In this document: piece after piece, positions 1 to 38,191 of the stretch
Position numbering within the stretch: the first letter of the stretch is position 1
Layout of the letters: every line of letters begins with the position of its first letter
From: a virus
Lineage: Duplodnaviria; Heunggongvirae; Uroviricota; Caudoviricetes
Strand: one strand, 5' to 3'
IMG/VR virus record: IMGVR_UViG_2778261450_000003
Coordinates: 1 to 38,191 of that record
DNA length: 38,191 bases
Made by a program: the position numbers and the translations under genes
Notes under the pieces: model-generated
The model's database searches: none
Seen by the model: only the letters and a program-made list of their open reading frames with translations
Told to the model about the DNA's origin: nothing

Positions 1-573
1 TTACTTAGATATTATCCTTGATTCTTTCCGGGTGACATAAGTACAGTTTGAAGGAATTTCATCCATGATAAATGACATTGCCCCGATCTTGACATTATCT
101 CCAATTTTAAAACCAGAGCCCAGAATGAATGAGTGGGCGCCAATATCAACGTTATTGCCAATCGTTATTCTATCGTGTTCATTATCCGATTGACTACGAC
201 CAATGGTTGTATTTTGTCTGATAGTCAGATTTTCTCCAATGATTGCCGTACTGGTAACAACGATGCCCGTGTGATGGATAATTGTCAGACCCTTGCCAAC
301 GGTCAGCCCTAGACCAAGATCACAGCTGTATTCACTGAGTAATTTGCGGTTGATTTTCTTCGCTGCTTTTTTTGTATATTTCCCGCCATGGATAAACATT
401 TCATTTGCAAGTCTCCACCAGAAGATGTATTTTCTTGAGCGTGATCTCTTCTCTCTTAGTAGGCGATGAATTAAAAATCGATCGCGACGGATGACTTCAA
501 CTTTCCAGCATTCGAATAGATGTTTCGTATTACCAAATAATATAAAATAAAGAGCAAAAATATATTTAGTCAT
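1..573 (-). CDS. hexapeptide-repeat (left-handed beta-helix) acetyltransferase, serine/sugar O-acetyltransferase-like
   Basis: Complete 190-aa ORF (ATG 571-573, TAA 1-3); tandem hexapeptide motifs (IGENLTI, IGNNVDIG, IGDNVKIG); strongly AT-rich unlike the rest of the window. Confidence 0.6.
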   Translation of the reverse strand: MTKYIFALYFILFGNTKHLFECWKVEVIRRDRFLIHRLLREKRSRSRKYIFWWRLANEMFIHGGKYTKKAAKKINRKLLSEYSCDLGLGLTVGKGLTIIHHTGIVVTSTAIIGENLTIRQNTTIGRSQSDNEHDRITIGNNVDIGAHSFILGSGFKIGDNVKIGAMSFIMDEIPSNCTYVTRKESRIISK

Positions 574-771
574 ATAACTATCTTCTTTTTACCTACATTG
601 ATTCTTTGAAAATCGAATAGTGAAATGATAATTTCTTCTTATGAGTGGGCAAGGACGAGGTTTACATTTTTCCCCGTAGGATTTTCCACTCATATGTTAG
701 AAGATAGGGTGCCTTTACGACCTTACCTTAGCAACCGATTGACGGGGGATTGCTCCCCCGCCGCGGTTTCC

Positions 772-912
772 TTACTGTTTACACTGTAAGAACGCCGCAA
801 ACTCCGCTCCCCAAAAACTCATCCGTATCTCACACAGTGAACCGTGCAACATCCAGATGATGAGGATTGCCGTCACGCAGAACGTGATGGCTGTAAGCGA
901 TTTTTGCGACAT
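772..912 (-). CDS. Hok/Gef-family type I toxin (small membrane peptide)
   Basis: 46-aa ORF MSQKSLTAITFCVTAILIIWMLHGSLCEIRMSFWGAEFAAFLQCKQ with AAGGAG RBS 8 nt upstream; hydrophobic N-terminal TM, SLCEIR and E-x-AAF-x-x-C-K motifs as remembered for Hok/HokA; below the ORF-track size cutoff. Confidence 0.6.
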   Translation of the reverse strand: MSQKSLTAITFCVTAILIIWMLHGSLCEIRMSFWGAEFAAFLQCKQ

Positions 913-1175
913 AGCGCTTGCTCCTTTTTCGGGGAGGCGCTAACCTATCACTTGTCTAGGGTAGATGGTTAGGGCCTCGGTTAAACAAAAATGTTTTCCG
1001 GGGCCTTTCCACATCCGGCCTTCAGGTATTCCCTCCAGCCATCAGCCGAAAGGCACCCGCGCGAATTCTAGCCTGGTTTTTTCCCTTGTTTCAATCCGTT
1101 GAGGTTTGTCGGTCTTCTGATGTAAAATTCCCGACCTTATACATTATTCAGTCACGCATTTGATACATGCTTCCG

Positions 1176-1198
1176 CCGGCGTTCGCGCCGGTTTTTTT
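1176..1198 (+). terminator. intrinsic terminator (CCGGCG-UUCG-CGCCGG hairpin plus T7), possible 3' end of a Sok-like antisense RNA
   Basis: 6-bp GC stem with UUCG tetraloop followed by TTTTTTT on the + strand, about 260 nt upstream of the hok-like ORF in the mRNA sense. Confidence 0.4.
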
Positions 1199-1671
1199 CG
1201 CTCTGTTGCTGCGTAGATCGTCATGTGCGATCGAGGCGCGTTATTGATCCTTTTTTCAGTTTAATTTTGACTCTCAATTTTACGCAGGCCGCGCCGCGTC
1301 TGGCTTCGTTGTTTGACGATTTTTTGTCGCGATCCTTTTTGATCGTTTTTCGTCTCGCGCAAAGCATGAAAACTCTTTTAATATCATGCGGTTTCATTGC
1401 TCCTGCCATTTATGAGATCGTAAAAAACTCGCTGAAAACTGCAAAAAATTTCAAAGCGTGAAATTTCAGATCTTCGCTTTTCCCTCAGTCGCTGCGCGGG
1501 CTGGCGGTCATTTTTGCACGGCAGAAAACTGAAAAAGTGTTTCGACACAAAACCCGCGGGTTGGAGGGGGTAGCGCGGTTTACGTCACCTCACGCTTTAC
1601 GTCACACCGTTTACGCGGTGTGCGCATACAGCGCCAGAATGGCACGCAGAACGCATTAATCAGGTGGCAGA

Positions 1672-1699
1672 TATGAAAACGCACGACCGGAGCCGTGCG
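1672..1699 (-). terminator. candidate intrinsic terminator ending the tail operon
   Basis: CGCACG/CGTGCG stem with 8-nt loop, followed on the - strand by GUUUUCAU; lies 38 nt after the stop of the last tail gene. Confidence 0.4.
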
Positions 1700-1736
1700 T
1701 TGCGTGATGGGCGTTTATGGGGGGGATGCCCGGTGA

Positions 1737-3434
1737 TCAGGCGATAAGGTCACCGTATTTTTCGCGCAGGCTCGTAGCCTGTTTGGCGTCTGCGGCAAGT
1801 TCGCTGCTGTTTGTTGGTGCGCCGGTGTTGCTGTGGGTGTGGTTTGCAGTGTGTGTGGCCAGCAACTGAACCAGATCCAGAATATCAATCAACAACGTCA
1901 GCAGATTAAGTCCGGATTTTTCCCGTGAGCCACCGCGACCAATAAATACTGTCGGGGCTGTAAACTCCAGACCACCGTCCGCCCGGCATGTTCTGCGGCC
2001 TCCCACGTTTTCAGTAAGGTCGCGCTCAATCGTGGATGTCGCCCCTTTGAGTTTAGTCAGCAAATCCTGCGCTACCATCTGGATATGCTCACCGGCTGCG
2101 ATCGCATAATGACCAGTAGTAATGTGTTCTGTCTGGCCTGTCATCAGCTTGCTGGTTCCCAGAACGCTGGTTATGTCGTTTGCCTGTACTGTTGTTGTTC
2201 TGGTTGTTGTTGTGCGTTCTTCCTGATCGCTGTTAATGGTTCGTCTGGCTGAATGCTCCCTGATTTGCTGATCGGTTTCTCTGTGCCAGCTTCCGTCAGT
2301 CGTGACGCGCTGAAACACTTCTGCGCGCTGTTGCTGCAGCTGTTCGCCGGGCTTTACATCAGGCAGGTTATGGCCAGCGGGTAAGATTTGCCTGATAACG
2401 GGTTTGTCCGGACGTCCTTCAATGTTGGATATTTCCACGATGGTGCCTGCCGGTGGGTAGGCAAAACATCCCGCCTCACTGCCAGCCATGGGGACGGGGA
2501 GCGGTACTGCCGGGTAAACGGGCGTGTCGCTTTTATCGTTGCCGTTCTCATCAAGCAACTGCACATCGACGGCGTAGCGTGGGCGGAAACTGTCGGCCAC
2601 GTCGCCCAGGGTGGTGGGCTCCGTTGGCGCAATGACGCGCGCCAGCCGGGTATGTAGCGTACCGCTGGCCAGTTCCGGGAACTGTGTTTCCATTTGTCTG
2701 CGTAATGGTGATTTGGAAACAGGGGTACCCGTGGCGGTAAGGCGCTCCCATGTCAGGGTCATTTTCTCGTTGTTGAGGGCTACACGGGTAATGCGCCCGG
2801 CCGGTAGGTTCACGCCCGGTCGCACAGTTTCCATAAACATGATGTCGATGCTGTTTCCGCCGCTTTGCCCGAGTGTGTACTGTTGCGGAATATCCGGCAT
2901 TGTAATACTGGCAAATCGTGAATCAGCTGCGCTTCCCACAAATACAGAACCGTCCGGCATAGGGTGCCAGACGTAATCGCTGATACTGAATGCTCGCCCC
3001 AGTTGGCTGAGCAGTTGTGCTCCGCTGCCGCTGTGGGTGATGTAGGGAGTTGGTATACTGGCATAATCCGCATCCGGAGTGATAAAAACGATACCGCTTT
3101 GTCGCCCCAGATTATCGAGTACCCCCCGCAACGTCGGGTGTTGCATGGAGCAAGGGAAATCAAAATCCAGCACAGCAGCCGCTTCACGAATAAAAAGGCG
3201 ACGTGAGCCATTTTCAGCAGGTTGATCGCGCTCAATGTAGCCGGAGAAATAGCGCCATGCTTCACCGTCACGGCCGAGATCAATTTGTACCATTGCGCCG
3301 GCAAGGCTGTGTTCGGGTGACAGATTGTTAACAGAAATGAAGCCACGACCGGCAGCATTCAGGGTAAGAACAAGGCTTATATCGGCAATTTCCACCCGTT
3401 CGCCATTAATCATGCAGCGTTGTATCAATTTCAT
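1737..3434 (-). CDS. baseplate hub / central spike protein (gpD+gpV-like, VgrG-like architecture)
   Basis: 565-aa ORF, last gene of the tail operon with ATGA overlap to the upstream gene; mid-region resembles the gp5/gpV OB-fold (PMAGSEAGCFAYPPAGTIVEISNIEGRPDKPVI) and the C-terminus carries an HTANHTHSNTG motif like the His-rich spike apex; assignment from memory. Confidence 0.5.
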   Translation of the reverse strand: MKLIQRCMINGERVEIADISLVLTLNAAGRGFISVNNLSPEHSLAGAMVQIDLGRDGEAWRYFSGYIERDQPAENGSRRLFIREAAAVLDFDFPCSMQHPTLRGVLDNLGRQSGIVFITPDADYASIPTPYITHSGSGAQLLSQLGRAFSISDYVWHPMPDGSVFVGSAADSRFASITMPDIPQQYTLGQSGGNSIDIMFMETVRPGVNLPAGRITRVALNNEKMTLTWERLTATGTPVSKSPLRRQMETQFPELASGTLHTRLARVIAPTEPTTLGDVADSFRPRYAVDVQLLDENGNDKSDTPVYPAVPLPVPMAGSEAGCFAYPPAGTIVEISNIEGRPDKPVIRQILPAGHNLPDVKPGEQLQQQRAEVFQRVTTDGSWHRETDQQIREHSARRTINSDQEERTTTTRTTTVQANDITSVLGTSKLMTGQTEHITTGHYAIAAGEHIQMVAQDLLTKLKGATSTIERDLTENVGGRRTCRADGGLEFTAPTVFIGRGGSREKSGLNLLTLLIDILDLVQLLATHTANHTHSNTGAPTNSSELAADAKQATSLREKYGDLIA

Positions 3435-4006
3435 GTTTTCCCTTCCTCTTTCACGCTCCCGATGCCAACAGCATCCAGACCAGAGCCAACGGCATCATTG
3501 ATTTTTTTCCAGAACGAACTTTGCGTATTCATGCCTTTGTCTGGTACCTGTTCGCTGCCATTCTGGGTCTGCTGTCTGGCGATGGTTTTCTGCGAACCGC
3601 TGCGTGCGGATGCTTTCTCTGGCACGCTTAATTTTTCCCTGAGAGTAAAGGTGATCTGCCAGTGCATTTTTCCCTGTTGTTCCGTGGCATCAATGCCACC
3701 AGAAAACACCCCCTGTCGCATATTGATTGCCTTCGCGGTAGCGTTAGCAATGCGATATGTTTTTTTAGCACCGTTGCTTTCTGTTGCCTCCGCAAGCTGA
3801 AAAATACGGGTCAGAATAGCTTCATCGTTAAAATCAATAACCCCCGACACGCGCAGCTCTTTAGCCTTGTTTCCCTGCTGGGCGCTCGTGGTGCTGGTTG
3901 ACTGTCCGGACATATCTTTGTCCGGTAGTTGCATGGTGGCGCTGACGGTGATGTTACGCAGCAGAATGGCTTCCCCGTCAAGCGCAAGGACAATCATCTG
4001 GGTCAT
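3431..4006 (-). CDS. hypothetical protein in tail operon (possible tail/baseplate component)
   Basis: 191-aa ORF with AGGGAA RBS; ATGA-coupled to the hub/spike gene; no motif recognised. Confidence 0.35.
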   Translation of the reverse strand: MTQMIVLALDGEAILLRNITVSATMQLPDKDMSGQSTSTTSAQQGNKAKELRVSGVIDFNDEAILTRIFQLAEATESNGAKKTYRIANATAKAINMRQGVFSGGIDATEQQGKMHWQITFTLREKLSVPEKASARSGSQKTIARQQTQNGSEQVPDKGMNTQSSFWKKINDAVGSGLDAVGIGSVKEEGKT

Positions 4007-4691
4007 GTAGTGCTTCCCTTAGTGATGAGAGATTATCGCCGACGAACAGCATCACAGCTGTAAAAACCCACTCGGGGTGTGGGATGTTTTTTTGTATCAG
4101 CACTGCAGCCTGGCTAAGGGCTCCCTTGTAGCAAAAGCGCCACACCGGGCAAACTTTTTGCCGGAGTGCGGCCTGCTGATCAGCGATTTCCTGTAAGGCT
4201 TTATCTCTCGCATTCATGAACTGATGCAGCGATGATGACAATGTTTCCGGTGATGTGGCGGCAGGAGTGGCTGCCTGTGCAATGGTTGCTGCCAGCGACA
4301 TGCTGCGAGTGGTCTGTGTCGACAGCATTATCGGTTCCGGAAGTGATGTTGCCGGTCTGGCGGGGATTTGCATTCTGCTGATGGCCAGTGAAAGTTGACT
4401 GGAAATCATGCGGGACATTCGCCCCACCTCTGGCAATGGAAATGCGTCTGAAAATTGCCTGGCGAGTGATAAAAACTCGCCAGCAGAAGGAGCGCAAAAC
4501 AACAGCGCCACAATGTCTTTTTCTGTGCTTTCTTTCAGGTAGGGTAAAAGTGCAGATACAGCATTTTCGGGGCTGAGATAACGCCCCGATGGTTTGATGT
4601 TTCCGGTATTTTCTGACCACGGATGAAGACAAACCACAGAACATTTAATGTTTATGGCAGACGGACGTAAAATTACCTCTTTCCATTTCAT
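3978..4691 (-). CDS. hypothetical Cys-rich protein in tail operon
   Basis: 237-aa ORF whose ATG overlaps the stop of the upstream tail-fibre chaperone (ATGA); Cys pairs near both termini (CSVVC, CPVWRFC, DCPCA) and a Ser/Thr/Ala-rich middle; no family recognised. Confidence 0.35.
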   Translation of the reverse strand: MKWKEVILRPSAINIKCSVVCLHPWSENTGNIKPSGRYLSPENAVSALLPYLKESTEKDIVALLFCAPSAGEFLSLARQFSDAFPLPEVGRMSRMISSQLSLAISRMQIPARPATSLPEPIMLSTQTTRSMSLAATIAQAATPAATSPETLSSSLHQFMNARDKALQEIADQQAALRQKVCPVWRFCYKGALSQAAVLIQKNIPHPEWVFTAVMLFVGDNLSSLREALHDPDDCPCA

Positions 4692-5260
4692 TCTGCTTTG
4701 CCCACCTGAAATGCCCTAATTGCAGCAATGTTATTCAGTGTGGCCAGCGTGTTTTTCATCTCACGCTGGCGCAGGTAAATCTCATCGTTGCGTGCAGCCT
4801 GAGCCTGCACCATTGCCGTAAGTAGTTCTTCCAGCTTTTGTTGTGACAATTTAATTTGTTGGTTATTTGCATCACTCCATACTGTGGCATTGTGTGCCAC
4901 ACCAGATTTTGCTGCCATCACTGCCGGGAATAAGCGTTCCAGTGAGGATTTTCCTCCATTCCATGTGCTGCTGTTCCATTCGAATGTGAACGGCTGCGCC
5001 TCCTGTTCTGTTCGCCAGCGCCTGATTTCCTCTTTTTTCAGTTCTTTTTCTTTGTCCAGCATCTCTGCTGTTACAGTGAAGGGGATGATTTCACCAAACT
5101 CACCGCTCATCAGTGTTCCCCATACCCGCTGGCCTGATGCAGCAGAATCATTTTCCACTGCACGATAAGGAATATAATCAGCCCGCCCTTCAAACAACAC
5201 TTCACAGGAAACAGACCCGTCTTCCAGGTATTTCATCGCCTTTATGTCGATTATTTTCAT
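4688..5260 (-). CDS. tail fibre assembly chaperone (second copy, divergent type)
   Basis: 190 aa from the ATG at 5260, which overlaps the fibre-2 stop (TAATG); position directly after a tail fibre gene; weaker similarity to classical Tfa than the first copy. Confidence 0.45.
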   Translation of the reverse strand: MKIIDIKAMKYLEDGSVSCEVLFEGRADYIPYRAVENDSAASGQRVWGTLMSGEFGEIIPFTVTAEMLDKEKELKKEEIRRWRTEQEAQPFTFEWNSSTWNGGKSSLERLFPAVMAAKSGVAHNATVWSDANNQQIKLSQQKLEELLTAMVQAQAARNDEIYLRQREMKNTLATLNNIAAIRAFQVGKAE

Positions 5261-7299
5261 TATTCTGCCCTCATCACCAGGCAAATCCACCAGGCATTGG
5301 CTTTATTCCCACAGTTCAGACTCTGACTGGAGCCATTCAGAATAAAATAGGACCCCGGCAATAACCCGTACATCATCGATACGTTGTAAACCGATGCCGC
5401 TGCGCACGGATTACCATTGTTCTCAAACATAAGCGATACATGCCGTAACTTTTCGCCTGATATCCTGTCCCCACGCTTATGTGAGGCAAGGTCAGCGACA
5501 GATATTGCTGCCAGTGTGACTCCGTCAATCCCCGGGTTTCCCCAGAAGTCAGCAGAGCGTAATCCCTTCGCGCTGAGATTTCCCCAGCCAGCCAGACCGG
5601 CTCCGGCACTGGTCCATTTCAGCCAGTTGATAAACATTTCTCCCTTCTTACTCATGAAAATAATGAGCTTGTCTGCACGCGATTGCGAAGACGAGGAGGC
5701 TGTATCCGGAATAATAATTTCAACAATCCCTTCCAGACGATTTTCCTTGTCAATAATCTGAGGCGCGCTATATGAAGTACCGTCTCCTACCGCATACCGG
5801 CCCGGTGGTGTAGTGGATACCCAGGAAATAAAATCAGCAGGGCCGTTTTCTCCCCTGAAAATGACTTTGTCTTCATGTCGGTAATATCCTCCATATCCCA
5901 GCGTCCCCGGAATGGCCACCACGCCTTCGCTGCGGTCATAAATATTATTCTGTGGCACCACAGTGTCTGACCTTTCCAGCTCAAGCACTCTGCGCATATC
6001 TTCCGGTGTGGCCTGTGCCAGCAGTGAACGGGCTTCTGGCGTCAACCGTGTCAGCGATGCGTTCCCGTCCGAATCAAAGTACAGAAGATTATCTGCCTGA
6101 GCGTTTAACCTGCTGATGGCGGTTAAAACATCACTAAGTGGCTGTTTGCCTGCAAGCGCGTTAGTGACCGTCGTTGCAAAATTCGGGTCACTGCCCAGCG
6201 CCGCTGCCAGCTCATTCAGTGTGTCAAGGGCTTCCGGAGATGAGCCAACCAGTGCAGCGAGCAGTTTGCGGACAAACGCCGCGTTCGCCATCTCCAGCCC
6301 GACCGCATCATCCGGTGGGGTTGGTGTGGTTGGCGTACCGGTGAACGCCGGGCTGTTCAGCGGCGCGCGGGTTTCAATCAGCGCCCTGAGTGAAGCCTCG
6401 TTGACTTTCAGGTTTTCCCAGCCAGTCAGCAATCCATTTCCTGTACTCCAGTAACGGTTGTAATAAATATCACCGTTAATGCCATAGAAAATAATGGCCT
6501 TTGCTGTATGTGGTGGCAGAGGTGTGGAGCGTTCTGCTTCCAGCCAGCGGATACTTATCATCCCCCGGAAGGCGATGCCGGGAAGTACTCCGCTTCCCCC
6601 CTCCACATAATATTCTCCGGGTTCCACACATCTTACCCATGCCAGCAAATCAGCCTCGTTGTTAAACCTGACAGCATCACCCGGAATAAAAATATGACCA
6701 AAACCAAATGCGCCCGGTATCGCCAGACAACCTTCAGTCCGGTCTCGAATATCACCCTGTGGCTCCATTATGGCTGAAACTTTCAGTCCCAGATTGTCGC
6801 GGGATTCCTGTTGCGCCTCTTCGCCTTCTGCTGCAATTTCTGACAGGTGATTAGGAGTTTTCAGTGCTGTTTTCAGCTCCGGAGTGATATCCACCTGCCA
6901 GCTCTGGGGAGGGACGCTGATTTGCGCGGACTGAGCAATGCCTCTGTAGGTGATTGTAAAATTGCGGACGAGTGACTCACCTGTCGTTTTCTGTCTGACG
7001 GGAGTTTTTATTACGCCGCATAACGTTCCACTGGCCTGATGGATGAGACAAATCCAGTCATAACTGAAAACACAGTCATCAGGAACAACGGCGCTGCACA
7101 CAATAGTGTCCTGGCTTAACTGGCCACAGGTCAGTTCATTCACAGCGTATGTGATTCTGTCTTCCGGAACGGTATTGTCTTCGCGCGTTGGTTCCCGCTC
7201 CATCAGGGCAAAAATAATAGCGTCAGGGCGTGCAGGTAAATTACTGGCAGTGCATTCAGCAACCCACTTTTCAAATGCTTTTGTTAACAGTGCGCTCAT
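5260..7299 (-). CDS. tail fibre protein 2
   Basis: 679-aa ORF; N-terminal ~150 aa homologous to the N-terminus of the fibre at 7860-9560 (PARPD, SG-LC-I, TP motifs); contains an internal ~110-aa duplication (DRTEG...GWENL / DRSEG...GWGNL). Confidence 0.6.
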   Translation of the reverse strand: MSALLTKAFEKWVAECTASNLPARPDAIIFALMEREPTREDNTVPEDRITYAVNELTCGQLSQDTIVCSAVVPDDCVFSYDWICLIHQASGTLCGVIKTPVRQKTTGESLVRNFTITYRGIAQSAQISVPPQSWQVDITPELKTALKTPNHLSEIAAEGEEAQQESRDNLGLKVSAIMEPQGDIRDRTEGCLAIPGAFGFGHIFIPGDAVRFNNEADLLAWVRCVEPGEYYVEGGSGVLPGIAFRGMISIRWLEAERSTPLPPHTAKAIIFYGINGDIYYNRYWSTGNGLLTGWENLKVNEASLRALIETRAPLNSPAFTGTPTTPTPPDDAVGLEMANAAFVRKLLAALVGSSPEALDTLNELAAALGSDPNFATTVTNALAGKQPLSDVLTAISRLNAQADNLLYFDSDGNASLTRLTPEARSLLAQATPEDMRRVLELERSDTVVPQNNIYDRSEGVVAIPGTLGYGGYYRHEDKVIFRGENGPADFISWVSTTPPGRYAVGDGTSYSAPQIIDKENRLEGIVEIIIPDTASSSSQSRADKLIIFMSKKGEMFINWLKWTSAGAGLAGWGNLSAKGLRSADFWGNPGIDGVTLAAISVADLASHKRGDRISGEKLRHVSLMFENNGNPCAAASVYNVSMMYGLLPGSYFILNGSSQSLNCGNKANAWWICLVMRAE

Positions 7300-7305
7300 T
7301 ACTTC

Positions 7306-7857
7306 TTAATTCTCGCTAATGTTCTGCGGTAATTCTGGCCATACAATCGCGGCATACGATGCTTTATCTGTAACCTGGCTGAATGTCATCTCTCGTAACT
7401 TTTTTGTATAAATACGGCAGGCTTTCAGTTTTTCCCTGTCTTCGTCGCTGATTAATCCCAGCAGCAGGTCTTTTTCCCACTCGCAGGTCATGATGCTGGA
7501 CTGTTTTAACAGGGCATCACGCTCGTCTTCTGCTTTTAATTTGTAATCGAAGACAAATTCATCATTGCGGTAAAACCAGTAACCCGGTGCAGTGATGCGG
7601 CGGTTAGCGGTAATATCCGGAACTTCAATAACACTGGCATTACGGGGTTCAATGCCTGTCATATCCTTACCGACCCACACCACGCGCCCGTCCCCGGTGT
7701 AAACCATTTTTATTGTGTCGCTGGCAAAGTTCTTCTGTTCTTCATACCAGTTTTTGTCGTCTTCCGAAAAAAGCCAGGTGACACCATATTGTTTTGTCAT
7801 CTGATATTGTTCTGCGGTTTTCGGATTGCCCGCAGTAATATTTTTTAAATGCAACAT
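7306..7857 (-). CDS. tail fibre assembly protein (Tfa/gpG-like)
   Basis: 183-aa ORF immediately after fibre 1; C-terminal region (DEDREKLKACRIYTKKLREM...WPELP) resembles conserved Tfa C-termini. Confidence 0.6.
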   Translation of the reverse strand: MLHLKNITAGNPKTAEQYQMTKQYGVTWLFSEDDKNWYEEQKNFASDTIKMVYTGDGRVVWVGKDMTGIEPRNASVIEVPDITANRRITAPGYWFYRNDEFVFDYKLKAEDERDALLKQSSIMTCEWEKDLLLGLISDEDREKLKACRIYTKKLREMTFSQVTDKASYAAIVWPELPQNISEN

Positions 7858-7859
7858 TA

Positions 7860-9560
7860 TTAAACACTCGCCACGTTATACCAGGTGCCGTTAATCAGTT
7901 TCTGAAGCGGTCGGTAATACACGCCGCCGATGTTATCTGCCGAATTACTTCCGGTTTCCTGCACATTAATACCAGATAATCCATGGCCTGAAGGTGAGCG
8001 AAATGTCCAGGATATCTGGTTACCTCCCGGGTTGTAATACATTTCGGAACCATAACGCACATCCTGCACGCCGCCTGTTTTGGTCTGGTAACGGGCATCA
8101 AAGTTTCCGTAGTCTGACGGTGTTACCCGCCCGGTAACGTTTACAGGTTTATTACTCTGAATGCTGCCACTCTGAAAACGCAACACATGCACGCTATTGG
8201 CATAAACATCCAGCAGGCCATCACCATTCTGTTTCAGGCCGGTATCGTTATCCCCGAAAGCAATTGAGTTTCCGCCCAGCGCATTCTGAACGCCGATACC
8301 CAACGCACCGTTAACTTTCGAACCACCGCCAACAGATACTGCGTGTAACATGGAAACTTCACCCGTCCGCAAATTAATAGTGAACGGACGCAGGGGGCCA
8401 ATATCGCCATTCTCGCCCTGACCTTCACTGGTAGGGATAAGGTGCAGGCACTCTTCCGAACGACGAAAAATCAGGCCAAAAGCTTCGTTGAAAATCCTCA
8501 GTGCATTAACACCACGGATTTTCAGCTCCCCGGTCATGGTGTCGCCGTCGCGCTCAACAGCGTCTTTTGCTTTATCCATTGCGGCTTTTACTGCCTTTGA
8601 TGTGGCGGCGCGGTCTTCTGCGTCGCTGTCGGTGGAGTTGCTGTACTGCGCAAAGCCTTTCTCCTGCAGTGTTGCGTCCGGATGATGGCGGGATTTTTCG
8701 TGCTCTGCCAGTGCATTGCTTTGTTCTTCGTCGGGTGTCTCCGGGCGCAGGTCCTGTGGGCCGTCTCCTGTCATTTTTGCAAGTGGCGCGACAAAGTGTC
8801 GGAAGCCGTTACCGTCTGTATAAGACGCATGTTCCTGGCGGGCGCAGAACGTAAAAACGGTATTCCATTCGCCAGTAACAAATCCCTGCCAGCTTGCATC
8901 AATCCAGAGGGTATCCCCGACCGCAGCCGGCAGGCTGTAAGGTTCGCGCAGACTGACGCGCAGACCTCCCACATAACCCACGCCGGCGGCAACAGTAGCG
9001 GTACCGTCCTGATAGCTGACCTGAAAACCATCCCCCAGAAAGGCGGCTTCACCGTAGTGATCAAACGCCAGCAGCCGGCGGGCCTCATCCATTCCTGCAA
9101 GGCGTGCAGTGAAATCAATCTGCCAGACATCAGCGCTGACATCGATATGCATTGCTGCGGCTGCGCCGTCAAACTCCATGGAAAATGTGCGGATCAGGTT
9201 GTTTCCCTGCACGCCGTTCGCTGTTTTAATTTTTTGCTGACGAGGTGTGTGTGCAATCATGCAGAGCACGCCGCTTTCTTCGTTCAGCAGACCGATCCAG
9301 TTGTATTCGAAGTCGCCGACTGTCGTGTCCAGAATGATGGAAAACGCGGTCGCGTTCGGCGACAGGAGGCCGTACTGGGTGACCGGCGCACGATACTGAA
9401 TCATGGATTCATCAGGGAGTATCTCATCGCGGGGGATCTCTGCGGATTCATCCTGTCCCGGAATATATGCAAAAACAAATGTATCCGGGCGCGCAGGTTT
9501 TCCACTGATGATTTGATTTGCGCACCAGTGTTCGTACTGTTCAGTAATAATCGTGCTCAT
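7860..9560 (-). CDS. tail fibre protein 1
   Basis: 566-aa ORF, ATGA-coupled to the upstream baseplate gene; shares its N-terminal domain with fibre 2; Gly-rich C-terminal region. Confidence 0.6.
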   Translation of the reverse strand: MSTIITEQYEHWCANQIISGKPARPDTFVFAYIPGQDESAEIPRDEILPDESMIQYRAPVTQYGLLSPNATAFSIILDTTVGDFEYNWIGLLNEESGVLCMIAHTPRQQKIKTANGVQGNNLIRTFSMEFDGAAAAMHIDVSADVWQIDFTARLAGMDEARRLLAFDHYGEAAFLGDGFQVSYQDGTATVAAGVGYVGGLRVSLREPYSLPAAVGDTLWIDASWQGFVTGEWNTVFTFCARQEHASYTDGNGFRHFVAPLAKMTGDGPQDLRPETPDEEQSNALAEHEKSRHHPDATLQEKGFAQYSNSTDSDAEDRAATSKAVKAAMDKAKDAVERDGDTMTGELKIRGVNALRIFNEAFGLIFRRSEECLHLIPTSEGQGENGDIGPLRPFTINLRTGEVSMLHAVSVGGGSKVNGALGIGVQNALGGNSIAFGDNDTGLKQNGDGLLDVYANSVHVLRFQSGSIQSNKPVNVTGRVTPSDYGNFDARYQTKTGGVQDVRYGSEMYYNPGGNQISWTFRSPSGHGLSGINVQETGSNSADNIGGVYYRPLQKLINGTWYNVASV

Positions 9561-10192
9561 GCTTCATCTGCCTGTAATGTGTAATGTTCCACGGACAGGC
9601 CGTAATGTCCTGCCTGTAGCGAAGCGGTTAACCAGATGGTGTCCTTTCTCACCGTTGCTTCTGCTGTGTGATACCTGTAATGGCCATCAAATGTGCCGGC
9701 TGTCAGCCGGGCAGTGGTTGTATTGATTACCTGAAAGAAATAGCGCCTGCAGGTACGACCATACTGGCGCACGAGCTGCATCATCAGCGCGTTGTTTTCA
9801 CTTAACTGGGTGTCATTAATGCGCAGTAAAATAACGTCCCAGTCATGCTGCAGTTGCCGTTCCAGTGTTTTAACGTCTCCCACACCAAGACGCTTAAAGA
9901 TGCGTTCGAAGCCGGCGCGTTCACCAGAGTCCTGAGCGTTAATAAACGCGTGTTTCACTCTTAAGCGAAATAACGAAACCGGCTCACCTTTAAATCGGGT
10001 GATATTGCGCTGATAAGCCAGCAGGTTAAGTAAAGGCTCTGCGCAGGTGTCGACATCAATCTGCTGTAGTGGCCACGTCAGCCAGCTGTATACCTTTTCC
10101 CAGTAGCGATGCGATGAATGTGCCAGCGTTAACGGCTCGCCTTTATTCATCCAGGTGGGGAGCGGGAATTCAGGGATCTCCGGAAGTTTCAC
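9557..10192 (-). CDS. baseplate/tail protein (P2 gpI-like position)
   Basis: 211-aa ORF between the J-like gene and the tail fibre; GTG start overlaps the J-like stop (alternative ATG at 10150); assignment mainly positional. Confidence 0.45.
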   Translation of the reverse strand: MKLPEIPEFPLPTWMNKGEPLTLAHSSHRYWEKVYSWLTWPLQQIDVDTCAEPLLNLLAYQRNITRFKGEPVSLFRLRVKHAFINAQDSGERAGFERIFKRLGVGDVKTLERQLQHDWDVILLRINDTQLSENNALMMQLVRQYGRTCRRYFFQVINTTTARLTAGTFDGHYRYHTAEATVRKDTIWLTASLQAGHYGLSVEHYTLQADEA

Positions 10193-11373
10193 GCGCTCAC
10201 CTCCACAGTAAGGGATTCCAGACGGGGAACAGCCAGATCACTGAGAATATCCGGAAGAGAAAATGTAACCGACTCCACCTGTGGAAATACCTGGTGGATC
10301 TCTTCGCCCAGTCTGGACATGCTGAAACGGCTGTACGGCCATGTTTTCTGAACGTCATAATCGCTGTTTTCGCGAAATGCACAGCGAACCAGATTTTCCA
10401 CATTGCGCAATAACGTCTGAATTTCCTCATCGCTGAGGTTCAGCGTTGCATACAACCAGAGTGTCACGGTCAGGGGGTGGCGTGTTTCAGGCATGGAAAA
10501 ACAGCGCAGATCATCACCGTGTCCGTGATGACCTTCATCGTTAATGAATGCGTTTACTGCATCAACGAACGGTTCGGATGCGATGCCGGTATCCAGCAGA
10601 ATGTAAGCATTTGCTGTGCCGGGGCCGCGTGGTGCGTCATGCAGAAAATAGATGCGGTCGGCACTGATACCTGCAACGCCGGCAATTAATCCCCGGTAAA
10701 CAGCATCGGTGTGATAAGCGCCGGCAAGATTAAACTGATTGCGGACACGATCACGCAACTCGTCATCGCTTTCTTCGTTGGCACCCGGTGTGGTCAGCCA
10801 GTTTTCATCGTTCTCAACGCCGGCAATACCATCAATCGCCACCGGAAGGATGCGGTAATATCCCGGCGCAAGGTTAAAGCCGGCTCCGGCCTGTTCCGCA
10901 GAAACATCGATGTTCATGCTGAGTGTTCCTGCCGGAATAACGGTATCCCTGACAACGGTCAGCGTATAAATCACGCCGTTAATGCGTTCTGTCTGAATCT
11001 GCGTACCGGCCGACACGGTAACTGCGCGATCAATGTCGTTTTTGGTGAAACGAATCACGCCGGCTGCGTGCGTGGCTGCCTTGCGTTGCAGGTTTACCGC
11101 CCAGGCAAAAACATCAACGAATACACCGCTGGCATCAGCCAGAAACAGGTTTTTCATCACCACATTAACCAGCGCATCTTTCAGCCACATCACGGGTTTT
11201 GTGGTGATGGCTGTAATCAGTCGCCAGAACGGCGACATGCGGGAAGTGTTGGTGATAAGCCCTTCGTCTTTGACAATGGCTTCAAATTCAGCGCGAGTCT
11301 GTTCTTCGGTTACCGGCATGCCATTATCAGCCAGAATGCGCTCGTAATCTGCGGTAGGTTTGCCGTTAATCAT
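10189..11373 (-). CDS. baseplate J-like protein
   Basis: About 394 aa (ATG at 11373; ORF track begins one codon earlier at TTG); size and position after the W-like gene match Baseplate_J-family proteins. Confidence 0.55.
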   Translation of the reverse strand: MINGKPTADYERILADNGMPVTEEQTRAEFEAIVKDEGLITNTSRMSPFWRLITAITTKPVMWLKDALVNVVMKNLFLADASGVFVDVFAWAVNLQRKAATHAAGVIRFTKNDIDRAVTVSAGTQIQTERINGVIYTLTVVRDTVIPAGTLSMNIDVSAEQAGAGFNLAPGYYRILPVAIDGIAGVENDENWLTTPGANEESDDELRDRVRNQFNLAGAYHTDAVYRGLIAGVAGISADRIYFLHDAPRGPGTANAYILLDTGIASEPFVDAVNAFINDEGHHGHGDDLRCFSMPETRHPLTVTLWLYATLNLSDEEIQTLLRNVENLVRCAFRENSDYDVQKTWPYSRFSMSRLGEEIHQVFPQVESVTFSLPDILSDLAVPRLESLTVEVSA

Positions 11374-11716
11374 CAAGAGATACCGTAAAAGTCAGGGGTT
11401 CAAAAAAATCTTCGGTGTGGGCGCTAATCAGCAGGCGACCAGAAAGCGGGGTTTCTTCTGTCACACTGACCGTGCCAGGTGTGATGCGCTCATCATCTTC
11501 AATCAGCAGTGTCATCTGCATCATGATGTCGGCACGAAGCGTCGGGCTTTTTTCAGCCAGCAGGCGCGTTGCCAGTCCGCTCTCAATGATGGCGTGCTGG
11601 CAGTCCTGGGCAATACTTTCCCTGTTGTTGCATAACACCGGCTCACTGGCGCTGTTCAGCGTGAGATTGCGACCGGTGATGAGCAAATCAATGTAAAGCG
11701 GTTTATCAGTATGCAT
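11366..11716 (-). CDS. baseplate wedge protein (gpW/gp25-like, positional)
   Basis: 116 aa from the internal ATG at 11716 (the track's longer ORF would overlap the tape measure by ~150 nt); sits between tape measure and J-like gene. Confidence 0.4.
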   Translation of the reverse strand: MHTDKPLYIDLLITGRNLTLNSASEPVLCNNRESIAQDCQHAIIESGLATRLLAEKSPTLRADIMMQMTLLIEDDERITPGTVSVTEETPLSGRLLISAHTEDFFEPLTFTVSLDD

Positions 11717-13802
11717 GCAGCTCCATCCACTCGTTAAGACGGGCAGGGGATGGATCCTGCACATTGACGTTAACCACACGACGGGAGTTGTCGATGGTGG
11801 TCTGGTTTTCGCTGTTGTTCTGCATCTCTGCCGCAATGCCGCCCGGTCCCGCACTGATGGCTTTACCGCCGGTTAATACGGAGCCTTCGCCACTTCCTGT
11901 GCTTTCCGGTGTGTCGATATTGACGCCGGGGATCATGTTGAGCTTGCCTACAATCCAGCCCCATGAATCACTGAAGGACTGTTTCACCAGTTCCCAGAGG
12001 TTACTGAAAATGTTCAGGATGCCGCCGGCGATATCCTTCAGGGCGTCCAGAGGTGAATGCGTGGAAAAATAGTTAACCAGTGCATTCCAGCCGTCCTGAA
12101 TTGTGTTCCATGCATTGCTGAACCATGCCCCCATACTGCCGACCATTTCAGCCACCCACTGAAAGGCGGCGGTATCCATCAGCGCGGCTTTAATCTCATC
12201 CCAGCGGGTGATCAGGAAATAAATGCCCACGCCCAGCGCAGCCAGTGCCAGGATGATTAATGTGATGGGGCTGAAAAGTAACTGTGTTGCAATTGCAGCT
12301 CCGCTGGTGACTGCGGTGTAGATTTTCATTGCTATGCCGGCGGCACCCAGCGCAACAGAATAAAGCCAGAGTCCGGCGCGCTGTAATTTCAGCAGCGCCA
12401 GCTGAATTTTTGCTTTGACGTTGTATGTTCCCATAGCAATGGACATGGCCAGATACAGCGCCCTGACCGTTCGGGCAACTACAGTGAACGCCCACATGGT
12501 AGCCGTCAGTGTGCGTTTCAGCAGAATGAGGATCTTCAGCGGCGCAACGGCTGCCAGCCAGACCAGCCGCAGTCCTGTCCAGACAAACTTCGCCACACCC
12601 ACCATAATGTTGACAACGGCACCCACTGCGGCAATGCCCAGCAGGGCGGCAGACAGTAAACCAATGGCCCGTGTGATATTGGGATACAGACGTAGCCAGG
12701 TAACAAAGGATTTACCGCCTTCGTTGCTTTTCTGGATAAACGGGTACAGAACAGGCAGCAACTGCGTGCCGATTTCGATGCGAATGCCGTTAATAATTGC
12801 GGCGGCCTGTTCCCATGGATCAGCCATGGCCTGCGCCATTTCGACAGCCTTATCCATACCTTTGATATTGCCCAGCGTGGCGATATTCTTTTCAAGTCCG
12901 CCAATGTCCGCATTGAGTAATTTAATCATGGCCACAGCTTCATCGGAGCCAAAGGCGCTTTTCAGCAAATCGGAATCAGCCACTTTTGACAGATCACCAA
13001 ATTTACCCCTGATAAGTTTCATGATCTCGACAACACTTTTCATCGTGCCGTCTTTATTCACGAAATTAAGCCCCAGCTTTTTCTGGGCGCTGCCTACTGC
13101 GGCAAGAAATGCCTTGTATTTTGTCCCGGCTTCGCTGCCACTCATGGTTGCCTGCAGTTGTCCCAGCACGGCGAACTGTTCAGCCGCATCAATACCGGCC
13201 GCTTTTGCACTGGCACCCAGCGTGGTGAACGCTGCTGACATGTTATCGCCGGTTGTTTTAAACATTTGCACGGCGGTGGCGGTTTGCCCGGCGACCTGCT
13301 CCACCCATTTGCTTTTTCCCATGGCATCAGCCTGGTCTTTAAAGATGCCGTACATGGTGCCCATGTAGGCGGTAATGGTCTGGCTGCTGGATTTGGTTGC
13401 TGCTGCCACCGTTGCTGATGCGGTGGTGAAGCGGGACAGCTCATCGTCAGTTAACCCGGCAATGGCTGACTGGATGTCGTAAGAAGCACGCACAAAATCC
13501 TGCGCAGCCCCGCCGTATTCCATAGTGAAATCAACGGCGGCGCGGCTGAGTTTACGCAATCCGGACTCTGCGACGCCCAGTGATTTCACCTCACCGAGCG
13601 CCCTGTCCATTTCAATGGCTGGCATCAGTGCCCCCTGAATGGCTGCTCCCACTCCCCAGAGCGCAGCGCCTCCGGTAGCAATGTCCCGAAAGGCTCCCCG
13701 ACTTGTTGCAGCAAATCCCTGAACCTGTCGCCCGGCTGCACGCAACGGCCTTGTCAGGCGGTCTGTCAGTTCAAGAAGTAATTCAAGGCGCTGTTGTGAC
13801 AT
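11706..13802 (-). CDS. tail tape measure protein
   Basis: 698-aa ORF, Ala/Gly-rich with several hydrophobic segments, directly downstream of the chaperone frameshift pair; largest gene in the tail module. Confidence 0.8.
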   Translation of the reverse strand: MSQQRLELLLELTDRLTRPLRAAGRQVQGFAATSRGAFRDIATGGAALWGVGAAIQGALMPAIEMDRALGEVKSLGVAESGLRKLSRAAVDFTMEYGGAAQDFVRASYDIQSAIAGLTDDELSRFTTASATVAAATKSSSQTITAYMGTMYGIFKDQADAMGKSKWVEQVAGQTATAVQMFKTTGDNMSAAFTTLGASAKAAGIDAAEQFAVLGQLQATMSGSEAGTKYKAFLAAVGSAQKKLGLNFVNKDGTMKSVVEIMKLIRGKFGDLSKVADSDLLKSAFGSDEAVAMIKLLNADIGGLEKNIATLGNIKGMDKAVEMAQAMADPWEQAAAIINGIRIEIGTQLLPVLYPFIQKSNEGGKSFVTWLRLYPNITRAIGLLSAALLGIAAVGAVVNIMVGVAKFVWTGLRLVWLAAVAPLKILILLKRTLTATMWAFTVVARTVRALYLAMSIAMGTYNVKAKIQLALLKLQRAGLWLYSVALGAAGIAMKIYTAVTSGAAIATQLLFSPITLIILALAALGVGIYFLITRWDEIKAALMDTAAFQWVAEMVGSMGAWFSNAWNTIQDGWNALVNYFSTHSPLDALKDIAGGILNIFSNLWELVKQSFSDSWGWIVGKLNMIPGVNIDTPESTGSGEGSVLTGGKAISAGPGGIAAEMQNNSENQTTIDNSRRVVNVNVQDPSPARLNEWMELHAY

Positions 13803-14283
13803 TACGATCCCTTAAAAGCACGGATAATGCCGTTATTGACGGCGATGCTCATATTTTCCCAGTAGTGGTTATCCAGCCAGACGGCGGCAGCCAGTGACTG
13901 CGGCGAGTCATCCTCGCCGGGCAGCCAGTGGCGGCGCAGAATCAGCATCCGGGTAAGGTCATTGCGATCAATGGCCCCCAGATGGCTTTTTATTTTTTTA
14001 CGGTGATTTCCACTTCCGGCACAAACTCGTTATTCACGGCTGTTGCCAGGCTGGCCGGCATTCCTGGTTTTTCCAGCAACTGGTTCAGCAGATCGCGGTG
14101 CTCTTTAATCACGATACGGCGCAGGTAGTTTTTCAGCGGCGCGATTTTGTTATCCGGCATGAAGTCGTTCTGCAGGTCGTTGTAGGCTTTTACGGTCGGG
14201 ATAAACGTCAGTTCATGCTCGCCGACCTGTAAAGTGATGGTGTTCTCTGCGGTAGTCTGGGTGTTTTTATCGTTCATCATCAT
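13802..14283 (-). CDS. tail assembly chaperone -1 frameshift fusion product (E+E'-like)
   Basis: A -1 slip on the A7 run gives a 62-codon stop-free extension (IKSHLGAIDRNDLTRMLILRRHWLPGEDDSPQSLAAAVWLDNHYWENMSIAVNNGIIRAFKGS) whose TAA overlaps the tape-measure ATG (TAATG). Confidence 0.55.
13990..14283 (-). CDS. tail assembly chaperone (P2 gpE / lambda gpG analogue)
   Basis: 97-aa ORF between lysis genes and tape measure, ending ...VKK-stop on an A7 run. Confidence 0.6.
   Translation of the reverse strand: MMMNDKNTQTTAENTITLQVGEHELTFIPTVKAYNDLQNDFMPDNKIAPLKNYLRRIVIKEHRDLLNQLLEKPGMPASLATAVNNEFVPEVEITVKK
13993..13999 (-). other. candidate -1 programmed ribosomal frameshift slippery site (A AAA AAA)
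   Basis: Heptanucleotide A-run at the end of the chaperone ORF; the downstream -1 frame is open as far as the tape-measure start. Confidence 0.5.
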
Positions 14284-14347
14284 TTCCTTTTAAAGTCAAG
14301 AATAAGAGGGCTTAATAAGCCTGCAGGAAGGCTTATTAAGCGTAAAA

Positions 14348-14689
14348 TCAGCGCACGCCGTCGTGCTCAAGGCTGAAATGATTGCCATCCGGGCGGTTTT
14401 TAAAACGACCGCCCCATGCGCCACCAAGGGATTCCCAGTACTCGCCCAGCTCGCGGTAGGCCTCTGTGCGGGTCTGATATTCACCGTTAATAAACAGATT
14501 AAAATCCACGGCCAGCCGCTGGCAGTGCAGGCTGTTGGCAATGCCGGCTCCCTTTTGTGCGTTGAGTTTTGCCTGTTCTGGCGTGCGGTACGCCTCACCG
14601 AACGTCAGGCCATAACCGCGCTGATGGGCAAACTGGATGAGTTTTCCGATCATGACGGTAAATTGTTGTTGCTTATCGGAGAGTTTCAT
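14348..14689 (-). CDS. endolysin, peptidase M15-like (D-Ala-D-Ala carboxypeptidase/VanY-type fold)
   Basis: 113-aa ORF with AAGGAG RBS; motifs SLHCQRLAVD and DGNHFSLEH resemble M15 metal-binding H-x6-D and H-x-H signatures; adjacent to a holin-like gene. Confidence 0.6.
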   Translation of the reverse strand: MKLSDKQQQFTVMIGKLIQFAHQRGYGLTFGEAYRTPEQAKLNAQKGAGIANSLHCQRLAVDFNLFINGEYQTRTEAYRELGEYWESLGGAWGGRFKNRPDGNHFSLEHDGVR

Positions 14690-14793
14690 TTTTGCTCCTT
14701 ATGAGGTTGCTGAGGTTTGCGCAGCCAGTACCACAGTGCCCGGATAATTTTCCAGGCAATGGCGGCAGCTTTTTGTTCCCTGCGGGACAGCAT
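14686..14793 (-). CDS. small basic protein (35 aa) between holin and endolysin
   Basis: ORF MLSRREQKAAAIAWKIIRALWYWLRKPQQPHKEQK with AGAGGAG RBS; its TGA overlaps the endolysin ATG (ATGA); below the ORF-track cutoff. Confidence 0.35.
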   Translation of the reverse strand: MLSRREQKAAAIAWKIIRALWYWLRKPQQPHKEQK

Positions 14794-14798
14794 TGCTG

Positions 14799-15095
14799 TT
14801 ACTCCTCTTTGTTCTCTTTCTCGCCCAGCTTCCGGCGCATATGACGCAGGAAGATTTCAACAATCTGGTAACCGGCAACGCCCATTGCGGTGCCTGCGCC
14901 GGCAATGGCCAGTGGGTCAAGGTTCGGGTAGCGAACCAGCAGGGCAGCGGCAGAAACACCCAGCGCGCTCCCCAGCAGGGTTCGGCCCACAAACAACCGC
15001 AACGTAATCGGCTCTGCGCCAGCCAGCACCCGACTTGCGGCAGCGATTCCGCCCAGAATGCCCAGGGTGATAATGGTGCGCTCATGCTCCTGCAT
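14799..15095 (-). CDS. holin-like membrane protein
   Basis: 98-aa ORF with GGGGTGA RBS, three predicted hydrophobic helices and a highly charged C-terminus (RRKLGEKENKEE); next to the M15-type endolysin. Confidence 0.5.
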   Translation of the reverse strand: MQEHERTIITLGILGGIAAASRVLAGAEPITLRLFVGRTLLGSALGVSAAALLVRYPNLDPLAIAGAGTAMGVAGYQIVEIFLRHMRRKLGEKENKEE

Positions 15096-15098
15096 GGT

Positions 15099-15554
15099 TC
15101 ACCCCATCAGTCCGCGCACGTCGTTCTCTGAGAGAACGGGCACGCCGTTGATACGCACAAAGTCAGGGCTTGCCACCACGTACTTGATTTTGTGCGTGGT
15201 CAGATCTGCGCTCTCGGTGTCAATGCTTAACAGGCCGGAAAGCATCAGCTCACAACCGAAGGCTTCAACGCGGATTTCTTCGGTGCCCGTATTGGCGTAA
15301 AACACAAAATCCATTGGCGGCAGGTCACGCCACGATCCCGCCTGAGCAGCCACTTCCCCGAGCTGGTTAAAGCTGCGGGTACTCATTTCGATTTCACCTT
15401 CGGCACTGACAGGACCACGCAGTTTGCCGTCAGGGATGCCACGGGTTTTGGCAACGGCGCTTTCATCGCTGATGTCCAGTGAGATGCTTTTCACATGGAT
15501 ATCCGTTCCACCGATAAAAGTGTCAAACGCCATGCCATTAATGCGGGTCGTCAT
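15099..15554 (-). CDS. tail tube protein
   Basis: 151-aa ORF whose ATG overlaps the sheath stop (ATGA); size and position typical of contractile-tail tube proteins. Confidence 0.6.
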   Translation of the reverse strand: MTTRINGMAFDTFIGGTDIHVKSISLDISDESAVAKTRGIPDGKLRGPVSAEGEIEMSTRSFNQLGEVAAQAGSWRDLPPMDFVFYANTGTEEIRVEAFGCELMLSGLLSIDTESADLTTHKIKYVVASPDFVRINGVPVLSENDVRGLMG

Positions 15555-16699
15555 GCGTTTTCCTCCAGAGATTTATCCAGCTGAATGCCCACTTTGATGG
15601 TTTTGGGGCAGGCGTAAGGGCGGACAACAATGCTGATGCTGACCGTCTTTTCGTCCTGCCAGGTGATGGCCACATCGCCTTTTTGTGGCGATTTCACTTC
15701 GCCCGGAAAGGTGACACCGTTAATCTGCGTGGATTTCGCCATGGTACGCAGCGGGCGGGCAAACAGCGTTTCATGTGCGGCAATGCTGCCCGGTGTGCTG
15801 TTCAGTGAGCGATCGGCAATTTTGGGGATGGCCATCAGCCGTACGCGGCGCGCCACCTTATCAGCAATGCGGACATGTTCGATGACGTTGTAGTCCCCGC
15901 CTTCCACCTCAAGTGTCACGCCGTCGGCCCAGTAAAGGCCGTCATAGTCGGCATACCACATGGGCACGCTGTAGCGGGCGGTTGCCAGCGCCTGCAGGGT
16001 GGCGAGATCAATTGCCTGTCCCGCGCTGTCCTTCGGGCGCTCTGTGGTTTTCAGTGCGGACAGCGCCCCGGTTGCCACACGTGCCGGACTGTCAGCAATG
16101 GTGACGGCGCTGTTACACAGGCGACCAGCAAGAACACCCGGTTCAAATCCAAAAATCTCCGGAACCAGCATGACCTGCGGGGCTGCAATGCCTTTCTGTA
16201 GTGCGGTCAGTTCGGCAACGTATTCCGCCCAGGTTTTGCTGTTGTTGTTGGCGGCGATGGTCAGGATGAACCAGATGCGGCGCTGATATTTATTGATGAT
16301 GGTCTGACGTAACGCCTGTATGGCGTTGATATCATCCTTCGTGCTGACCGGTTCGGTGATCACCACGCCTTCAACTGAAACAGTTTCCTGAGCCGCCAGT
16401 ACGGCGTTCTGCCATGCCTGGCAGGCTGGCGTCGCTTCTTTGCCCCTGCCTGCTTCCGGCAGAACGGCAACATAGAAAAAGGCATTCTGTCCGGCATTGG
16501 TCAGTGCTGACTGAAGGAAATTCTTCAGCGGGCTGGCGTTCGTTCCCAGCAATTCATCCAGATTACTGTTGGCATTGACCGGCAGAACCTTACCTTTGTT
16601 GTTTTGTGCATTGCCCACAAACAGCAGTGTATTTTCCACGCCGTCCGGTGAACTGCTGAATGTGTTGTACTGTTCAATCGTGACAGATGGCCATGTCAT
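15551..16699 (-). CDS. tail sheath protein
   Basis: 382 aa from the ATG at 16699 (AGGAGA RBS); the track's upstream extension lacks an RBS; size and position before the tube gene. Confidence 0.7.
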   Translation of the reverse strand: MTWPSVTIEQYNTFSSSPDGVENTLLFVGNAQNNKGKVLPVNANSNLDELLGTNASPLKNFLQSALTNAGQNAFFYVAVLPEAGRGKEATPACQAWQNAVLAAQETVSVEGVVITEPVSTKDDINAIQALRQTIINKYQRRIWFILTIAANNNSKTWAEYVAELTALQKGIAAPQVMLVPEIFGFEPGVLAGRLCNSAVTIADSPARVATGALSALKTTERPKDSAGQAIDLATLQALATARYSVPMWYADYDGLYWADGVTLEVEGGDYNVIEHVRIADKVARRVRLMAIPKIADRSLNSTPGSIAAHETLFARPLRTMAKSTQINGVTFPGEVKSPQKGDVAITWQDEKTVSISIVVRPYACPKTIKVGIQLDKSLEENA

Positions 16700-16718
16700 G
16701 GTTTGTCTCCTGATTTTG

Positions 16719-17441
16719 TTATCTCGTGCCGCCGTAATGCAGGCTGCGCAGCTGCGCTTCCAGAATGCGGGTAAACTCTTCGCCGCTGGCACCGAGGAAT
16801 GCCCTGGCCGGAATGGTGATTTCCCAGGTGTTCCTTGCTTCTTTTCCTTTAAGGATGTTGATCACCGTACCTGCCTGTAGTCTGCTCATGTTTTCCATAA
16901 TCCATTTCAGGGATGGTTTCCGGTAATTTCTGCGGCCAGTTTTTTTGTTGACCGCTCCGGTTGGGGCGCGGAACCCCAGCGAAAGTAAGCGGTGAGCCTG
17001 CCGTCGCGTGGCTGGTTGTTCGCGCATGGTTTCCATTACGCCGGCACTCCACTTTCTGTTTCCTCTGTGGGTGATACGGGCTCCATTCTGCTGTATCTGA
17101 GCAACTGCCCCTGCGTGTGTGCGGGTGGCGTAATCCCCTCTTTTGAAATAGATGCGAACCGTTTTGCCGTTATTGTCAGCTCTGATGGCCATCAGTTTCG
17201 GCAGTCCCAGCAGCATTTTGTTTTTATGCCTGCCGCTGGCTTTATCCGGCCTTTTTCGTGGTGCCCATGCGGCCCCTTCCGGCGTTCGCTGTGATTTCAC
17301 ATTGCGCTTTGCTGCGGGGATCAAACCGTATTTCGCAATACGAACCAGCAGTTTTCTGGCCTTCGCCGGTGATAACTCAGCTTCGTTAATGGCGCGCAGC
17401 ACATCCCTGAGATGTGGCTGATTAAGGTTAAAATGAATCAT
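16719..17441 (-). CDS. phage virion morphogenesis / tail completion protein (gpS-like)
   Basis: 240 aa from the ATG at 17441, overlapping the upstream stop (ATGA); basic protein between R-like and sheath genes. Confidence 0.5.
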   Translation of the reverse strand: MIHFNLNQPHLRDVLRAINEAELSPAKARKLLVRIAKYGLIPAAKRNVKSQRTPEGAAWAPRKRPDKASGRHKNKMLLGLPKLMAIRADNNGKTVRIYFKRGDYATRTHAGAVAQIQQNGARITHRGNRKWSAGVMETMREQPATRRQAHRLLSLGFRAPTGAVNKKTGRRNYRKPSLKWIMENMSRLQAGTVINILKGKEARNTWEITIPARAFLGASGEEFTRILEAQLRSLHYGGTR

Positions 17442-17911
17442 GGCGTTACTTGGCAATGAAGCTGATGTGCCTGAGCCACCCAGATTTCAGGCTTTTCCAG
17501 CTGGTAACGTTTCCCGCCTCTGGGGATGGGGCCGTTTTCATCCTCAACTAGGGTGATGGGATCAACCAGCGGCAGACTGATTTCCAGCCATGCCACTTCA
17601 TTTTCATCATCCACTTCGACGTCAACGGCTGGCGCATCCGGTGCCAGGCGCTGGCGCAGGTCGCCGCCGTTGTCTGCCAGCCAGGCTTCAACCAGAGAAA
17701 ACACCAAATCTGGATTGAGCTGACGATAGGGCCATGCGTCCCATCGCAGAAAAGCCGTATATTTTCGGACCTGCGTACATAACTGCCCGTGCCCCAGCGA
17801 CTTCGTAAACGGAACGAGCGTGATGTCATCCATGTCACTGGTGAACGGAATGCGTGCGCGTGCCGGCAGATTGTTTTCAATGAATGCCGTCAGGCTGGCG
17901 AGTTGCGTCAT
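17438..17911 (-). CDS. tail completion protein (gpR-like, positional)
   Basis: 157-aa ORF with AAGGAA RBS directly after the head completion gene. Confidence 0.4.
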   Translation of the reverse strand: MTQLASLTAFIENNLPARARIPFTSDMDDITLVPFTKSLGHGQLCTQVRKYTAFLRWDAWPYRQLNPDLVFSLVEAWLADNGGDLRQRLAPDAPAVDVEVDDENEVAWLEISLPLVDPITLVEDENGPIPRGGKRYQLEKPEIWVAQAHQLHCQVTP

Positions 17912-17920
17912 ACCATTTCC

Positions 17921-18415
17921 TTAATCAATCAGCGCGATGGATGCACGCGGTCGGCCCAGCAGCGCCCGCACCGCCATGGCTGCTTCAGCCAGCAACGTCC
18001 GGCGGCTCTCGCTGGCTTCTGTTGATGACTGCGCCTCGCGCCGCCCCACGCTGGCAGATTCCGGCAAAAGATCGGCCTTTGCGCGGGCATACACAGCCTT
18101 GGTGTACAGTACTGTAATGTGGTTCTGCATCCGTTGAGGCTGTGCATCCGTGTTGCGCGGCTCTGGTTGCAACACTGTGTAACCCGGAATATCAGTGGCC
18201 CGGATGTAGCCCTGTTCCTGCCAGTATTCACGGCGTGCAGCCAGTTCAGTGTTAATCTCTGTTACCGCGCAAAGCAGCGCCGTCAGCACCGTTTCGTGTG
18301 ACGTGACGGCGGGGATGCTGCGGCTCTTTTCAAAATCGCCGGCATCAATATCCGGCCAGAATCCATCGCTCTGAATAATGGCCTGTTGATAGTGAATGCT
18401 TTTCCCGTCAAACAT
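17921..18415 (-). CDS. head completion/stabilisation protein (P2 gpL-like)
   Basis: 164 aa from the internal ATG at 18415; FWPDIDAGDF region resembles the gpL FWP motif; follows the small terminase gene. Confidence 0.6.
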   Translation of the reverse strand: MFDGKSIHYQQAIIQSDGFWPDIDAGDFEKSRSIPAVTSHETVLTALLCAVTEINTELAARREYWQEQGYIRATDIPGYTVLQPEPRNTDAQPQRMQNHITVLYTKAVYARAKADLLPESASVGRREAQSSTEASESRRTLLAEAAMAVRALLGRPRASIALID

Positions 18416-18513
18416 GCTCACTCCGGGGAAAGGCGGGCTGACCGGTTTCCGCAGTGTGCTGATGGCTTTTGCCGGCACACCTCCACCGCGCCCGCCCGGT
18501 TGTTGGGAGTCGT

Positions 18514-19224
18514 TTACGTGCCCTGCAACGCGCGCAGTCTTGCGGCAATGCGCTGGCGCAGGGTTTTCACCTGAATTTTGGGATGCAGCCAGGCAGCCCG
18601 TTCCAGGCACTGGTCGGCCTGTTGCAGTCTCTCCGGATCGTTAATTGCACTGGCCAGCGGTTTACCGTCATCGCCGCGCAGCAGCAGGACGCCTGCAAAG
18701 CGCCAGTAGCGGGCAGCAAGGCGTTCATTCACGCGCCATTTGTCACGGATTTTTTCAAACACCTGCTGAAAATATGGCGCGATACTGTTCCCGCGTTCAG
18801 CTTCGGTTTCTGCCCATTCAAGAATGAAATGGGCCACAAACGTTGGCAGCTCGCTTTTGAAGTTCTCCGGCGTCTTTTGCCCCTGCTCAATGGCAATGTC
18901 AGCCCACCGCAGCGCCATCTCAAACTGCCCGGTATCGAACAGCCAGATGATGCAGTACACCAGAATGGGATTCTGATAGACGCGTTCCCCCTCCAGATAA
19001 GCCTGTGCGTGTGGCAGCCAGCGGGGCAGCAGCGTGTTCCGTTTGAATTCCAGCTTGTCAGACAGCAGCTCCATGTTGTGCAGTTGTCTGATGTCGTTAT
19101 TCAGTGCCAGCAGCTTAATGTGCTGGCTCTCTGTACTGACGGCGCTCCCGTCCGTTCTGGTCATGAGTGCTGCACGGCGCTCATCCATCTGTCGGGCACG
19201 TTGTCGCTGCATTGGCGTTGGCAT
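18514..19224 (-). CDS. terminase small (endonuclease) subunit, P2 gpM-like
   Basis: 236-aa ORF after the capsid gene; LLPRWLPHA region resembles the LPFWLPW segment remembered for gpM. Confidence 0.65.
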   Translation of the reverse strand: MPTPMQRQRARQMDERRAALMTRTDGSAVSTESQHIKLLALNNDIRQLHNMELLSDKLEFKRNTLLPRWLPHAQAYLEGERVYQNPILVYCIIWLFDTGQFEMALRWADIAIEQGQKTPENFKSELPTFVAHFILEWAETEAERGNSIAPYFQQVFEKIRDKWRVNERLAARYWRFAGVLLLRGDDGKPLASAINDPERLQQADQCLERAAWLHPKIQVKTLRQRIAARLRALQGT

Positions 19225-19241
19225 ACCGCGCGCTCCGTTTA

Positions 19242-20255
19242 TCAGGCGATGGTTACCGCAGACTCATCCACGGCAGCATATAAATCCGGATCGCCCAGGG
19301 CGTAACCCTCATAACGCCAGTATGAGTTTTCGAACTGTTTGCGATCGCCCACATCTTCTGCCTTACGACGGCGGGACCCTTTCAGCGTCAGGATCTGCAG
19401 ATTTGGCAGCATGGTCACTACCATACGCTTGCCCGGCATAAACGGCGGAATGATGGCCTTGCGGCCTGCGATGTTCTTCGTCAGCAGCTGTGCGGCCACT
19501 TTTTCGGTAGGCTTGTCCTCTTTGTTGTAGAGGCGCAGTTCTTCAGCAGCCACAAGGTCTGCGCCAACCAGCACGGTAAGGCGAGGATCGTTGTGATACT
19601 GCGCCGGGATGTAAGTGCGGATCAGGTCTGAGGCCATAGCGTCAAGACCGACATAATCACCGCCTTCGCCCAGGGTAACGGCGTCCGTCAGAATACGGGA
19701 GGTATTGCCGGGCTGTTCTCCCCATTTTCTGGCGATTTCATGCCATCCGATGTTGACGTCTTCACCGTTCGGATTACTTTCAGGATCGGAGTTTTCTGCG
19801 GCTGTTTTACCGTTAAAGCCAATGCGCAGCATATCCAGCGCAAAGTTGGTGACGGCGGCGGAGTTCATCAGATTGAAAAATTCCTGCGGGCTGCCGGCAT
19901 TCGCCCAGATGGCGAGTTGTTCCCAGGTGATCACACAGCAGGAATCAGTTTCAACGAGTTTGAATTCGTTGCCTTTGATGCCCGAACCTTTGGCGAAACG
20001 ACCACTTTTCACGCGACCAGTGCGCAGCGTGGATTCGCCCACGGTGACGACCTGCCCCTGCGGGTGCGGAACATCCATGCAGGTGGTGAAATTCAGAAAC
20101 TCCGTGCTTTCCAGCAGGGCTTTACGCAGAGCAATACTGCGTGGCTCGGTCAGCGAAAAGAAACGATCGCTTGATTTCCCGCAGTCACTGAATGTTTTTT
20201 GCAGTTCGCTGATGTACTGATTAACCAGCTTTTGTGCTTCTGGTGTCATGTTCAT
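19242..20255 (-). CDS. major capsid protein, P2 gpN-like
   Basis: 337-aa ORF with GGAGAG RBS directly after the scaffold gene; O-N-M-L order as in P2. Confidence 0.75.
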   Translation of the reverse strand: MNMTPEAQKLVNQYISELQKTFSDCGKSSDRFFSLTEPRSIALRKALLESTEFLNFTTCMDVPHPQGQVVTVGESTLRTGRVKSGRFAKGSGIKGNEFKLVETDSCCVITWEQLAIWANAGSPQEFFNLMNSAAVTNFALDMLRIGFNGKTAAENSDPESNPNGEDVNIGWHEIARKWGEQPGNTSRILTDAVTLGEGGDYVGLDAMASDLIRTYIPAQYHNDPRLTVLVGADLVAAEELRLYNKEDKPTEKVAAQLLTKNIAGRKAIIPPFMPGKRMVVTMLPNLQILTLKGSRRRKAEDVGDRKQFENSYWRYEGYALGDPDLYAAVDESAVTIA

Positions 20256-20269
20256 TGCGTTCTCTCCGG

Positions 20270-21160
20270 TTACACCAGGTTAAAAGTTTCGCCACCGGCC
20301 GGATTGTTGCCCGGCAGCTTCGTGGCGTCCTTGCTGAGTTCAGCAAATGCGGTTTCCATACTGGTGACTTTCTCCGCGATGGCGTTCACCGTGGAGAACA
20401 GCTTTTCGCCCTGCTCGGTGGTCAGCGTGAAGGTTTTGTCGTCTTTGTTGTTCTGTTCTGCGTTGTCCTGCCCCTGATCGCCGGTGCTGCCTTCCGGCTT
20501 GTTATCACCGGTATCTTTCGGGGCATCCTTCGCGCTGAACTGCGCGACGTTTTCTTCCAGTTTGCCCAAGCGTTCGCCGGTTTTGTTGATGGCGTCCATC
20601 AACTGACCGAACTGTTTTTCGTTCATATCGTTTTCCTGTTTGTTGCGTCCCACGGAGAAAAGGCCGGAAAAGAAACTGCGTTTGGCCTGCTCGTCGTCAG
20701 ACTGCAGCGTGAAATTCAGTTCTTCTGCATTCCCCATGTGAATGGAGTCTCCCTGCGAAAATTGCAGGCGGGTGGTGTTGATGCTGGCCGGAGTGTCAGT
20801 TACAGCGATGCCGGATACAAAGAATTTGCCTGTTCCCAGGTAGTTTTCCTTTACCTCTATGGAGGTGAAAAGTTTTTGCCCGGCCTCGTTGGCTTCGGTC
20901 AGAAAGCGGTTGGGTATCAGGCGGGCTTTCAGTTGCACTTTATCACCGGCTTTTTCTGCCTTCAGTGCATCAACAAGACCATAGTTATTGGTGAAAGCAC
21001 GCCAGCCGGCGCTGGCATGAAACGGCCAGAGCATGGCAGTGTGTTCGTCCGGGTTATAAACCTCGGCGGCATCCGTCAGCCACTTTGGATCAATTTCCCG
21101 ACCGTCGATGGTGGGGCCTGAAGTGGCTACGACCACCCAGTCTGTTTTCAGTTTCGACAT
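20270..21160 (-). CDS. capsid scaffolding protein, P2 gpO-like
   Basis: 296-aa ORF with an acidic, coiled-coil-like C-terminal half; first gene of the - strand late operon, divergent from the terminase. Confidence 0.75.
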   Translation of the reverse strand: MSKLKTDWVVVATSGPTIDGREIDPKWLTDAAEVYNPDEHTAMLWPFHASAGWRAFTNNYGLVDALKAEKAGDKVQLKARLIPNRFLTEANEAGQKLFTSIEVKENYLGTGKFFVSGIAVTDTPASINTTRLQFSQGDSIHMGNAEELNFTLQSDDEQAKRSFFSGLFSVGRNKQENDMNEKQFGQLMDAINKTGERLGKLEENVAQFSAKDAPKDTGDNKPEGSTGDQGQDNAEQNNKDDKTFTLTTEQGEKLFSTVNAIAEKVTSMETAFAELSKDATKLPGNNPAGGETFNLV

Positions 21161-21242
21161 CTGAATTAACCCGCTGATAAAAATTAACTGAGCGTTATTT
21201 AAGTGGGAAATAAAAAAACCGTCACCTGATTAATTTCCGGTG

Positions 21243-21270
21243 TTTTCGGATATACGCATATATCCGAAAA
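21243..21270. promoter_or_regulatory. inverted repeat (12-bp arms TTTTCGGATATA / TATATCCGAAAA, 4-bp spacer) in the divergent late promoter region
   Basis: Perfect 12-bp arms between the scaffold and terminase start codons; a further CCGAAA copy follows. Confidence 0.4.
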
Positions 21271-21354
21271 ATACCGAAACGCGATATTCGTTTTTAAAAA
21301 GGCCTTTACTGAAAATGCATAAATTAAAATGGCATCAGCAGAGATTGATTATTT

Positions 21355-23142
21355 ATGGCGTACTCTGATGAAGTGATTGCTGCAGCAAAATCACTCTATC
21401 TGAAAAGGCACACCCCAAAAGAAATACAAAAGAAGCTCGGACTGAACAGCCCGCGAATTGTTTATTACTGGGCGACAAAGTTTGAGTGGTACACACAGCT
21501 TAATACTGAGGGCGTGGAGGATGTCATCGCCCGGCGTCTCGCTGTACTGGCGGAGCGTGACCATAAAACCCAGGAAGAGCACGATGAACTCGATCGCCTG
21601 ATTGGCCACCACGTCAAACTGATGTCGGTCAGGAACAAGCACACAGAACGAATGGCCGAGATAGAACGAATGGGGGCTGATATTCCCCGGTCTGGCCGTT
21701 ATGGAAAAGAAGAGCGCGGAGAAAAAGACGCGGATAAGAAAGAGCGTCGTCGTAAAGCTAATGATGTGTCAGGGCTGACAGCAGAGAGTTTTGAGCCGTT
21801 TACCAAAAAACTGTTCGCTTATCAGTTGCATCTGCGTGAAAACAAATTCCGTCGTGTACGCAACCTGCTTAAATCGCGCCAGATTGGGGCGACGTATTAC
21901 TTCGCGTTTGAGGCGTTCGAAGATGCGGTATTAACCGGCGACACACAGATATTTTTATCGGCATCAAAACGTCAGGCCGAAGTGTTCCGCACCTATATCG
22001 TTAAGATTGCACAGACGGAATTTGGCATTCCCATTAAAGGCAACCCGGTTAAGTTAAGTAATCTGGCTGAACTGTATTTTCTGGCGACCAACAGTAACAC
22101 GGCGCAGTCAAACAGCGGCCACCTGTACATTGACGAATATCTGTGGATCCCCGGCTTTCGTCGCCTCAATGAAGTGGCGTCCGGTATGGCCACCCACTCG
22201 CACTGGCGCATTACCTACTTCTCCACGCCGTCAACCAAAACCCATCAGGGCTATCCGTTCTGGTCTGGCGATGAATGGCGCAAAGGCGATCCGAAACGAA
22301 AAGGGGTTGAGTTTCCGTCCTTTGATGAGCTGCGCGATGGCGGGCGCGAATGCCCGGATGGCCAGTGGCGCTATGTGGTGACAATGGAAGATGCCATTGC
22401 CGGCGGCTTTAACCTTGCTGACATCAACGAACTGCGCGAGCGGTACAACGAAACAGCCTTCAATATGCTGTTTATGTGCGTGTTTGTGGATGACAAAGAG
22501 AGCGTCTTTAAATTCGATGACCTCGTGCGCTGTGGCGTTGATATCAGTACGTGGGAGGATTTTCACCCGGAAGATGCCATGCCATTTGGAAACCGTGAAG
22601 TGTGGGGCGGCTTTGACCCTGCGCGCTCCGGCGATAACGCCACGTTTGTGGTGCTGGCACCACCGCTGGTTGCGGCAGAACGATTCCGCGTGCTGGAAAA
22701 ACACCACTGGCGGAGTATGTCATTCCAGTTTATGGCAGAGCGTATCCGCAGCATTAAGGCGCGCTATAACATGACGTTTATCGGCATTGATGTTACCGGG
22801 CTTGGCTATGGTGTCTTTGAGCTGGTTCAGGGATTTGCCCGCCGTGAAACAGTGGCCATTCATTACAGTGTTGAATCCAAAAACCGCCTGGTGATGAAGA
22901 TGCTGGATCTGATTTACGCCAACCGTATTGAGTGGGATGAGGAAGCCACAGATATTCCGGCATCATTTCTGGCCATCCGTCAGGAATCCACCAACAGTGG
23001 CAATAAAGTTACTTTTACCGCTGAACGTAGCGAAGAAACCGGGCACGCTGACATCTTCTTTGCCATCGCCCATGCAGCAAGTAACGAACCCCTGAACTAT
23101 AAGCACAAGCGCAAATCAACATGGATCCTGCCAGATGAGTAA
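21355..23142 (+). CDS. terminase large (ATPase) subunit, P2 gpP-like
   Basis: 595-aa ORF divergent from the capsid operon and overlapping the portal gene start. Confidence 0.8.
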   Translation: MAYSDEVIAAAKSLYLKRHTPKEIQKKLGLNSPRIVYYWATKFEWYTQLNTEGVEDVIARRLAVLAERDHKTQEEHDELDRLIGHHVKLMSVRNKHTERMAEIERMGADIPRSGRYGKEERGEKDADKKERRRKANDVSGLTAESFEPFTKKLFAYQLHLRENKFRRVRNLLKSRQIGATYYFAFEAFEDAVLTGDTQIFLSASKRQAEVFRTYIVKIAQTEFGIPIKGNPVKLSNLAELYFLATNSNTAQSNSGHLYIDEYLWIPGFRRLNEVASGMATHSHWRITYFSTPSTKTHQGYPFWSGDEWRKGDPKRKGVEFPSFDELRDGGRECPDGQWRYVVTMEDAIAGGFNLADINELRERYNETAFNMLFMCVFVDDKESVFKFDDLVRCGVDISTWEDFHPEDAMPFGNREVWGGFDPARSGDNATFVVLAPPLVAAERFRVLEKHHWRSMSFQFMAERIRSIKARYNMTFIGIDVTGLGYGVFELVQGFARRETVAIHYSVESKNRLVMKMLDLIYANRIEWDEEATDIPASFLAIRQESTNSGNKVTFTAERSEETGHADIFFAIAHAASNEPLNYKHKRKSTWILPDE

Positions 23143-24169
23143 AAAGAAGAAATATTCTGTGACACACGATGCCGGAGCAAAAAAAACGGCCGGCAAAATG
23201 ACGTTTATTGAATTTGGTGACCCCGAACCGGTTGCTGCATGGGGCTGTTATTACGGCTCGCTGTGGGATGGTTATAACGGCTGGTACACGCCGCCCATTG
23301 AGCGCATGGATCTCGCCATGTTGTCCAATATCGCGCCGTATCACGGCGCAGTATTGCGTGCGCGCGTCAATATGATTATGCAGGGTTTTCGGGGCGGTGG
23401 GGGTATGACACACGCCGCCATGGCGGCAGCAGTGACCAATCTGCTGATATTCGGGGATATGGGGCTGCTTAAAGTACGTAACGGCTTCGGTCGGGTGGTG
23501 CGTCTGCATACGTTGCCTTCTCTGTATCTGCGGCGTAACAACGAGGGAGGCACGGTGATTGTGCAGGCGGCACTGGAAGATCTCGTGTATCCGCCAGGCG
23601 AAGTGGTGTTCGTGGCCATTTATGACCCGCAACAGCAGGTTTACGGTGTCCCGGATTATATCCACGGGATGGAATCCGCCATGCTGAATGTGGATGCCAC
23701 CCGCTTTCGCCGCAAGTATTACAAGAACGGCGCACACCTCGGTTATATCCTGTATTCCACTGACCCGGATATGACTCCCGAGCTCGAGGCGGAATTCCGT
23801 AAAAAGATAGAGGGGTCAAAAGGGGCGGGCAATTTTAAATCCATGTTCATCAATATACCGGGCGGAGACAAAGAAGGGGTTAAGGTGATTCCTATCGGGG
23901 ATTCAGGTACAAAAGATGAGTTCCTGAATATAAAAACCATCAGTGCTCAGGATCAGCTCGTGGCGCACCGTTTTCCACCCGGACTTGCCGGCATCATTCC
24001 CGCAAATACGGCCGGGCTTGGCGACCCACTTAAATCCCGCGAGGCATATTACAGGGATGAGGTTATTCCGATGCGCCGTCTGATTATGGAGGGGATCAAC
24101 AGTGACCCGGATATCAGGCGACTGGGGGAGGTGAAATTTATTCTTGAATTTAACGAATCCACGGAGTGA
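23135..24169 (+). CDS. portal (capsid vertex) protein, P2 gpQ-like
   Basis: 344-aa ORF, the length of P2 gpQ; overlaps the terminase 3' end by 8 nt. Confidence 0.8.
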   Translation: MSKKKKYSVTHDAGAKKTAGKMTFIEFGDPEPVAAWGCYYGSLWDGYNGWYTPPIERMDLAMLSNIAPYHGAVLRARVNMIMQGFRGGGGMTHAAMAAAVTNLLIFGDMGLLKVRNGFGRVVRLHTLPSLYLRRNNEGGTVIVQAALEDLVYPPGEVVFVAIYDPQQQVYGVPDYIHGMESAMLNVDATRFRRKYYKNGAHLGYILYSTDPDMTPELEAEFRKKIEGSKGAGNFKSMFINIPGGDKEGVKVIPIGDSGTKDEFLNIKTISAQDQLVAHRFPPGLAGIIPANTAGLGDPLKSREAYYRDEVIPMRRLIMEGINSDPDIRRLGEVKFILEFNESTE

Positions 24170-24234
24170 TGTGCGGTATGGGGAAAGAGCGGGTAAAATC
24201 GGCGGCAGTAAAACGCTGTTCCGGGAGGTGGAAA

Positions 24235-24492
24235 ATGCGCAGACAGAAAGCGCGATGTCATTGCTGCGGTGCACATGCAGTGATTGAGAAAACAGCCTGG
24301 AAAACCGATCAGTTTGCTGATGTGTATTACCGTTGCACCCGTCTCGAGTGCGGACATACCTGGGTGATGAATCTGACCTACTCGCACACACTGGTGCCCA
24401 GCGGGCTGGATAACGGTGTGTTAAAGCTGTTGATTGAACGGATGCGCCCGGAAGAAAAACAAATGGCGCTGGAATTGTTGCAAGCGGGTTAG
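24235..24492 (+). CDS. Ogr/Delta-family zinc-finger late-gene transcriptional activator
   Basis: 85 aa from the internal ATG at 24235 with GGGAGGTG RBS; C-x-CC ... C-x4-C pattern (CHCCGAHA ... CTRLEC) matching the Ogr Cys4 finger; the track's longer ORF overlaps the portal gene. Confidence 0.65.
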   Translation: MRRQKARCHCCGAHAVIEKTAWKTDQFADVYYRCTRLECGHTWVMNLTYSHTLVPSGLDNGVLKLLIERMRPEEKQMALELLQAG

Positions 24493-24735
24493 TGTTTTTT
24501 TTGGGGGGTAAGGTAGCGCCAACCTCTCAGCTGGCGTGGTTGGAGTCCCAGTCTAACGACGAAGTGACCAACTAGGCGGTATCAACTTTTTTTGGGAGCC
24601 GCCTCTGAATCCCCAAAATATTCAATACAGTCTGCAAGTGAAAAGTAACGTTTAATGAACTTAAATTCAACGATAACCGTATTTGCGATATGGGTTCACC
24701 TTGACTACAGCGACTGACGCGCTTCGCTTGTCCAA

Positions 24736-24780
24736 CCCGGAACGGGCGCACAAAGAATTTGCGCACCCGTTCCGGGTTTC
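24736..24780. terminator. strong bidirectional intrinsic terminator
   Basis: 11-bp GC-rich stem CCCGGAACGGG / CCCGTTCCGGG with a short loop, followed by TTT on the + strand; lies between the convergent ogr and the 95-aa gene. Confidence 0.6.
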
Positions 24781-24796
24781 ATTCCCTGATATTCAG

Positions 24797-25084
24797 TCAG
24801 CGTGGATAAATTAACTTGAATTTGAGGAAGTTTTGTTTAATCCAGTCTTTAACATTTTCCCTTCCCTGAATACCTGATGGTAAGTGTTCGTGAATCATCC
24901 ATTCAACAATGAGTTTTTCTTTCAGGGTGTATGCCTTAAAGGAATTAAGCATATTTAGTACTTCATAACCTTCTTTGCGGCTAAACCGATGGCGGTCAGC
25001 AGCGGTTTTCGTGGGATCATCTCCTGGCAAAGCAGTCCAACTGTAATCGTCATAAAATAAATCGCTTCTTTTGATATCGGTCAT
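24797..25084 (-). CDS. hypothetical protein, second gene of a two-gene accessory cassette (AT-rich)
   Basis: 95-aa ORF with AAAGGA RBS; markedly AT-rich relative to the prophage; followed by the strong terminator; no family recognised. Confidence 0.5.
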   Translation of the reverse strand: MTDIKRSDLFYDDYSWTALPGDDPTKTAADRHRFSRKEGYEVLNMLNSFKAYTLKEKLIVEWMIHEHLPSGIQGRENVKDWIKQNFLKFKLIYPR

Positions 25085-25149
25085 TTGATTATCCTTTCAG
25101 AAGAACCACCTCGCCAACCATTGTTGAGGTGGTGAAAAAGCAAAAATCG

Positions 25150-25428
25150 TTACGCAGCTTTGAGCAGAGCGCTGCTCATTGCATAGTCGTACCCAAGCAT
25201 GTATGCCTCAAAGGCATCTTTATGTCTGACTGTGCCAGCCTGGCTATATGGAATATTTGCCAGGAAGGAATCATCTTTTGCTTTAGGAATACCGATCATT
25301 GCATGAAGTACACCAAGCTCGTATGCGCAGGCTGCGCAGCGGTGGCGGCCTGTTTGCTCTTGGTTATCGGGAAGGTGTGAGTATTGGGGGTTGTATCGGT
25401 GGGAATTTTTACAAATCTTTATACCCAT
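25150..25428 (-). CDS. hypothetical protein, first gene of the two-gene accessory cassette
   Basis: 92-aa ORF with a CAAC motif; preceded by a ~170-nt structured leader. Confidence 0.5.
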   Translation of the reverse strand: MGIKICKNSHRYNPQYSHLPDNQEQTGRHRCAACAYELGVLHAMIGIPKAKDDSFLANIPYSQAGTVRHKDAFEAYMLGYDYAMSSALLKAA

Positions 25429-25599
25429 ATTTGATTTACCTCAATAAAATGAGGTGTTCACCTTTACATGGGCACACACAGAAAATACGATTCTGGCGAG
25501 CTCAAGAGGTAGATGACACCTCGTTTTCTTTGGCGCCCCGATAGTTACCGCTATTGGGGCGTTTTCCTATGCATGACACACAAACAAAGTGGTCATATC

Positions 25600-25640
25600 G
25601 TGATCGATCCTACAAAATCCCACACAGCTGTCAAGGGTAT
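25600..25640 (-). promoter_or_regulatory. candidate sigma70 promoter (TTGACA-N16-TAGGAT) for the two-gene cassette
   Basis: Perfect -35 hexamer on the - strand at 25629-25634 with a TAGGAT -10-like hexamer 16 bp downstream; nested palindromes lie just upstream at 25651-25693. Confidence 0.3.
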
Positions 25641-25737
25641 TGATCGTTTTAATCGATAGATAAATCAATATCTATCTGTTTAACAGATCGATTATTAAGG
25701 TAAGCATGGGGGCACCCCATAAAAGGTGTTTTATAGG

Positions 25738-26052
25738 TTATTCTGGAAAAAACGCCTGAATATTCTTTTTCACCTGCTGCATAGGGTGGGCGCTGGCTGT
25801 TGCTGGTTGCGCCTGTTTTTCAGGCTGCACTGGCAGCGATGTCATCCGTATTTCGTCTTCTGACCATTCTGCCAGCGAATACGCCAGTGCGGGGGCACGT
25901 TTTATGAGTGCCAGTCCAGCCAGAAAGGCCGCGCGTTGTGCGCGGCTGCGTTCCGAGGCTGGCAGGCTGTCGAGGTAATTGCACGCCTCCTGTTCACTCT
26001 TGACGGCGGCTGGCTTCAGATAGAAACTTATCCGTCTGGTTGGTGACGTCAT
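25738..26052 (-). CDS. parR: ParR/StbB-like centromere-binding partition protein
   Basis: 104 aa from the ATG at 26052 with AAGGAG RBS, 4 nt after the parM stop; DSLPASERSRAQRAAFLAGLAL closely resembles the R1 ParR region DSIPQGERSRLNRAALTAGLAL (from memory). Confidence 0.7.
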   Translation of the reverse strand: MTSPTRRISFYLKPAAVKSEQEACNYLDSLPASERSRAQRAAFLAGLALIKRAPALAYSLAEWSEDEIRMTSLPVQPEKQAQPATASAHPMQQVKKNIQAFFPE

Positions 26053-26056
26053 TGGT

Positions 26057-27016
26057 TTACTCCTTGTCCATTGCGTACAGCCCATTAACCAGAGCAAACT
26101 GTGGCACCCCGTCCGCGATGAAAGTCGCATTAACTCCGCAGGCTTCGCGGATAGCGGGTGCCACAATATCAGCCCCTCCACCGACAACCATCACCCGTCC
26201 GTACCCCGAAAAACCAGCCAGCGCACGGATCACACGTTGTTTCAGTGTTTCTTCCTTTTCATGAATAACCGCCATCAGGTTGGCGTAATGCGCGTCATTG
26301 TGAATGTGCTGGCGCAGCCAGGCTTCATCGTGGCGATGTTCGATAATGGTATTGGCGATGTGGTGACTGGTGCGCATACCGTTAGTGGCCATCACCGACA
26401 GTACAGCATCGGCCATCAGAGAAACGCCTACGTGTGGATCGCAAAACACCTGGCTGATACCTGCCAGTTGTCCCTGAACCTTTGCCACATCCAGCGTGGT
26501 TCCGCCTAAATCAACAATAAGCAGGGATTCAAACGGACTCATGTCAGCCAGCGCCTTAAAGCCTGCCGGAATGGATTCAGGCATAACCCGCACGTTACGG
26601 ATAGTGAATGCTTTGCCGTTCTGGTACTCCACCGGGCGCATGACGTTCGCTTTTTTTCGGTTGATGTTTGCCATGTCCGGCTGTGCGTTTGTGTCGAAAT
26701 ATTCGCTCAGTGGCAGGGTGACAACCACATCCACTTCCTGTGGCGTGATGCCTGATTTGACCAGTGCGTGATGAATGGCAATGACATTCACATCACTGTA
26801 CTGGTATTGCGTGTCGGTCGTCTGGACAAAGCGATCGCTGACCGGATCAAAACCATAGCGCACGCTATCAAGCATGTAGTTCGCGGGCTGCATGCCACCG
26901 AACGGCGCAGACCATTCCGACTTGAAGCTGTTCGGGCTGATGGCGTTGCGGCGTTCGCTGTTCTCAGTCCATGCCAGCTTGATGTTGGTTGAGCCGTCGT
27001 CGATGTAAATTTTCAT
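26057..27016 (-). CDS. parM: ParM/StbA actin-like plasmid segregation ATPase
   Basis: 319-aa ORF with AAGGAA RBS; N-terminus MKIYIDDGSTNIKLAW...ISPNSFK...YQYSDVNVIAIHHAL matches remembered R1 ParM (MLVFIDDGSTNIKLQW...ISPNSFK...WQYSDVNVVAVHHAL). Confidence 0.85.
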   Translation of the reverse strand: MKIYIDDGSTNIKLAWTENSERRNAISPNSFKSEWSAPFGGMQPANYMLDSVRYGFDPVSDRFVQTTDTQYQYSDVNVIAIHHALVKSGITPQEVDVVVTLPLSEYFDTNAQPDMANINRKKANVMRPVEYQNGKAFTIRNVRVMPESIPAGFKALADMSPFESLLIVDLGGTTLDVAKVQGQLAGISQVFCDPHVGVSLMADAVLSVMATNGMRTSHHIANTIIEHRHDEAWLRQHIHNDAHYANLMAVIHEKEETLKQRVIRALAGFSGYGRVMVVGGGADIVAPAIREACGVNATFIADGVPQFALVNGLYAMDKE

Positions 27017-27051
27017 GTCGATTTTCCTTATGTTGATTAATTAATCGTTTA

Positions 27052-27142
27052 CGGGATTCTGAAATCCCGCTTTTGCCTGTTTTGTGCGCGCTTCATATAT
27101 CGCGGCACGTTTTTTGCTCATTTACGGGATTTGTGAATCCCG
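27052..27142. promoter_or_regulatory. two copies of the palindrome CGGGATT-N4-AATCCCG flanking the parM promoter (candidate parC operator/centromere)
   Basis: Copies at 27052-27069 and 27125-27142, each preceded by TTTACG, centres 73 bp apart; the second lies in the 3' end of the replication gene. Confidence 0.4.
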
Positions 27143-29915
27143 TTTCTGTCTGTTTTTTGTTTCCACTGGTCAGGCCACCCCGCAGCAGGTCTGCTTTGCG
27201 GCGGGCGCGTTCAGTGGTTTCACTGATTCTCTGTGCGTGCTCTGCGTCGCGGATGGCGCGCAGCATGTCAGAAAGCACGGTAACGGGTGTTTTCATGGTG
27301 TTCTGGTCCTGCTGAAGTGTGGATGCCAGGCGTGCGGCGGCTTCAGGGTCTGATGCCCCCAGCTGTTCCAGATAGCTGGCGACCGGGTTATGGCGGATCT
27401 CCGTGCTGCTTACGCCGTGATTACGGCTCAGGCGTTGCCAGAGCTGCGTGATTCGGCTGTCCGGGCGGGTATCCGGTTTGCGTACAATTTCAAATCCCTG
27501 CGGTGCAATGATGCTGCCGTCAACGTACAGACTGCCGCCCCGTAACAGGTGCTGCATCTGCTGTTCACCAATATGCAGGCCGAGAGATTCGGCAGACTCC
27601 CGCCATTCTTTAGCGAGTAACTCGTGGTTATCAGGCAAAGGCTGTGGCTGTTTGCGGCTCTGTGTCCAGTTCTGCATTTCATCACTGCTGTTTTTGGCCT
27701 GTTTGTCACGCAGCGAACGCATCAGCGCCCGGCGTTCGTGCCGTTTCAGTGAGCGCATCCATTCATTCACTTCAATGCCGTCAGGAAGCTGCGGCCACGG
27801 TGCTGGCCGTTCTTCCGGCTGTTCTGTCCCGTTGTTGTCCGTTTCCTGTACACGGGGACAGTTATTGCCACGAGTCCAAGGGGCGGCAGGGCCGCCCTGA
27901 AGGTCAAAACCATTTTCGCGGGCGCTGTCTTCCGCTTCCGGTTTACGTCTTACCAGCTTCCAGTTATCCGGATGTGTGCACACACGGGAAGACTCCCCGA
28001 TGAGCGGCGACCAGATCCCGTAAATCTGTACGCTCTGTTCGCCGTAATCGTTCAGCTCATCTGCGAGGTCGTAGGCCGTGCGAATCAGGTAGTCTTTGCG
28101 TGGAACAAGTACGCCGCCCTGTTTCTCTATGTAGGAGGCAAAACACCCGGCATCAGCGGCAGCGAGTACCGCATCCATTGCGTCATTTTCCAGACGTTGT
28201 GGTCCCTGTGGGTTGCGGGCCATCTGACAGGCAAGGCGGCGCAGTTCACGCCACACCTGACGGGAGGGGATGCCAAAGAACTGGAACTGGCGGACCCGGT
28301 GAAGGCGCGCCCAGCCGATGGCGCGCTCCACGCTTTCTGCCATCGTCTTTCCTGATTCGTCGTCGATGCGCGGTTTGCCTGTTTTCGGGTCAATGCCATC
28401 CACGGCGTGGCTGTCCAGGTTCTTTCCGATGTAGGTGGCGATGTAGCTGGTCGGCGTACCTTTCGAACCGTCGACGTACTCTGCCTTAAAGCGCGGAGTT
28501 ATGTCATTACCCAGCTCGTGGCGGTCTTCGCGAATGGCAATATCACGGGTGATGTCCACGATGCTGTCGATTTCTTCAGGATGTGCAAAGACCATCATGT
28601 GCCAGTGCACGGTGCCGTCATGGTGAGGCTCCACCGTGCGAATGCCATACCAGCGCAGACCGTCGCGGTTCAGTTTTTTGCGGACCGCCTTAAAAAACGT
28701 GTTAACCAGGTAATCGCTGGAATCGCGCATGGTGGCCCCGTTCCATTTGGGGTTAGGGTGACCGTTCTCCGTTGTTGCGTGGTACTTCGAAGGGGTGGTG
28801 ACAGTCAGAAACACCGCTCTGTCGCCACGGGCTTCGGCCAGAAGCTCCAGCCCCTTCATGGTGGCCATCATTTCTGCCTTACGGTGAACCGGGTTACTTA
28901 CTCCCGCGTAATACACTGTCTCGAGATCAATCGTGAACCCGTCTTCGTTTTCCAGCATGAAACTTTTCAGGAAATCGCGTGTTTTCTCGCGCTGTGCGCG
29001 AAACTCGCTTAACGCGTTCTGGCTCAGATAGGGCGATGTTTTTCTGGAAACCAGACAGGCGGCGCGGAGTTGTTCTTCTCTCCACTCGCAACGTAACAGC
29101 CACAGTTTGCGTTTCCACCATTCCGCACAGGTCAGGCGAAGGATTGCTCCCGGCAGCAGCTCCGTGTCCGGTTCGTTCCTCCGGTCTTTGTCTGTTGTCA
29201 GTGCTTCATAATGCGGAGGCATGGCGTGCAGGTGTAACGCCATGCGGGCCAGCATCTGATACGCCTTCAGCGTTACATCCATGGTCAGCTCGCCATCAGT
29301 CGCACCAAAGCCATCGCAGAGCTTTTCGAAGGTGCTGCTGAACATCGCCGCCGTCATGGTGGCCAGCGTCTGTATCTGGTGTTTGTTGAGCTGCGGCAGG
29401 TAAAGCAAATCGTCCAGGCGTTCGCGTCCGGCAAGGGAGCGATAACCCGGTGTCAGCCAGCGTCCGTCAGTGCGATCCAGACGTTCGAATATTTTGCGCA
29501 GGGTTCCGCGTGCATAGCGTTCCGCCTGCCAGCTCTTTTTGCCTTTCCGGCGATCGGCTTCCTGTTTTTTGCGCAGGAAGGAGAGGTGGCGAATAAGCGG
29601 ATCGCGCAGATAGGATGGCAGCAGGCGCAGCGAGGCCATGGCTTCATCCACCGCGCCGCGTGCCTGTTTTCTGGCTTCTCTGGCCAGTGTGATGGTTTTG
29701 TCCTGTTTTTCCTGTGCGTCCAGGCTTTTATTAATCAGGTTGCCCAGCGGTGTGGCGGAGAACGCCGCATCAGCTATTTCCTGGCGGCGCTCGTTCTCTT
29801 CCCGGTAGGCATCCAGCCAGGAGGAAAGCGCGGATTCAGGAGCGGGGATCCCCGTTCCTTCACGCCCCACTGCGTGGCGCGGTTGTTGCCAGTCCCTGAT
29901 GTACTCTGCCGTCAT
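27093..29915 (-). CDS. replication initiation endonuclease, P2 gpA-like
   Basis: 940-aa ORF, the largest early gene; contains HHDGTVHWHMMVF, resembling HUH rolling-circle endonuclease metal-binding motifs; position upstream of the late region as in P2. Confidence 0.75.
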   Translation of the reverse strand: MTAEYIRDWQQPRHAVGREGTGIPAPESALSSWLDAYREENERRQEIADAAFSATPLGNLINKSLDAQEKQDKTITLAREARKQARGAVDEAMASLRLLPSYLRDPLIRHLSFLRKKQEADRRKGKKSWQAERYARGTLRKIFERLDRTDGRWLTPGYRSLAGRERLDDLLYLPQLNKHQIQTLATMTAAMFSSTFEKLCDGFGATDGELTMDVTLKAYQMLARMALHLHAMPPHYEALTTDKDRRNEPDTELLPGAILRLTCAEWWKRKLWLLRCEWREEQLRAACLVSRKTSPYLSQNALSEFRAQREKTRDFLKSFMLENEDGFTIDLETVYYAGVSNPVHRKAEMMATMKGLELLAEARGDRAVFLTVTTPSKYHATTENGHPNPKWNGATMRDSSDYLVNTFFKAVRKKLNRDGLRWYGIRTVEPHHDGTVHWHMMVFAHPEEIDSIVDITRDIAIREDRHELGNDITPRFKAEYVDGSKGTPTSYIATYIGKNLDSHAVDGIDPKTGKPRIDDESGKTMAESVERAIGWARLHRVRQFQFFGIPSRQVWRELRRLACQMARNPQGPQRLENDAMDAVLAAADAGCFASYIEKQGGVLVPRKDYLIRTAYDLADELNDYGEQSVQIYGIWSPLIGESSRVCTHPDNWKLVRRKPEAEDSARENGFDLQGGPAAPWTRGNNCPRVQETDNNGTEQPEERPAPWPQLPDGIEVNEWMRSLKRHERRALMRSLRDKQAKNSSDEMQNWTQSRKQPQPLPDNHELLAKEWRESAESLGLHIGEQQMQHLLRGGSLYVDGSIIAPQGFEIVRKPDTRPDSRITQLWQRLSRNHGVSSTEIRHNPVASYLEQLGASDPEAAARLASTLQQDQNTMKTPVTVLSDMLRAIRDAEHAQRISETTERARRKADLLRGGLTSGNKKQTETGFTNPVNEQKTCRDI

Positions 29916-29921
29916 AGTGAT

Positions 29922-30287
29922 TTACTTCGTCATGCCATTCAGGGTGTCGCGGCAGACGGCAGCCAGCCGCTGAATCTCCAGCGCAGTGTCTTCTGTGTCG
30001 GCATGGTGGTGTGTGATGCGGATGCTGTCGGCAATCACATCGACGATCGCAGAGGATGGGCGCTGGTAAATGCCAATAACGGACGGGGTGCCACCTTCAA
30101 TGCGGTAAAGCCTGTAATTTCCCTCGTGGCTGTCAATCATGTAGCGACCATCAATAACAATCTTTCCGTCAGCGAGCTGCGGTACAGGCAGGGATTTCAG
30201 GTACATGTCATAACGTTCACGCACGCGAACGGCAAGATCACGCTCTGTGTTGAGCAGGTATTCAAGAAAGTCGTTGGCGAGAATCAT
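29922..30287 (-). CDS. hypothetical early protein
   Basis: 121-aa ORF with AAGAGGA RBS immediately upstream of the replication gene. Confidence 0.45.
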   Translation of the reverse strand: MILANDFLEYLLNTERDLAVRVRERYDMYLKSLPVPQLADGKIVIDGRYMIDSHEGNYRLYRIEGGTPSVIGIYQRPSSAIVDVIADSIRITHHHADTEDTALEIQRLAAVCRDTLNGMTK

Positions 30288-30359
30288 TGCGGCAATCCTC
30301 TTGTTACAGATGTGCGAAGGCCTCCCGCCGCAAGGTGCAGGAAAGGCCCGGAACAGGAA

Positions 30360-30590
30360 TTAATGGAGTTTGTTTTGCTGCTGGATGAGATCCTGAAGAG
30401 ACAGGAGGTCTTCCGCCAGATAGCTGAATACAGCGGCGCAGTAGTCGGCTGAAATAGTACTGTTGAGCCTGTGCAATGCGTTGGATTGCATGATAAAGGC
30501 GATGTGTGCAGCGCGGGTGAGTCTGCGGTCGATTTCAGTCTGGATGTGGCGACGCTCCGCGATAGCGCGGTGCTGTTTGCGGTTTGCCAT
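30360..30590 (-). CDS. hypothetical small early protein
   Basis: 76-aa ORF with AGAGG RBS. Confidence 0.4.
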   Translation of the reverse strand: MANRKQHRAIAERRHIQTEIDRRLTRAAHIAFIMQSNALHRLNSTISADYCAAVFSYLAEDLLSLQDLIQQQNKLH

Positions 30591-30957
30591 GATATGTGGC
30601 CTCTTGTAGTAAGTTGTGAAAACTCACCATCCAGAGCTGCGAAACTGTGGGTGGCGAGACGTACGAGGTTCGCAGTACCGGCTACAAGAGATCCCGGCCC
30701 GACCGAAGTCGGCCCCGTACGCCCCGCCATAATTCTGACGCGAAAAAAACGTGGCAATACAGTACACACAAAAAAACCGCTGGCGCGGTTGTGCGCTCTT
30801 GTAGTCAGCAGGCTGCGAAACCCGGCACCCGTTTTATGAGGTGCAGCGAAAATGTAACCTGACTGATTGCGGCATGGCAAGCGGTTTTTTTGTGAGAACG
30901 GCATACTAAAAAATCCTGATACTGCTCCGGCCAGCGGTTTGCACTGGCCGGGTGTCA

Positions 30958-31788
30958 TTACTTCACGGGAACGAACGGAACAGCGGTGTTACTGGTCATG
31001 TATTGCGGCAGCGTGCCGTTCCATTTGTTGATCGCTTCCAGCTCCATAACGCCGGGATTCTGGCGCAGAGCTTCGCCGCGTAAACGAATGGCGTCGGCTT
31101 CAGCCTGGGCTTTTGTGCGAATGGCATCGGCCTGTCCGGCAGCTTCTGCGCGCAACATGTTGGCTTCTGCTTCGCGTTGCTTGACTTCCTGTTCGCGTTG
31201 CAGGGTTTTCTGGTTTGCCGTGACTTTGGCGTTAATGCTGTCGATAACGGTTGGCGGATATTCCGGTTTACCGACATAAGAGAGGCTCATGACCTGAATA
31301 CCGATGGGGGTCATCTCTTCCTGAATATCTTTAAGTGCTGAATCCAGCAGTTCAGACTTACCACCGTCGATAAACTTATCGGTGGTCATTTTGCTGGCCA
31401 GTCGGTTGAGTGCATCGGCGATCTTCTGGCGCAGGTCAGTGTCGGTAATGTCGTCCACGCCTTTGCGGTAGGTCTGAAACACCGTGGTAACTTTGGATGG
31501 ATCAACTTTGTAGGCCACGCCGATGTGATAGCCGATGGTTGTGCCGTCACTCATCTGGAAGTTGAACGGCTCATCGTAAGTCTTCATTTGTTTGAAGGTC
31601 GGGAAGATGTAAACCTCTGTATTCCAGCCTGTCCAGTAGCGGCCAACGCCAACCACTTCACCGACGCCTTTGTCGTCGCCCAGTTTGTTGACTTTGATGC
31701 CCACATTACCTGGCTCAACGCGATCGCAACCAACCAGCAGGATGGCGGCAAAAAGCGGGAGAATCTGAAAGAGTTTGAATTTCTTCAT
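30958..31788 (-). CDS. SPFH/band-7 (stomatin-prohibitin-like) lipoprotein
   Basis: 276-aa ORF; N-terminal signal with lipobox LLVGC; central SPFH-like region and Ala/Glu/Arg-rich coiled-coil C-terminus typical of band-7 proteins. Confidence 0.7.
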   Translation of the reverse strand: MKKFKLFQILPLFAAILLVGCDRVEPGNVGIKVNKLGDDKGVGEVVGVGRYWTGWNTEVYIFPTFKQMKTYDEPFNFQMSDGTTIGYHIGVAYKVDPSKVTTVFQTYRKGVDDITDTDLRQKIADALNRLASKMTTDKFIDGGKSELLDSALKDIQEEMTPIGIQVMSLSYVGKPEYPPTVIDSINAKVTANQKTLQREQEVKQREAEANMLRAEAAGQADAIRTKAQAEADAIRLRGEALRQNPGVMELEAINKWNGTLPQYMTSNTAVPFVPVK

Positions 31789-31988
31789 TGTTTGATTTCC
31801 TTGATGTACTTACTGAAAAGGCGAACAACGCCTGCCGGGTACAGCATGGCAATGAAAATTCCCAGCAATACCAGGAAGGAGCTGTCTGATGAAATCATTC
31901 GGGGGAGTAGTCCTGCATACAGAATGAGAGAGACGAGGACGCATACCAGCGCCCACATGTATGCGCGAAACCAGGTCTTTTTGTTCAT
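31785..31988 (-). CDS. small two-helix membrane protein coupled to the SPFH gene
   Basis: 67-aa ORF with two hydrophobic segments; its stop overlaps the SPFH ATG (ATGA). Confidence 0.5.
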   Translation of the reverse strand: MNKKTWFRAYMWALVCVLVSLILYAGLLPRMISSDSSFLVLLGIFIAMLYPAGVVRLFSKYIKEIKQ

Positions 31989-31999
31989 ATCGCGGTCCT

Positions 32000-32299
32000 T
32001 TACTGGTTAAGGAAAAAATCGAAAACGTTGTCGATGCGTTGCAGCAGCTCCTGCTGCATTGCTTCCGGCGTTTCTGATTCACCTGGTGACTCCAGCGTCG
32101 CGCAAAAATCCTTGATTTCATGATGGAGTGTCAGACGAATGGCAGGAGCCATGGTTCTGGCGTGCTCCAGCTCATCCAGCAGTGCCAGCACGGCAGATGG
32201 CGAGAGCATTGCGCGAAACGCCAGTAATTTTTGATGCGTTGCCATTCGTTGCAGGTCAGTCGCCAGTTCGCGTAGTTCCTGGTGGTTGATGGTGCTCAT
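32000..32299 (-). CDS. hypothetical early protein
   Basis: 99-aa ORF in the early operon; no family recognised. Confidence 0.4.
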   Translation of the reverse strand: MSTINHQELRELATDLQRMATHQKLLAFRAMLSPSAVLALLDELEHARTMAPAIRLTLHHEIKDFCATLESPGESETPEAMQQELLQRIDNVFDFFLNQ

Positions 32300-32541
32300 G
32301 CTCTGGCTTCCTTCAGTAGCTGGTTAAACAAGTGAGTAAGCGGGTTGCCACACCCGAACTGCATCGGGTTTACCTGGTAAGAAAAGCGACCACCTGTTTT
32401 GCGCTCTTTTCTTATGACTGAACCGCTGCGCCAGAGTCGGCGTAACTCCGCATTAATGGCTGTGGTTGGGGTATTCAGTGCTGCGGCGATTTCTCCACCG
32501 CTACAACCCGGATTGGCGGCGATGTAGTCCAGAATGGTCAT
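32296..32541 (-). CDS. small winged-helix-like DNA-binding protein (putative)
   Basis: 81-aa ORF; GCSGGEIAAALNTPTTAINAELRRLWRSGSV resembles an HTH/winged-helix recognition unit; overlaps neighbours by 4 nt. Confidence 0.4.
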   Translation of the reverse strand: MTILDYIAANPGCSGGEIAAALNTPTTAINAELRRLWRSGSVIRKERKTGGRFSYQVNPMQFGCGNPLTHLFNQLLKEARA

Positions 32542-32741
32542 CTGCGTGACTCCTGTACCAGTCTGATAAGATTCACCTGCACCACGTTGGTGGCGCAGAA
32601 GTAAGTGTCGTCAGTGAGATAAATGTGATGCGCGTCAGGTTGCGAACGGTGACGGTCGATCGTTTTAATCAGCCGTTCGTCAACTTCGTATTCACGCCCT
32701 CTGGAGGTGAAACGAATGACGGAAAAACGCTTAATTGCCAT
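32538..32741 (-). CDS. hypothetical small protein
   Basis: 67-aa ORF overlapping the downstream gene by 4 nt. Confidence 0.35.
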   Translation of the reverse strand: MAIKRFSVIRFTSRGREYEVDERLIKTIDRHRSQPDAHHIYLTDDTYFCATNVVQVNLIRLVQESRR

Positions 32742-32764
32742 TGCGCCCCCTTTGTCCAGTAACC

Positions 32765-33175
32765 CTATGCGTTAAATACGGTGTGTTGGGCGTCATCAAT
32801 GAATGCAACTTGAGAGCGCTCTATCAGGCGGAGATTTGTCAGAATCTCTGATTCCCTTATGGGGTGAGGAGTGATCAGGTATTTATCCTGTAATCCGGCG
32901 ATAATGGTGTATCGCTGTAGCTCCGAGCCAATTGTGTAAATAAGGCGTCCGGTGTTAGACAAATCCAGTCCGGTGACTGGTTGTGTTCTGAGAACCGCCA
33001 GTTCAGCATCCTGTTTTGCGATAATTTCGGCTGCTTCTGCCGTGACTCTTGCGACTATCAGTGTGTGGGTTGCGACGTCCATATGTGCATTTGCCACGGC
33101 TTTTTTCGCTACTTCGTTTTCTGTCTTTGAAATTTCTTTCAGTGCTCTGATGATACCTTCTTCTTTTGCGTGCAT
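32765..33175 (-). CDS. hypothetical early protein
   Basis: 136-aa ORF; no family recognised. Confidence 0.4.
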   Translation of the reverse strand: MHAKEEGIIRALKEISKTENEVAKKAVANAHMDVATHTLIVARVTAEAAEIIAKQDAELAVLRTQPVTGLDLSNTGRLIYTIGSELQRYTIIAGLQDKYLITPHPIRESEILTNLRLIERSQVAFIDDAQHTVFNA

Positions 33176-33268
33176 TTTTGTATCTCCGTTATTTGCGTGT
33201 GCGAATACCCCCGTTAATACGGATGGTTTTCACGTTTTCTTATTTAATTTGATGTTTTATTTGTATCG

Positions 33269-33382
33269 TTATTCACCAGTGAAAAAGCGTTCAATCTTTT
33301 TTACTGAATGAATAATTCGCATAATCCCAATGGCGCAGGCCACCGAAATAATCAGAACAAGCCATGAGATAAATATACTCAT
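33269..33382 (-). CDS. small hydrophobic peptide (37 aa, single predicted TM)
   Basis: ORF MSIFISWLVLIISVACAIGIMRIIHSVKKIERFFTGE; ATG overlaps the stop of the 80-aa gene (ATGA); below the ORF-track cutoff. Confidence 0.3.
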   Translation of the reverse strand: MSIFISWLVLIISVACAIGIMRIIHSVKKIERFFTGE

Positions 33383-33621
33383 GCAATATTCCCCAGCTTA
33401 TACGGTTCAATATGTTCCCCGCATTCTGCGGCACAGATCAGCTCGGAAAGTTCGTTAAGTGCATCCAGATCATCAGCGTAAAAAGCCACGTCATACAGAC
33501 TCCGGATTGCCCTGGTCAATGAGTCACGGGCTGCACGTTCAGCATGAGCGCCTGATGCACTTAAGCGAAAATAAAAACGCTCAAGTGCTTTATTAATGAG
33601 AGTTTTATATTCTTTGCCCAT
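33379..33621 (-). CDS. hypothetical small protein
   Basis: 80-aa ORF in the early operon. Confidence 0.4.
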   Translation of the reverse strand: MGKEYKTLINKALERFYFRLSASGAHAERAARDSLTRAIRSLYDVAFYADDLDALNELSELICAAECGEHIEPYKLGNIA

Positions 33622-33632
33622 CGCAACGCCCT

Positions 33633-33911
33633 TTAATCTGCTTTCTGAATTTCAGCTTCTGAATCCATACAAATAATTTCGATATAGGGTTCATCGCCAT
33701 TAACCTGACGTGCCTTTTCAGCTTCGCTAATGATTTCTCGTACGGTCTGGTACGGAAGCTCCACAGTCAGGCGCGTACCGTTCAGATAAACGTAAGTAGC
33801 TGCGTTTTTTTCGGATGGAACAACTCCGTCAATGGCTGATGCGCGTAATAACAGTTCACCGCGAAAATCAATAAAACGGATAAATACACCTTGTGCATGC
33901 TCTTTGGTCAT
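33633..33911 (-). CDS. hypothetical small protein
   Basis: 92 aa from the internal ATG at 33911 with AGGTG RBS (the track's ORF starts upstream on TTG). Confidence 0.4.
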   Translation of the reverse strand: MTKEHAQGVFIRFIDFRGELLLRASAIDGVVPSEKNAATYVYLNGTRLTVELPYQTVREIISEAEKARQVNGDEPYIEIICMDSEAEIQKAD

Positions 33912-33921
33912 AAAGCACCTG

Positions 33922-34272
33922 TTATAAATCAGCCTGTTTAATAAAACTTTGCCCGCGAAGCAGACGATCAACCGTGCGAAGTGCTTCGTATAATGTGAAA
34001 TCCTGCCCGAACTGATTGTCGCCGTTGCTCAGTGCAAAAATGCGGTTTCCGGTAAATGGGTTGCGCTGGCATCTGTGGACCACGATTCCAGCCTTCTCAA
34101 TCAGCCAGGTGTGCTCGCCGATTTGTTTTACAGCGTGGCCATCCGGTGTTGCGTGTGTTTCGCTCAGGCTATAGCGAGAGCTGCTGCGTGATGCACTGGT
34201 GGCGAAACGGTTAGCATGACGTTCCGCCCCGTTGCGGAATCGCTGCCGTGAAGAATTACGTCGTTGCTTCAT
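33922..34272 (-). CDS. hypothetical basic protein
   Basis: 116 aa from the internal ATG at 34272; the start is uncertain. Confidence 0.35.
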   Translation of the reverse strand: MKQRRNSSRQRFRNGAERHANRFATSASRSSSRYSLSETHATPDGHAVKQIGEHTWLIEKAGIVVHRCQRNPFTGNRIFALSNGDNQFGQDFTLYEALRTVDRLLRGQSFIKQADL

Positions 34273-34414
34273 ACAAAAAATATCCTGCTGCTGTTGCGAA
34301 TTTGTGCCGGGTTTTAGCCATGCCCGGCGCATGGTTTTGTGGTATTTTTCCACCGCCCGCAGTCTTGAAGGGGCTGTAAAGGGCGCGTGTTCAACCAACC
34401 ACAAAGGAATAAAT

Positions 34415-34597
34415 ATGTCCTATGATAAAAAGGTTACTGATGCGCTAAATGCGGCAATTTCTGTGTTAGGGGAAGCGCCGATCAATCCTCCGAATAAAGG
34501 GGAGCCATCAAAAACCATTCGTCAGCTCGCGAATGACTTGCGTACTCTTGCGTTAAGAAAATATCCTCAGGCAAGTACATGGATTCTTCCTGAGTGA
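34415..34597 (+). CDS. hypothetical small protein on the opposite strand inside the early operon
   Basis: 60 aa from the ATG at 34415 with AGGA RBS; AT-rich; convergent with the 85-aa gene with abutting stops. Confidence 0.35.
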   Translation: MSYDKKVTDALNAAISVLGEAPINPPNKGEPSKTIRQLANDLRTLALRKYPQASTWILPE

Positions 34598-34855
34598 TTA
34601 TTTAACTCCAGTGCCGGAGATTTTCTCTGGCACATTTCCGACCTCAATAACCATGTTGTCACTGCTTAAAATTTGTCGATAAAGTTCAAAGACTTCTTTG
34701 ACGGGGAAACGGAGCGCAACGCCGTATATTGGTTCTAAAATCATTCCAATAGTTTCTTTGATGCCATCTCGACAAAAATGGCCGTATTCATCGTCAGGAT
34801 GCCGAGTGATATCTTTCAAATCTTCGCCATTCTGAAGCTTTGATTTTAATGCCAT
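34598..34855 (-). CDS. hypothetical small protein (AT-rich)
   Basis: 85-aa ORF; its ATG overlaps the stop of an upstream 51-aa ORF. Confidence 0.45.
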   Translation of the reverse strand: MALKSKLQNGEDLKDITRHPDDEYGHFCRDGIKETIGMILEPIYGVALRFPVKEVFELYRQILSSDNMVIEVGNVPEKISGTGVK

Positions 34856-35010
34856 CAGGCCAGCGAACGTTCTGTGTAATTCGTGGTAGTCAACGCTGAT
34901 TTCGACCTGCGGCTTACCTGGAAAAACGAGTAAAACCTTCTGGTGTGGTTTTCGTTTTTCAGGGTTTCTAGTCGTTCCAGTAGCGCTTTATCTGTGCTAT
35001 CAGTATTCAT
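34855..35010 (-). CDS. possible small ORF (51 aa) between the Cox-like gene and the 85-aa gene
   Basis: ORF MNTDSTDKALLERLETLKNENHTRRFYSFFQVSRRSKSALTTTNYTERSLA starting 2 nt after the Cox-like stop and ending TGATG-coupled to the next gene; weak RBS. Confidence 0.25.
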   Translation of the reverse strand: MNTDSTDKALLERLETLKNENHTRRFYSFFQVSRRSKSALTTTNYTERSLA

Positions 35011-35012
35011 GT

Positions 35013-35474
35013 TTATAGCCCTGCCTGCAGTGCACTGATGCTATTGCGTTTTAGAACCCGATGCTCTTTACCGGTTGTGCGGCGATAAGTCTTCTTGTCA
35101 CGCATCAGACGATCAATGTAGTGTTTTTCTTCTGGAGTGATGAGAGCGCGGCAATGAGCAACAGCTTTCCAGTATTCTTGCAACATGATGAAGCGTTTAG
35201 GGCGCTTTGACCCGGGCATGCCTTCTCTATGAACTGGCACCTGCGCACGATCCATCAGGTTGCGCACCGATTTGAGGGTACGACCAGTTAGATAAGCAAA
35301 CTCTTCCGGAGTGGCGAAGATTTGTTTTTGTAGCTCTTCCAGGCTGATGTCTCTGATGCGCGCAGCTTGTGTTTCTGTCATTTTGCAGGTACGCAGAGCT
35401 CGTCCGTTGTCTAGCGGGAACTGACGTAAAAAATGAGTTTCCATATTTAATTCGTTTTCTCGCATTTCTTTCAT
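35013..35474 (-). CDS. Cox-like early regulator with N-terminal extension
   Basis: 153 aa from the ATG at 35474 (GGAG RBS); C-terminal half (TPEEFAYLTGRTLKSVRNLMDRAQVPV...W) resembles P2 Cox (QEFAKLIGKSTGAVRRMIDKGKLPV...W); divergent from the repressor gene. Confidence 0.5.
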   Translation of the reverse strand: MKEMRENELNMETHFLRQFPLDNGRALRTCKMTETQAARIRDISLEELQKQIFATPEEFAYLTGRTLKSVRNLMDRAQVPVHREGMPGSKRPKRFIMLQEYWKAVAHCRALITPEEKHYIDRLMRDKKTYRRTTGKEHRVLKRNSISALQAGL

Positions 35475-35598
35475 TTGATAAACTCCACTGCTTGAGGCTT
35501 GTTGAGGCATGTTTAGCCCAGCAAGCTCTTGGTGTTATGAGCGGTCAACGCCGCTTGCGAGTGTCAATTGATGTATACAATGAGAGATCTGACATATT

Positions 35599-35898
35599 AT
35601 GTCAATACCACTACATGAAAAACTACAGTTAATCCGAGATTCAGAACGCCTTAAATCTAAGCAAGTTGCTGATTTGATTGGTGTAAATTATGGTACGTAC
35701 AACGGTTATGAGTTAGGCAAGGCGAAAATGTCATTGGAGGCTGCGATCAAACTCTTTGGTCATCCCCGTTTCCATAAGTATCAAGATTGGTTCATGTATG
35801 ACCGTATAGACCCTAGCCGAGGTCAGATCGCCCCGGCTCTTGCACACACTGGGCCAGAGACAACACAATCTGGCCCCTCCGGGAAACAGATTGGTTAA
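35599..35898 (+). CDS. immunity repressor, P2 C-like
   Basis: 99-aa ORF; ADLIGVNYGT...YQDWFM...RGQIAPALAHTGPETTQSGPSGKQIG matches remembered P2 C (ADLTGVPYGT...TLWFM...SGQIAPALAHFGQNETTSPHSGQKTG); directly upstream of the integrase. Confidence 0.75.
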   Translation: MSIPLHEKLQLIRDSERLKSKQVADLIGVNYGTYNGYELGKAKMSLEAAIKLFGHPRFHKYQDWFMYDRIDPSRGQIAPALAHTGPETTQSGPSGKQIG

Positions 35899-35967
35899 CG
35901 CTTTATAAACATTACATTTTCACCATTTGTTTTCAGGATGGTGAACTGACTGTTGGAGGGACTTCTT

Positions 35968-36990
35968 GTGTCTGTTAAGAAGCTCGAAGATGGTCGCTAT
36001 GAAGTGGATGTAAGGCCGCGCGGGCGCGACGGAAAGCGTATCCGGCGGAAGTTTGAGAGAAAAGCGGAGGCGCATGCTTTTGAACGAAGCATCATTGCAA
36101 AGTATCAGAACCATGACTACCTGAGTCGTCCTGCAGACAAGCGGCGACTGAGTGAGTTTATCGCTTTGTGGTGGCAGCTCATTGGACGTAATAAGAACTA
36201 CGCTAATCGTAGGCTTAGTGCGTTAAGCTGTATTTGCCAGGATATGGGGGATCCCATGATTTACCAGATTGATGGTCGATGCCTTATCGAATACCGGGCA
36301 TATAGATTGGGGCAAGGTATAAAGGCTTCAACGATTAACCATGATCTTTTTGCTCTGAGCGGTATGTTTAAGGCGATGGCTGAGATCGATGAGTTTCATG
36401 GGGATAATCCTGTAGAGGCAATATCTGCTTTAAAAGAGCCAAAAACTGAGATGTCTTACTTTACCGAGTCTGAGGTTAAGCGGTTATTATCCTTATGCAC
36501 TGGTGATTATTTCCGGATTGCTGTTCTCTTGCTTGCAACTGGTGCGAGGTGGGGTGAGGCTTATCAGCTCAAAGCGGAAAATATTGTGGGTGATAGGGTG
36601 ATATTTACGCTTACAAAAAATGGCGAGCGACGAGTTGTTCCCATTTCAGAGGAGGTTGTAAATATTGTAAGGCATCGAGAATCTGGTCGACTTTTTCGTG
36701 TGAGTTACAAAACTTTTCGTTTAAAAATGAAAGAGGCAAAACCTAATTTACCTGATGGTCAGGCAGCTCATGCATTGCGTCATACGTTTGCTACTCATTT
36801 TATGATGAAGGGCGGGAATATAATTGCGTTACAAAGAATTCTTGGTCACGCAGATATTTCACAAACAATGACATATGCTCATTTTGCACCTGATTATTTA
36901 TTGGATGCAGTGAATTATAATCCTCTTGTGGGAATGTCCACATTGTGTCCACACTTTGGAGGCAAAGTGGGGATTTTAGAGGGTAGTTAA
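35968..36990 (+). CDS. int: tyrosine integrase, P2 Int-like
   Basis: About 340 aa from the GTG at 35968 (GGAGGG RBS; the track's ORF starts at TTG 35953); N-terminus KKLEDGRYEVDVRPRGRDGKRIRRKF and C-terminal HALRHTFATHF...LGH...TMTYAH catalytic region match P2 Int. Confidence 0.85.
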   Translation: MSVKKLEDGRYEVDVRPRGRDGKRIRRKFERKAEAHAFERSIIAKYQNHDYLSRPADKRRLSEFIALWWQLIGRNKNYANRRLSALSCICQDMGDPMIYQIDGRCLIEYRAYRLGQGIKASTINHDLFALSGMFKAMAEIDEFHGDNPVEAISALKEPKTEMSYFTESEVKRLLSLCTGDYFRIAVLLLATGARWGEAYQLKAENIVGDRVIFTLTKNGERRVVPISEEVVNIVRHRESGRLFRVSYKTFRLKMKEAKPNLPDGQAAHALRHTFATHFMMKGGNIIALQRILGHADISQTMTYAHFAPDYLLDAVNYNPLVGMSTLCPHFGGKVGILEGS

Positions 36991-37258
36991 GTCTGTAAAA
37001 TGTTGAATTGGCGCAGTATGTTACGGTACTGCGCCTATTGAGATCCTCCCAGCAAGGGGAAGGTCAAGAAATTAATAAACCAGGCGAGTAAAAGTCCGTA
37101 AAGATTAAAAAATTGGCTCAATTTGCATCAGGATTAGACATTTATCTCTTTGTTTTCCTGAAGTTAAGTTGCGGGTGCTAAGTTAAATCAAGATGCCTGA
37201 AAATCGGCACCGGGGTGAGGAATTACCTCCCGCATCTATAAAAAGGAGTTAACAAAAG

Positions 37259-38191
37259 ATGTTAGATGCAAACAAATTACAGCAGGCAGTGGATCAGGCT
37301 TACACCCAATTTCACTCACTTAACGGCGGACAAAATGCCGACTACATTCCCTTTCTGGCGAATGTACCTAGTCAACTGGCAGCAGTGGCTATTGTGACCT
37401 GCGATGGCAACATCTATCGCGCGGGTGATAGTGATTACCGCTTTGCGCTGGAATCCATCTCGAAAGTCTGTACGTTAGCCCTTGCGTTAGAGGATGTCGG
37501 CCCGCAGGCGGTACAGGACAAAATTGGCGCTGACCCGACCGGATTGCCCTTTAACTCAGTTATCGCCTTAGAGTTGCATGGCGGCAAACCGCTTTCGCCA
37601 CTGGTAAATGCTGGCGCCATTGCCACCACCAGCCTGATTAACGCTGAAAATGTTGAACAACGCTGGCAGCGAATTTTACATATCCAACAGCAACTGGCTG
37701 GTGAGCAGGTAGCGCTCTCTGACGAAGTCAACCAGTCGGAACAAACAACCAACTTCCATAACCGGGCCATTGCCTGGCTGCTGTACTCCGCCGAATATCT
37801 CTATTGTGATGCAATGGAAGCCTGTGACGTGTACACCCGTCAGTGCTCCACGCTCCTCAATACTGTTGAACTGGCAACACTTGGCGCGACGCTGGCGGCG
37901 GGGGGTGTGAATCCGCTGACGCATGAACGCGTTCTTCAGGCCGACAACGTGCCGTACATTCTGGCCGAAATGATGATGGAAGGGCTGTATGGTCGCTCCG
38001 GTGACTGGGCGTATCGCGTTGGTTTACCGGGCAAAAGCGGTGTAGGTGGCGGTATTCTGGCGGTCGTCCCTGGCGTGATGGGAATTGCCGCGTTCTCACC
38101 ACCGCTGGACGAAGAAGGCAACAGTGTTCGCGGTCAAAAAATGGTGGCATCGGTCGCTAAGCAACTCGGCTATAACGTGTTTAAGGGCTGA
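37259..38191 (+). CDS. glsA: glutaminase A (acid-activated glutaminase)
   Basis: 310-aa ORF ending at the window edge, matching remembered E. coli GlsA/YbaS almost throughout (MLDANKLQQAVDQAYTQFHSLNGGQNADYIPFLANVP ... VASVAKQLGYNVFKG). Confidence 0.9.
   Translation: MLDANKLQQAVDQAYTQFHSLNGGQNADYIPFLANVPSQLAAVAIVTCDGNIYRAGDSDYRFALESISKVCTLALALEDVGPQAVQDKIGADPTGLPFNSVIALELHGGKPLSPLVNAGAIATTSLINAENVEQRWQRILHIQQQLAGEQVALSDEVNQSEQTTNFHNRAIAWLLYSAEYLYCDAMEACDVYTRQCSTLLNTVELATLGATLAAGGVNPLTHERVLQADNVPYILAEMMMEGLYGRSGDWAYRVGLPGKSGVGGGILAVVPGVMGIAAFSPPLDEEGNSVRGQKMVASVAKQLGYNVFKG

Follow-up and report, generated by a model that had tools for sequence, protein, structure and literature searches.

A probable IsrK-C4 antisense-RNA immunity cassette in the early operon of a P88-like Escherichia coli prophage

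Overview

The 367-bp island at 30591-30957, which separates the stop codon of an SPFH/Band-7 gene (minus strand, 30958..31788) from the start codon of a gene for a 76-aa protein, is very probably an IsrK-C4 antisense-RNA immunity cassette of the P4 seqA-CI type, located in the early operon of a P88-like E. coli prophage. The system adds an example to a known phage module and does not represent an element of a new kind. The identification is made with high confidence, the detailed regulatory logic with moderate confidence. The original prediction had left three options for the island, namely a small RNA, a protein-binding array and a replication origin. The small-RNA option was right: two curated RNA families lie there in tandem, and the repeats are antisense determinants and their targets.

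Two RNA families in tandem

The whole window (that is, the entire 38,191-bp stretch of DNA that was analysed) was scanned against Rfam at gathering thresholds, a check that the original prediction had proposed. Only two matches were found, both in the island, on the minus strand, full length and 35 nt apart. The first is isrK (RF01394) at 30844..30770, with 66.7 bits against a gathering threshold (GA) of 50 and coverage of model positions 1-77 of 77. The second is the C4 antisense RNA (RF01695, the family of P1 c4, P4 CI and N15 CA) at 30734..30647, with 81.1 bits against a GA of 45, coverage of model positions 1-87 of 87 and E = 1.5e-14. A search for small ORFs on either strand of the island gave candidates of 71, 122, 47 and 54 aa, none of which matched a PHROG.

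The isrK match is preceded by a sigma-70-like site on the minus strand (30851..30880), with a -35 element of TTGCCA, an 18-nt spacer and a -10 element of TACATT, which is the putative PisrK promoter and the counterpart of P4 PLE. This site ends 7 nt before the predicted start at about 30844, and this start coincides with position 1 of the isrK model. The promoter scan returned 2 sites against 0.3 expected. A promoter-like -35/-10 pair was seen by eye within 60 nt upstream of isrK, at the equivalent position in all 16 cassettes compared. The second promoter-like site (30757..30729) was considered as a promoter for C4 and rejected: its start would fall within the closing stem of C4, and its -35 element is not conserved in P88 or phiSM. 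A regular-expression scan of 30501-31000 found no LexA box within one mismatch of CTGT-N8-ACAG.

The predicted IsrK/SeqA-like leader RNA (30770..30844, minus strand) is 75 nt long and consists of a 5' hairpin, hairpin 2, a word designated a1 and an intrinsic terminator. Word b1, UUUCGCAG (30821..30813), is located in the loop of hairpin 2, and word a1, CUACAAGAG (30804..30796), is single-stranded. The terminator, comprising a stem at 30790..30775 followed by U7, lies at the 3' end of the match and is the minus-strand hairpin with a U-run that had been noticed near 30771-30795.

The C4/CI-like antisense RNA (30647..30734, minus strand) is 88 nt long and has a 17-bp closing stem around hairpins 1 and 2. 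Hairpin 1, GGCCGACUUCGGUCGG, is the GC hairpin that had been placed at about 30700-30715. Word a', CUCUUGUAG (30690..30682), occupies the loop of hairpin 2, and word b', CUGCGAAC (30675..30668), lies in a single-stranded linker. The predicted fold of this RNA (minimum free energy (MFE) -47 kcal/mol, z = -4.2) matches the Rfam-family structure.

Repeated words and their targets

The repeated motif described in the original prediction, with two forward copies and one inverted copy, was recovered where it had been placed. Sites matching CTCTTGTAG occur at 30601-30609 and 30796-30804 on the plus strand and at 30682-30690 on the minus strand; they are the sole three matches in the window and all lie inside the island, against an expected count of 0.10 per window, and three matches were reached in 0 of 100 shuffles. 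Sites matching CTGCGAAMC occur at 30637-30645 and 30813-30821 on the plus strand and at 30667-30675 on the minus strand, with one further, unrelated site at 3590. A repeat scan independently recovered the word copies in the island (direct repeat D10 and inverted repeats I6, I8, I9 and I10). The inverted copy of the motif corresponds to the loop and linker of C4 (a' and b'), and the two forward copies are its targets, one in isrK and one downstream of C4.

The downstream target (30601..30645, minus strand), which is equivalent to seqC or a2-b2, is composed of word b2, GUUUCGCAG (30645..30637), and word a2 (30609..30601), the latter identical to a1. Word a2 runs into the Shine-Dalgarno sequence AAGAGG (30605..30600), and the ATG of the next gene follows 9-10 nt on, at 30590. 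The duplex energies of this target with C4 were calculated to be -13.6 kcal/mol for the a words and -10.5 kcal/mol for the b words. The copies can pair, as had been proposed, but the continuous stem of about 90 nt that had been envisaged does not form; instead, the C4 loop and linker can make two short helices, a of 9-10 bp and b of 7+1 bp, with either target copy. The curated family for upstream a1b1 targets, c4-a1b1 (RF03163), gave 19.6 bits at 30857..30805 (E = 0.013), below its GA of 46.7, and the upstream targets here are of the isrK type and not of the c4-a1b1 type.

Co-variation of the words among cassettes

The cassette was compared with a panel of 15 further loci: P88, phiSM, P4, eight Stx or lambdoid phages, ST64B, cdtI, phiKO2 and Kp4865-1. 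Conservation in related prophages had been named as a check on the original prediction, and this check was positive. Every one of the 15 loci has isrK and then C4, both on the same strand. The isrK match of P4 is located some 190 nt upstream of CI, at the expected position of the PLE leader, and the C4 match is the CI RNA itself. The panel loci share the layout of the target, with an ATG 8-14 nt past a2 in most of them.

The words vary between loci, yet they remain complementary at isrK, C4 and the downstream leader. Cognate duplexes average -23.9 kcal/mol at the downstream target and -23.2 kcal/mol at isrK, compared with -11.5 and -9.6 kcal/mol, respectively, for non-cognate duplexes. The cognate target was top-ranked for 15 of 15 distinct cassettes, at both targets. 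The fold of C4 is likewise maintained: among its 27 base pairs across 15 homologues, 13 show compensatory double changes and none is broken, with a' and b' left outside the paired regions.

When IMG/VR was searched with the 20-mer of C4 hairpin 1, 122 cassettes built on the same scaffold were retrieved, containing 29 combinations of a' and b', about 20 of which lie upstream of an epsilon-like gene. Pairing is in a fixed register, with a 9-bp a core and a 7+1-bp b core that are Watson-Crick paired in nearly all types. The window, P88 and phiSM have flanks that are about 90% identical and carry three different word sets; the P88 words, for example, are CUGUAGUUG and GUGGAAA, compared with a' and b' of the window. 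Judged from the sequences, this difference is the signature of putative heteroimmune variants.

The host prophage and the genes downstream of the cassette

The element is a P88-like prophage of E. coli (Xuanwuvirus, Peduoviridae; P2-related). Over this stretch its identity is 99.8% with E. coli VTB97432v and 87.5% with phage P88. The prophage carries a P2 A-type replication endonuclease and an integrase, and its RefSeq homologue also annotates a Cox-family protein. A P4-like satellite was a first guess, based on a 940-aa ORF, and was discarded: this ORF is the P2 A-type endonuclease (Phage_GPA), and the element is a P88-like complete phage.

The gene that directly follows the downstream target (30360..30590, minus strand) encodes a 76-aa epsilon-like 'derepression' protein, a putative anti-repressor of P2-type C. 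The protein is 29% identical to P4 epsilon over 66 aa (BLASTP, E = 3e-8), and the profile of its family was aligned with P4 epsilon at 93% probability (hhalign). Pfam PF25738 (Derepression) was matched by eight of eight diverse members of the family (best, 4.9e-8), and the protein of the window itself scored 21.9 bits, under the GA of 27. RefSeq names it 'derepression protein'. The presumed target of the epsilon-like protein, on grounds of homology, is the P2-type C immunity repressor encoded by the prophage at 35599..35898 on the plus strand, which is 45% identical to P2 C across all 99 residues (E = 2e-29). The epsilon protein of P4 (E) works as an anti-repressor and binds to P2 C; the contacts were mapped close to residues 63-70, and the binding depends on T67 of that repressor (PMC2995052). 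The counterpart of T67 in the C protein of this prophage is Tyr.

Two further genes follow on the minus strand. The first encodes a 121-aa protein (29922-30287) with no Pfam match and no similarity to P4 ORF151; NCBIfam returned nothing for either the 76-aa or the 121-aa protein. The second (27093-29915) encodes the P2 A-type replication endonuclease (Pfam Phage_GPA, 6.5e-130). No promoter-like site was found at 29800-30650 on either strand. With no such site between the cassette and gene A, transcription of A and of the 121-aa gene must pass through the cassette.

How might the cassette regulate the early operon?

The following mechanism is proposed. Transcription would begin at about 30844 from the promoter at 30880..30851, and the terminator at 30790..30770 would stop most transcripts to leave the 75-nt IsrK/SeqA-like RNA. 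Read-through transcripts would contain the 88-nt C4/CI-like RNA, which, by analogy with P1 C4 and P4 CI, would be excised (by RNase P at its 5' end) and accumulate. C4 and CI are both listed as RNase P substrates (PMC5499578). The C4 RNA would display a' from the loop of a hairpin and b' from an unpaired linker, and these words would pair with b2 and a2 upstream of the 76-aa gene, so that the Shine-Dalgarno sequence is buried. The pairing would block translation (as in P1) and/or cause premature termination (as in P4). The 76-aa epsilon-like anti-repressor would thereby be held down and, by polarity, so would the 121-aa gene and replication gene A. The same words would pair with b1 and a1 of IsrK, which would make IsrK either a second target, as P4 seqA is, or a competitor that titrates C4 and turns the operon on, as suggested by Gifsy-1 IsrK. 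Published models for IsrK and seqA differ on this point, with a target that promotes termination in P4 and a trans-activator in Gifsy-1 (PMC4825925).

A mechanism of the Gifsy-1 type proper would shift the weight to IsrK: the read-through RNA would be inactive in cis, with its IsrK segment paired to its C4 segment, and free IsrK would open it in trans, which would make the cassette chiefly a switch for induction and not a repressor of immunity. In line with this, the MFE fold of the whole leader pairs the upstream (isrK) words in cis with the C4 loop and linker. In Gifsy-1, over-expressed IsrK raises anrP translation by a factor of more than 100, and induction requires IsrK (PMC4825925); P88 was recovered after mitomycin C treatment (PMC5285337). 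However, the short coupling ORF of the orf45 type that the mechanism needs is absent here; an AUG is present at the 5' end of C4, and the frame that opens there extends over 148 codons to a stop 304 nt beyond the epsilon ATG, in a different reading frame from epsilon. In addition, a2 covers the Shine-Dalgarno sequence directly, which fits direct antisense repression. We regard the Gifsy-1 type as rather unlikely to be the main logic, although it is compatible with the best explanation in which IsrK acts as a competitor for C4, the two differing in emphasis and not in parts.

The through-frame and its relation to P4 eta

A way for transcripts to escape the cassette may be provided by a frame of 224 codons on the minus strand (30284..30958) that is open across the cassette and resembles P4 eta. 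The original prediction had seen no credible ORF in the island. That description is incomplete: this frame is open throughout the island and beyond, and it gives no sign of a conserved protein. Its ATG overlaps the SPFH stop codon (TAATG) and its stop codon overlaps the ATG of the 121-aa gene (ATGA); a further ATG of the same frame occurs at 30904, close to where the conserved module has its left edge. The through-frame passes in order over the promoter, isrK, the terminator, C4, the target and then, out of frame, the epsilon gene.

No internal stop is found in the through-frame, compared with 5 and 4 in the other minus-strand frames, and an open frame over the island alone has a probability of about 0.008 per frame in shuffles. 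Among 69 unique cassettes, the through-frame is free of stops in 64 over the RNA part and in 65 over the overlap with epsilon, compared with averages of 1.5 and 3.0 stops in the remaining frame over the same stretches; the loci that have the through-frame are closely related, and this conservation is partly inheritance. In the panel, the through-frame was found in 10 of 15 cassettes, all embedded directly behind a gene and P4 among them, with starts 57-360 nt upstream of isrK. The five stand-alone cassettes of the panel are without it.

In P4, as summarised in PMC10111431, eta encloses PLE, seqA and CI and is coupled to the gene upstream, and its translation from upstream transcripts prevents CI-dependent premature termination, the latter statement summarising Forti 1999. 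The through-frame matches the arrangement reported there for P4 eta, and by this analogy transcripts from the early promoter would contain its start, and its translation would allow them to escape termination and reach gene A.

The same frame could be taken as an ordinary gene, with the 224-codon ORF (30958..30284) encoding a transcriptional regulator and the RNA matches being secondary. This ORF has no internal stop and is coupled to a neighbouring gene at either end, its translation matches PHROG 'transcriptional regulator/repressor' families with E = 1e-16, and the same frame is annotated as a CDS elsewhere, for example as the P4 'cI gene product' and as a lambdoid 'antirepressor'. These PHROG matches are, however, confined to residues 23-126, which is the isrK-C4-target stretch, and are best accounted for by families that grew out of RNA genes annotated as translated (the old P4 'cI' ORF and Ant CDSs extended too far at the N-terminus). 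Over the epsilon gene a synonymous excess was found in the epsilon frame (537:975) and not in the through-frame (128:1285), indicating that the through-frame is not a conserved protein. Moreover, the specificity words freely alter the peptide, and the P4 immunity factor has been described as an RNA and not as a protein (PMC3632133, PMC5499578). Translation may matter here as an act and not through its product, as the account of P4 eta in PMC10111431 suggests. A regulator protein is accordingly a very unlikely reading of this frame.

Possible RNA elements upstream of isrK

A 28-nt arm at 30877..30904 (minus strand) forms the upstream half of an inverted repeat (I1) whose partner at 30757-30784 is 82% complementary and covers the 3' half of the isrK terminator together with the U-run and the following 13 nt. 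Located just 5' of the isrK start, the arm is absent from PisrK transcripts and present in those entering from upstream. When upstream RNA was included in the MFE fold, the terminator hairpin was replaced by a helix with the 28-nt arm, and the calculated probability of the terminator dropped from 0.83 to 0.00 once 70 nt or more of upstream RNA were present; the same result was obtained for P88 and phiSM, and in other cassettes the terminator probability mostly stays high. The arm is always within the conserved module, in at least eight upstream contexts. Covariation of the repeat in 93 epsilon-type cassettes was not informative, as the arm is almost invariant and the lengths of the A-run and U-run are not consistently matched. 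In these modelled folds the arm may act as an antiterminator arm, and its A-tract could equally be an UP element of the promoter.

The hairpin that had been noticed at about 30920-30945 was located as a GC-rich stem of 10 bp at 30927..30951 (minus strand), directly 3' of the SPFH stop codon and followed by U6 12 nt later. It belongs to the SPFH insert and not to the conserved cassette, and is absent where the upstream gene differs; it may be a weak terminator or a stabiliser.

RNA-RNA recognition or a DNA site?

The repeats could also be read at the DNA level, as operators for a neighbouring small DNA-binding protein, with the hairpins being incidental. Two direct copies and one inverted copy within 230 bp do look operator-like, and a joint change of all copies is also predicted by an operator model. 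Several observations nevertheless speak against the protein-binding array that had been offered as an option. The words co-vary in a way that preserves RNA complementarity, and they sit exactly in the unpaired loop and linker of an RNA supported by covariation and in the target leaders. At a few core positions, complementarity in some types is kept solely by G.U pairs, which are meaningless for recognition of duplex DNA. One and the same epsilon-like protein sequence can be accompanied by up to 5 different word sets, and one 121-aa protein sequence by up to 4, and the a and b words were found to reassort independently in the 122 cassettes. Furthermore, experiments on homologous modules have demonstrated that these work as RNA (PMC3632133, PMC4825925). 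The co-variation of the words, the duplex energies, the compensatory pairs in C4 and the reassortment therefore support RNA-RNA recognition, and leave an operator array highly improbable.

A replication origin or another cis-acting DNA site, suggested by clustered repeats and A/T runs near a replication gene, has a next to negligible probability, as the P2 record annotates the ori nick site inside gene A, the RNA model accounts for every repeat, and the cassette also resides in lambdoid, N15-like and P4 elements, whose replication systems are unrelated.

Significance for P2-type phages and their annotation

If the antisense-RNA cassette works as proposed, it might provide P88-type relatives of P2 with a second layer of immunity atop C/Cox, gating the epsilon-type anti-repressor together with gene A; this interpretation is tentative, falling a little short of an even chance. 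With similar reservation, escape might proceed by translation of a through-frame of 205-224 codons that overlaps epsilon out of frame, to which the 28-nt terminator-disrupting arm might contribute. It is also conceivable, to about the same degree, that two reassorting words set about 20 heteroimmunity groups among otherwise near-identical phages. Were the second-layer interpretation true, the immunity-plus-epsilon module of P4 would share ancestry with a module resident in helper-type phages. That interpretation could also account for a P2-type phage becoming inducible.

At the level of annotation, neither RefSeq nor the P88 record has an RNA at the cassette, and the P88 record instead contains a doubtful plus-strand 'hypothetical protein' that is antisense to both RNAs. 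The isrK-C4 pair is unmentioned in the published accounts of P88 and phiSM that were consulted. GenBank LC710660 annotates exactly this RNA pair. An RNA module that is widespread and functionally important is missing from the RefSeq records of these E. coli prophages and from that of P88. Elsewhere among phages, over-extended 'antirepressor' or 'transcriptional regulator' CDSs have swallowed the RNA genes and have apparently seeded PHROG families.

The known principle is unchanged and its range is extended, in that a P4-type unit of RNA immunity and anti-repressor is placed in a P2-type, helper-like phage. This bears on three matters: the induction of P2 relatives, the cross-talk of P2-like prophages with P4-like satellites, and heteroimmunity between prophages that are otherwise nearly identical. 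Points for the specialist are the position in a P2-type early operon, the epsilon homologue as a target, the out-of-frame through-frame and the many word types.

Comparison with known systems

Among the closest known systems, satellite P4 (PLE, seqA, CI RNA and seqC within the eta/kil frame, ahead of epsilon and alpha) has the same two Rfam families in the same order, target words that flank the antisense RNA, and an epsilon-family gene followed by a replication gene downstream. As far as the description of eta in PMC10111431 goes, its promoter also lies inside a translated frame that starts upstream. P4 is, however, a satellite with an alpha primase, whereas the present element is a complete P2-type phage with a replication protein of the P2 A type. 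The epsilon homologue follows the target directly here and about 250 nt further on in P4, and the through-frame overlaps epsilon out of frame here, whereas the 5' AUG of P4 CI is in frame with the ATG that follows a2. Between isrK and C4 there are 35 nt here, compared with 107 nt in P4, and the specificity words also differ.

The immI region of P1 and P7 shares the RNA family RF01695, with words in a loop and a linker and targets both upstream and downstream, the downstream one over a ribosome-binding site. As is proposed here, the words define heteroimmunity and the controlled gene opposes the main repressor (PMC12197685). The controlled genes are Icd/Ant in immI and of the epsilon family here, and the upstream targets are of RF03163 in immI and of isrK (RF01394) here.

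In Salmonella Gifsy-1, the corresponding locus is isrK-orf45-anrP-isrJ; PMC4825925 deals with IsrK, orf45-anrP and STnc1160 and describes IsrK as a homologue of SeqA. The likeness lies in an isrK with its own promoter and a leaky terminator, followed by the stable C4-like STnc1160 and then an anti-repressor gene (PMC4825925). Gifsy-1 differs in its lambdoid host and in its family of anti-repressor, and the present cassette has no link to AntQ.

Finally, the isrK-C4 tandem of lambdoid, Stx and N15-like phages (Stx2a phages, mEp460, ST64B, cdtI and phiKO2 cA/antA) has 65-71% nucleotide identity to the present one and likewise lies in early operons upstream of anti-repressor genes. Unlike in the P88-like prophage, the genes downstream are of the Ant/Rha/Bro type, and the frame from the C4 AUG is mostly in frame with the anti-repressor.

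Coding sequences annotated over the RNA genes

The antisense-RNA immunity cassette, consisting of the isrK leader RNA and the C4 antisense RNA, is overlaid by annotated coding sequences in several comparison phages. In five lambdoid/Stx phage loci, a minus-strand CDS recorded as "antirepressor" or "transcriptional regulator" (L004 and L005, each 960-2111; L006, 883-2040; L013, 934-2079; L014, 898-2046) starts 4 nt within the upstream gene and reads through isrK, the isrK terminator and C4. These over-extended CDSs share the frame of the real anti-repressor start, and the translated RNA stretch is matched by PHROG families phrog_995, 6928 and 821. On the opposite strand, gp13 of phage P88, annotated as a "hypothetical protein" (NC_026014, 4352-4540, plus strand), corresponds to approximately 30651-30839 (+) of the window and overlaps both C4 and isrK. 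The window version of gp13 was found to have no PHROG match, and this CDS is probably spurious.

In addition, a match to sRNA-Xcc1 (Rfam RF02221, 79.6 bits) was observed on the minus strand of phage P13374 (535-618 of its locus), adjoining antB2 and approximately 840 nt downstream of the P13374 C4.

Gene neighborhood and prophage end

Which gene immediately precedes the cassette varies: it is an SPFH/Band-7 gene in the window (30958-31788) and in P88, and a "DNA binding protein" gene in phiSM (1819-2370 of its locus). Among the IMG/VR loci carrying the cassette, at least eight different upstream contexts were observed, and the homology break falls just before ...CACACAAAAAAACCGCTTGCCA. This slot may be a cargo hotspot. 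A plus-strand 310-aa ORF (37259-38191) lies beyond the integrase gene (35953-36990) and continues up to the window's right edge. Because this ORF looks like a host gene, the prophage end, or attachment site, is probably located at approximately 37000-37250.

Comparison with P2

The window C repressor (35599-35898, plus strand), when aligned to P2 C, retains W64 and I70 of the latter and carries Tyr at the position of T67. A change of T67 to Ile in P2 C gives insensitivity to P4 E (PMC2995052). The Tyr may reflect mutual adaptation between this repressor and the epsilon-like protein encoded by the same phage, or else resistance to P4.

The A-type replication protein (27093-29915, minus strand) comprises 940 aa; the A gene in the P2 record is 2286 nt (approximately 761 aa). 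The Phage_GPA domain of the window protein spans only residues 179-502, leaving long N- and C-terminal regions without assignment. Downstream of gene A, the records of locus L001 (1-732) and P88 (1-717) annotate a "plasmid segregation protein ParM" gene, the corresponding window position lying to the left of 27093. A ParM gene after the replication endonuclease gene, as in these P2-like prophages, is not the usual arrangement in P2 and may point to maintenance in a plasmid-like form as an option.

Follow-up and report, generated by a model that had tools for sequence, protein, structure and literature searches.

To our knowledge, all full-length SPFH proteins solved to date assemble into cages. 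The cage formed by E. coli HflK and HflC reportedly faces the periplasm and surrounds the FtsH protease, an orientation attributed to Chiba, Ito and Akiyama in 2006. In the SPFH-NfeD operons (QmcA-YbbJ and YqiK-YqiJ of E. coli, archaeal stomatin-STOPP), the gene for an SPFH protein is coupled, by translation or by a shared operon, to that of a small membrane protein. For phages, our literature search turned up annotation remarks and two speculations on an SPFH lipoprotein but no functional study of one. The analogy with HflK/C and FtsH has been raised, as speculation only, for a LUZ24-like homologue (PMC8540360), and a 2026 paper states that the reason for the lipoprotein's presence in phage genomes "remains unclear" (PMC13239085). 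A survey of P. aeruginosa SPFH proteins makes no mention of phages; the "band 7" of a phiCbK paper denotes gel bands and not the protein family, and a paper on SdiA has prohibitin only within its reference list.

Here we analyse an SPFH lipoprotein gene and its small neighbour in a 38,191-nucleotide virus record (IMG/VR IMGVR_UViG_2778261450_000003, Caudoviricetes), referred to as the window. The same pair, at the equivalent place in the same early operon, forms gp11 and gp12 of phage P88 ("membrane protein" and "lipoprotein" in NC_026014), and the SPFH gene of P88 is labelled "putative SPFH domain protein" in KP063541. The two proteins are 98.5% and 99.6% identical to those of P88, and the DNA at 30300..32400 is 93% identical with no structural difference. 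The pair has thus already been annotated in P88, by name only, and we found no description of the pairing.

A mobile two-gene module at the end of the early operon

Both ORFs are present on the minus strand where the initial annotation had placed them (Table 1), and the ATGA coupling it described corresponds to a 4-nt overlap at 31785..31788. Its placement of the pair among small early genes and replication genes is also correct: the pair is flanked by an Ead/Ea22-like ORF (32000..32299) and by an isrK/C4 RNA unit (30647..30844), after which the replication genes follow. In this prophage the insert occupies the 3′ end of the Cox early operon, on the same strand as that operon. The partner has an RBS, AAGGA, 8 nt ahead of its ATG, and this RBS overlaps the stop of the preceding Ead-like gene. 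Scans of three genomic contexts detected no promoter-like site upstream of the pair, although this was a crude consensus test that leaves room for expression in a lysogen. Because the module lies at the 3′ end of the Cox operon, it would be made with the early lytic genes and not in the quiescent lysogen, and we consider early-lytic expression, rather than lysogenic, on balance probable. The hairpin beyond the SPFH gene was rejected as a canonical terminator; a U6 run follows 12 nt later, and a terminator scan gave no call.

Table 1 Features of the SPFH module (window coordinates)
Feature	Position	Strand	Basis
Accessory insert, 1.1 kb	30895..31999	-	Partner gene, SPFH gene and 3′ hairpin; blastn and junction alignments
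Two-helix membrane partner, 67 aa	31785..31988	-	ORF; phrog_1130 ("membrane protein") match, 1.3e-22; hydrophobic segments; dN/dS
Partner periplasmic loop (predicted), LPRMISSDSS, residues 28-37	31878..31907	-	Most conserved part of the partner
SPFH/Band_7 lipoprotein, 276 aa	30958..31788	-	Pfam, phrog_200, AF2, Foldseek, dN/dS
Lipoprotein signal peptide (residues 1-20) and lipid-modified Cys21	31726..31788	-	Lipobox LVGC; predicted from sequence
Long helix, residues 179-243, equivalent of the SPFH cage wall helix	31060..31254	-	AF2; Foldseek full-length alignment
C-terminal motif K-W-N-G-T-L-P, residues 255-261	31006..31026	-	Alignment of homologues
G+C-rich hairpin	30927..30951	-	Directly 3′ of the SPFH stop, within the insert; RNA fold -23.6 kcal/mol, z = -2.67

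Comparison with related early operons shows that the pair is not kept by all relatives. The sister P88-like phages P884B11 and PV468777 lack exactly the insert (blastn and junction alignments), a different gene occupies its slot in Shae_phiSM, and the P2 early operon has no such gene, so that the description of the pair as accessory cargo holds. The base composition does resemble the backbone (insert G+C 0.518 vs. 0.516 for the window, at the 43rd percentile of 1.1-kb windows), but composition does not imply age, and the suggestion of an old acquisition does not follow from it. High nucleotide identity to other E. coli phage copies suggests that exchange is still going on within a single pool of phage genes; unrelated Stx2 phages and phiP27 carry an SPFH core with a nucleotide identity of about 92%. 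Moreover, P1-like phages carry an SPFH copy that is 93% identical at the protein level.

The module was found in 393 of 5,426 complete E. coli genomes, and the SPFH family in 385 phage records, many of which belong to lytic groups. The family is recognisable from alpha- to gamma-proteobacterial phages and includes members in N4-, rV5-, FelixO1-, LUZ24- and phiCbK-like phages, groups generally regarded as strictly lytic. Hosts of the lytic carriers include plant, soil and water bacteria, and in these phages the pair is located among early and middle genes for replication and nucleotide metabolism. The module often clusters with other small membrane ORFs, as in PVP-SE1 (gp115-119), and in Stx2 phages and phiP27 the cluster contains a conserved 35-aa one-helix ORF. 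This diversity was drawn from named phage records, since related-locus searches with a single protein or an alignment gave only close relatives (at least 83% identity), as did a second, word-indexed protein search with a profile. The pair is a self-contained, horizontally mobile two-gene phage module, dispensable in P88-like phages and retained in several lytic phage genera.

A lipoprotein with the layout of cage-forming SPFH proteins

The 276-aa protein matches Band_7/SPFH (Pfam PF01145; 3.1e-31, 109.2 bits against a cutoff of 23.6) over residues 23-209 and profile positions 2-176 of 176. It also matches the phrog_200 "lipoprotein" family (2.6e-112), where it covers positions 81-359 of a 379-position profile, as fits a family with fused members. 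Some homologues are labelled "serine protease" or "transposase fusion"; we rejected these labels, as Band_7 was the only domain detected.

The lipobox of the initial annotation is borne out at the N-terminus, where MKKFKLFQILPLFAAILLVGC is followed by DR: residues 1-21 end in L-V-G-C, in agreement with the pattern [LVI][ASTVI][GAS]C, and Cys21 is followed by Asp22. The Cys is invariant in all nine divergent phage homologues and in all 16 natural fusions (see below). The enterobacterial members examined have Asp at +2, save for Glu in PVP-SE1 and Asn in phiEa104, while across the whole family Asp is not conserved and Ser or Thr is commonest. Position +3 of the 276-aa lipoprotein is Arg.

In the AlphaFold2 (AF2) model of this protein (pLDDT 75.6, with the C-terminal 27 residues of low confidence at pLDDT below 50), the proposed coiled-coil tail takes the form of a single 65-residue helix rich in Ala, Gln, Arg and Glu. 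Foldseek aligned 250-300 columns with HflK/C, erlin, prohibitin, stomatin, flotillin and QmcA chains, and the best match, over the full length, was HflC/HflK (7vhq, 4e-13). Model and alignments together recover the layout of cage-forming SPFH proteins, namely a membrane anchor, the SPFH domain, one long helix and a C-terminal oligomerisation segment. Within the C-terminal motif, K255, W256, G258 and P261 are invariant in nine divergent phage homologues, and the W and G are also invariant in the fusions. The AF2 model is a monomer, computed for a single chain, and says nothing on assembly.

A dedicated membrane partner and natural fusions

The 67-aa partner had been read as a two-helix membrane protein, and its hydrophobic segments indeed lie at about residues 9-27 and 38-55. 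With three Lys/Arg in the N-tail, four in the C-tail and a 10-residue loop of net neutral charge, it is predicted to be an inner-membrane hairpin with both termini inside (N-in/C-in). The loop motif, P-x-[LMI]-[IV]-S-x-x-[DS]-[ST], recurs at 111 of the 113 related loci. Across eight divergent partners a single alignment column, Pro29, is invariant, and 16 natural fusions all keep the Pro and Ser of the loop. NfeD was considered as an identity for the partner and rejected: PF01957 was unmatched even at E <= 1 across eight diverse partners, no solved structure matched, and a protein of only 67 aa has no room for the NfeD OB fold. A Pfam scan at E <= 1 and a solved-structure profile search of the partner returned only sub-threshold hydrophobic matches (e.g., RseC_MucC, 0.03).

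Natural alleles of the two genes give dN/dS values of 0.28 (partner) and 0.03 (SPFH), which indicate that both are under purifying selection. A small ORF stands next to the SPFH gene in 111 of the 113 distinct related loci, overlapping it by 4 nt in 91 and by 20 nt in 19; taken together with the dN/dS values, this argues that the two genes are more than a chance observation. Two-helix ORFs are also found directly upstream of the SPFH gene in Stx2, phiP27, N4-like, Pseudomonas and Burkholderia phages; in the rV5-like phage PVP-SE1 the distance is 140 nt. The partners have one loop motif in common. The ORF upstream of the SPFH gene has three hydrophobic segments in phiCbK, while the ORF immediately upstream has one helix in the LUZ24-like phage Ab22 and none in phiEa104 (no clear two-helix partner).

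Furthermore, partner and SPFH protein are fused in frame in about 16-18 of 113 analysable diverse representatives. In these fusions the two helices with the loop motif are followed by a linker, a third hydrophobic segment with the conserved Cys and the SPFH domain. Two fusions were verified on phage-like contigs, with no plausible internal start in either, and the AF2 model of one shows three N-terminal helices. From this three-helix topology, the SPFH domain is predicted to be periplasmic and anchored in the inner membrane.

A proposed periplasm-facing SPFH cage

As the overall explanation we favour, at a probability of roughly 55%, an SPFH cage that sits in the inner membrane, faces the periplasm, has a dedicated partner and is made early in lytic growth. 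The 276-aa protein would be exported and lipid-modified at Cys21. Because Asp follows this Cys, it is probably retained in the inner membrane in E. coli, and with such retention the SPFH domain would face the periplasm. The long helix and the conserved C-terminal motif would then build a closed, HflK/C-like cage above a patch of membrane. Through the ATGA overlap, the 67-aa hairpin would be made in step with the SPFH protein and would act as the cage's own membrane partner, with contact made via its short conserved periplasmic loop. We hold this architecture with good confidence.

The function that we favour for the cage is to corral or shield components of the infected cell's inner membrane. 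Much as HflK/C acts on FtsH, the cage may alter how membrane proteins turn over or how the membrane is organised, to the advantage of the phage; an FtsH-type role is put forward tentatively. It is conceivable, if somewhat doubtful, that lytic and temperate phages of Gram-negative bacteria at large carry a dedicated two-part, sometimes fused, device that early in infection builds an SPFH cage on the periplasmic side of the host's inner membrane, either as an HflK/C mimic that captures FtsH or a different conserved machine of the inner membrane, or as a seal of the membrane against incoming DNA.

Alternative readings

The pair might instead serve superinfection exclusion, keeping a second phage's genome from passing the inner membrane while lytic growth proceeds and perhaps also in the lysogenic state. 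It would then resemble T4 Imm/Sp, T5 Llp and HK97 gp15, which are early small inner-membrane, periplasmic or lipoprotein exclusion factors. An envelope location, accessory status and patchy occurrence among sister phages would suit such a role, as would the frequent clustering with small membrane ORFs (PVP-SE1 gp115-119; the 35-aa ORF of Stx2 phages and phiP27) and a position among early genes that extends to lytic phages, known encoders of early exclusion proteins. However, we found no similarity of the pair to any known exclusion protein, and no sequence or fold relationship to these factors, none of which has an SPFH domain. A PADLOC-DB 2.0 scan of both proteins and three neighbours gave nothing usable, with no match for the SPFH protein and a lone, marginal one for the partner (14 bits, E = 0.008, over 21 hydrophobic residues). 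The very strong purifying selection on the SPFH gene and its recognisable conservation from alpha- to gamma-proteobacterial phages suggest that the protein has a conserved target in the host or assembles with itself, rather than being caught in an arms race against diverse phage proteins. A promoter of its own for expression in the lysogen was not seen either, and we regard exclusion as unlikely.

Considerably less probable is a role in lysogenic conversion or virulence, in which the prophage would express the lipoprotein and the protein would act on the surface of the bacterium or on an animal host. Carriers of the module do include pathogenic E. coli, with UTI89 and Stx2 phages among the examples. 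In addition, Pasteurella multocida has a prophage-borne HflK/C-like protein, PM0222, as a putative relative only, which is reported to occur in cells and outer-membrane vesicles, to signal through TLR1/2 and to affect virulence (PMC9872710). Nevertheless, lytic phages whose hosts are plant, soil and water bacteria conserve the module, which shows no promoter of its own in the scans and through Asp +2 and the fusions favours the inner membrane over the cell surface.

The initial annotation had suggested an abortive-infection sensor, which our results do not support. As anti-phage cargo, the SPFH cage would restrain a small pore-like protein until infection frees it and the membrane is depolarised, a scheme that agrees with the pair's cargo status and with the partner's resemblance to a small pore-former (two helices, charged C-tail). 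It is highly improbable given that neither protein has a significant PADLOC match, that our literature search found no link between SPFH proteins and phage defence, that the family is widespread and conserved within lytic genera, which gain nothing by early host killing, and that the pair lies within a lytic operon with no promoter-like site, unlike P2 old and tin.

A lysis-timing device, with the partner as a holin or antiholin (its size, two helices and charged C-terminus are like those of class II holins) or the lipoprotein, with its long helix, as a spanin-like component, is just as improbable: the pair lies outside the lysis cassette (the P88 late genes hold a separate holin, endolysin and DUF2570 cluster), matches phrog_1130 and phrog_200 but no PHROG lysis family, belongs to early and middle gene regions in lytic phages, and has a lipoprotein with no C-terminal membrane helix and with Asp +2 against the outer-membrane site that an o-spanin needs. 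We used the P88 cassette for this argument because no lysis genes were located in the window itself, where the tested ORFs between 11.7 and 18.6 kb encode tail and connector proteins, with one small endolysin-like domain.

Discussion

The module is small (1.1 kb), common and strongly conserved, and its partner, loop motif and fusions offer concrete experimental handles. If a periplasm-facing cage acts on FtsH or keeps DNA from entering, it would represent a new phage route to take over or guard the bacterial envelope. It would also give a viral SPFH protein its first function and SPFH proteins a new type of partner, distinct from NfeD. Were the pair merely a generic membrane scaffold, the outcome would be ordinary annotation. 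The practical upshot for the window is that the pair is mobile early-operon cargo, not a defence island.

Among known systems, P2 old, tin and Z/fun are likewise non-essential cargo of a P2-like prophage. However, old and tin are transcribed from the opposite strand, from starts of their own, whereas the SPFH pair runs in the direction of the operon, is packed among its genes and is preceded by no promoter-like site. It therefore lacks the own promoter (by a consensus scan only) and the independent orientation of P2-type morons.

The SPFH-NfeD operons offer a parallel in gene order, in that an SPFH gene is likewise coupled to that of a small membrane protein; the phage pair shows the same adjacency, with its ATGA overlap and a small neighbour in 111 of 113 loci, and the QmcA-YbbJ complex (8z5g) is among the fold matches of the phage SPFH protein. 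The two differ in that the phage partner has no NfeD domain and that the phage SPFH domain is predicted to face the periplasm, in contrast to the cytoplasmic orientation of SPFH-NfeD systems.

HflK and HflC provide the best full-length fold match and the only significant, if weak, sequence matches among solved structures (HflK, 1.2e-4). The phage protein also shows weak similarity to the NCBIfam models of HflC and HflK, but scores far below the equivalog cutoffs for either (25.7 vs. 134.4 bits for hflC; 23.5 vs. 159.4 bits for hflK). HflK/C is a hetero-oligomer of two SPFH proteins, whereas the phage locus has one SPFH gene and a 67-aa non-SPFH neighbour, and HflK/C are anchored by their own N-terminal transmembrane helices, whereas the phage SPFH protein would be held by a lipid, with a separate two-helix partner. 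In spite of these differences, the lipobox with Asp at +2 and the three-helix fusions predict for the phage protein the same membrane side, with an inner-membrane SPFH domain that faces the periplasm as in HflK/C.

The gene pair and its genomic setting

The initial annotation had described a two-helix membrane protein coupled to an SPFH-domain lipoprotein, and each element of that description holds: the terminal ATGA of the 67-aa ORF forms the start of the 276-aa ORF, the larger product carries an N-terminal lipobox (L-V-G-C, with Cys21 followed by Asp22), and its smaller partner has two hydrophobic segments. Since the N- and C-terminal tails of the partner are basic and the 10-residue loop between these segments is net-neutral, it is predicted to form an N-in/C-in hairpin. 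Comparison of natural alleles gave a dN/dS of 0.28-0.29 for the partner gene in two allele groups and of 0.03 for the SPFH gene, low values that indicate real genes under selection in both cases.

Window positions 26800..34278 correspond, at ~92-95% nucleotide identity, to the early/replication region of Escherichia phage P88 (Xuanwuvirus, Peduoviridae), while outside them no close nucleotide relative was found among 50,697 phage records, tail-fibre pieces excepted; the prophage is therefore a mosaic. Its structural region (1..25000; sheath, tube and tape measure by PHROGs) is without close nucleotide relative, again excepting tail-fibre pieces. The pair also occurs in P88 at the identical location, where its members are named 'membrane protein' and 'lipoprotein / putative SPFH domain protein'. 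In two P88-like sister phages, P884B11 and PV468777, alignment to the window breaks off at the Ead/Ea22-like stop codon and resumes at ...CACAAAAAAACCGC, with ~18 nt between the alignment ends versus 30895..31999 in the window. A 552-nt 'DNA binding protein' gene occupies the slot in Shae_phiSM, and the P2 early operon has nothing comparable. The empty site in the sisters, the different gene in Shae_phiSM and the absence from P2 identify the pair as a clean 1.1-kb accessory insert, in agreement with the earlier proposal that the pair is cargo foreign to the canonical P2 early operon and matches the backbone in base composition (G+C 0.518 for the insert vs 0.516 for the window).

The insert junctions (31960..32002 and 30885..30900) are loosely similar, with CATGAACAAAAAGACC at the insert 5' end versus CATGCACACACAAAAAAACC at the sisters' empty site, and this similarity could be microhomology used in gain or loss of the insert. 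Elsewhere in the prophage, 702..1070 matches the 'MokW-like host killing' (hok/gef family) region of P88 and P884B11 at 92-93% and, lying close to the prophage end, is a probable toxin-antitoxin type stabiliser; no Rfam RNA matched it at gathering score. A 319-aa ORF (26057..27016, (-)) downstream of the replication endonuclease is the counterpart of the P88 'plasmid segregation protein ParM' gene, next after which P88 has a 'partition protein' gene; such a plasmid-like partition pair is unusual for an integrated P2-like phage.

Features of the pair, of the adjoining RNA unit and of partner ORFs in public records that lack their annotation
Feature	Sequence	Position	Strand	Evidence or remark
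Partner ORF, 67 aa	window	31785..31988	(-)	ORF; phrog_1130 'membrane protein' match, 1.3e-22
SPFH lipoprotein ORF, 276 aa	window	30958..31788	(-)	Pfam Band_7/SPFH, 3.1e-31; phrog_200 'lipoprotein', 2.6e-112
Promoter-like site of isrK/C4 unit	window	30880->30851	(-)	
isrK-like RNA	window	30770..30844	(-)	66.7 bits
Terminator of isrK/C4 unit	window	30790..30775	(-)	
C4 antisense RNA	window	30647..30734	(-)	81.1 bits
P4-epsilon-like 'Derepression' ORF, 76 aa	window	30360..30590	(-)	replication genes next
Unannotated partner ORF	L006 (Stx2_EH2201)	2816..3004		overlaps SPFH start
Unannotated partner ORF	phiP27, NC_003356	3304..3492	(-)	overlaps SPFH start
Unannotated partner ORF	MH445380 (P1 variant)	about 35313..35520		overlaps SPFH start

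Partner conservation, fusions and predicted topology

Sequence searches recovered the partner from only 24 phage records, which inspection of the DNA shows to be an underestimate. Stx2_EH2201 and phiP27 encode an unannotated 62-aa two-helix ORF with an ATGA overlap to the SPFH start, and two-helix ORFs also precede the SPFH gene in the P1 variant, KpCHEMY26, PAN70, PhiBP82.1 and, 140 nt upstream, PVP-SE1. The upstream ORF of phiCbK has three segments; no clear two-helix partner lies immediately upstream in LUZ24-like Ab22 (upstream ORF with one helix) or phiEa104 (immediate upstream ORF with none). The partner ORFs all share the inter-helix loop motif P-x-[LMI]-[IV]-S-x-x-[DS]-[ST]. An ORF of the partner type is present in 111 of the 113 distinct IMG/VR loci with close relatives; it overlaps the SPFH gene by 4 nt in 91 and by 20 nt in 19. 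Just upstream of the partner, Stx2 phages and phiP27 have a conserved 35-aa single-helix ORF (2685..2792 in Stx2_EH2201); PVP-SE1 has several small membrane ORFs around the SPFH gene, and the module often lies within small membrane-protein clusters.

Single-ORF fusions account for about 16-18 of the 113 diverse representatives that could be analysed. In these, two helices with the loop motif lead through a linker to a third hydrophobic segment, closed by a conserved Cys, and then to the SPFH domain; loop Pro, loop Ser and Cys are invariant in 16 of them. Two were confirmed on phage-like contigs with RtcB, D5-type primase, SNF2 helicase and many ORFans, and neither has a plausible internal start. 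The 379-position phrog_200 profile, matched by the window protein over 81-359, is consistent with fused members. Gene fusion is classical evidence of two proteins acting together.

Three helices and a positive-inside pattern place the SPFH domain of the fusions, by prediction, across the membrane from the N-terminus, in the periplasm and anchored to the inner membrane. In the split form seen in the window, the lipoprotein signal peptide is predicted to bring the SPFH domain to this same side. Asp at +2, a classical inner-membrane retention signal in Enterobacteriaceae, occurs in most enterobacterial members examined and is not family-wide.

An AF2 model (pLDDT 75.6) has an SPFH domain (20-176), one helix (179-243) and a low-confidence C-terminus. 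Foldseek gave full-length alignments to a set of proteins that assemble into closed cages: HflC/HflK (best), erlin 1/2, prohibitin, stomatin, flotillin and QmcA-YbbJ. Among solved structures, only HflK and a prohibitin-2 fragment were significant sequence matches. Conservation is highest at V24, G27, G30 and G37, in the membrane-proximal beginning of the domain, and in a C-terminal K-W-x-G-x-x-P motif.

Distribution of the SPFH family

Stx2 phages and phiP27 share the SPFH core (30991..31737) at 91-93% identity; they carry the gene in a leftward operon upstream of xis and int and differ from the window in signal peptide, partner and 3' end; P1-like phage-plasmids have a copy with 93% protein identity. 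The SPFH gene is present in 393 of 5,426 complete E. coli genomes, and the whole P88-type pair in 145, including UTI89. By tblastn the family occurs in 385 phage records, and an exhaustive HMMER search, with hits clustered at 50% identity, returned 224 clusters for E <= 1e-30 and 953 for E <= 1e-10. Carriers examined from lytic groups belong to Schitoviridae (N4-like KpCHEMY26), Vequintavirinae (PVP-SE1), Bruynoghevirus (LUZ24-like Ab22), Ounavirinae (phiEa104) and Dolichocephalovirinae (phiCbK), and temperate carriers include Burkholderia PhiBP82.1, Pseudomonas PAN70, P1 variants and Stx2 phages. Neighbours in lytic phages are early/middle transcription, nucleotide metabolism and replication genes. 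This is a phage family at large, not one confined to prophages; giant viruses also contain SPFH folds. Homologues in Stx2 phages, phiP27, LUZ24-like and FelixO1-like phages bear product names such as 'serine protease', 'putative transposase' and 'transposase fusion protein', which look like propagated annotation errors because Band_7 is the sole domain detected.

Expression context

The small ORF's ribosome-binding site and the stop codon of the preceding early gene overlap, and no sigma-70-like site was found upstream of the pair in the window, a Stx2 phage or the P1 variant. Downstream of the pair lies a G+C-rich hairpin, which is no canonical terminator, and the insert adjoins an independent unit made up of the isrK-like and C4 RNAs, the P4-epsilon-like ORF and the replication genes, served by a promoter-like site and a terminator of its own. 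From this arrangement, the Cox-side early promoter should drive the pair upon infection or induction, and in the repressed lysogen the pair should be silent. As isrK and C4 are structural counterparts of P4 seqA and CI RNA (PMC3632133), the replication operon of this P2-like phage appears to begin with a P4-type RNA immunity unit. A 224-aa ORF (30284..30958, (-)) spans both RNA genes; its P884B11 counterpart (2985..3602 of L002, that phage's sequence) is annotated as a 618-nt 'transcriptional regulator', and the two are probably false protein predictions across RNA genes.

Possible functions

These features support an SPFH cage of viral origin that faces the periplasm, has a membrane partner of its own and would be produced early in lytic growth. 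HflK/C, prohibitin and erlin, the closest structural matches of known biology, each enclose membrane proteases or degradation machinery, and HflK/C is to our knowledge the only E. coli SPFH complex on the periplasmic side; for these reasons we tentatively favour, at a probability of roughly 0.3, an HflK/C-like role in which inner-membrane proteins, FtsH for example, are sequestered or shielded. Such a role has been raised, only as speculation, for a LUZ24-like homologue (PMC8540360). The strong purifying selection, and the conservation between distant hosts, are better matched by a conserved host target or by self-assembly alone than by an arms race.

Superinfection exclusion at the inner membrane is a somewhat less probable use of the same module. 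Less probable still is a role as a virulence lipoprotein, as claimed for Pasteurella PM0222 (PMC9872710), which would leave carriage by lytic phages unexplained. The abortive-infection sensor suggested initially, or another defence function, is unlikely given that PADLOC returned no significant match, lytic phages carry the module and it appears to lack autonomous expression. A role in lysis is also unlikely, P88 having a separate holin and endolysin cluster.

Relation to known systems

The pair belongs to the SPFH superfamily and to PHROGs 200 and 1130. The SPFH protein is neither HflK nor HflC, as it scores far below their equivalog cutoffs and is a single subunit, and assignment to the SPFH-NfeD operons was rejected because the partner has no NfeD domain. 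The existence of the genes is not new, the pair being already annotated in P88, and a 2026 paper states that the reason for the lipoprotein in phage genomes 'remains unclear' (PMC13239085). Three points are new relative to the literature found: a conserved partner that is not NfeD, together with its loop motif; the fusions that recur in the family; and, in lytic as well as temperate phages, a predicted periplasmic topology at the inner membrane.

Follow-up and report, generated by a model that had tools for sequence, protein, structure and literature searches.

A conserved 37-residue reading frame overlapping the DUF4754 gene of P88-like prophages very probably encodes a small membrane protein

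A 37-aa open reading frame (ORF) that overlaps the stop codon of the DUF4754 gene in P88-like prophages is, in our assessment of its substitution pattern, very probably a real translated membrane-protein gene. The ORF stands above chance because it is conserved and its substitutions are frame-specific and third-position-biased. The gene is already annotated in public databases and is a member of no described family. It was analysed within a 38,191-nucleotide stretch of viral DNA, hereafter the window, which is a P88-like E. coli prophage whose region is 86–96% identical to P88-like phages (genus Xuanwuvirus, family Peduoviridae, P2-related).

Results

Sequence and predicted topology of the peptide

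A first-pass annotation of this DNA had described a 37-aa ORF with a single hydrophobic helix, starting in an ATGA overlap on the stop of the 80-aa gene at 33379–33621, and both the ORF and the overlap were recovered as described (Table 1). The translation, taken from the window sequence and the ORF list, is MSIFISWLVLIISVACAIGIMRIIHSVKKIERFFTGE, and its start is unambiguous, with an in-frame TAA six codons upstream and no start codon in between. Residues 3–21 reach a mean Kyte-Doolittle value of 2.68 in a 19-residue hydropathy window, against a usual membrane-span threshold of ~1.6 on this scale, and with 37 residues and a single predicted span the product falls in the class of small membrane proteins of at most 50 aa. 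The tail that follows carries a net charge of +2 here and of +2 to +3 over all four lineages tested, with a hydrophobic moment of 0.36–0.65 across those lineages. The positive-inside rule is an established basis for the prediction of membrane topology, and because the tail is net positive, it predicts that the N-terminus lies outside and the tail in the cytoplasm, giving a putative N-out/C-in topology. The length of the ORF by itself is no evidence of a gene: the ORF list has 74 entries with a length of 20 aa or more that overlap the surrounding 4 kb.

Table 1 Coordinates of the peptide gene, its parts and its neighbours in the window
Feature	Position	Strand	Remarks
37-aa small membrane protein gene	33269..33382, stop codon included	-	ORF list; annotated in relatives; intact in 104/104 related sequences; pN/pS 0.10-0.40
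Predicted transmembrane helix, codons 3-21, IFISWLVLIISVACAIGIM	33320..33376	-	Hydropathy window 2.68; S6, W7, L10, G19 invariant
Basic amphipathic tail, codons 22-37, RIIHSVKKIERFFTGE, predicted cytoplasmic	33272..33319	-	I23, I24, K28, I30, E31, F34 invariant
ATGA overlap: peptide start codon and DUF4754 stop codon TGA	33379..33382	-	Sequence; kept in 104/104 related sequences
Shine-Dalgarno-like GGGGAA, 6 bases 5' of ATG, inside DUF4754 coding sequence	33389..33394	-	Anti-SD duplex energy -5.5 kcal/mol
Conserved stem-loop in 93-base spacer 3' of peptide gene	33201..33233; core 33210-33223	-	MFE -14.9 kcal/mol, z = -2.8
80-aa gene, Pfam DUF4754, helical soluble protein	33379..33621	-	Pfam E = 2.8e-54
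Integrase	35953-36990	+	
HTH repressor	35599-35898	+	
165-aa ORF in cox position	35013-35510	-	No Pfam Cox match at E ≤ 0.001
67-aa membrane protein ('membrane protein' in P88)	31785-31988	-	
276-aa SPFH/Band-7 protein ('lipoprotein' in P88)	30958-31788	-	ATGA overlap with 67-aa gene
940-aa replication protein gpA	29915-27093	-	Ends long run of closely packed genes

Conservation and coding constraint

The sample for comparison comprised 97 related loci retrieved through the upstream gene and through divergent family members, to which further ones retrieved through the peptide itself were then added. The ORF and its ATGA junction were kept in every one of the 104 sequences examined at this first stage, which bears out the conservation in relatives that the first-pass annotation had named as a check, and the products measured 37 aa (n = 88), 41 aa (n = 9) or 45 aa (n = 7). 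Among 70 distinct DNA versions, the variable sites were distributed 13, 6 and 23 over codon positions 1, 2 and 3 (chi-square p = 0.005). Comparison with the most divergent locus of the first set (L094) gave a dS of 1.29 and a dN of 0.148 for the peptide, a ratio of 0.11, with control ratios of 0.10 for the DUF4754 gene and above 2 for two shifted frames.

Over nine lineage pairs, the NG86 pN/pS of the peptide was 0.10–0.40, with Fisher p values down to 4e-6, and both segments are constrained, the helix at 0.21–0.31 and the tail at 0.28–0.39. Within the close lineage, the segregating-site ratio was 0.28 for the peptide and 0.20 for DUF4754, giving no sign of relaxed selection on the peptide. 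The earlier annotation had held that synonymous-site variation showing no coding constraint would speak against a gene; constraint was found, and the reading of the ORF as a gene stands.

In the deepest relatives (L098 and L099), the peptide retains 54–57% identity, compared with 38% and 32% for DUF4754. An 80–85-aa gene (80 aa as called on the assemblies) occupies the DUF4754 position in both, the ATGA overlap and the Shine-Dalgarno-like motif persist, and the pair sits in an equivalent operon, between a cox-type gene and gpA. Eleven peptide positions are invariant in the alignment (A1), namely M1, S6, W7, L10, G19, I23, I24, K28, I30, E31 and F34, and the window peptide displays the pattern of the P88 gp07 type, with 37–41 aa, an N-terminal hydrophobic helix and the motif SW...G...II...K.IE..F. 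A peptide-alignment scan of viral contigs matched 276 contigs, and the 80 loci listed were all 97–100% identical to the window peptide.

Alleles with altered tails were also recovered. A 1-base deletion in the T5 run at 33284–33288, present in 7 of the 104 sequences, leads to a 45-aa product with a different tail, and in two protein clusters (P0064 and P0065) a homopolymer frameshift in the A-rich run at 33296–33301 replaces the conserved tail. Such replacements imply that the tail is dispensable or decaying in some prophages; the frameshift alleles may reflect either genuine decay in a subset of prophages or errors of sequencing.

Junction with the DUF4754 gene

The Shine-Dalgarno-like motif remains purine-rich and 6–8 bases 5′ of the peptide ATG in every lineage, despite different encoded DUF4754 amino acids. 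The duplex of the peptide start with the 16S 3′ end had an energy of −5.5 kcal/mol in the window, and values in other lineages ran from −4.3 to −8.5 kcal/mol, whereas the mean over all ATGs in the window was −1.7 kcal/mol; the value of the window peptide is comparable to, and typical of, those of neighbouring operon genes. The locus has the layout of a coupled pair, a stop/start overlap with a ribosome-binding motif within the upstream gene, suggesting that DUF4754 and the peptide may be translationally coupled by re-initiation. However, ATGA overlaps occur at four further junctions of the operon, those of the wHTH, Ead, SPFH and 121-aa genes, so that the ATGA is a house style of the operon and no proof of partnership. 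The claim of the first-pass annotation that the peptide is coupled to an early gene is thus retained in part: the overlap, the motif and the position in the operon agree with it, but the ATGA is less special than it would appear in isolation, and 'early' is itself a deduction.

The upstream protein gives no functional lead: its AlphaFold model is confident (pLDDT 88.8, helices 4–48 and 52–66), but Foldseek searches of PDB and BFVD brought up generic helical bundles only, none of them at E ≤ 0.001. In two loci (L096 and L097) DUF4754 is frameshifted and the peptide ORF is intact; this frameshifted lineage (L096 3001–3330, L097 601–930) was seen on 8 contigs. A 109-aa cluster (P0037), considered as a natural DUF4754–peptide fusion, was rejected as a frameshifted DUF4754 allele that crosses the peptide gene in a different frame. 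One locus (L004, NZ_JBQPOM010000071.1), labelled Vagococcus sp. WN89Y, is a 226-kb contig bearing this E. coli prophage region with a 98% identical DUF4754, and its Firmicute label is likely to reflect assembly contamination or mislabelling.

Operon and prophage context

The peptide gene lies on the minus strand between the integrase/repressor side and gpA. The gene order on this strand begins with the 165-aa ORF, small ORFs, DUF4761, a 92-aa gene, DUF4754 and the 37-aa ORF, continues with a 136-aa gene, a 67-aa gene, and winged-helix and Ead/Ea22-like genes, and closes with the 67-aa membrane protein, SPFH, Ash-like and 121-aa genes followed by gpA. Such an arrangement in P2 is the early operon, and by this analogy the peptide is probably expressed early in lytic growth. 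P2 orf78-83 and 186 fil and dhr are accessory genes of the P2/186 early operons; the peptide gene is placed like them, with the cox-type switch gene on one side and replication gene A on the other, but has no sequence relationship with them. A scan of the minus strand found no promoter-like or terminator-like site near the peptide gene, a negative result that is weak because the same scan missed the expected early promoter. The DUF4754–peptide pair is fixed, whereas gene content beyond the spacer varies from lineage to lineage.

Several observations concern the surroundings. P88 and an otherwise identical locus (L001) have Cox proteins, unlike the window, whose 165-aa ORF without a Cox match implies a different type of immunity switch. 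The operon of the peptide gene contains a second small-membrane-protein pair, the 67-aa and SPFH genes at 30958–31988 on the minus strand, and just downstream of the SPFH gene, within the region of a 224-aa Ash-like ORF, the C4 antisense RNA (RF01695, 81 bits) and the isrK Hfq-binding RNA (RF01394, 67 bits) match above the Rfam gathering score at 30647–30734 and 30770–30844 on the minus strand. Just after gpA, P88 has gp17–gp18, annotated as a plasmid segregation protein resembling ParM and as a partition protein, and the window has a same-sized ORF of 319 aa there (26057–27016, minus strand). The annotated hok/gef-family toxin of P88, gp52, is located near the other end of that genome.

A conserved stem-loop in the downstream spacer

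The core of the stem-loop 3′ of the peptide gene reads TCCGT-ATTA-ACGGG here and TCCGC-N4-GCGGA in most relatives, and it is unchanged even in the most divergent loci, those with DUF4754 32–38% identical, where the rest of the spacer is altered. The stem-loop is more stable than shuffled sequences (z = −2.8). One two-sided compensatory change, C-G to U-A, was seen, and the variants TCCGT..ACGGG and TCCGT..ATGGA retain G-U pairing on the sense strand only. An intrinsic terminator on the sense strand was rejected, as no T-run follows the stem-loop, and a terminator on the opposite strand, where a T-rich stretch does follow the stem, is disfavoured because the G-U variants pair only on the sense strand. 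The comparison of sequences makes a sense-strand RNA element the more likely interpretation. The stem-loop marks the precise boundary between the conserved and the variable genes.

Distribution and annotation of the family

When 1.84 billion representative proteins were searched exhaustively with HMMER, the result was nine clusters of 22–59 aa, all of one family, whose most distant full-length members are 41-aa proteins with 54–57% identity; cluster member names include Salmonella and Shigella. A tblastn search of 50,697 phage records brought up 14 P88-like records, an unclassified fecal phage contig as a weak match and nothing further, so that the matches included no P2- or 186-named record. 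The window peptide is 100% identical to gp07 of Escherichia phage P88 (YP_009113050.1), and phage phiSM, from Citrobacter, carries the identical peptide. Of 5,426 complete E. coli genomes, 1,362, about a quarter, contain a 501-base stretch spanning the locus, O157:H7 and O104:H4 strains among them. The peptide family has no name and is narrow, being limited to P88-like prophages in Escherichia and its close relatives. It had no Pfam, PHROG, NCBIfam or PADLOC match, and the sub-threshold hits to PET117 (E = 0.19) and phrog_5620 (E = 0.38) are noise.

The first-pass annotation had called the ORF hidden and expected automated annotation to miss it, which is contradicted by the databases. PGAP calls the identical ORF in a 100%-identical E. 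coli locus as WP_000021656.1, 'hypothetical protein', and the annotation of an O157:H7 genome contains WP_000021655.1; gp07 is named 'membrane protein' in the P88 RefSeq record, and the corresponding names are 'putative membrane protein' in ON470599 and 'Prophage membrane protein' in UniRef. Gene calls on public assemblies list the gene as well. The feature pattern of DUF4754 plus at least two hypothetical proteins was present in 29 of 30 spread-sampled genomes, the 30th of which matched only 8% of the query. Annotation is not universal, because two RefSeq phage records (NC_049344 and NC_049341) have no feature at the peptide locus. The literature searched contained no mention of DUF4754, of the accessions or of the sequence, and the peptide gene is passed over in the papers on P88, phiSM and CP-933T.

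Discussion

From the pattern of conserved residues and the adjacency of the two genes, we tentatively favour a role for the peptide as a partner-binding modulator, rather than as a toxin or exclusion factor. The peptide would be transcribed within the long early operon, from the immunity switch to gpA, on entry into lytic growth and not in the resting lysogen, a timing that we infer by analogy with the P2 early operon. Ribosomes ending DUF4754 at the TGA in the ATGA would then re-initiate on the peptide, helped by the Shine-Dalgarno-like motif, and the product would insert in the inner membrane, the N-terminus facing out and the basic tail reaching into the cytoplasm. In this position it may bind as its partner the co-expressed DUF4754 protein or else an inner-membrane protein of the host, through the invariant Ser6-Trp7/Gly19 of the helix and the invariant K28-x-I30-E31-x-x-F34 of the tail, acting in the mode of a small regulatory membrane protein as opposed to a non-specific membrane-damaging toxin. 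Specificity is favoured over crude membrane damage because the tail is constrained as strongly as the helix, because conservation is higher in the peptide than in its neighbour, and because the DUF4754–peptide pair is fixed while later genes vary. K-12 lysogens of phiSM grow like wild type (PMC6456863), and since phiSM has the identical peptide, the gene would be silent or harmless in the lysogen.

The closest likeness in the databases is the P88 gp07 gene itself (WP_000021656.1), which shows no difference and likewise overlaps the DUF4754 stop in the early region. Among characterised systems, the small regulatory inner-membrane proteins of E. coli of at most 50 aa, of the AcrZ, MgrB, MgtS and CydX type (PMC12648545), are alike in size, single helix and short charged tail, and, as in the peptide, they have conserved residues on helix and tail, suggesting specific protein contacts. 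By contrast, the peptide has no sequence relationship with them, is phage-encoded, lies in a putative early lytic operon and is paired with a soluble DUF4754 protein. Another plausible model is gp56 of SPO1, which acts through DivIC/FtsL to block division (bioRxiv 10.1101/2020.02.06.938217) and is similarly a small phage membrane protein from an early/host-takeover region, although the two share no homology and host, phage type and size differ.

The first-pass annotation had noted that coupled membrane peptides in phage early regions are often toxins or exclusion factors, a plausible guess that the profile searches neither back nor refute. A membrane-damaging small toxin of the type I or holin-like kind, whose effect would be to depolarise the inner membrane or make it permeable, perhaps to shut the host down early in lytic growth, is a somewhat unlikely alternative to the modulator. 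Like the type I toxins (Hok/Gef, TisB, Ibs, Ldr, ShoB), the peptide is small, very hydrophobic and encoded on a mobile element, and in size, single helix and short charged tail it is similar to Hok, TisB, Ibs and Ldr. Toxins of this sort are frequent in prophages (PMC12648545), and P88 itself has gp52 elsewhere in its genome. Against this, no toxin or holin family matched in Pfam, NCBIfam, PHROG or PADLOC at E ≤ 1, no Rfam family, antisense RNAs included, was found within 2 kb of the locus at the gathering score, and the gene is internal to a long polycistronic operon and is no stand-alone cassette. Nor does it sit in a lysis cassette beside an endolysin, as a holin gene would: in P88 the holin gp30 and endolysin gp31 are at 17.9–18.6 kb and gp07 is at 2.9 kb, about 15 kb apart. 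The idea of a type I toxin-antitoxin pair was rejected, as the sole opposite-strand promoter-like site (33127–33154) falls within the 136-aa gene, absent from P88 and other lineages, and promoter-like sites were fewer than in shuffles. The constraint on specific tail positions also argues for the modulator over a toxin; known type I toxins have conserved polar tails too, however, so tail conservation does not exclude toxicity.

Less likely still is a superinfection-exclusion factor in the inner membrane that would block DNA entry of other phages. The predicted membrane location and phage origin would suit such a function, phage early genes can encode exclusion proteins, with T4 Imm and Sp blocking the DNA entry of other phages during lytic growth, and the prophage type is present in about 25% of complete E. 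coli genomes. Yet PADLOC and Pfam gave no defence or exclusion match, the peptide is much smaller than known exclusion proteins, and its gene is fixed in every related locus retrieved, whereas the downstream genes vary. By analogy with P2, a gene that follows the immunity switch in the run of genes towards gpA should be repressed in lysogens, which would also count against exclusion. That the ORF matters only as a translated stretch, keeping ribosomes on the mRNA, or is a chance ORF without a function of its own, is very improbable. Small ORFs are common by chance, as counted above over the surrounding 4 kb, and some alleles have altered tails, but the amino-acid sequence is conserved and not just the frame, as the pN/pS values and the eleven invariant residues indicate. 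In addition, the peptide keeps its 54–57% identity where synonymous sites are saturated, the shifted frames are without such constraint, and the 93-base untranslated spacer means that the ORF does not bridge to the next gene, so that a chance or sequence-independent ORF appears essentially excluded.

The favoured modulator could be extended, speculatively and with little expectation of being right, to a conserved two-protein module specific to P88-like phages, in which the peptide would tether or target the helical DUF4754 protein to the inner membrane and the pair would disable a host membrane machine early in lytic growth. Candidate host targets of such a putative module are division, envelope synthesis, transport or a membrane-bound defence system. 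If this were true, about one in four sequenced E. coli would carry a host-takeover device that has not been described before.

The peptide gene contradicts nothing in current understanding. It is widespread, it clearly evolves under purifying selection and in the deepest relatives it has diverged less than its neighbour, and since small phage membrane proteins have repeatedly proved to be specific inhibitors of host machines, it is a reasonable candidate for a targeted experiment.

Follow-up and report, generated by a model that had tools for sequence, protein, structure and literature searches.

Comparative sequence analysis indicates that positions 34273-35010 of the window (the whole 38,191-nt stretch of viral DNA that was analysed) form an accessory cassette, rare and swappable, within the early operon of a prophage of the P2-like kind. 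The reading that we favour, at a probability of roughly 55%, is that the block carries a moron-type unit, i.e., an ORF with a promoter ahead of it and a terminator-like hairpin behind it, which lies antisense to the operon in the gap that separates cox from the early gene that follows. This reading draws on the layout of the block and its patchy presence among relatives, on the many unrelated cargo genes found behind one conserved control element, and on a promoter-like motif within that element.

On its left, the insert is flanked by a minus-strand early gene at 33922-34272, the next gene of the early operon, which encodes a DUF4761 protein (Pfam PF15958, E = 1.1e-68) homologous to P88 gp04. 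The right flank is a minus-strand gene at 35013-35510 for a Cox-like early regulator, with weak Pfam and PHROG matches to Cox and with homologues labelled "Cox family DNA-binding protein" in RefSeq. Between these backbone genes, the plus strand encodes P (34415-34597; 60 aa), a relative of which is annotated as a CDS in RefSeq (WP_057698146.1); P shares its orientation with C and int and is thus antisense to the early operon. The minus strand encodes M, a 137-aa gene at 34598-35010 as judged from alignments to intact relatives, which is read in the window as two ORFs of 85 aa (34598-34855) and 51 aa (34855-35010) with a 1-nt overlap. The M start codon lies 2 nt past the cox-like stop. A preliminary description of this DNA had listed the plus-strand ORF and both minus-strand ORFs, and all three exist as given; the convergent stops directly abut, and an overlap of transcripts is unavoidable with the plus-strand gene being antisense to the early operon. 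The same description likened the block to a moron in its AT-richness. The insert is indeed lower in GC content than the window (44.6% versus 51.7%), but the difference is modest, with 7.6% of equal-sized windows being as low or lower.

When presence and absence among relatives were checked, 12 P88-like phage records proved to be without the block: in P88 itself, Cox and DUF4761 are 37 bp apart, and in P88 and the 11 other records, the match ends at the DUF4761 start. An accessory insertion, as had been suspected, is thus borne out over a conserved set of early genes. Of 5426 E. coli genomes, 1385 have the DUF4761 backbone gene; only 17 E. coli genomes, or ~1% of the carriers of a P88-type backbone, have a match to the block's 5' control region at this junction, and the exact cargo of the window is complete in one E. 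coli genome and partial in one more. More broadly, the control element lies just upstream of the hypervariable plus-strand ORF P, is shared by 16 unrelated plus-strand ORF families, and ranges from Escherichia to Xenorhabdus and Sodalis. The same architecture recurs in P2-type, 186-type (with CI and CP76), and P88-type prophages, in a slot that extends from the cox/cII end of the early operon to the next early gene (orf78-B; DUF4761 here). In a sister group, a ~170-nt structured noncoding stretch takes the place of the ORF at the same slot. On balance, these comparisons argue for a hypervariable accessory slot in many P2-, 186-, and P88-like (Peduoviridae) prophages.

The combinations of genes found in the slot bear on how its contents relate to each other. 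Family P1 occurs with M1, M2, and M10, and M1 occurs with P1, P2, P3, and P13; P also occurs where no convergent minus-strand ORF lies within 60 nt of the P stop, and the RefSeq annotation of L004 has the plus-strand gene without a minus-strand partner. Because P and M families recombine freely, their two slots are taken as independent, and the locus would, more likely than not, comprise two separate pieces, namely the antisense moron unit and the early-operon accessory gene M. Many lineages repeat the tail-to-tail arrangement of P and M, their stops being separated by 0-7 nt, and E. coli and Enterobacter share one stable pairing (phrog_14615 with phrog_12968); this recurrent layout and stable pairing may reflect a functional link between P and M. 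Hotspots of P2-like phages treated in the accessible portions of the iLund4u preprint (10.1101/2024.10.15.618418) and of PMC13586616 are gpA-portal (old/tin), Z/fun, and tail-to-CI/int, and no slot between cox and orf78/B that holds convergent small genes and a conserved control element is described in those portions. Literature searches for a cox-B hotspot or for an antisense gene in the P2 early region found nothing specific. Variability and defence hotspots of P2-like phages were reportedly the subject of work by Rousset in 2022.

Alignments with relatives recast the minus-strand side of the block. What had been described as a 51-aa micro-ORF coupled to an 85-aa gene is a single 137-aa gene split by one lost base. 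The frameshift site is a T4 run at 34949-34952, where intact relatives have T5 or CTTTT: an IMG/VR relative of ~97% identity (L016) has T5, and the E. coli relatives L001 and L002 have one extra base (GGTGTGG-TTTTCG in the window versus GGTGTGGCTTTTCG). With one base put back, the window has a 137-aa ORF whose product shares 99% identity with P0001, an intact protein from the database, and the correct frame upstream of the 85-aa ATG still encodes the conserved PHQKVLLVFPGKPQVEIS. From the aligned sequences, M appears to be inactivated in the window by a 1-nt deletion in a homopolymer, with P intact. Such a state, M frameshifted and P intact, is tolerated under most models and is uninformative on toxin-antitoxin function. 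Programmed frameshifting was considered for M and rejected, as no shift is needed in the relatives and the site differs by homopolymer length. For annotation, the 51-aa and 85-aa "genes" are to be recorded as one frameshifted gene.

In relatives, M is a single gene that, to judge by its substitution pattern, is under purifying selection (dN/dS 0.14). The family comprises 33 clusters, all from Enterobacterales where the source names an organism, and a full-library profile search with the M alignment yielded ~3 true representatives among 1.84 billion proteins. AlphaFold2 gives an alpha/beta model for the 137-aa protein (pLDDT 73), with which a fold search returned no informative match. The C-terminal tail of M1 changes with the type of the neighbouring plus-strand cassette, which fits an M frame that runs into the 3' flank of the cassette.

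For P, a profile search recovered a family of 29 clusters from six Enterobacterales genera, the ORFs of which are uninterrupted and of conserved length even at 11-40% identity, with a helical hairpin modelled confidently. AlphaFold2 predicts two helices for the P of the window (pLDDT 80.5), suggestive of a soluble-looking two-helix (helical-hairpin) protein. The dN/dS of P (0.3-0.66) is no different from that of its antisense frames and is therefore unusable as coding evidence. Neither P nor M had a match in Pfam, NCBIfam, or PADLOC, nor in PHROGs with an assigned function; for ten other cargo proteins, Pfam, NCBIfam, PHROGs, and PADLOC gave nothing informative, with only weak noise from PADLOC. 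The sole matches for cargo were to PHROGs of unknown function and, in the case of one alternative cargo, to ECs1072 (NF033230). In these searches, P and M thus appear to be without known relatives or folds.

Downstream of the P stop, the unit has its own plus-strand hairpin at 34611-34633 (GTGCCGGAGA-TTT-TCTCTGGCAC, then ATTTCC), within the last codons of the minus-strand M gene. The 61-nt segment at this 3' hairpin folds with -19.6 kcal/mol, at z = -4.6 on the plus strand versus -1.8 on the minus strand; the hairpin is strong but has only a weak T-run, and it was missed by a generic scan. In many of the other cassette types, a GC-rich hairpin particular to that type comes right after the plus-strand stop, in several cases with a T-run behind it.

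Upstream of P, the control element opens with two plus-strand hairpins. H1a (34303-34331) is the minimum-energy fold, with a 10-bp stem (TGTGCCGGGT / GCCCGGCGCA), a 9-nt loop, and -19 kcal/mol; H1b (34318-34338; CCATGC-CCGGC-GCATGG, then TTTT), with the stem-loop itself at 34318-34334 followed by TTTTGTGGTATTTTT, has -10.5 kcal/mol when folded alone. The two overlap and are mutually exclusive, H1a being the stronger. This hairpin region is conserved near base for base in otherwise unrelated P2-like phages. The GCCGG/CCGGC core of H1a is kept in most lineages and lost in L143 and L139, and H1a is also present at the "empty" site of L070, which is without a plus-strand ORF. The core of H1b is found in at least 40 IMG/VR contigs and in the isolated phages SEN4/SEN5, vB_YenM_42.18, and vB_YpM_115/117; 82 of the 5426 E. 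coli genomes carry it, and its genome-contig matches span 12 genera of Enterobacterales. On a MAFFT alignment of the leaders, H1a was all that RNAalifold recovered, owing to misalignment of the variable middle; in its stead, the leaders were folded one by one and aligned in a fixed register. Rfam covariance models had no match in the window between 32000 and 37500 (E <= 1), nor at the element in L020, L051, L135, and L136.

H1b is the hairpin that had been called an oddly placed terminator. A plus-strand hairpin at this position is real and conserved; since a probable promoter comes directly after it and an alternative hairpin shares its bases, "terminator" is only one of several readings of it. 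As a terminator, H1b has a 6-8 bp stem followed by UUUUGUGGUAUUUUU, and it competes with H1a, which is stronger and is the first to form; in P2-type lineages, its U-tract is degraded (UCUUGUG or CCUUGUG). Nor is H1b at the 3' end of a plus-strand unit, what lies upstream on that strand being only the antisense of the early operon. A consensus terminator scan did not call the site, which we attribute to the extension of the stem into the T-run. An upstream ORF from an ATG in the hairpin loop (MPGAWFCG...) was also considered and rejected, as it has no Shine-Dalgarno sequence, is not conserved in length (3 codons in L139), and, on our reading of the sequences, lies upstream of the likely transcription start.

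Directly after the hairpin comes TGTGGTATTTT (34338-34348, plus strand), an extended -10-like motif of the form TRTGnTAnnnT, the conservation of which makes it the probable promoter of P. In every cassette variant with a plus-strand ORF, T-12, A-11, T-7, and the TG at -15/-14 are kept, and the middle bases vary (TATTTT, TAGGAT, TAATTT, TACTAT, TATGCT, TATGAT, and others); eleven different 11-mers all fit TRTGnTAnnnT, with further ones in other genera. L139 keeps the motif as TATGTTATGAT though both hairpins are gone, L006-type leaders keep TGGTATTCT, and 12 variants without an adjacent plus-strand ORF do not have the motif. The promoter reading thus follows from a motif that is conserved only at positions critical to a -10 element, that persists without the hairpins, and that is absent without a plus-strand ORF; transcription of P would start near 34354-34356. 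The motif has no -35 box and was not called by a generic sigma-70 scan, which requires one. In many lineages, the Shine-Dalgarno sequence and start of the next minus-strand gene are ~10-30 nt upstream of the element, such that there is no common room for a plus-strand promoter outside it. Reading of the aligned sequences revealed neither a sigma-70 promoter upstream of the hairpins nor a P2 late-promoter dyad (TGT-N12-ACA), LexA box, or DnaA box.

Past the motif, in the presumed 5' UTR, the predicted fold has a further plus-strand hairpin, H2 (34351-34389); at its position, other leader types have hairpins of different sequence (CGCCCG..GGGCG, ATGCCGCC..GGCGGCAT, ACGCCTG..CAGGCGT, and ATGCCT..AGGCAT). 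A conserved RBS context, ACCACAAAGGAATAAAT, follows at 34398-34414 with the Shine-Dalgarno sequence AAGGA at 34404-34408, and CACAA(A)GGA is kept ahead of unrelated ORFs.

In the proposed arrangement, two overlapping alternative GC-rich hairpins would precede the extended -10 motif TRTGnTAnnnT, a 5' UTR hairpin, and the conserved RBS, with a fast-evolving small ORF (encoding a 60-aa helical hairpin here) and its own 3' hairpin to follow; M would be an early-operon accessory gene, translationally adjacent to cox. P would be made in the lysogen, in which Pe, the early promoter, is silenced by the repressor C. In the lytic cycle, convergent early transcription would read through the P unit as antisense and thereby shut P down. 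The upstream hairpin and T-run would insulate the P promoter from plus-strand read-in, or otherwise tune the promoter. Rapid turnover at a prophage hotspot points to a role in phage-phage or phage-satellite conflict rather than in core phage functions.

Against this promoter model stand the plus-strand folding of the leader, upstream hairpins included, and a tract complementary to the Shine-Dalgarno sequence that lies upstream of the proposed start. The leader of the window folds better than shuffled sequences at z = -3.8 on the plus strand versus -0.5 on the minus strand, and for 31 leaders, the mean z is -2.7 versus -1.7, with 25 of the 31 favouring the plus strand. Positions 34335-34343, a pyrimidine tract and TGTGG, could pair with the RBS context, and the duplex of the Shine-Dalgarno sequence with this upstream tract has -9 to -13 kcal/mol in most variants. 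Such a folding bias and anti-Shine-Dalgarno tract would be better explained by a plus-strand start upstream of the hairpins, making the ~110-nt element the 5' leader of the P mRNA: H1a would be an anti-terminator, H1b with its U-tract a terminator, and the U/C-rich tract would pair with the Shine-Dalgarno sequence as a fourU-type or anti-Shine-Dalgarno switch, the fold setting P output via temperature, a protein, or the antisense early RNA. Mutually exclusive hairpins that share bases would explain the near-invariant 45-nt core across genera. In a fixed-register alignment of 16 distinct sequences, two of the six H1b core pairs each have one sequence with both sides changed and the pair kept (C-G to U-A), and one of these two also has two U.G intermediates, compatible with pairing on the plus strand only; 17 of 500 shuffles reach two such pairs. 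The anti-Shine-Dalgarno helix is likewise predicted in most of the 31 leaders, with G.U pairs (L005, L031, and L045) that would be A.C on the minus strand. We nevertheless consider a structured leader of this kind unlikely. No plausible plus-strand promoter is present upstream, where, in many lineages, the RBS or start of the neighbouring minus-strand gene lies within ~10-30 nt and the contexts are mutually unrelated; A34344 and T34348, invariant in the 16-leader alignment and both unpaired in the predicted fold, are better explained by a -10 hexamer; and L139 keeps the motif, RBS, and ORF without either hairpin. Moreover, the anti-Shine-Dalgarno register is irregular, with bulges and mismatches, and the recovery of H1a alone by RNAalifold also counts against the structured leader.

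The preliminary description had further put forward a toxin-antitoxin module. In such a pair, or one resembling an immunity system, M would be a harmful early protein and lysogen-made P would neutralise leaky M, or the reverse, the swappable unit being P plus a matching C-terminal tail of M. The convergent genes with abutting stops in many lineages, the covariation of the M1 tail with P type, and the one P-M pairing that is stable across genera would all be in keeping with this. However, the partners are promiscuous, P also being found without any convergent ORF within 60 nt, and the tail covariation is more simply that of an M frame reading into the 3' hairpin region of the cassette; in addition, neither protein matches a toxin-antitoxin or defence family, a convergent layout is atypical of type II systems, and a type I toxin, being small and hydrophobic, resembles neither product. 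No positive evidence for the toxin-antitoxin reading has thus emerged, and a dedicated pair is not supported because P and M families recombine freely; we hold it to be very unlikely. A role for the plus-strand RNA itself as the effector is equally hard to credit. The transcript would then be an antisense RNA, or a source of transcriptional interference, directed against a leaky early operon (towards M and cox in one direction and the replication genes in the other) so as to reinforce lysogeny, with the ORFs secondary or incidental. Three phage sub-types share its antisense placement within the early operon, the hypervariable ORFs are under weak constraint (dN/dS up to 0.66), and the sister group has its noncoding structured stretch at the same slot; yet an RBS is conserved ahead of every ORF, the ORFs stay open despite their divergence to 11-40% identity, the 3' hairpin would stop most plus-strand transcripts ~40 nt into M and leave little antisense reach, and P88 and most relatives manage without the unit.

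Morons of temperate phages are a concept of Hendrix and Juhala, exemplified by the P2 lysogenic-conversion genes old, tin, and Z/fun. The cassette is like a moron in that an ORF, preceded by a promoter-like motif and followed by a terminator-like hairpin, is inserted between genes that are adjacent in relatives, in its GC content below that of the backbone, in an orientation that would permit prophage expression, and in its presence or absence among close relatives. It differs from morons in being inside and antisense to the early lytic operon, the transcript of which must read through it, in the one near-invariant element common to 16 unrelated cargo families, and in the extra hairpin upstream of the putative promoter. 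As in other P2-like hotspots, the slot lies between conserved P2 core genes and its cargo is rapidly exchanged; compared to typical defence systems, the cargo is far smaller (~55-200 aa) and has no meaningful match to a PADLOC model.

Unlike type II toxin-antitoxin genes, P and M are convergent instead of co-directional, their partners are not fixed, and they match no toxin or antitoxin family. Type I systems with convergent, 3'-overlapping transcripts are known from B. subtilis prophages (txpA/ratA and bsrG/SR4), and P and M resemble these as convergent prophage units with 3' ends that must overlap; in contrast to them, P and M are soluble-looking and both coding with an RBS, with no hydrophobic toxin and no sign of a noncoding antitoxin. 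Two other familiar kinds of element are sigma-70 promoters of the extended -10 type (TGn / TRTGn) and RNA thermometers of the fourU or anti-Shine-Dalgarno type. The former would be matched by TRTGnTAnnnT, kept at exactly the promoter-critical positions, and the latter by the U-rich tract with its predicted complementarity to the Shine-Dalgarno sequence; these two readings conflict because the anti-Shine-Dalgarno tract lies upstream of the start that such a promoter would use.

P2-like prophages are among the best-mapped temperate phages. Our comparisons suggest that they have another slot, inside the early lytic operon, with backwards-facing cargo and one near-invariant control element. A bolder proposal, which we regard as quite unlikely, is that the dual hairpin (45-nt invariant), extended -10 motif, and Shine-Dalgarno-complementary tract together form an undescribed portable insulator and RNA switch across Enterobacterales P2-like phages. 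This would gate ~60-aa helical-hairpin proteins (in the sister group, the ~170-nt structured RNA) by lysis-lysogeny state, and the P proteins, with or without M, would be new miniature effectors in conflicts of phages with each other or with satellites (P4). Should the element prove to be a state-dependent switch, it would provide a compact natural part for lysogen-specific expression, and the orphan 55-200 aa cargo would constitute a candidate pool for defence, anti-defence, and anti-satellite functions that current HMM catalogues miss.

The window is a complete P88-like prophage (Xuanwuvirus, Peduoviridae, P2-like), with the integrase (35953-36990) and a C-type repressor (35599-35898) on the + strand at its right end, and with a - strand early operon that begins with a Cox-like gene (35013-35510), includes a DUF4761 gene (33922-34272), and runs on to a replication endonuclease of 940 aa (27093-29915). 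The Cox-like protein matches Pfam Phage_Cox weakly (E = 0.15) and has 165 aa, versus 175 aa in E. coli relatives, 141 aa in P88, and 91 aa in P2. In phage P88 the Cox-DUF4761 gap is 37 bp; in the window, ~740 bp lie between the two genes, and early transcripts must traverse the entire + unit held there before reaching DUF4761 and the replication genes. The DUF4761 backbone gene is present in 1385 of 5426 complete E. coli genomes, and the match of 12 P88-like phage records to the window ends at the DUF4761 start; the block is thus not a conserved early gene set, the case that the preliminary description had named as its own refutation, but an accessory, swappable insertion. The AT-richness ascribed to it in the preliminary description holds in direction (GC 44.6% vs 51.7%), its degree being modest (7.6th percentile). 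Elsewhere in the window, a weak Rfam match to c4-a1b1 (C4 antisense RNA targets; 32337-32386, - strand; 18.7 bits vs a gathering threshold of 46.7; E = 0.3) is probably due to chance.

All three small ORFs of the block, and the hairpin, were recovered where the preliminary description had placed them; the proposed coupling of a 51-aa micro-ORF to an 85-aa gene was not. These two - strand ORFs are a single gene, M (34598-35010), broken in the window. Both E. coli relatives have one additional base (window GGTGTGG-TTTTCG vs GGTGTGGCTTTTCG), and L016, an IMG/VR relative ~97% identical to the window, has T5 in place of T4 at 34949-34952. Ahead of the 85-aa ATG, the conserved PHQKVLLVFPGKPQVEIS can still be read in the correct M frame, and restoring one base yields a 137-aa protein that is 99% identical to an unbroken database protein. 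As relatives carry M as one ORF, the apparent "coupling" at ATGA results from the homopolymer frameshift, itself either a real pseudogene mutation or a sequencing error. The start codon of M lies 2 nt past the stop of the Cox-like gene, a spacing that suggests translational coupling to cox. The family of M (M1) is small, with 33 clusters in 5.8 billion proteins and ~3 true representatives among 1.84 billion, and is under purifying selection (dN/dS 0.14). Its 115-aa core is conserved and its C-terminal tail differs with the neighbouring cassette (totals of 135-137 aa with the P1 family of + ORFs, 202 aa with the ECs1072 type, 162-181 aa with a 78-aa type, and 141 aa with another), because the M frame extends into the 3' flanking sequence of the adjacent cassette.

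Convergent with M is P, a + strand ORF of 60 aa (34415-34597), upstream of which the preliminary description saw an oddly placed terminator. That hairpin is part of a widespread control element, the core of which (GTGCCGGGTTTTAGCCATGCCCGGCGCATGGTTTTGTGGTA, 34303-34344) recurs in near-identical form. Among isolated phages, SEN4/SEN5, vB_YenM_42.18, and vB_YpM_115/117 have it; it also occurs in at least 40 IMG/VR contigs, in 82 of 5426 E. coli genomes, and in genomes of Escherichia albertii, Serratia, Pectobacterium, Brenneria, Pantoea, Erwinia, Kosakonia, Xenorhabdus, Sodalis, Izhakiella, and Trabulsiella; Rfam holds no model for it. Three kinds of backbone carry the element, i.e., P88-type (DUF4761), classical P2-type (Cox, orf78-like, RepB), and 186-type (CI, CP76/cII, RepB), always in the same place, past the cox/cII end of the early operon and ahead of its next early gene. 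Nearly all loci that bear a cassette have a + ORF beginning 36-90 nt downstream of the element, with a conserved RBS context (CACAAAGGA) and an unrelated coding sequence. Sixteen + ORF families were counted behind the element, including several flavours of ~60-aa proteins, a 78-aa type, 91-95-aa types, and two different 155-aa proteins, one of which is the NCBIfam "ECs1072 family."

Within the element, two hairpins overlap and are mutually exclusive: H1a (34303-34331, + strand; 10 bp, -19 kcal/mol), which is the minimum-energy fold, and H1b (34318-34334, + strand; -10.5 kcal/mol), the hairpin noted previously. Two of the six core pairs of H1b each have one sequence (among 16) altered on both sides with pairing kept: the loop-closing pair is C-G in 13, U.G in 2, and U-A in 1 (L142), and the outer pair is C-G in 15 and U-A in 1 (L125), a pattern matched by 17 of 500 shuffles. 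The H1a core is mostly kept, being lost in L143 and L139. Shared use of bases by the two hairpins would account for the core being nearly invariant. A 19-codon ORF (MPGAWFCGIFPPPAVLKGL; 34322-34379, + strand) with a PPP motif starts at an ATG in the hairpin loop; this ORF was judged non-functional, as it has no Shine-Dalgarno (SD) sequence and varies from 3 to >40 codons among variants, and its N-terminus is "conserved" solely through nucleotide conservation.

Directly 3' of H1b is the -10-like 11-mer TGTGGTATTTT (34338-34348, + strand), followed by a 5' leader hairpin (34351-34389, + strand), in whose place other leader types have hairpins of divergent sequence, and then by the RBS of P. Across all cassette variants, changes in the 11-mer are confined to positions irrelevant for an extended -10 promoter (e.g., TGTGGTAGGAT, TGTGGTAATTT, TGTGGTACTAT, TGTGATATGCT, TGTGGTATGAT, CATGGTATTCT); it persists as TATGTTATGAT in an Enterobacter lineage with neither hairpin, and is missing in the 12 variants without a directly adjoining + ORF. 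Since many lineages have the RBS or start codon of their next - strand gene within ~10-30 nt on the upstream side of the element, in unrelated contexts, the sole common location for a + promoter is inside the element. The 11-mer is thus the predicted P promoter, from which transcripts would begin near 34355. The main rival, a longer + transcript with a masked SD, would fit the pairing potential of the SD: its ACCACAAAGG is complementary to the pyrimidine tract plus TGTGG that immediately precede this presumed start, with duplex energies of -9 to -13 kcal/mol for most variants and G.U pairs in several lineages. It would also fit the leader as a whole, which, against shuffles, folds better on the + than on the - strand. 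What is shown is a conserved element that combines hairpins with promoter-like features.

P itself belongs to a real small-protein family. It is annotated in RefSeq relatives and has only three close clusters; a profile of ~56-65-aa + ORFs from different loci retrieves 29 clusters from six genera, all "hypothetical." AlphaFold2 predicts a confident two-helix hairpin (pLDDT 80.5). P is fast-evolving, as its dN/dS is 0.3-0.66; searches returned no family, PDB-sequence, or defence-catalogue match, and the window's version is absent among 50,697 phage records. Fourteen nt past its stop, within the last codons of M, lies the strong + strand hairpin GTGCCGGAGA-TTT-TCTCTGGCAC (34611-34633), followed by ATTTCC; the 61-nt segment holding it has z = -4.6 on the + strand vs -1.8 on the - strand. 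Many other cassette types have their own GC-rich hairpin past the + stop, several being canonical terminators (e.g., ACGGGGCTG..CGCCCCGTTTTAT). The layout of the P unit, given the predicted promoter, is thus the promoter-ORF-hairpin of a moron. At the L026, L136, and L137 loci, convergent P-M gaps of 24-35 nt hold a perfect GC-rich hairpin (e.g., AGTAAGGGGCTTATGCCCCTTACT); in L026, a bidirectional terminator-like AAAACGGCAT..ATGCCGTTTTT lies ~45-72 nt past the + stop and should also impede the early transcript.

The block had further been put forward as a candidate toxin-antitoxin (TA) module. The tail-to-tail layout of P and M, with stops 0-7 nt apart, is widely recurrent, and one pair, phrog_14615 and phrog_12968, stays together in both E. 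coli and Enterobacter; however, partners are otherwise freely exchanged (P1 occurs with M1, M2, and M10, and M1 with P1, P2, P3, and P13), a convergent - ORF within 60 nt of the P stop can be missing altogether, and the L004 annotation lists the + gene but no - partner. Moreover, neither P nor M has TA or defence homology, the orientation is unlike type II, and the products are unlike type I. We thus regard a TA pair as improbable, and favour P and M as two variable slots.

The slot also occurs in other versions. A sister P2-like group (L051:2835-3080; likewise L056, L076, L086, L097, L103, L108, L116, L119, L120, L129, and L132) has the hairpin H0 and H1a, then no + ORF but ~170 nt of very structured non-coding sequence, which holds the long hairpin CCTATCTGGGAGCACACCC..GGGTGCGCTCTCAGATAGG followed by GCCGGGCTTTCCCGGC (MFE about -100 kcal/mol; z = -2.6 and -3.2 on its two strands) and has no match in an Rfam search; this may be a non-coding RNA cargo. 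In the 186-like prophage L070 (~8850-9050), an "empty" slot between a small - strand ORF and an orf78-like gene has neither a + ORF nor the TRTGnTAnnnT motif. As it keeps H0 and an H1a-like hairpin whose loop differs (GTGCCGGG TTGTATTCACG CCCGGCGC), H1a may be a backbone part marking the insertion point. L023 has two element copies (10734-10760 and 11619-11645), 885 bp apart around a 241-aa - strand gene, with a clear + ORF only after the second, which suggests cassette arrays or the decay of one cassette. The Xenorhabdus bakwenae chromosome (NZ_CP119194.1) has four copies (L163, L166, L169, and L170), each with a different small + ORF.

In the lysogen, C would repress the early promoter Pe, and P would be transcribed from the extended -10 promoter up to its 3' hairpin; upon induction, convergent Pe transcription and the resulting antisense RNA would switch P off. 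The upstream hairpin and T-run would serve as a one-way insulator on the + strand only, which early transcription would pass because the - strand sequence after the hairpin is CUAAAACCC. The + unit resembles a classical moron and the known P2 variability hotspots, but differs from both in lying inside, and antisense to, an early operon, in having one near-invariant control element common to unrelated cargoes across an entire bacterial order, and in having M beside it as a second variable slot. The hotspot literature, in the portions available, names only gpA-portal, Z/fun, tail-to-CI/int, and a generic "between integrase and primase" class. From their prophage-hotspot location, fast turnover, and orphan status, the cargo proteins may act in phage-phage or phage-satellite conflict. 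Behind the element, the ECs1072 family phage-associated protein (NF033230) is an alternative cargo in two loci (L002:4140-4607 and L004:3140-3610), and this orphan family thereby gains a defined genomic context.
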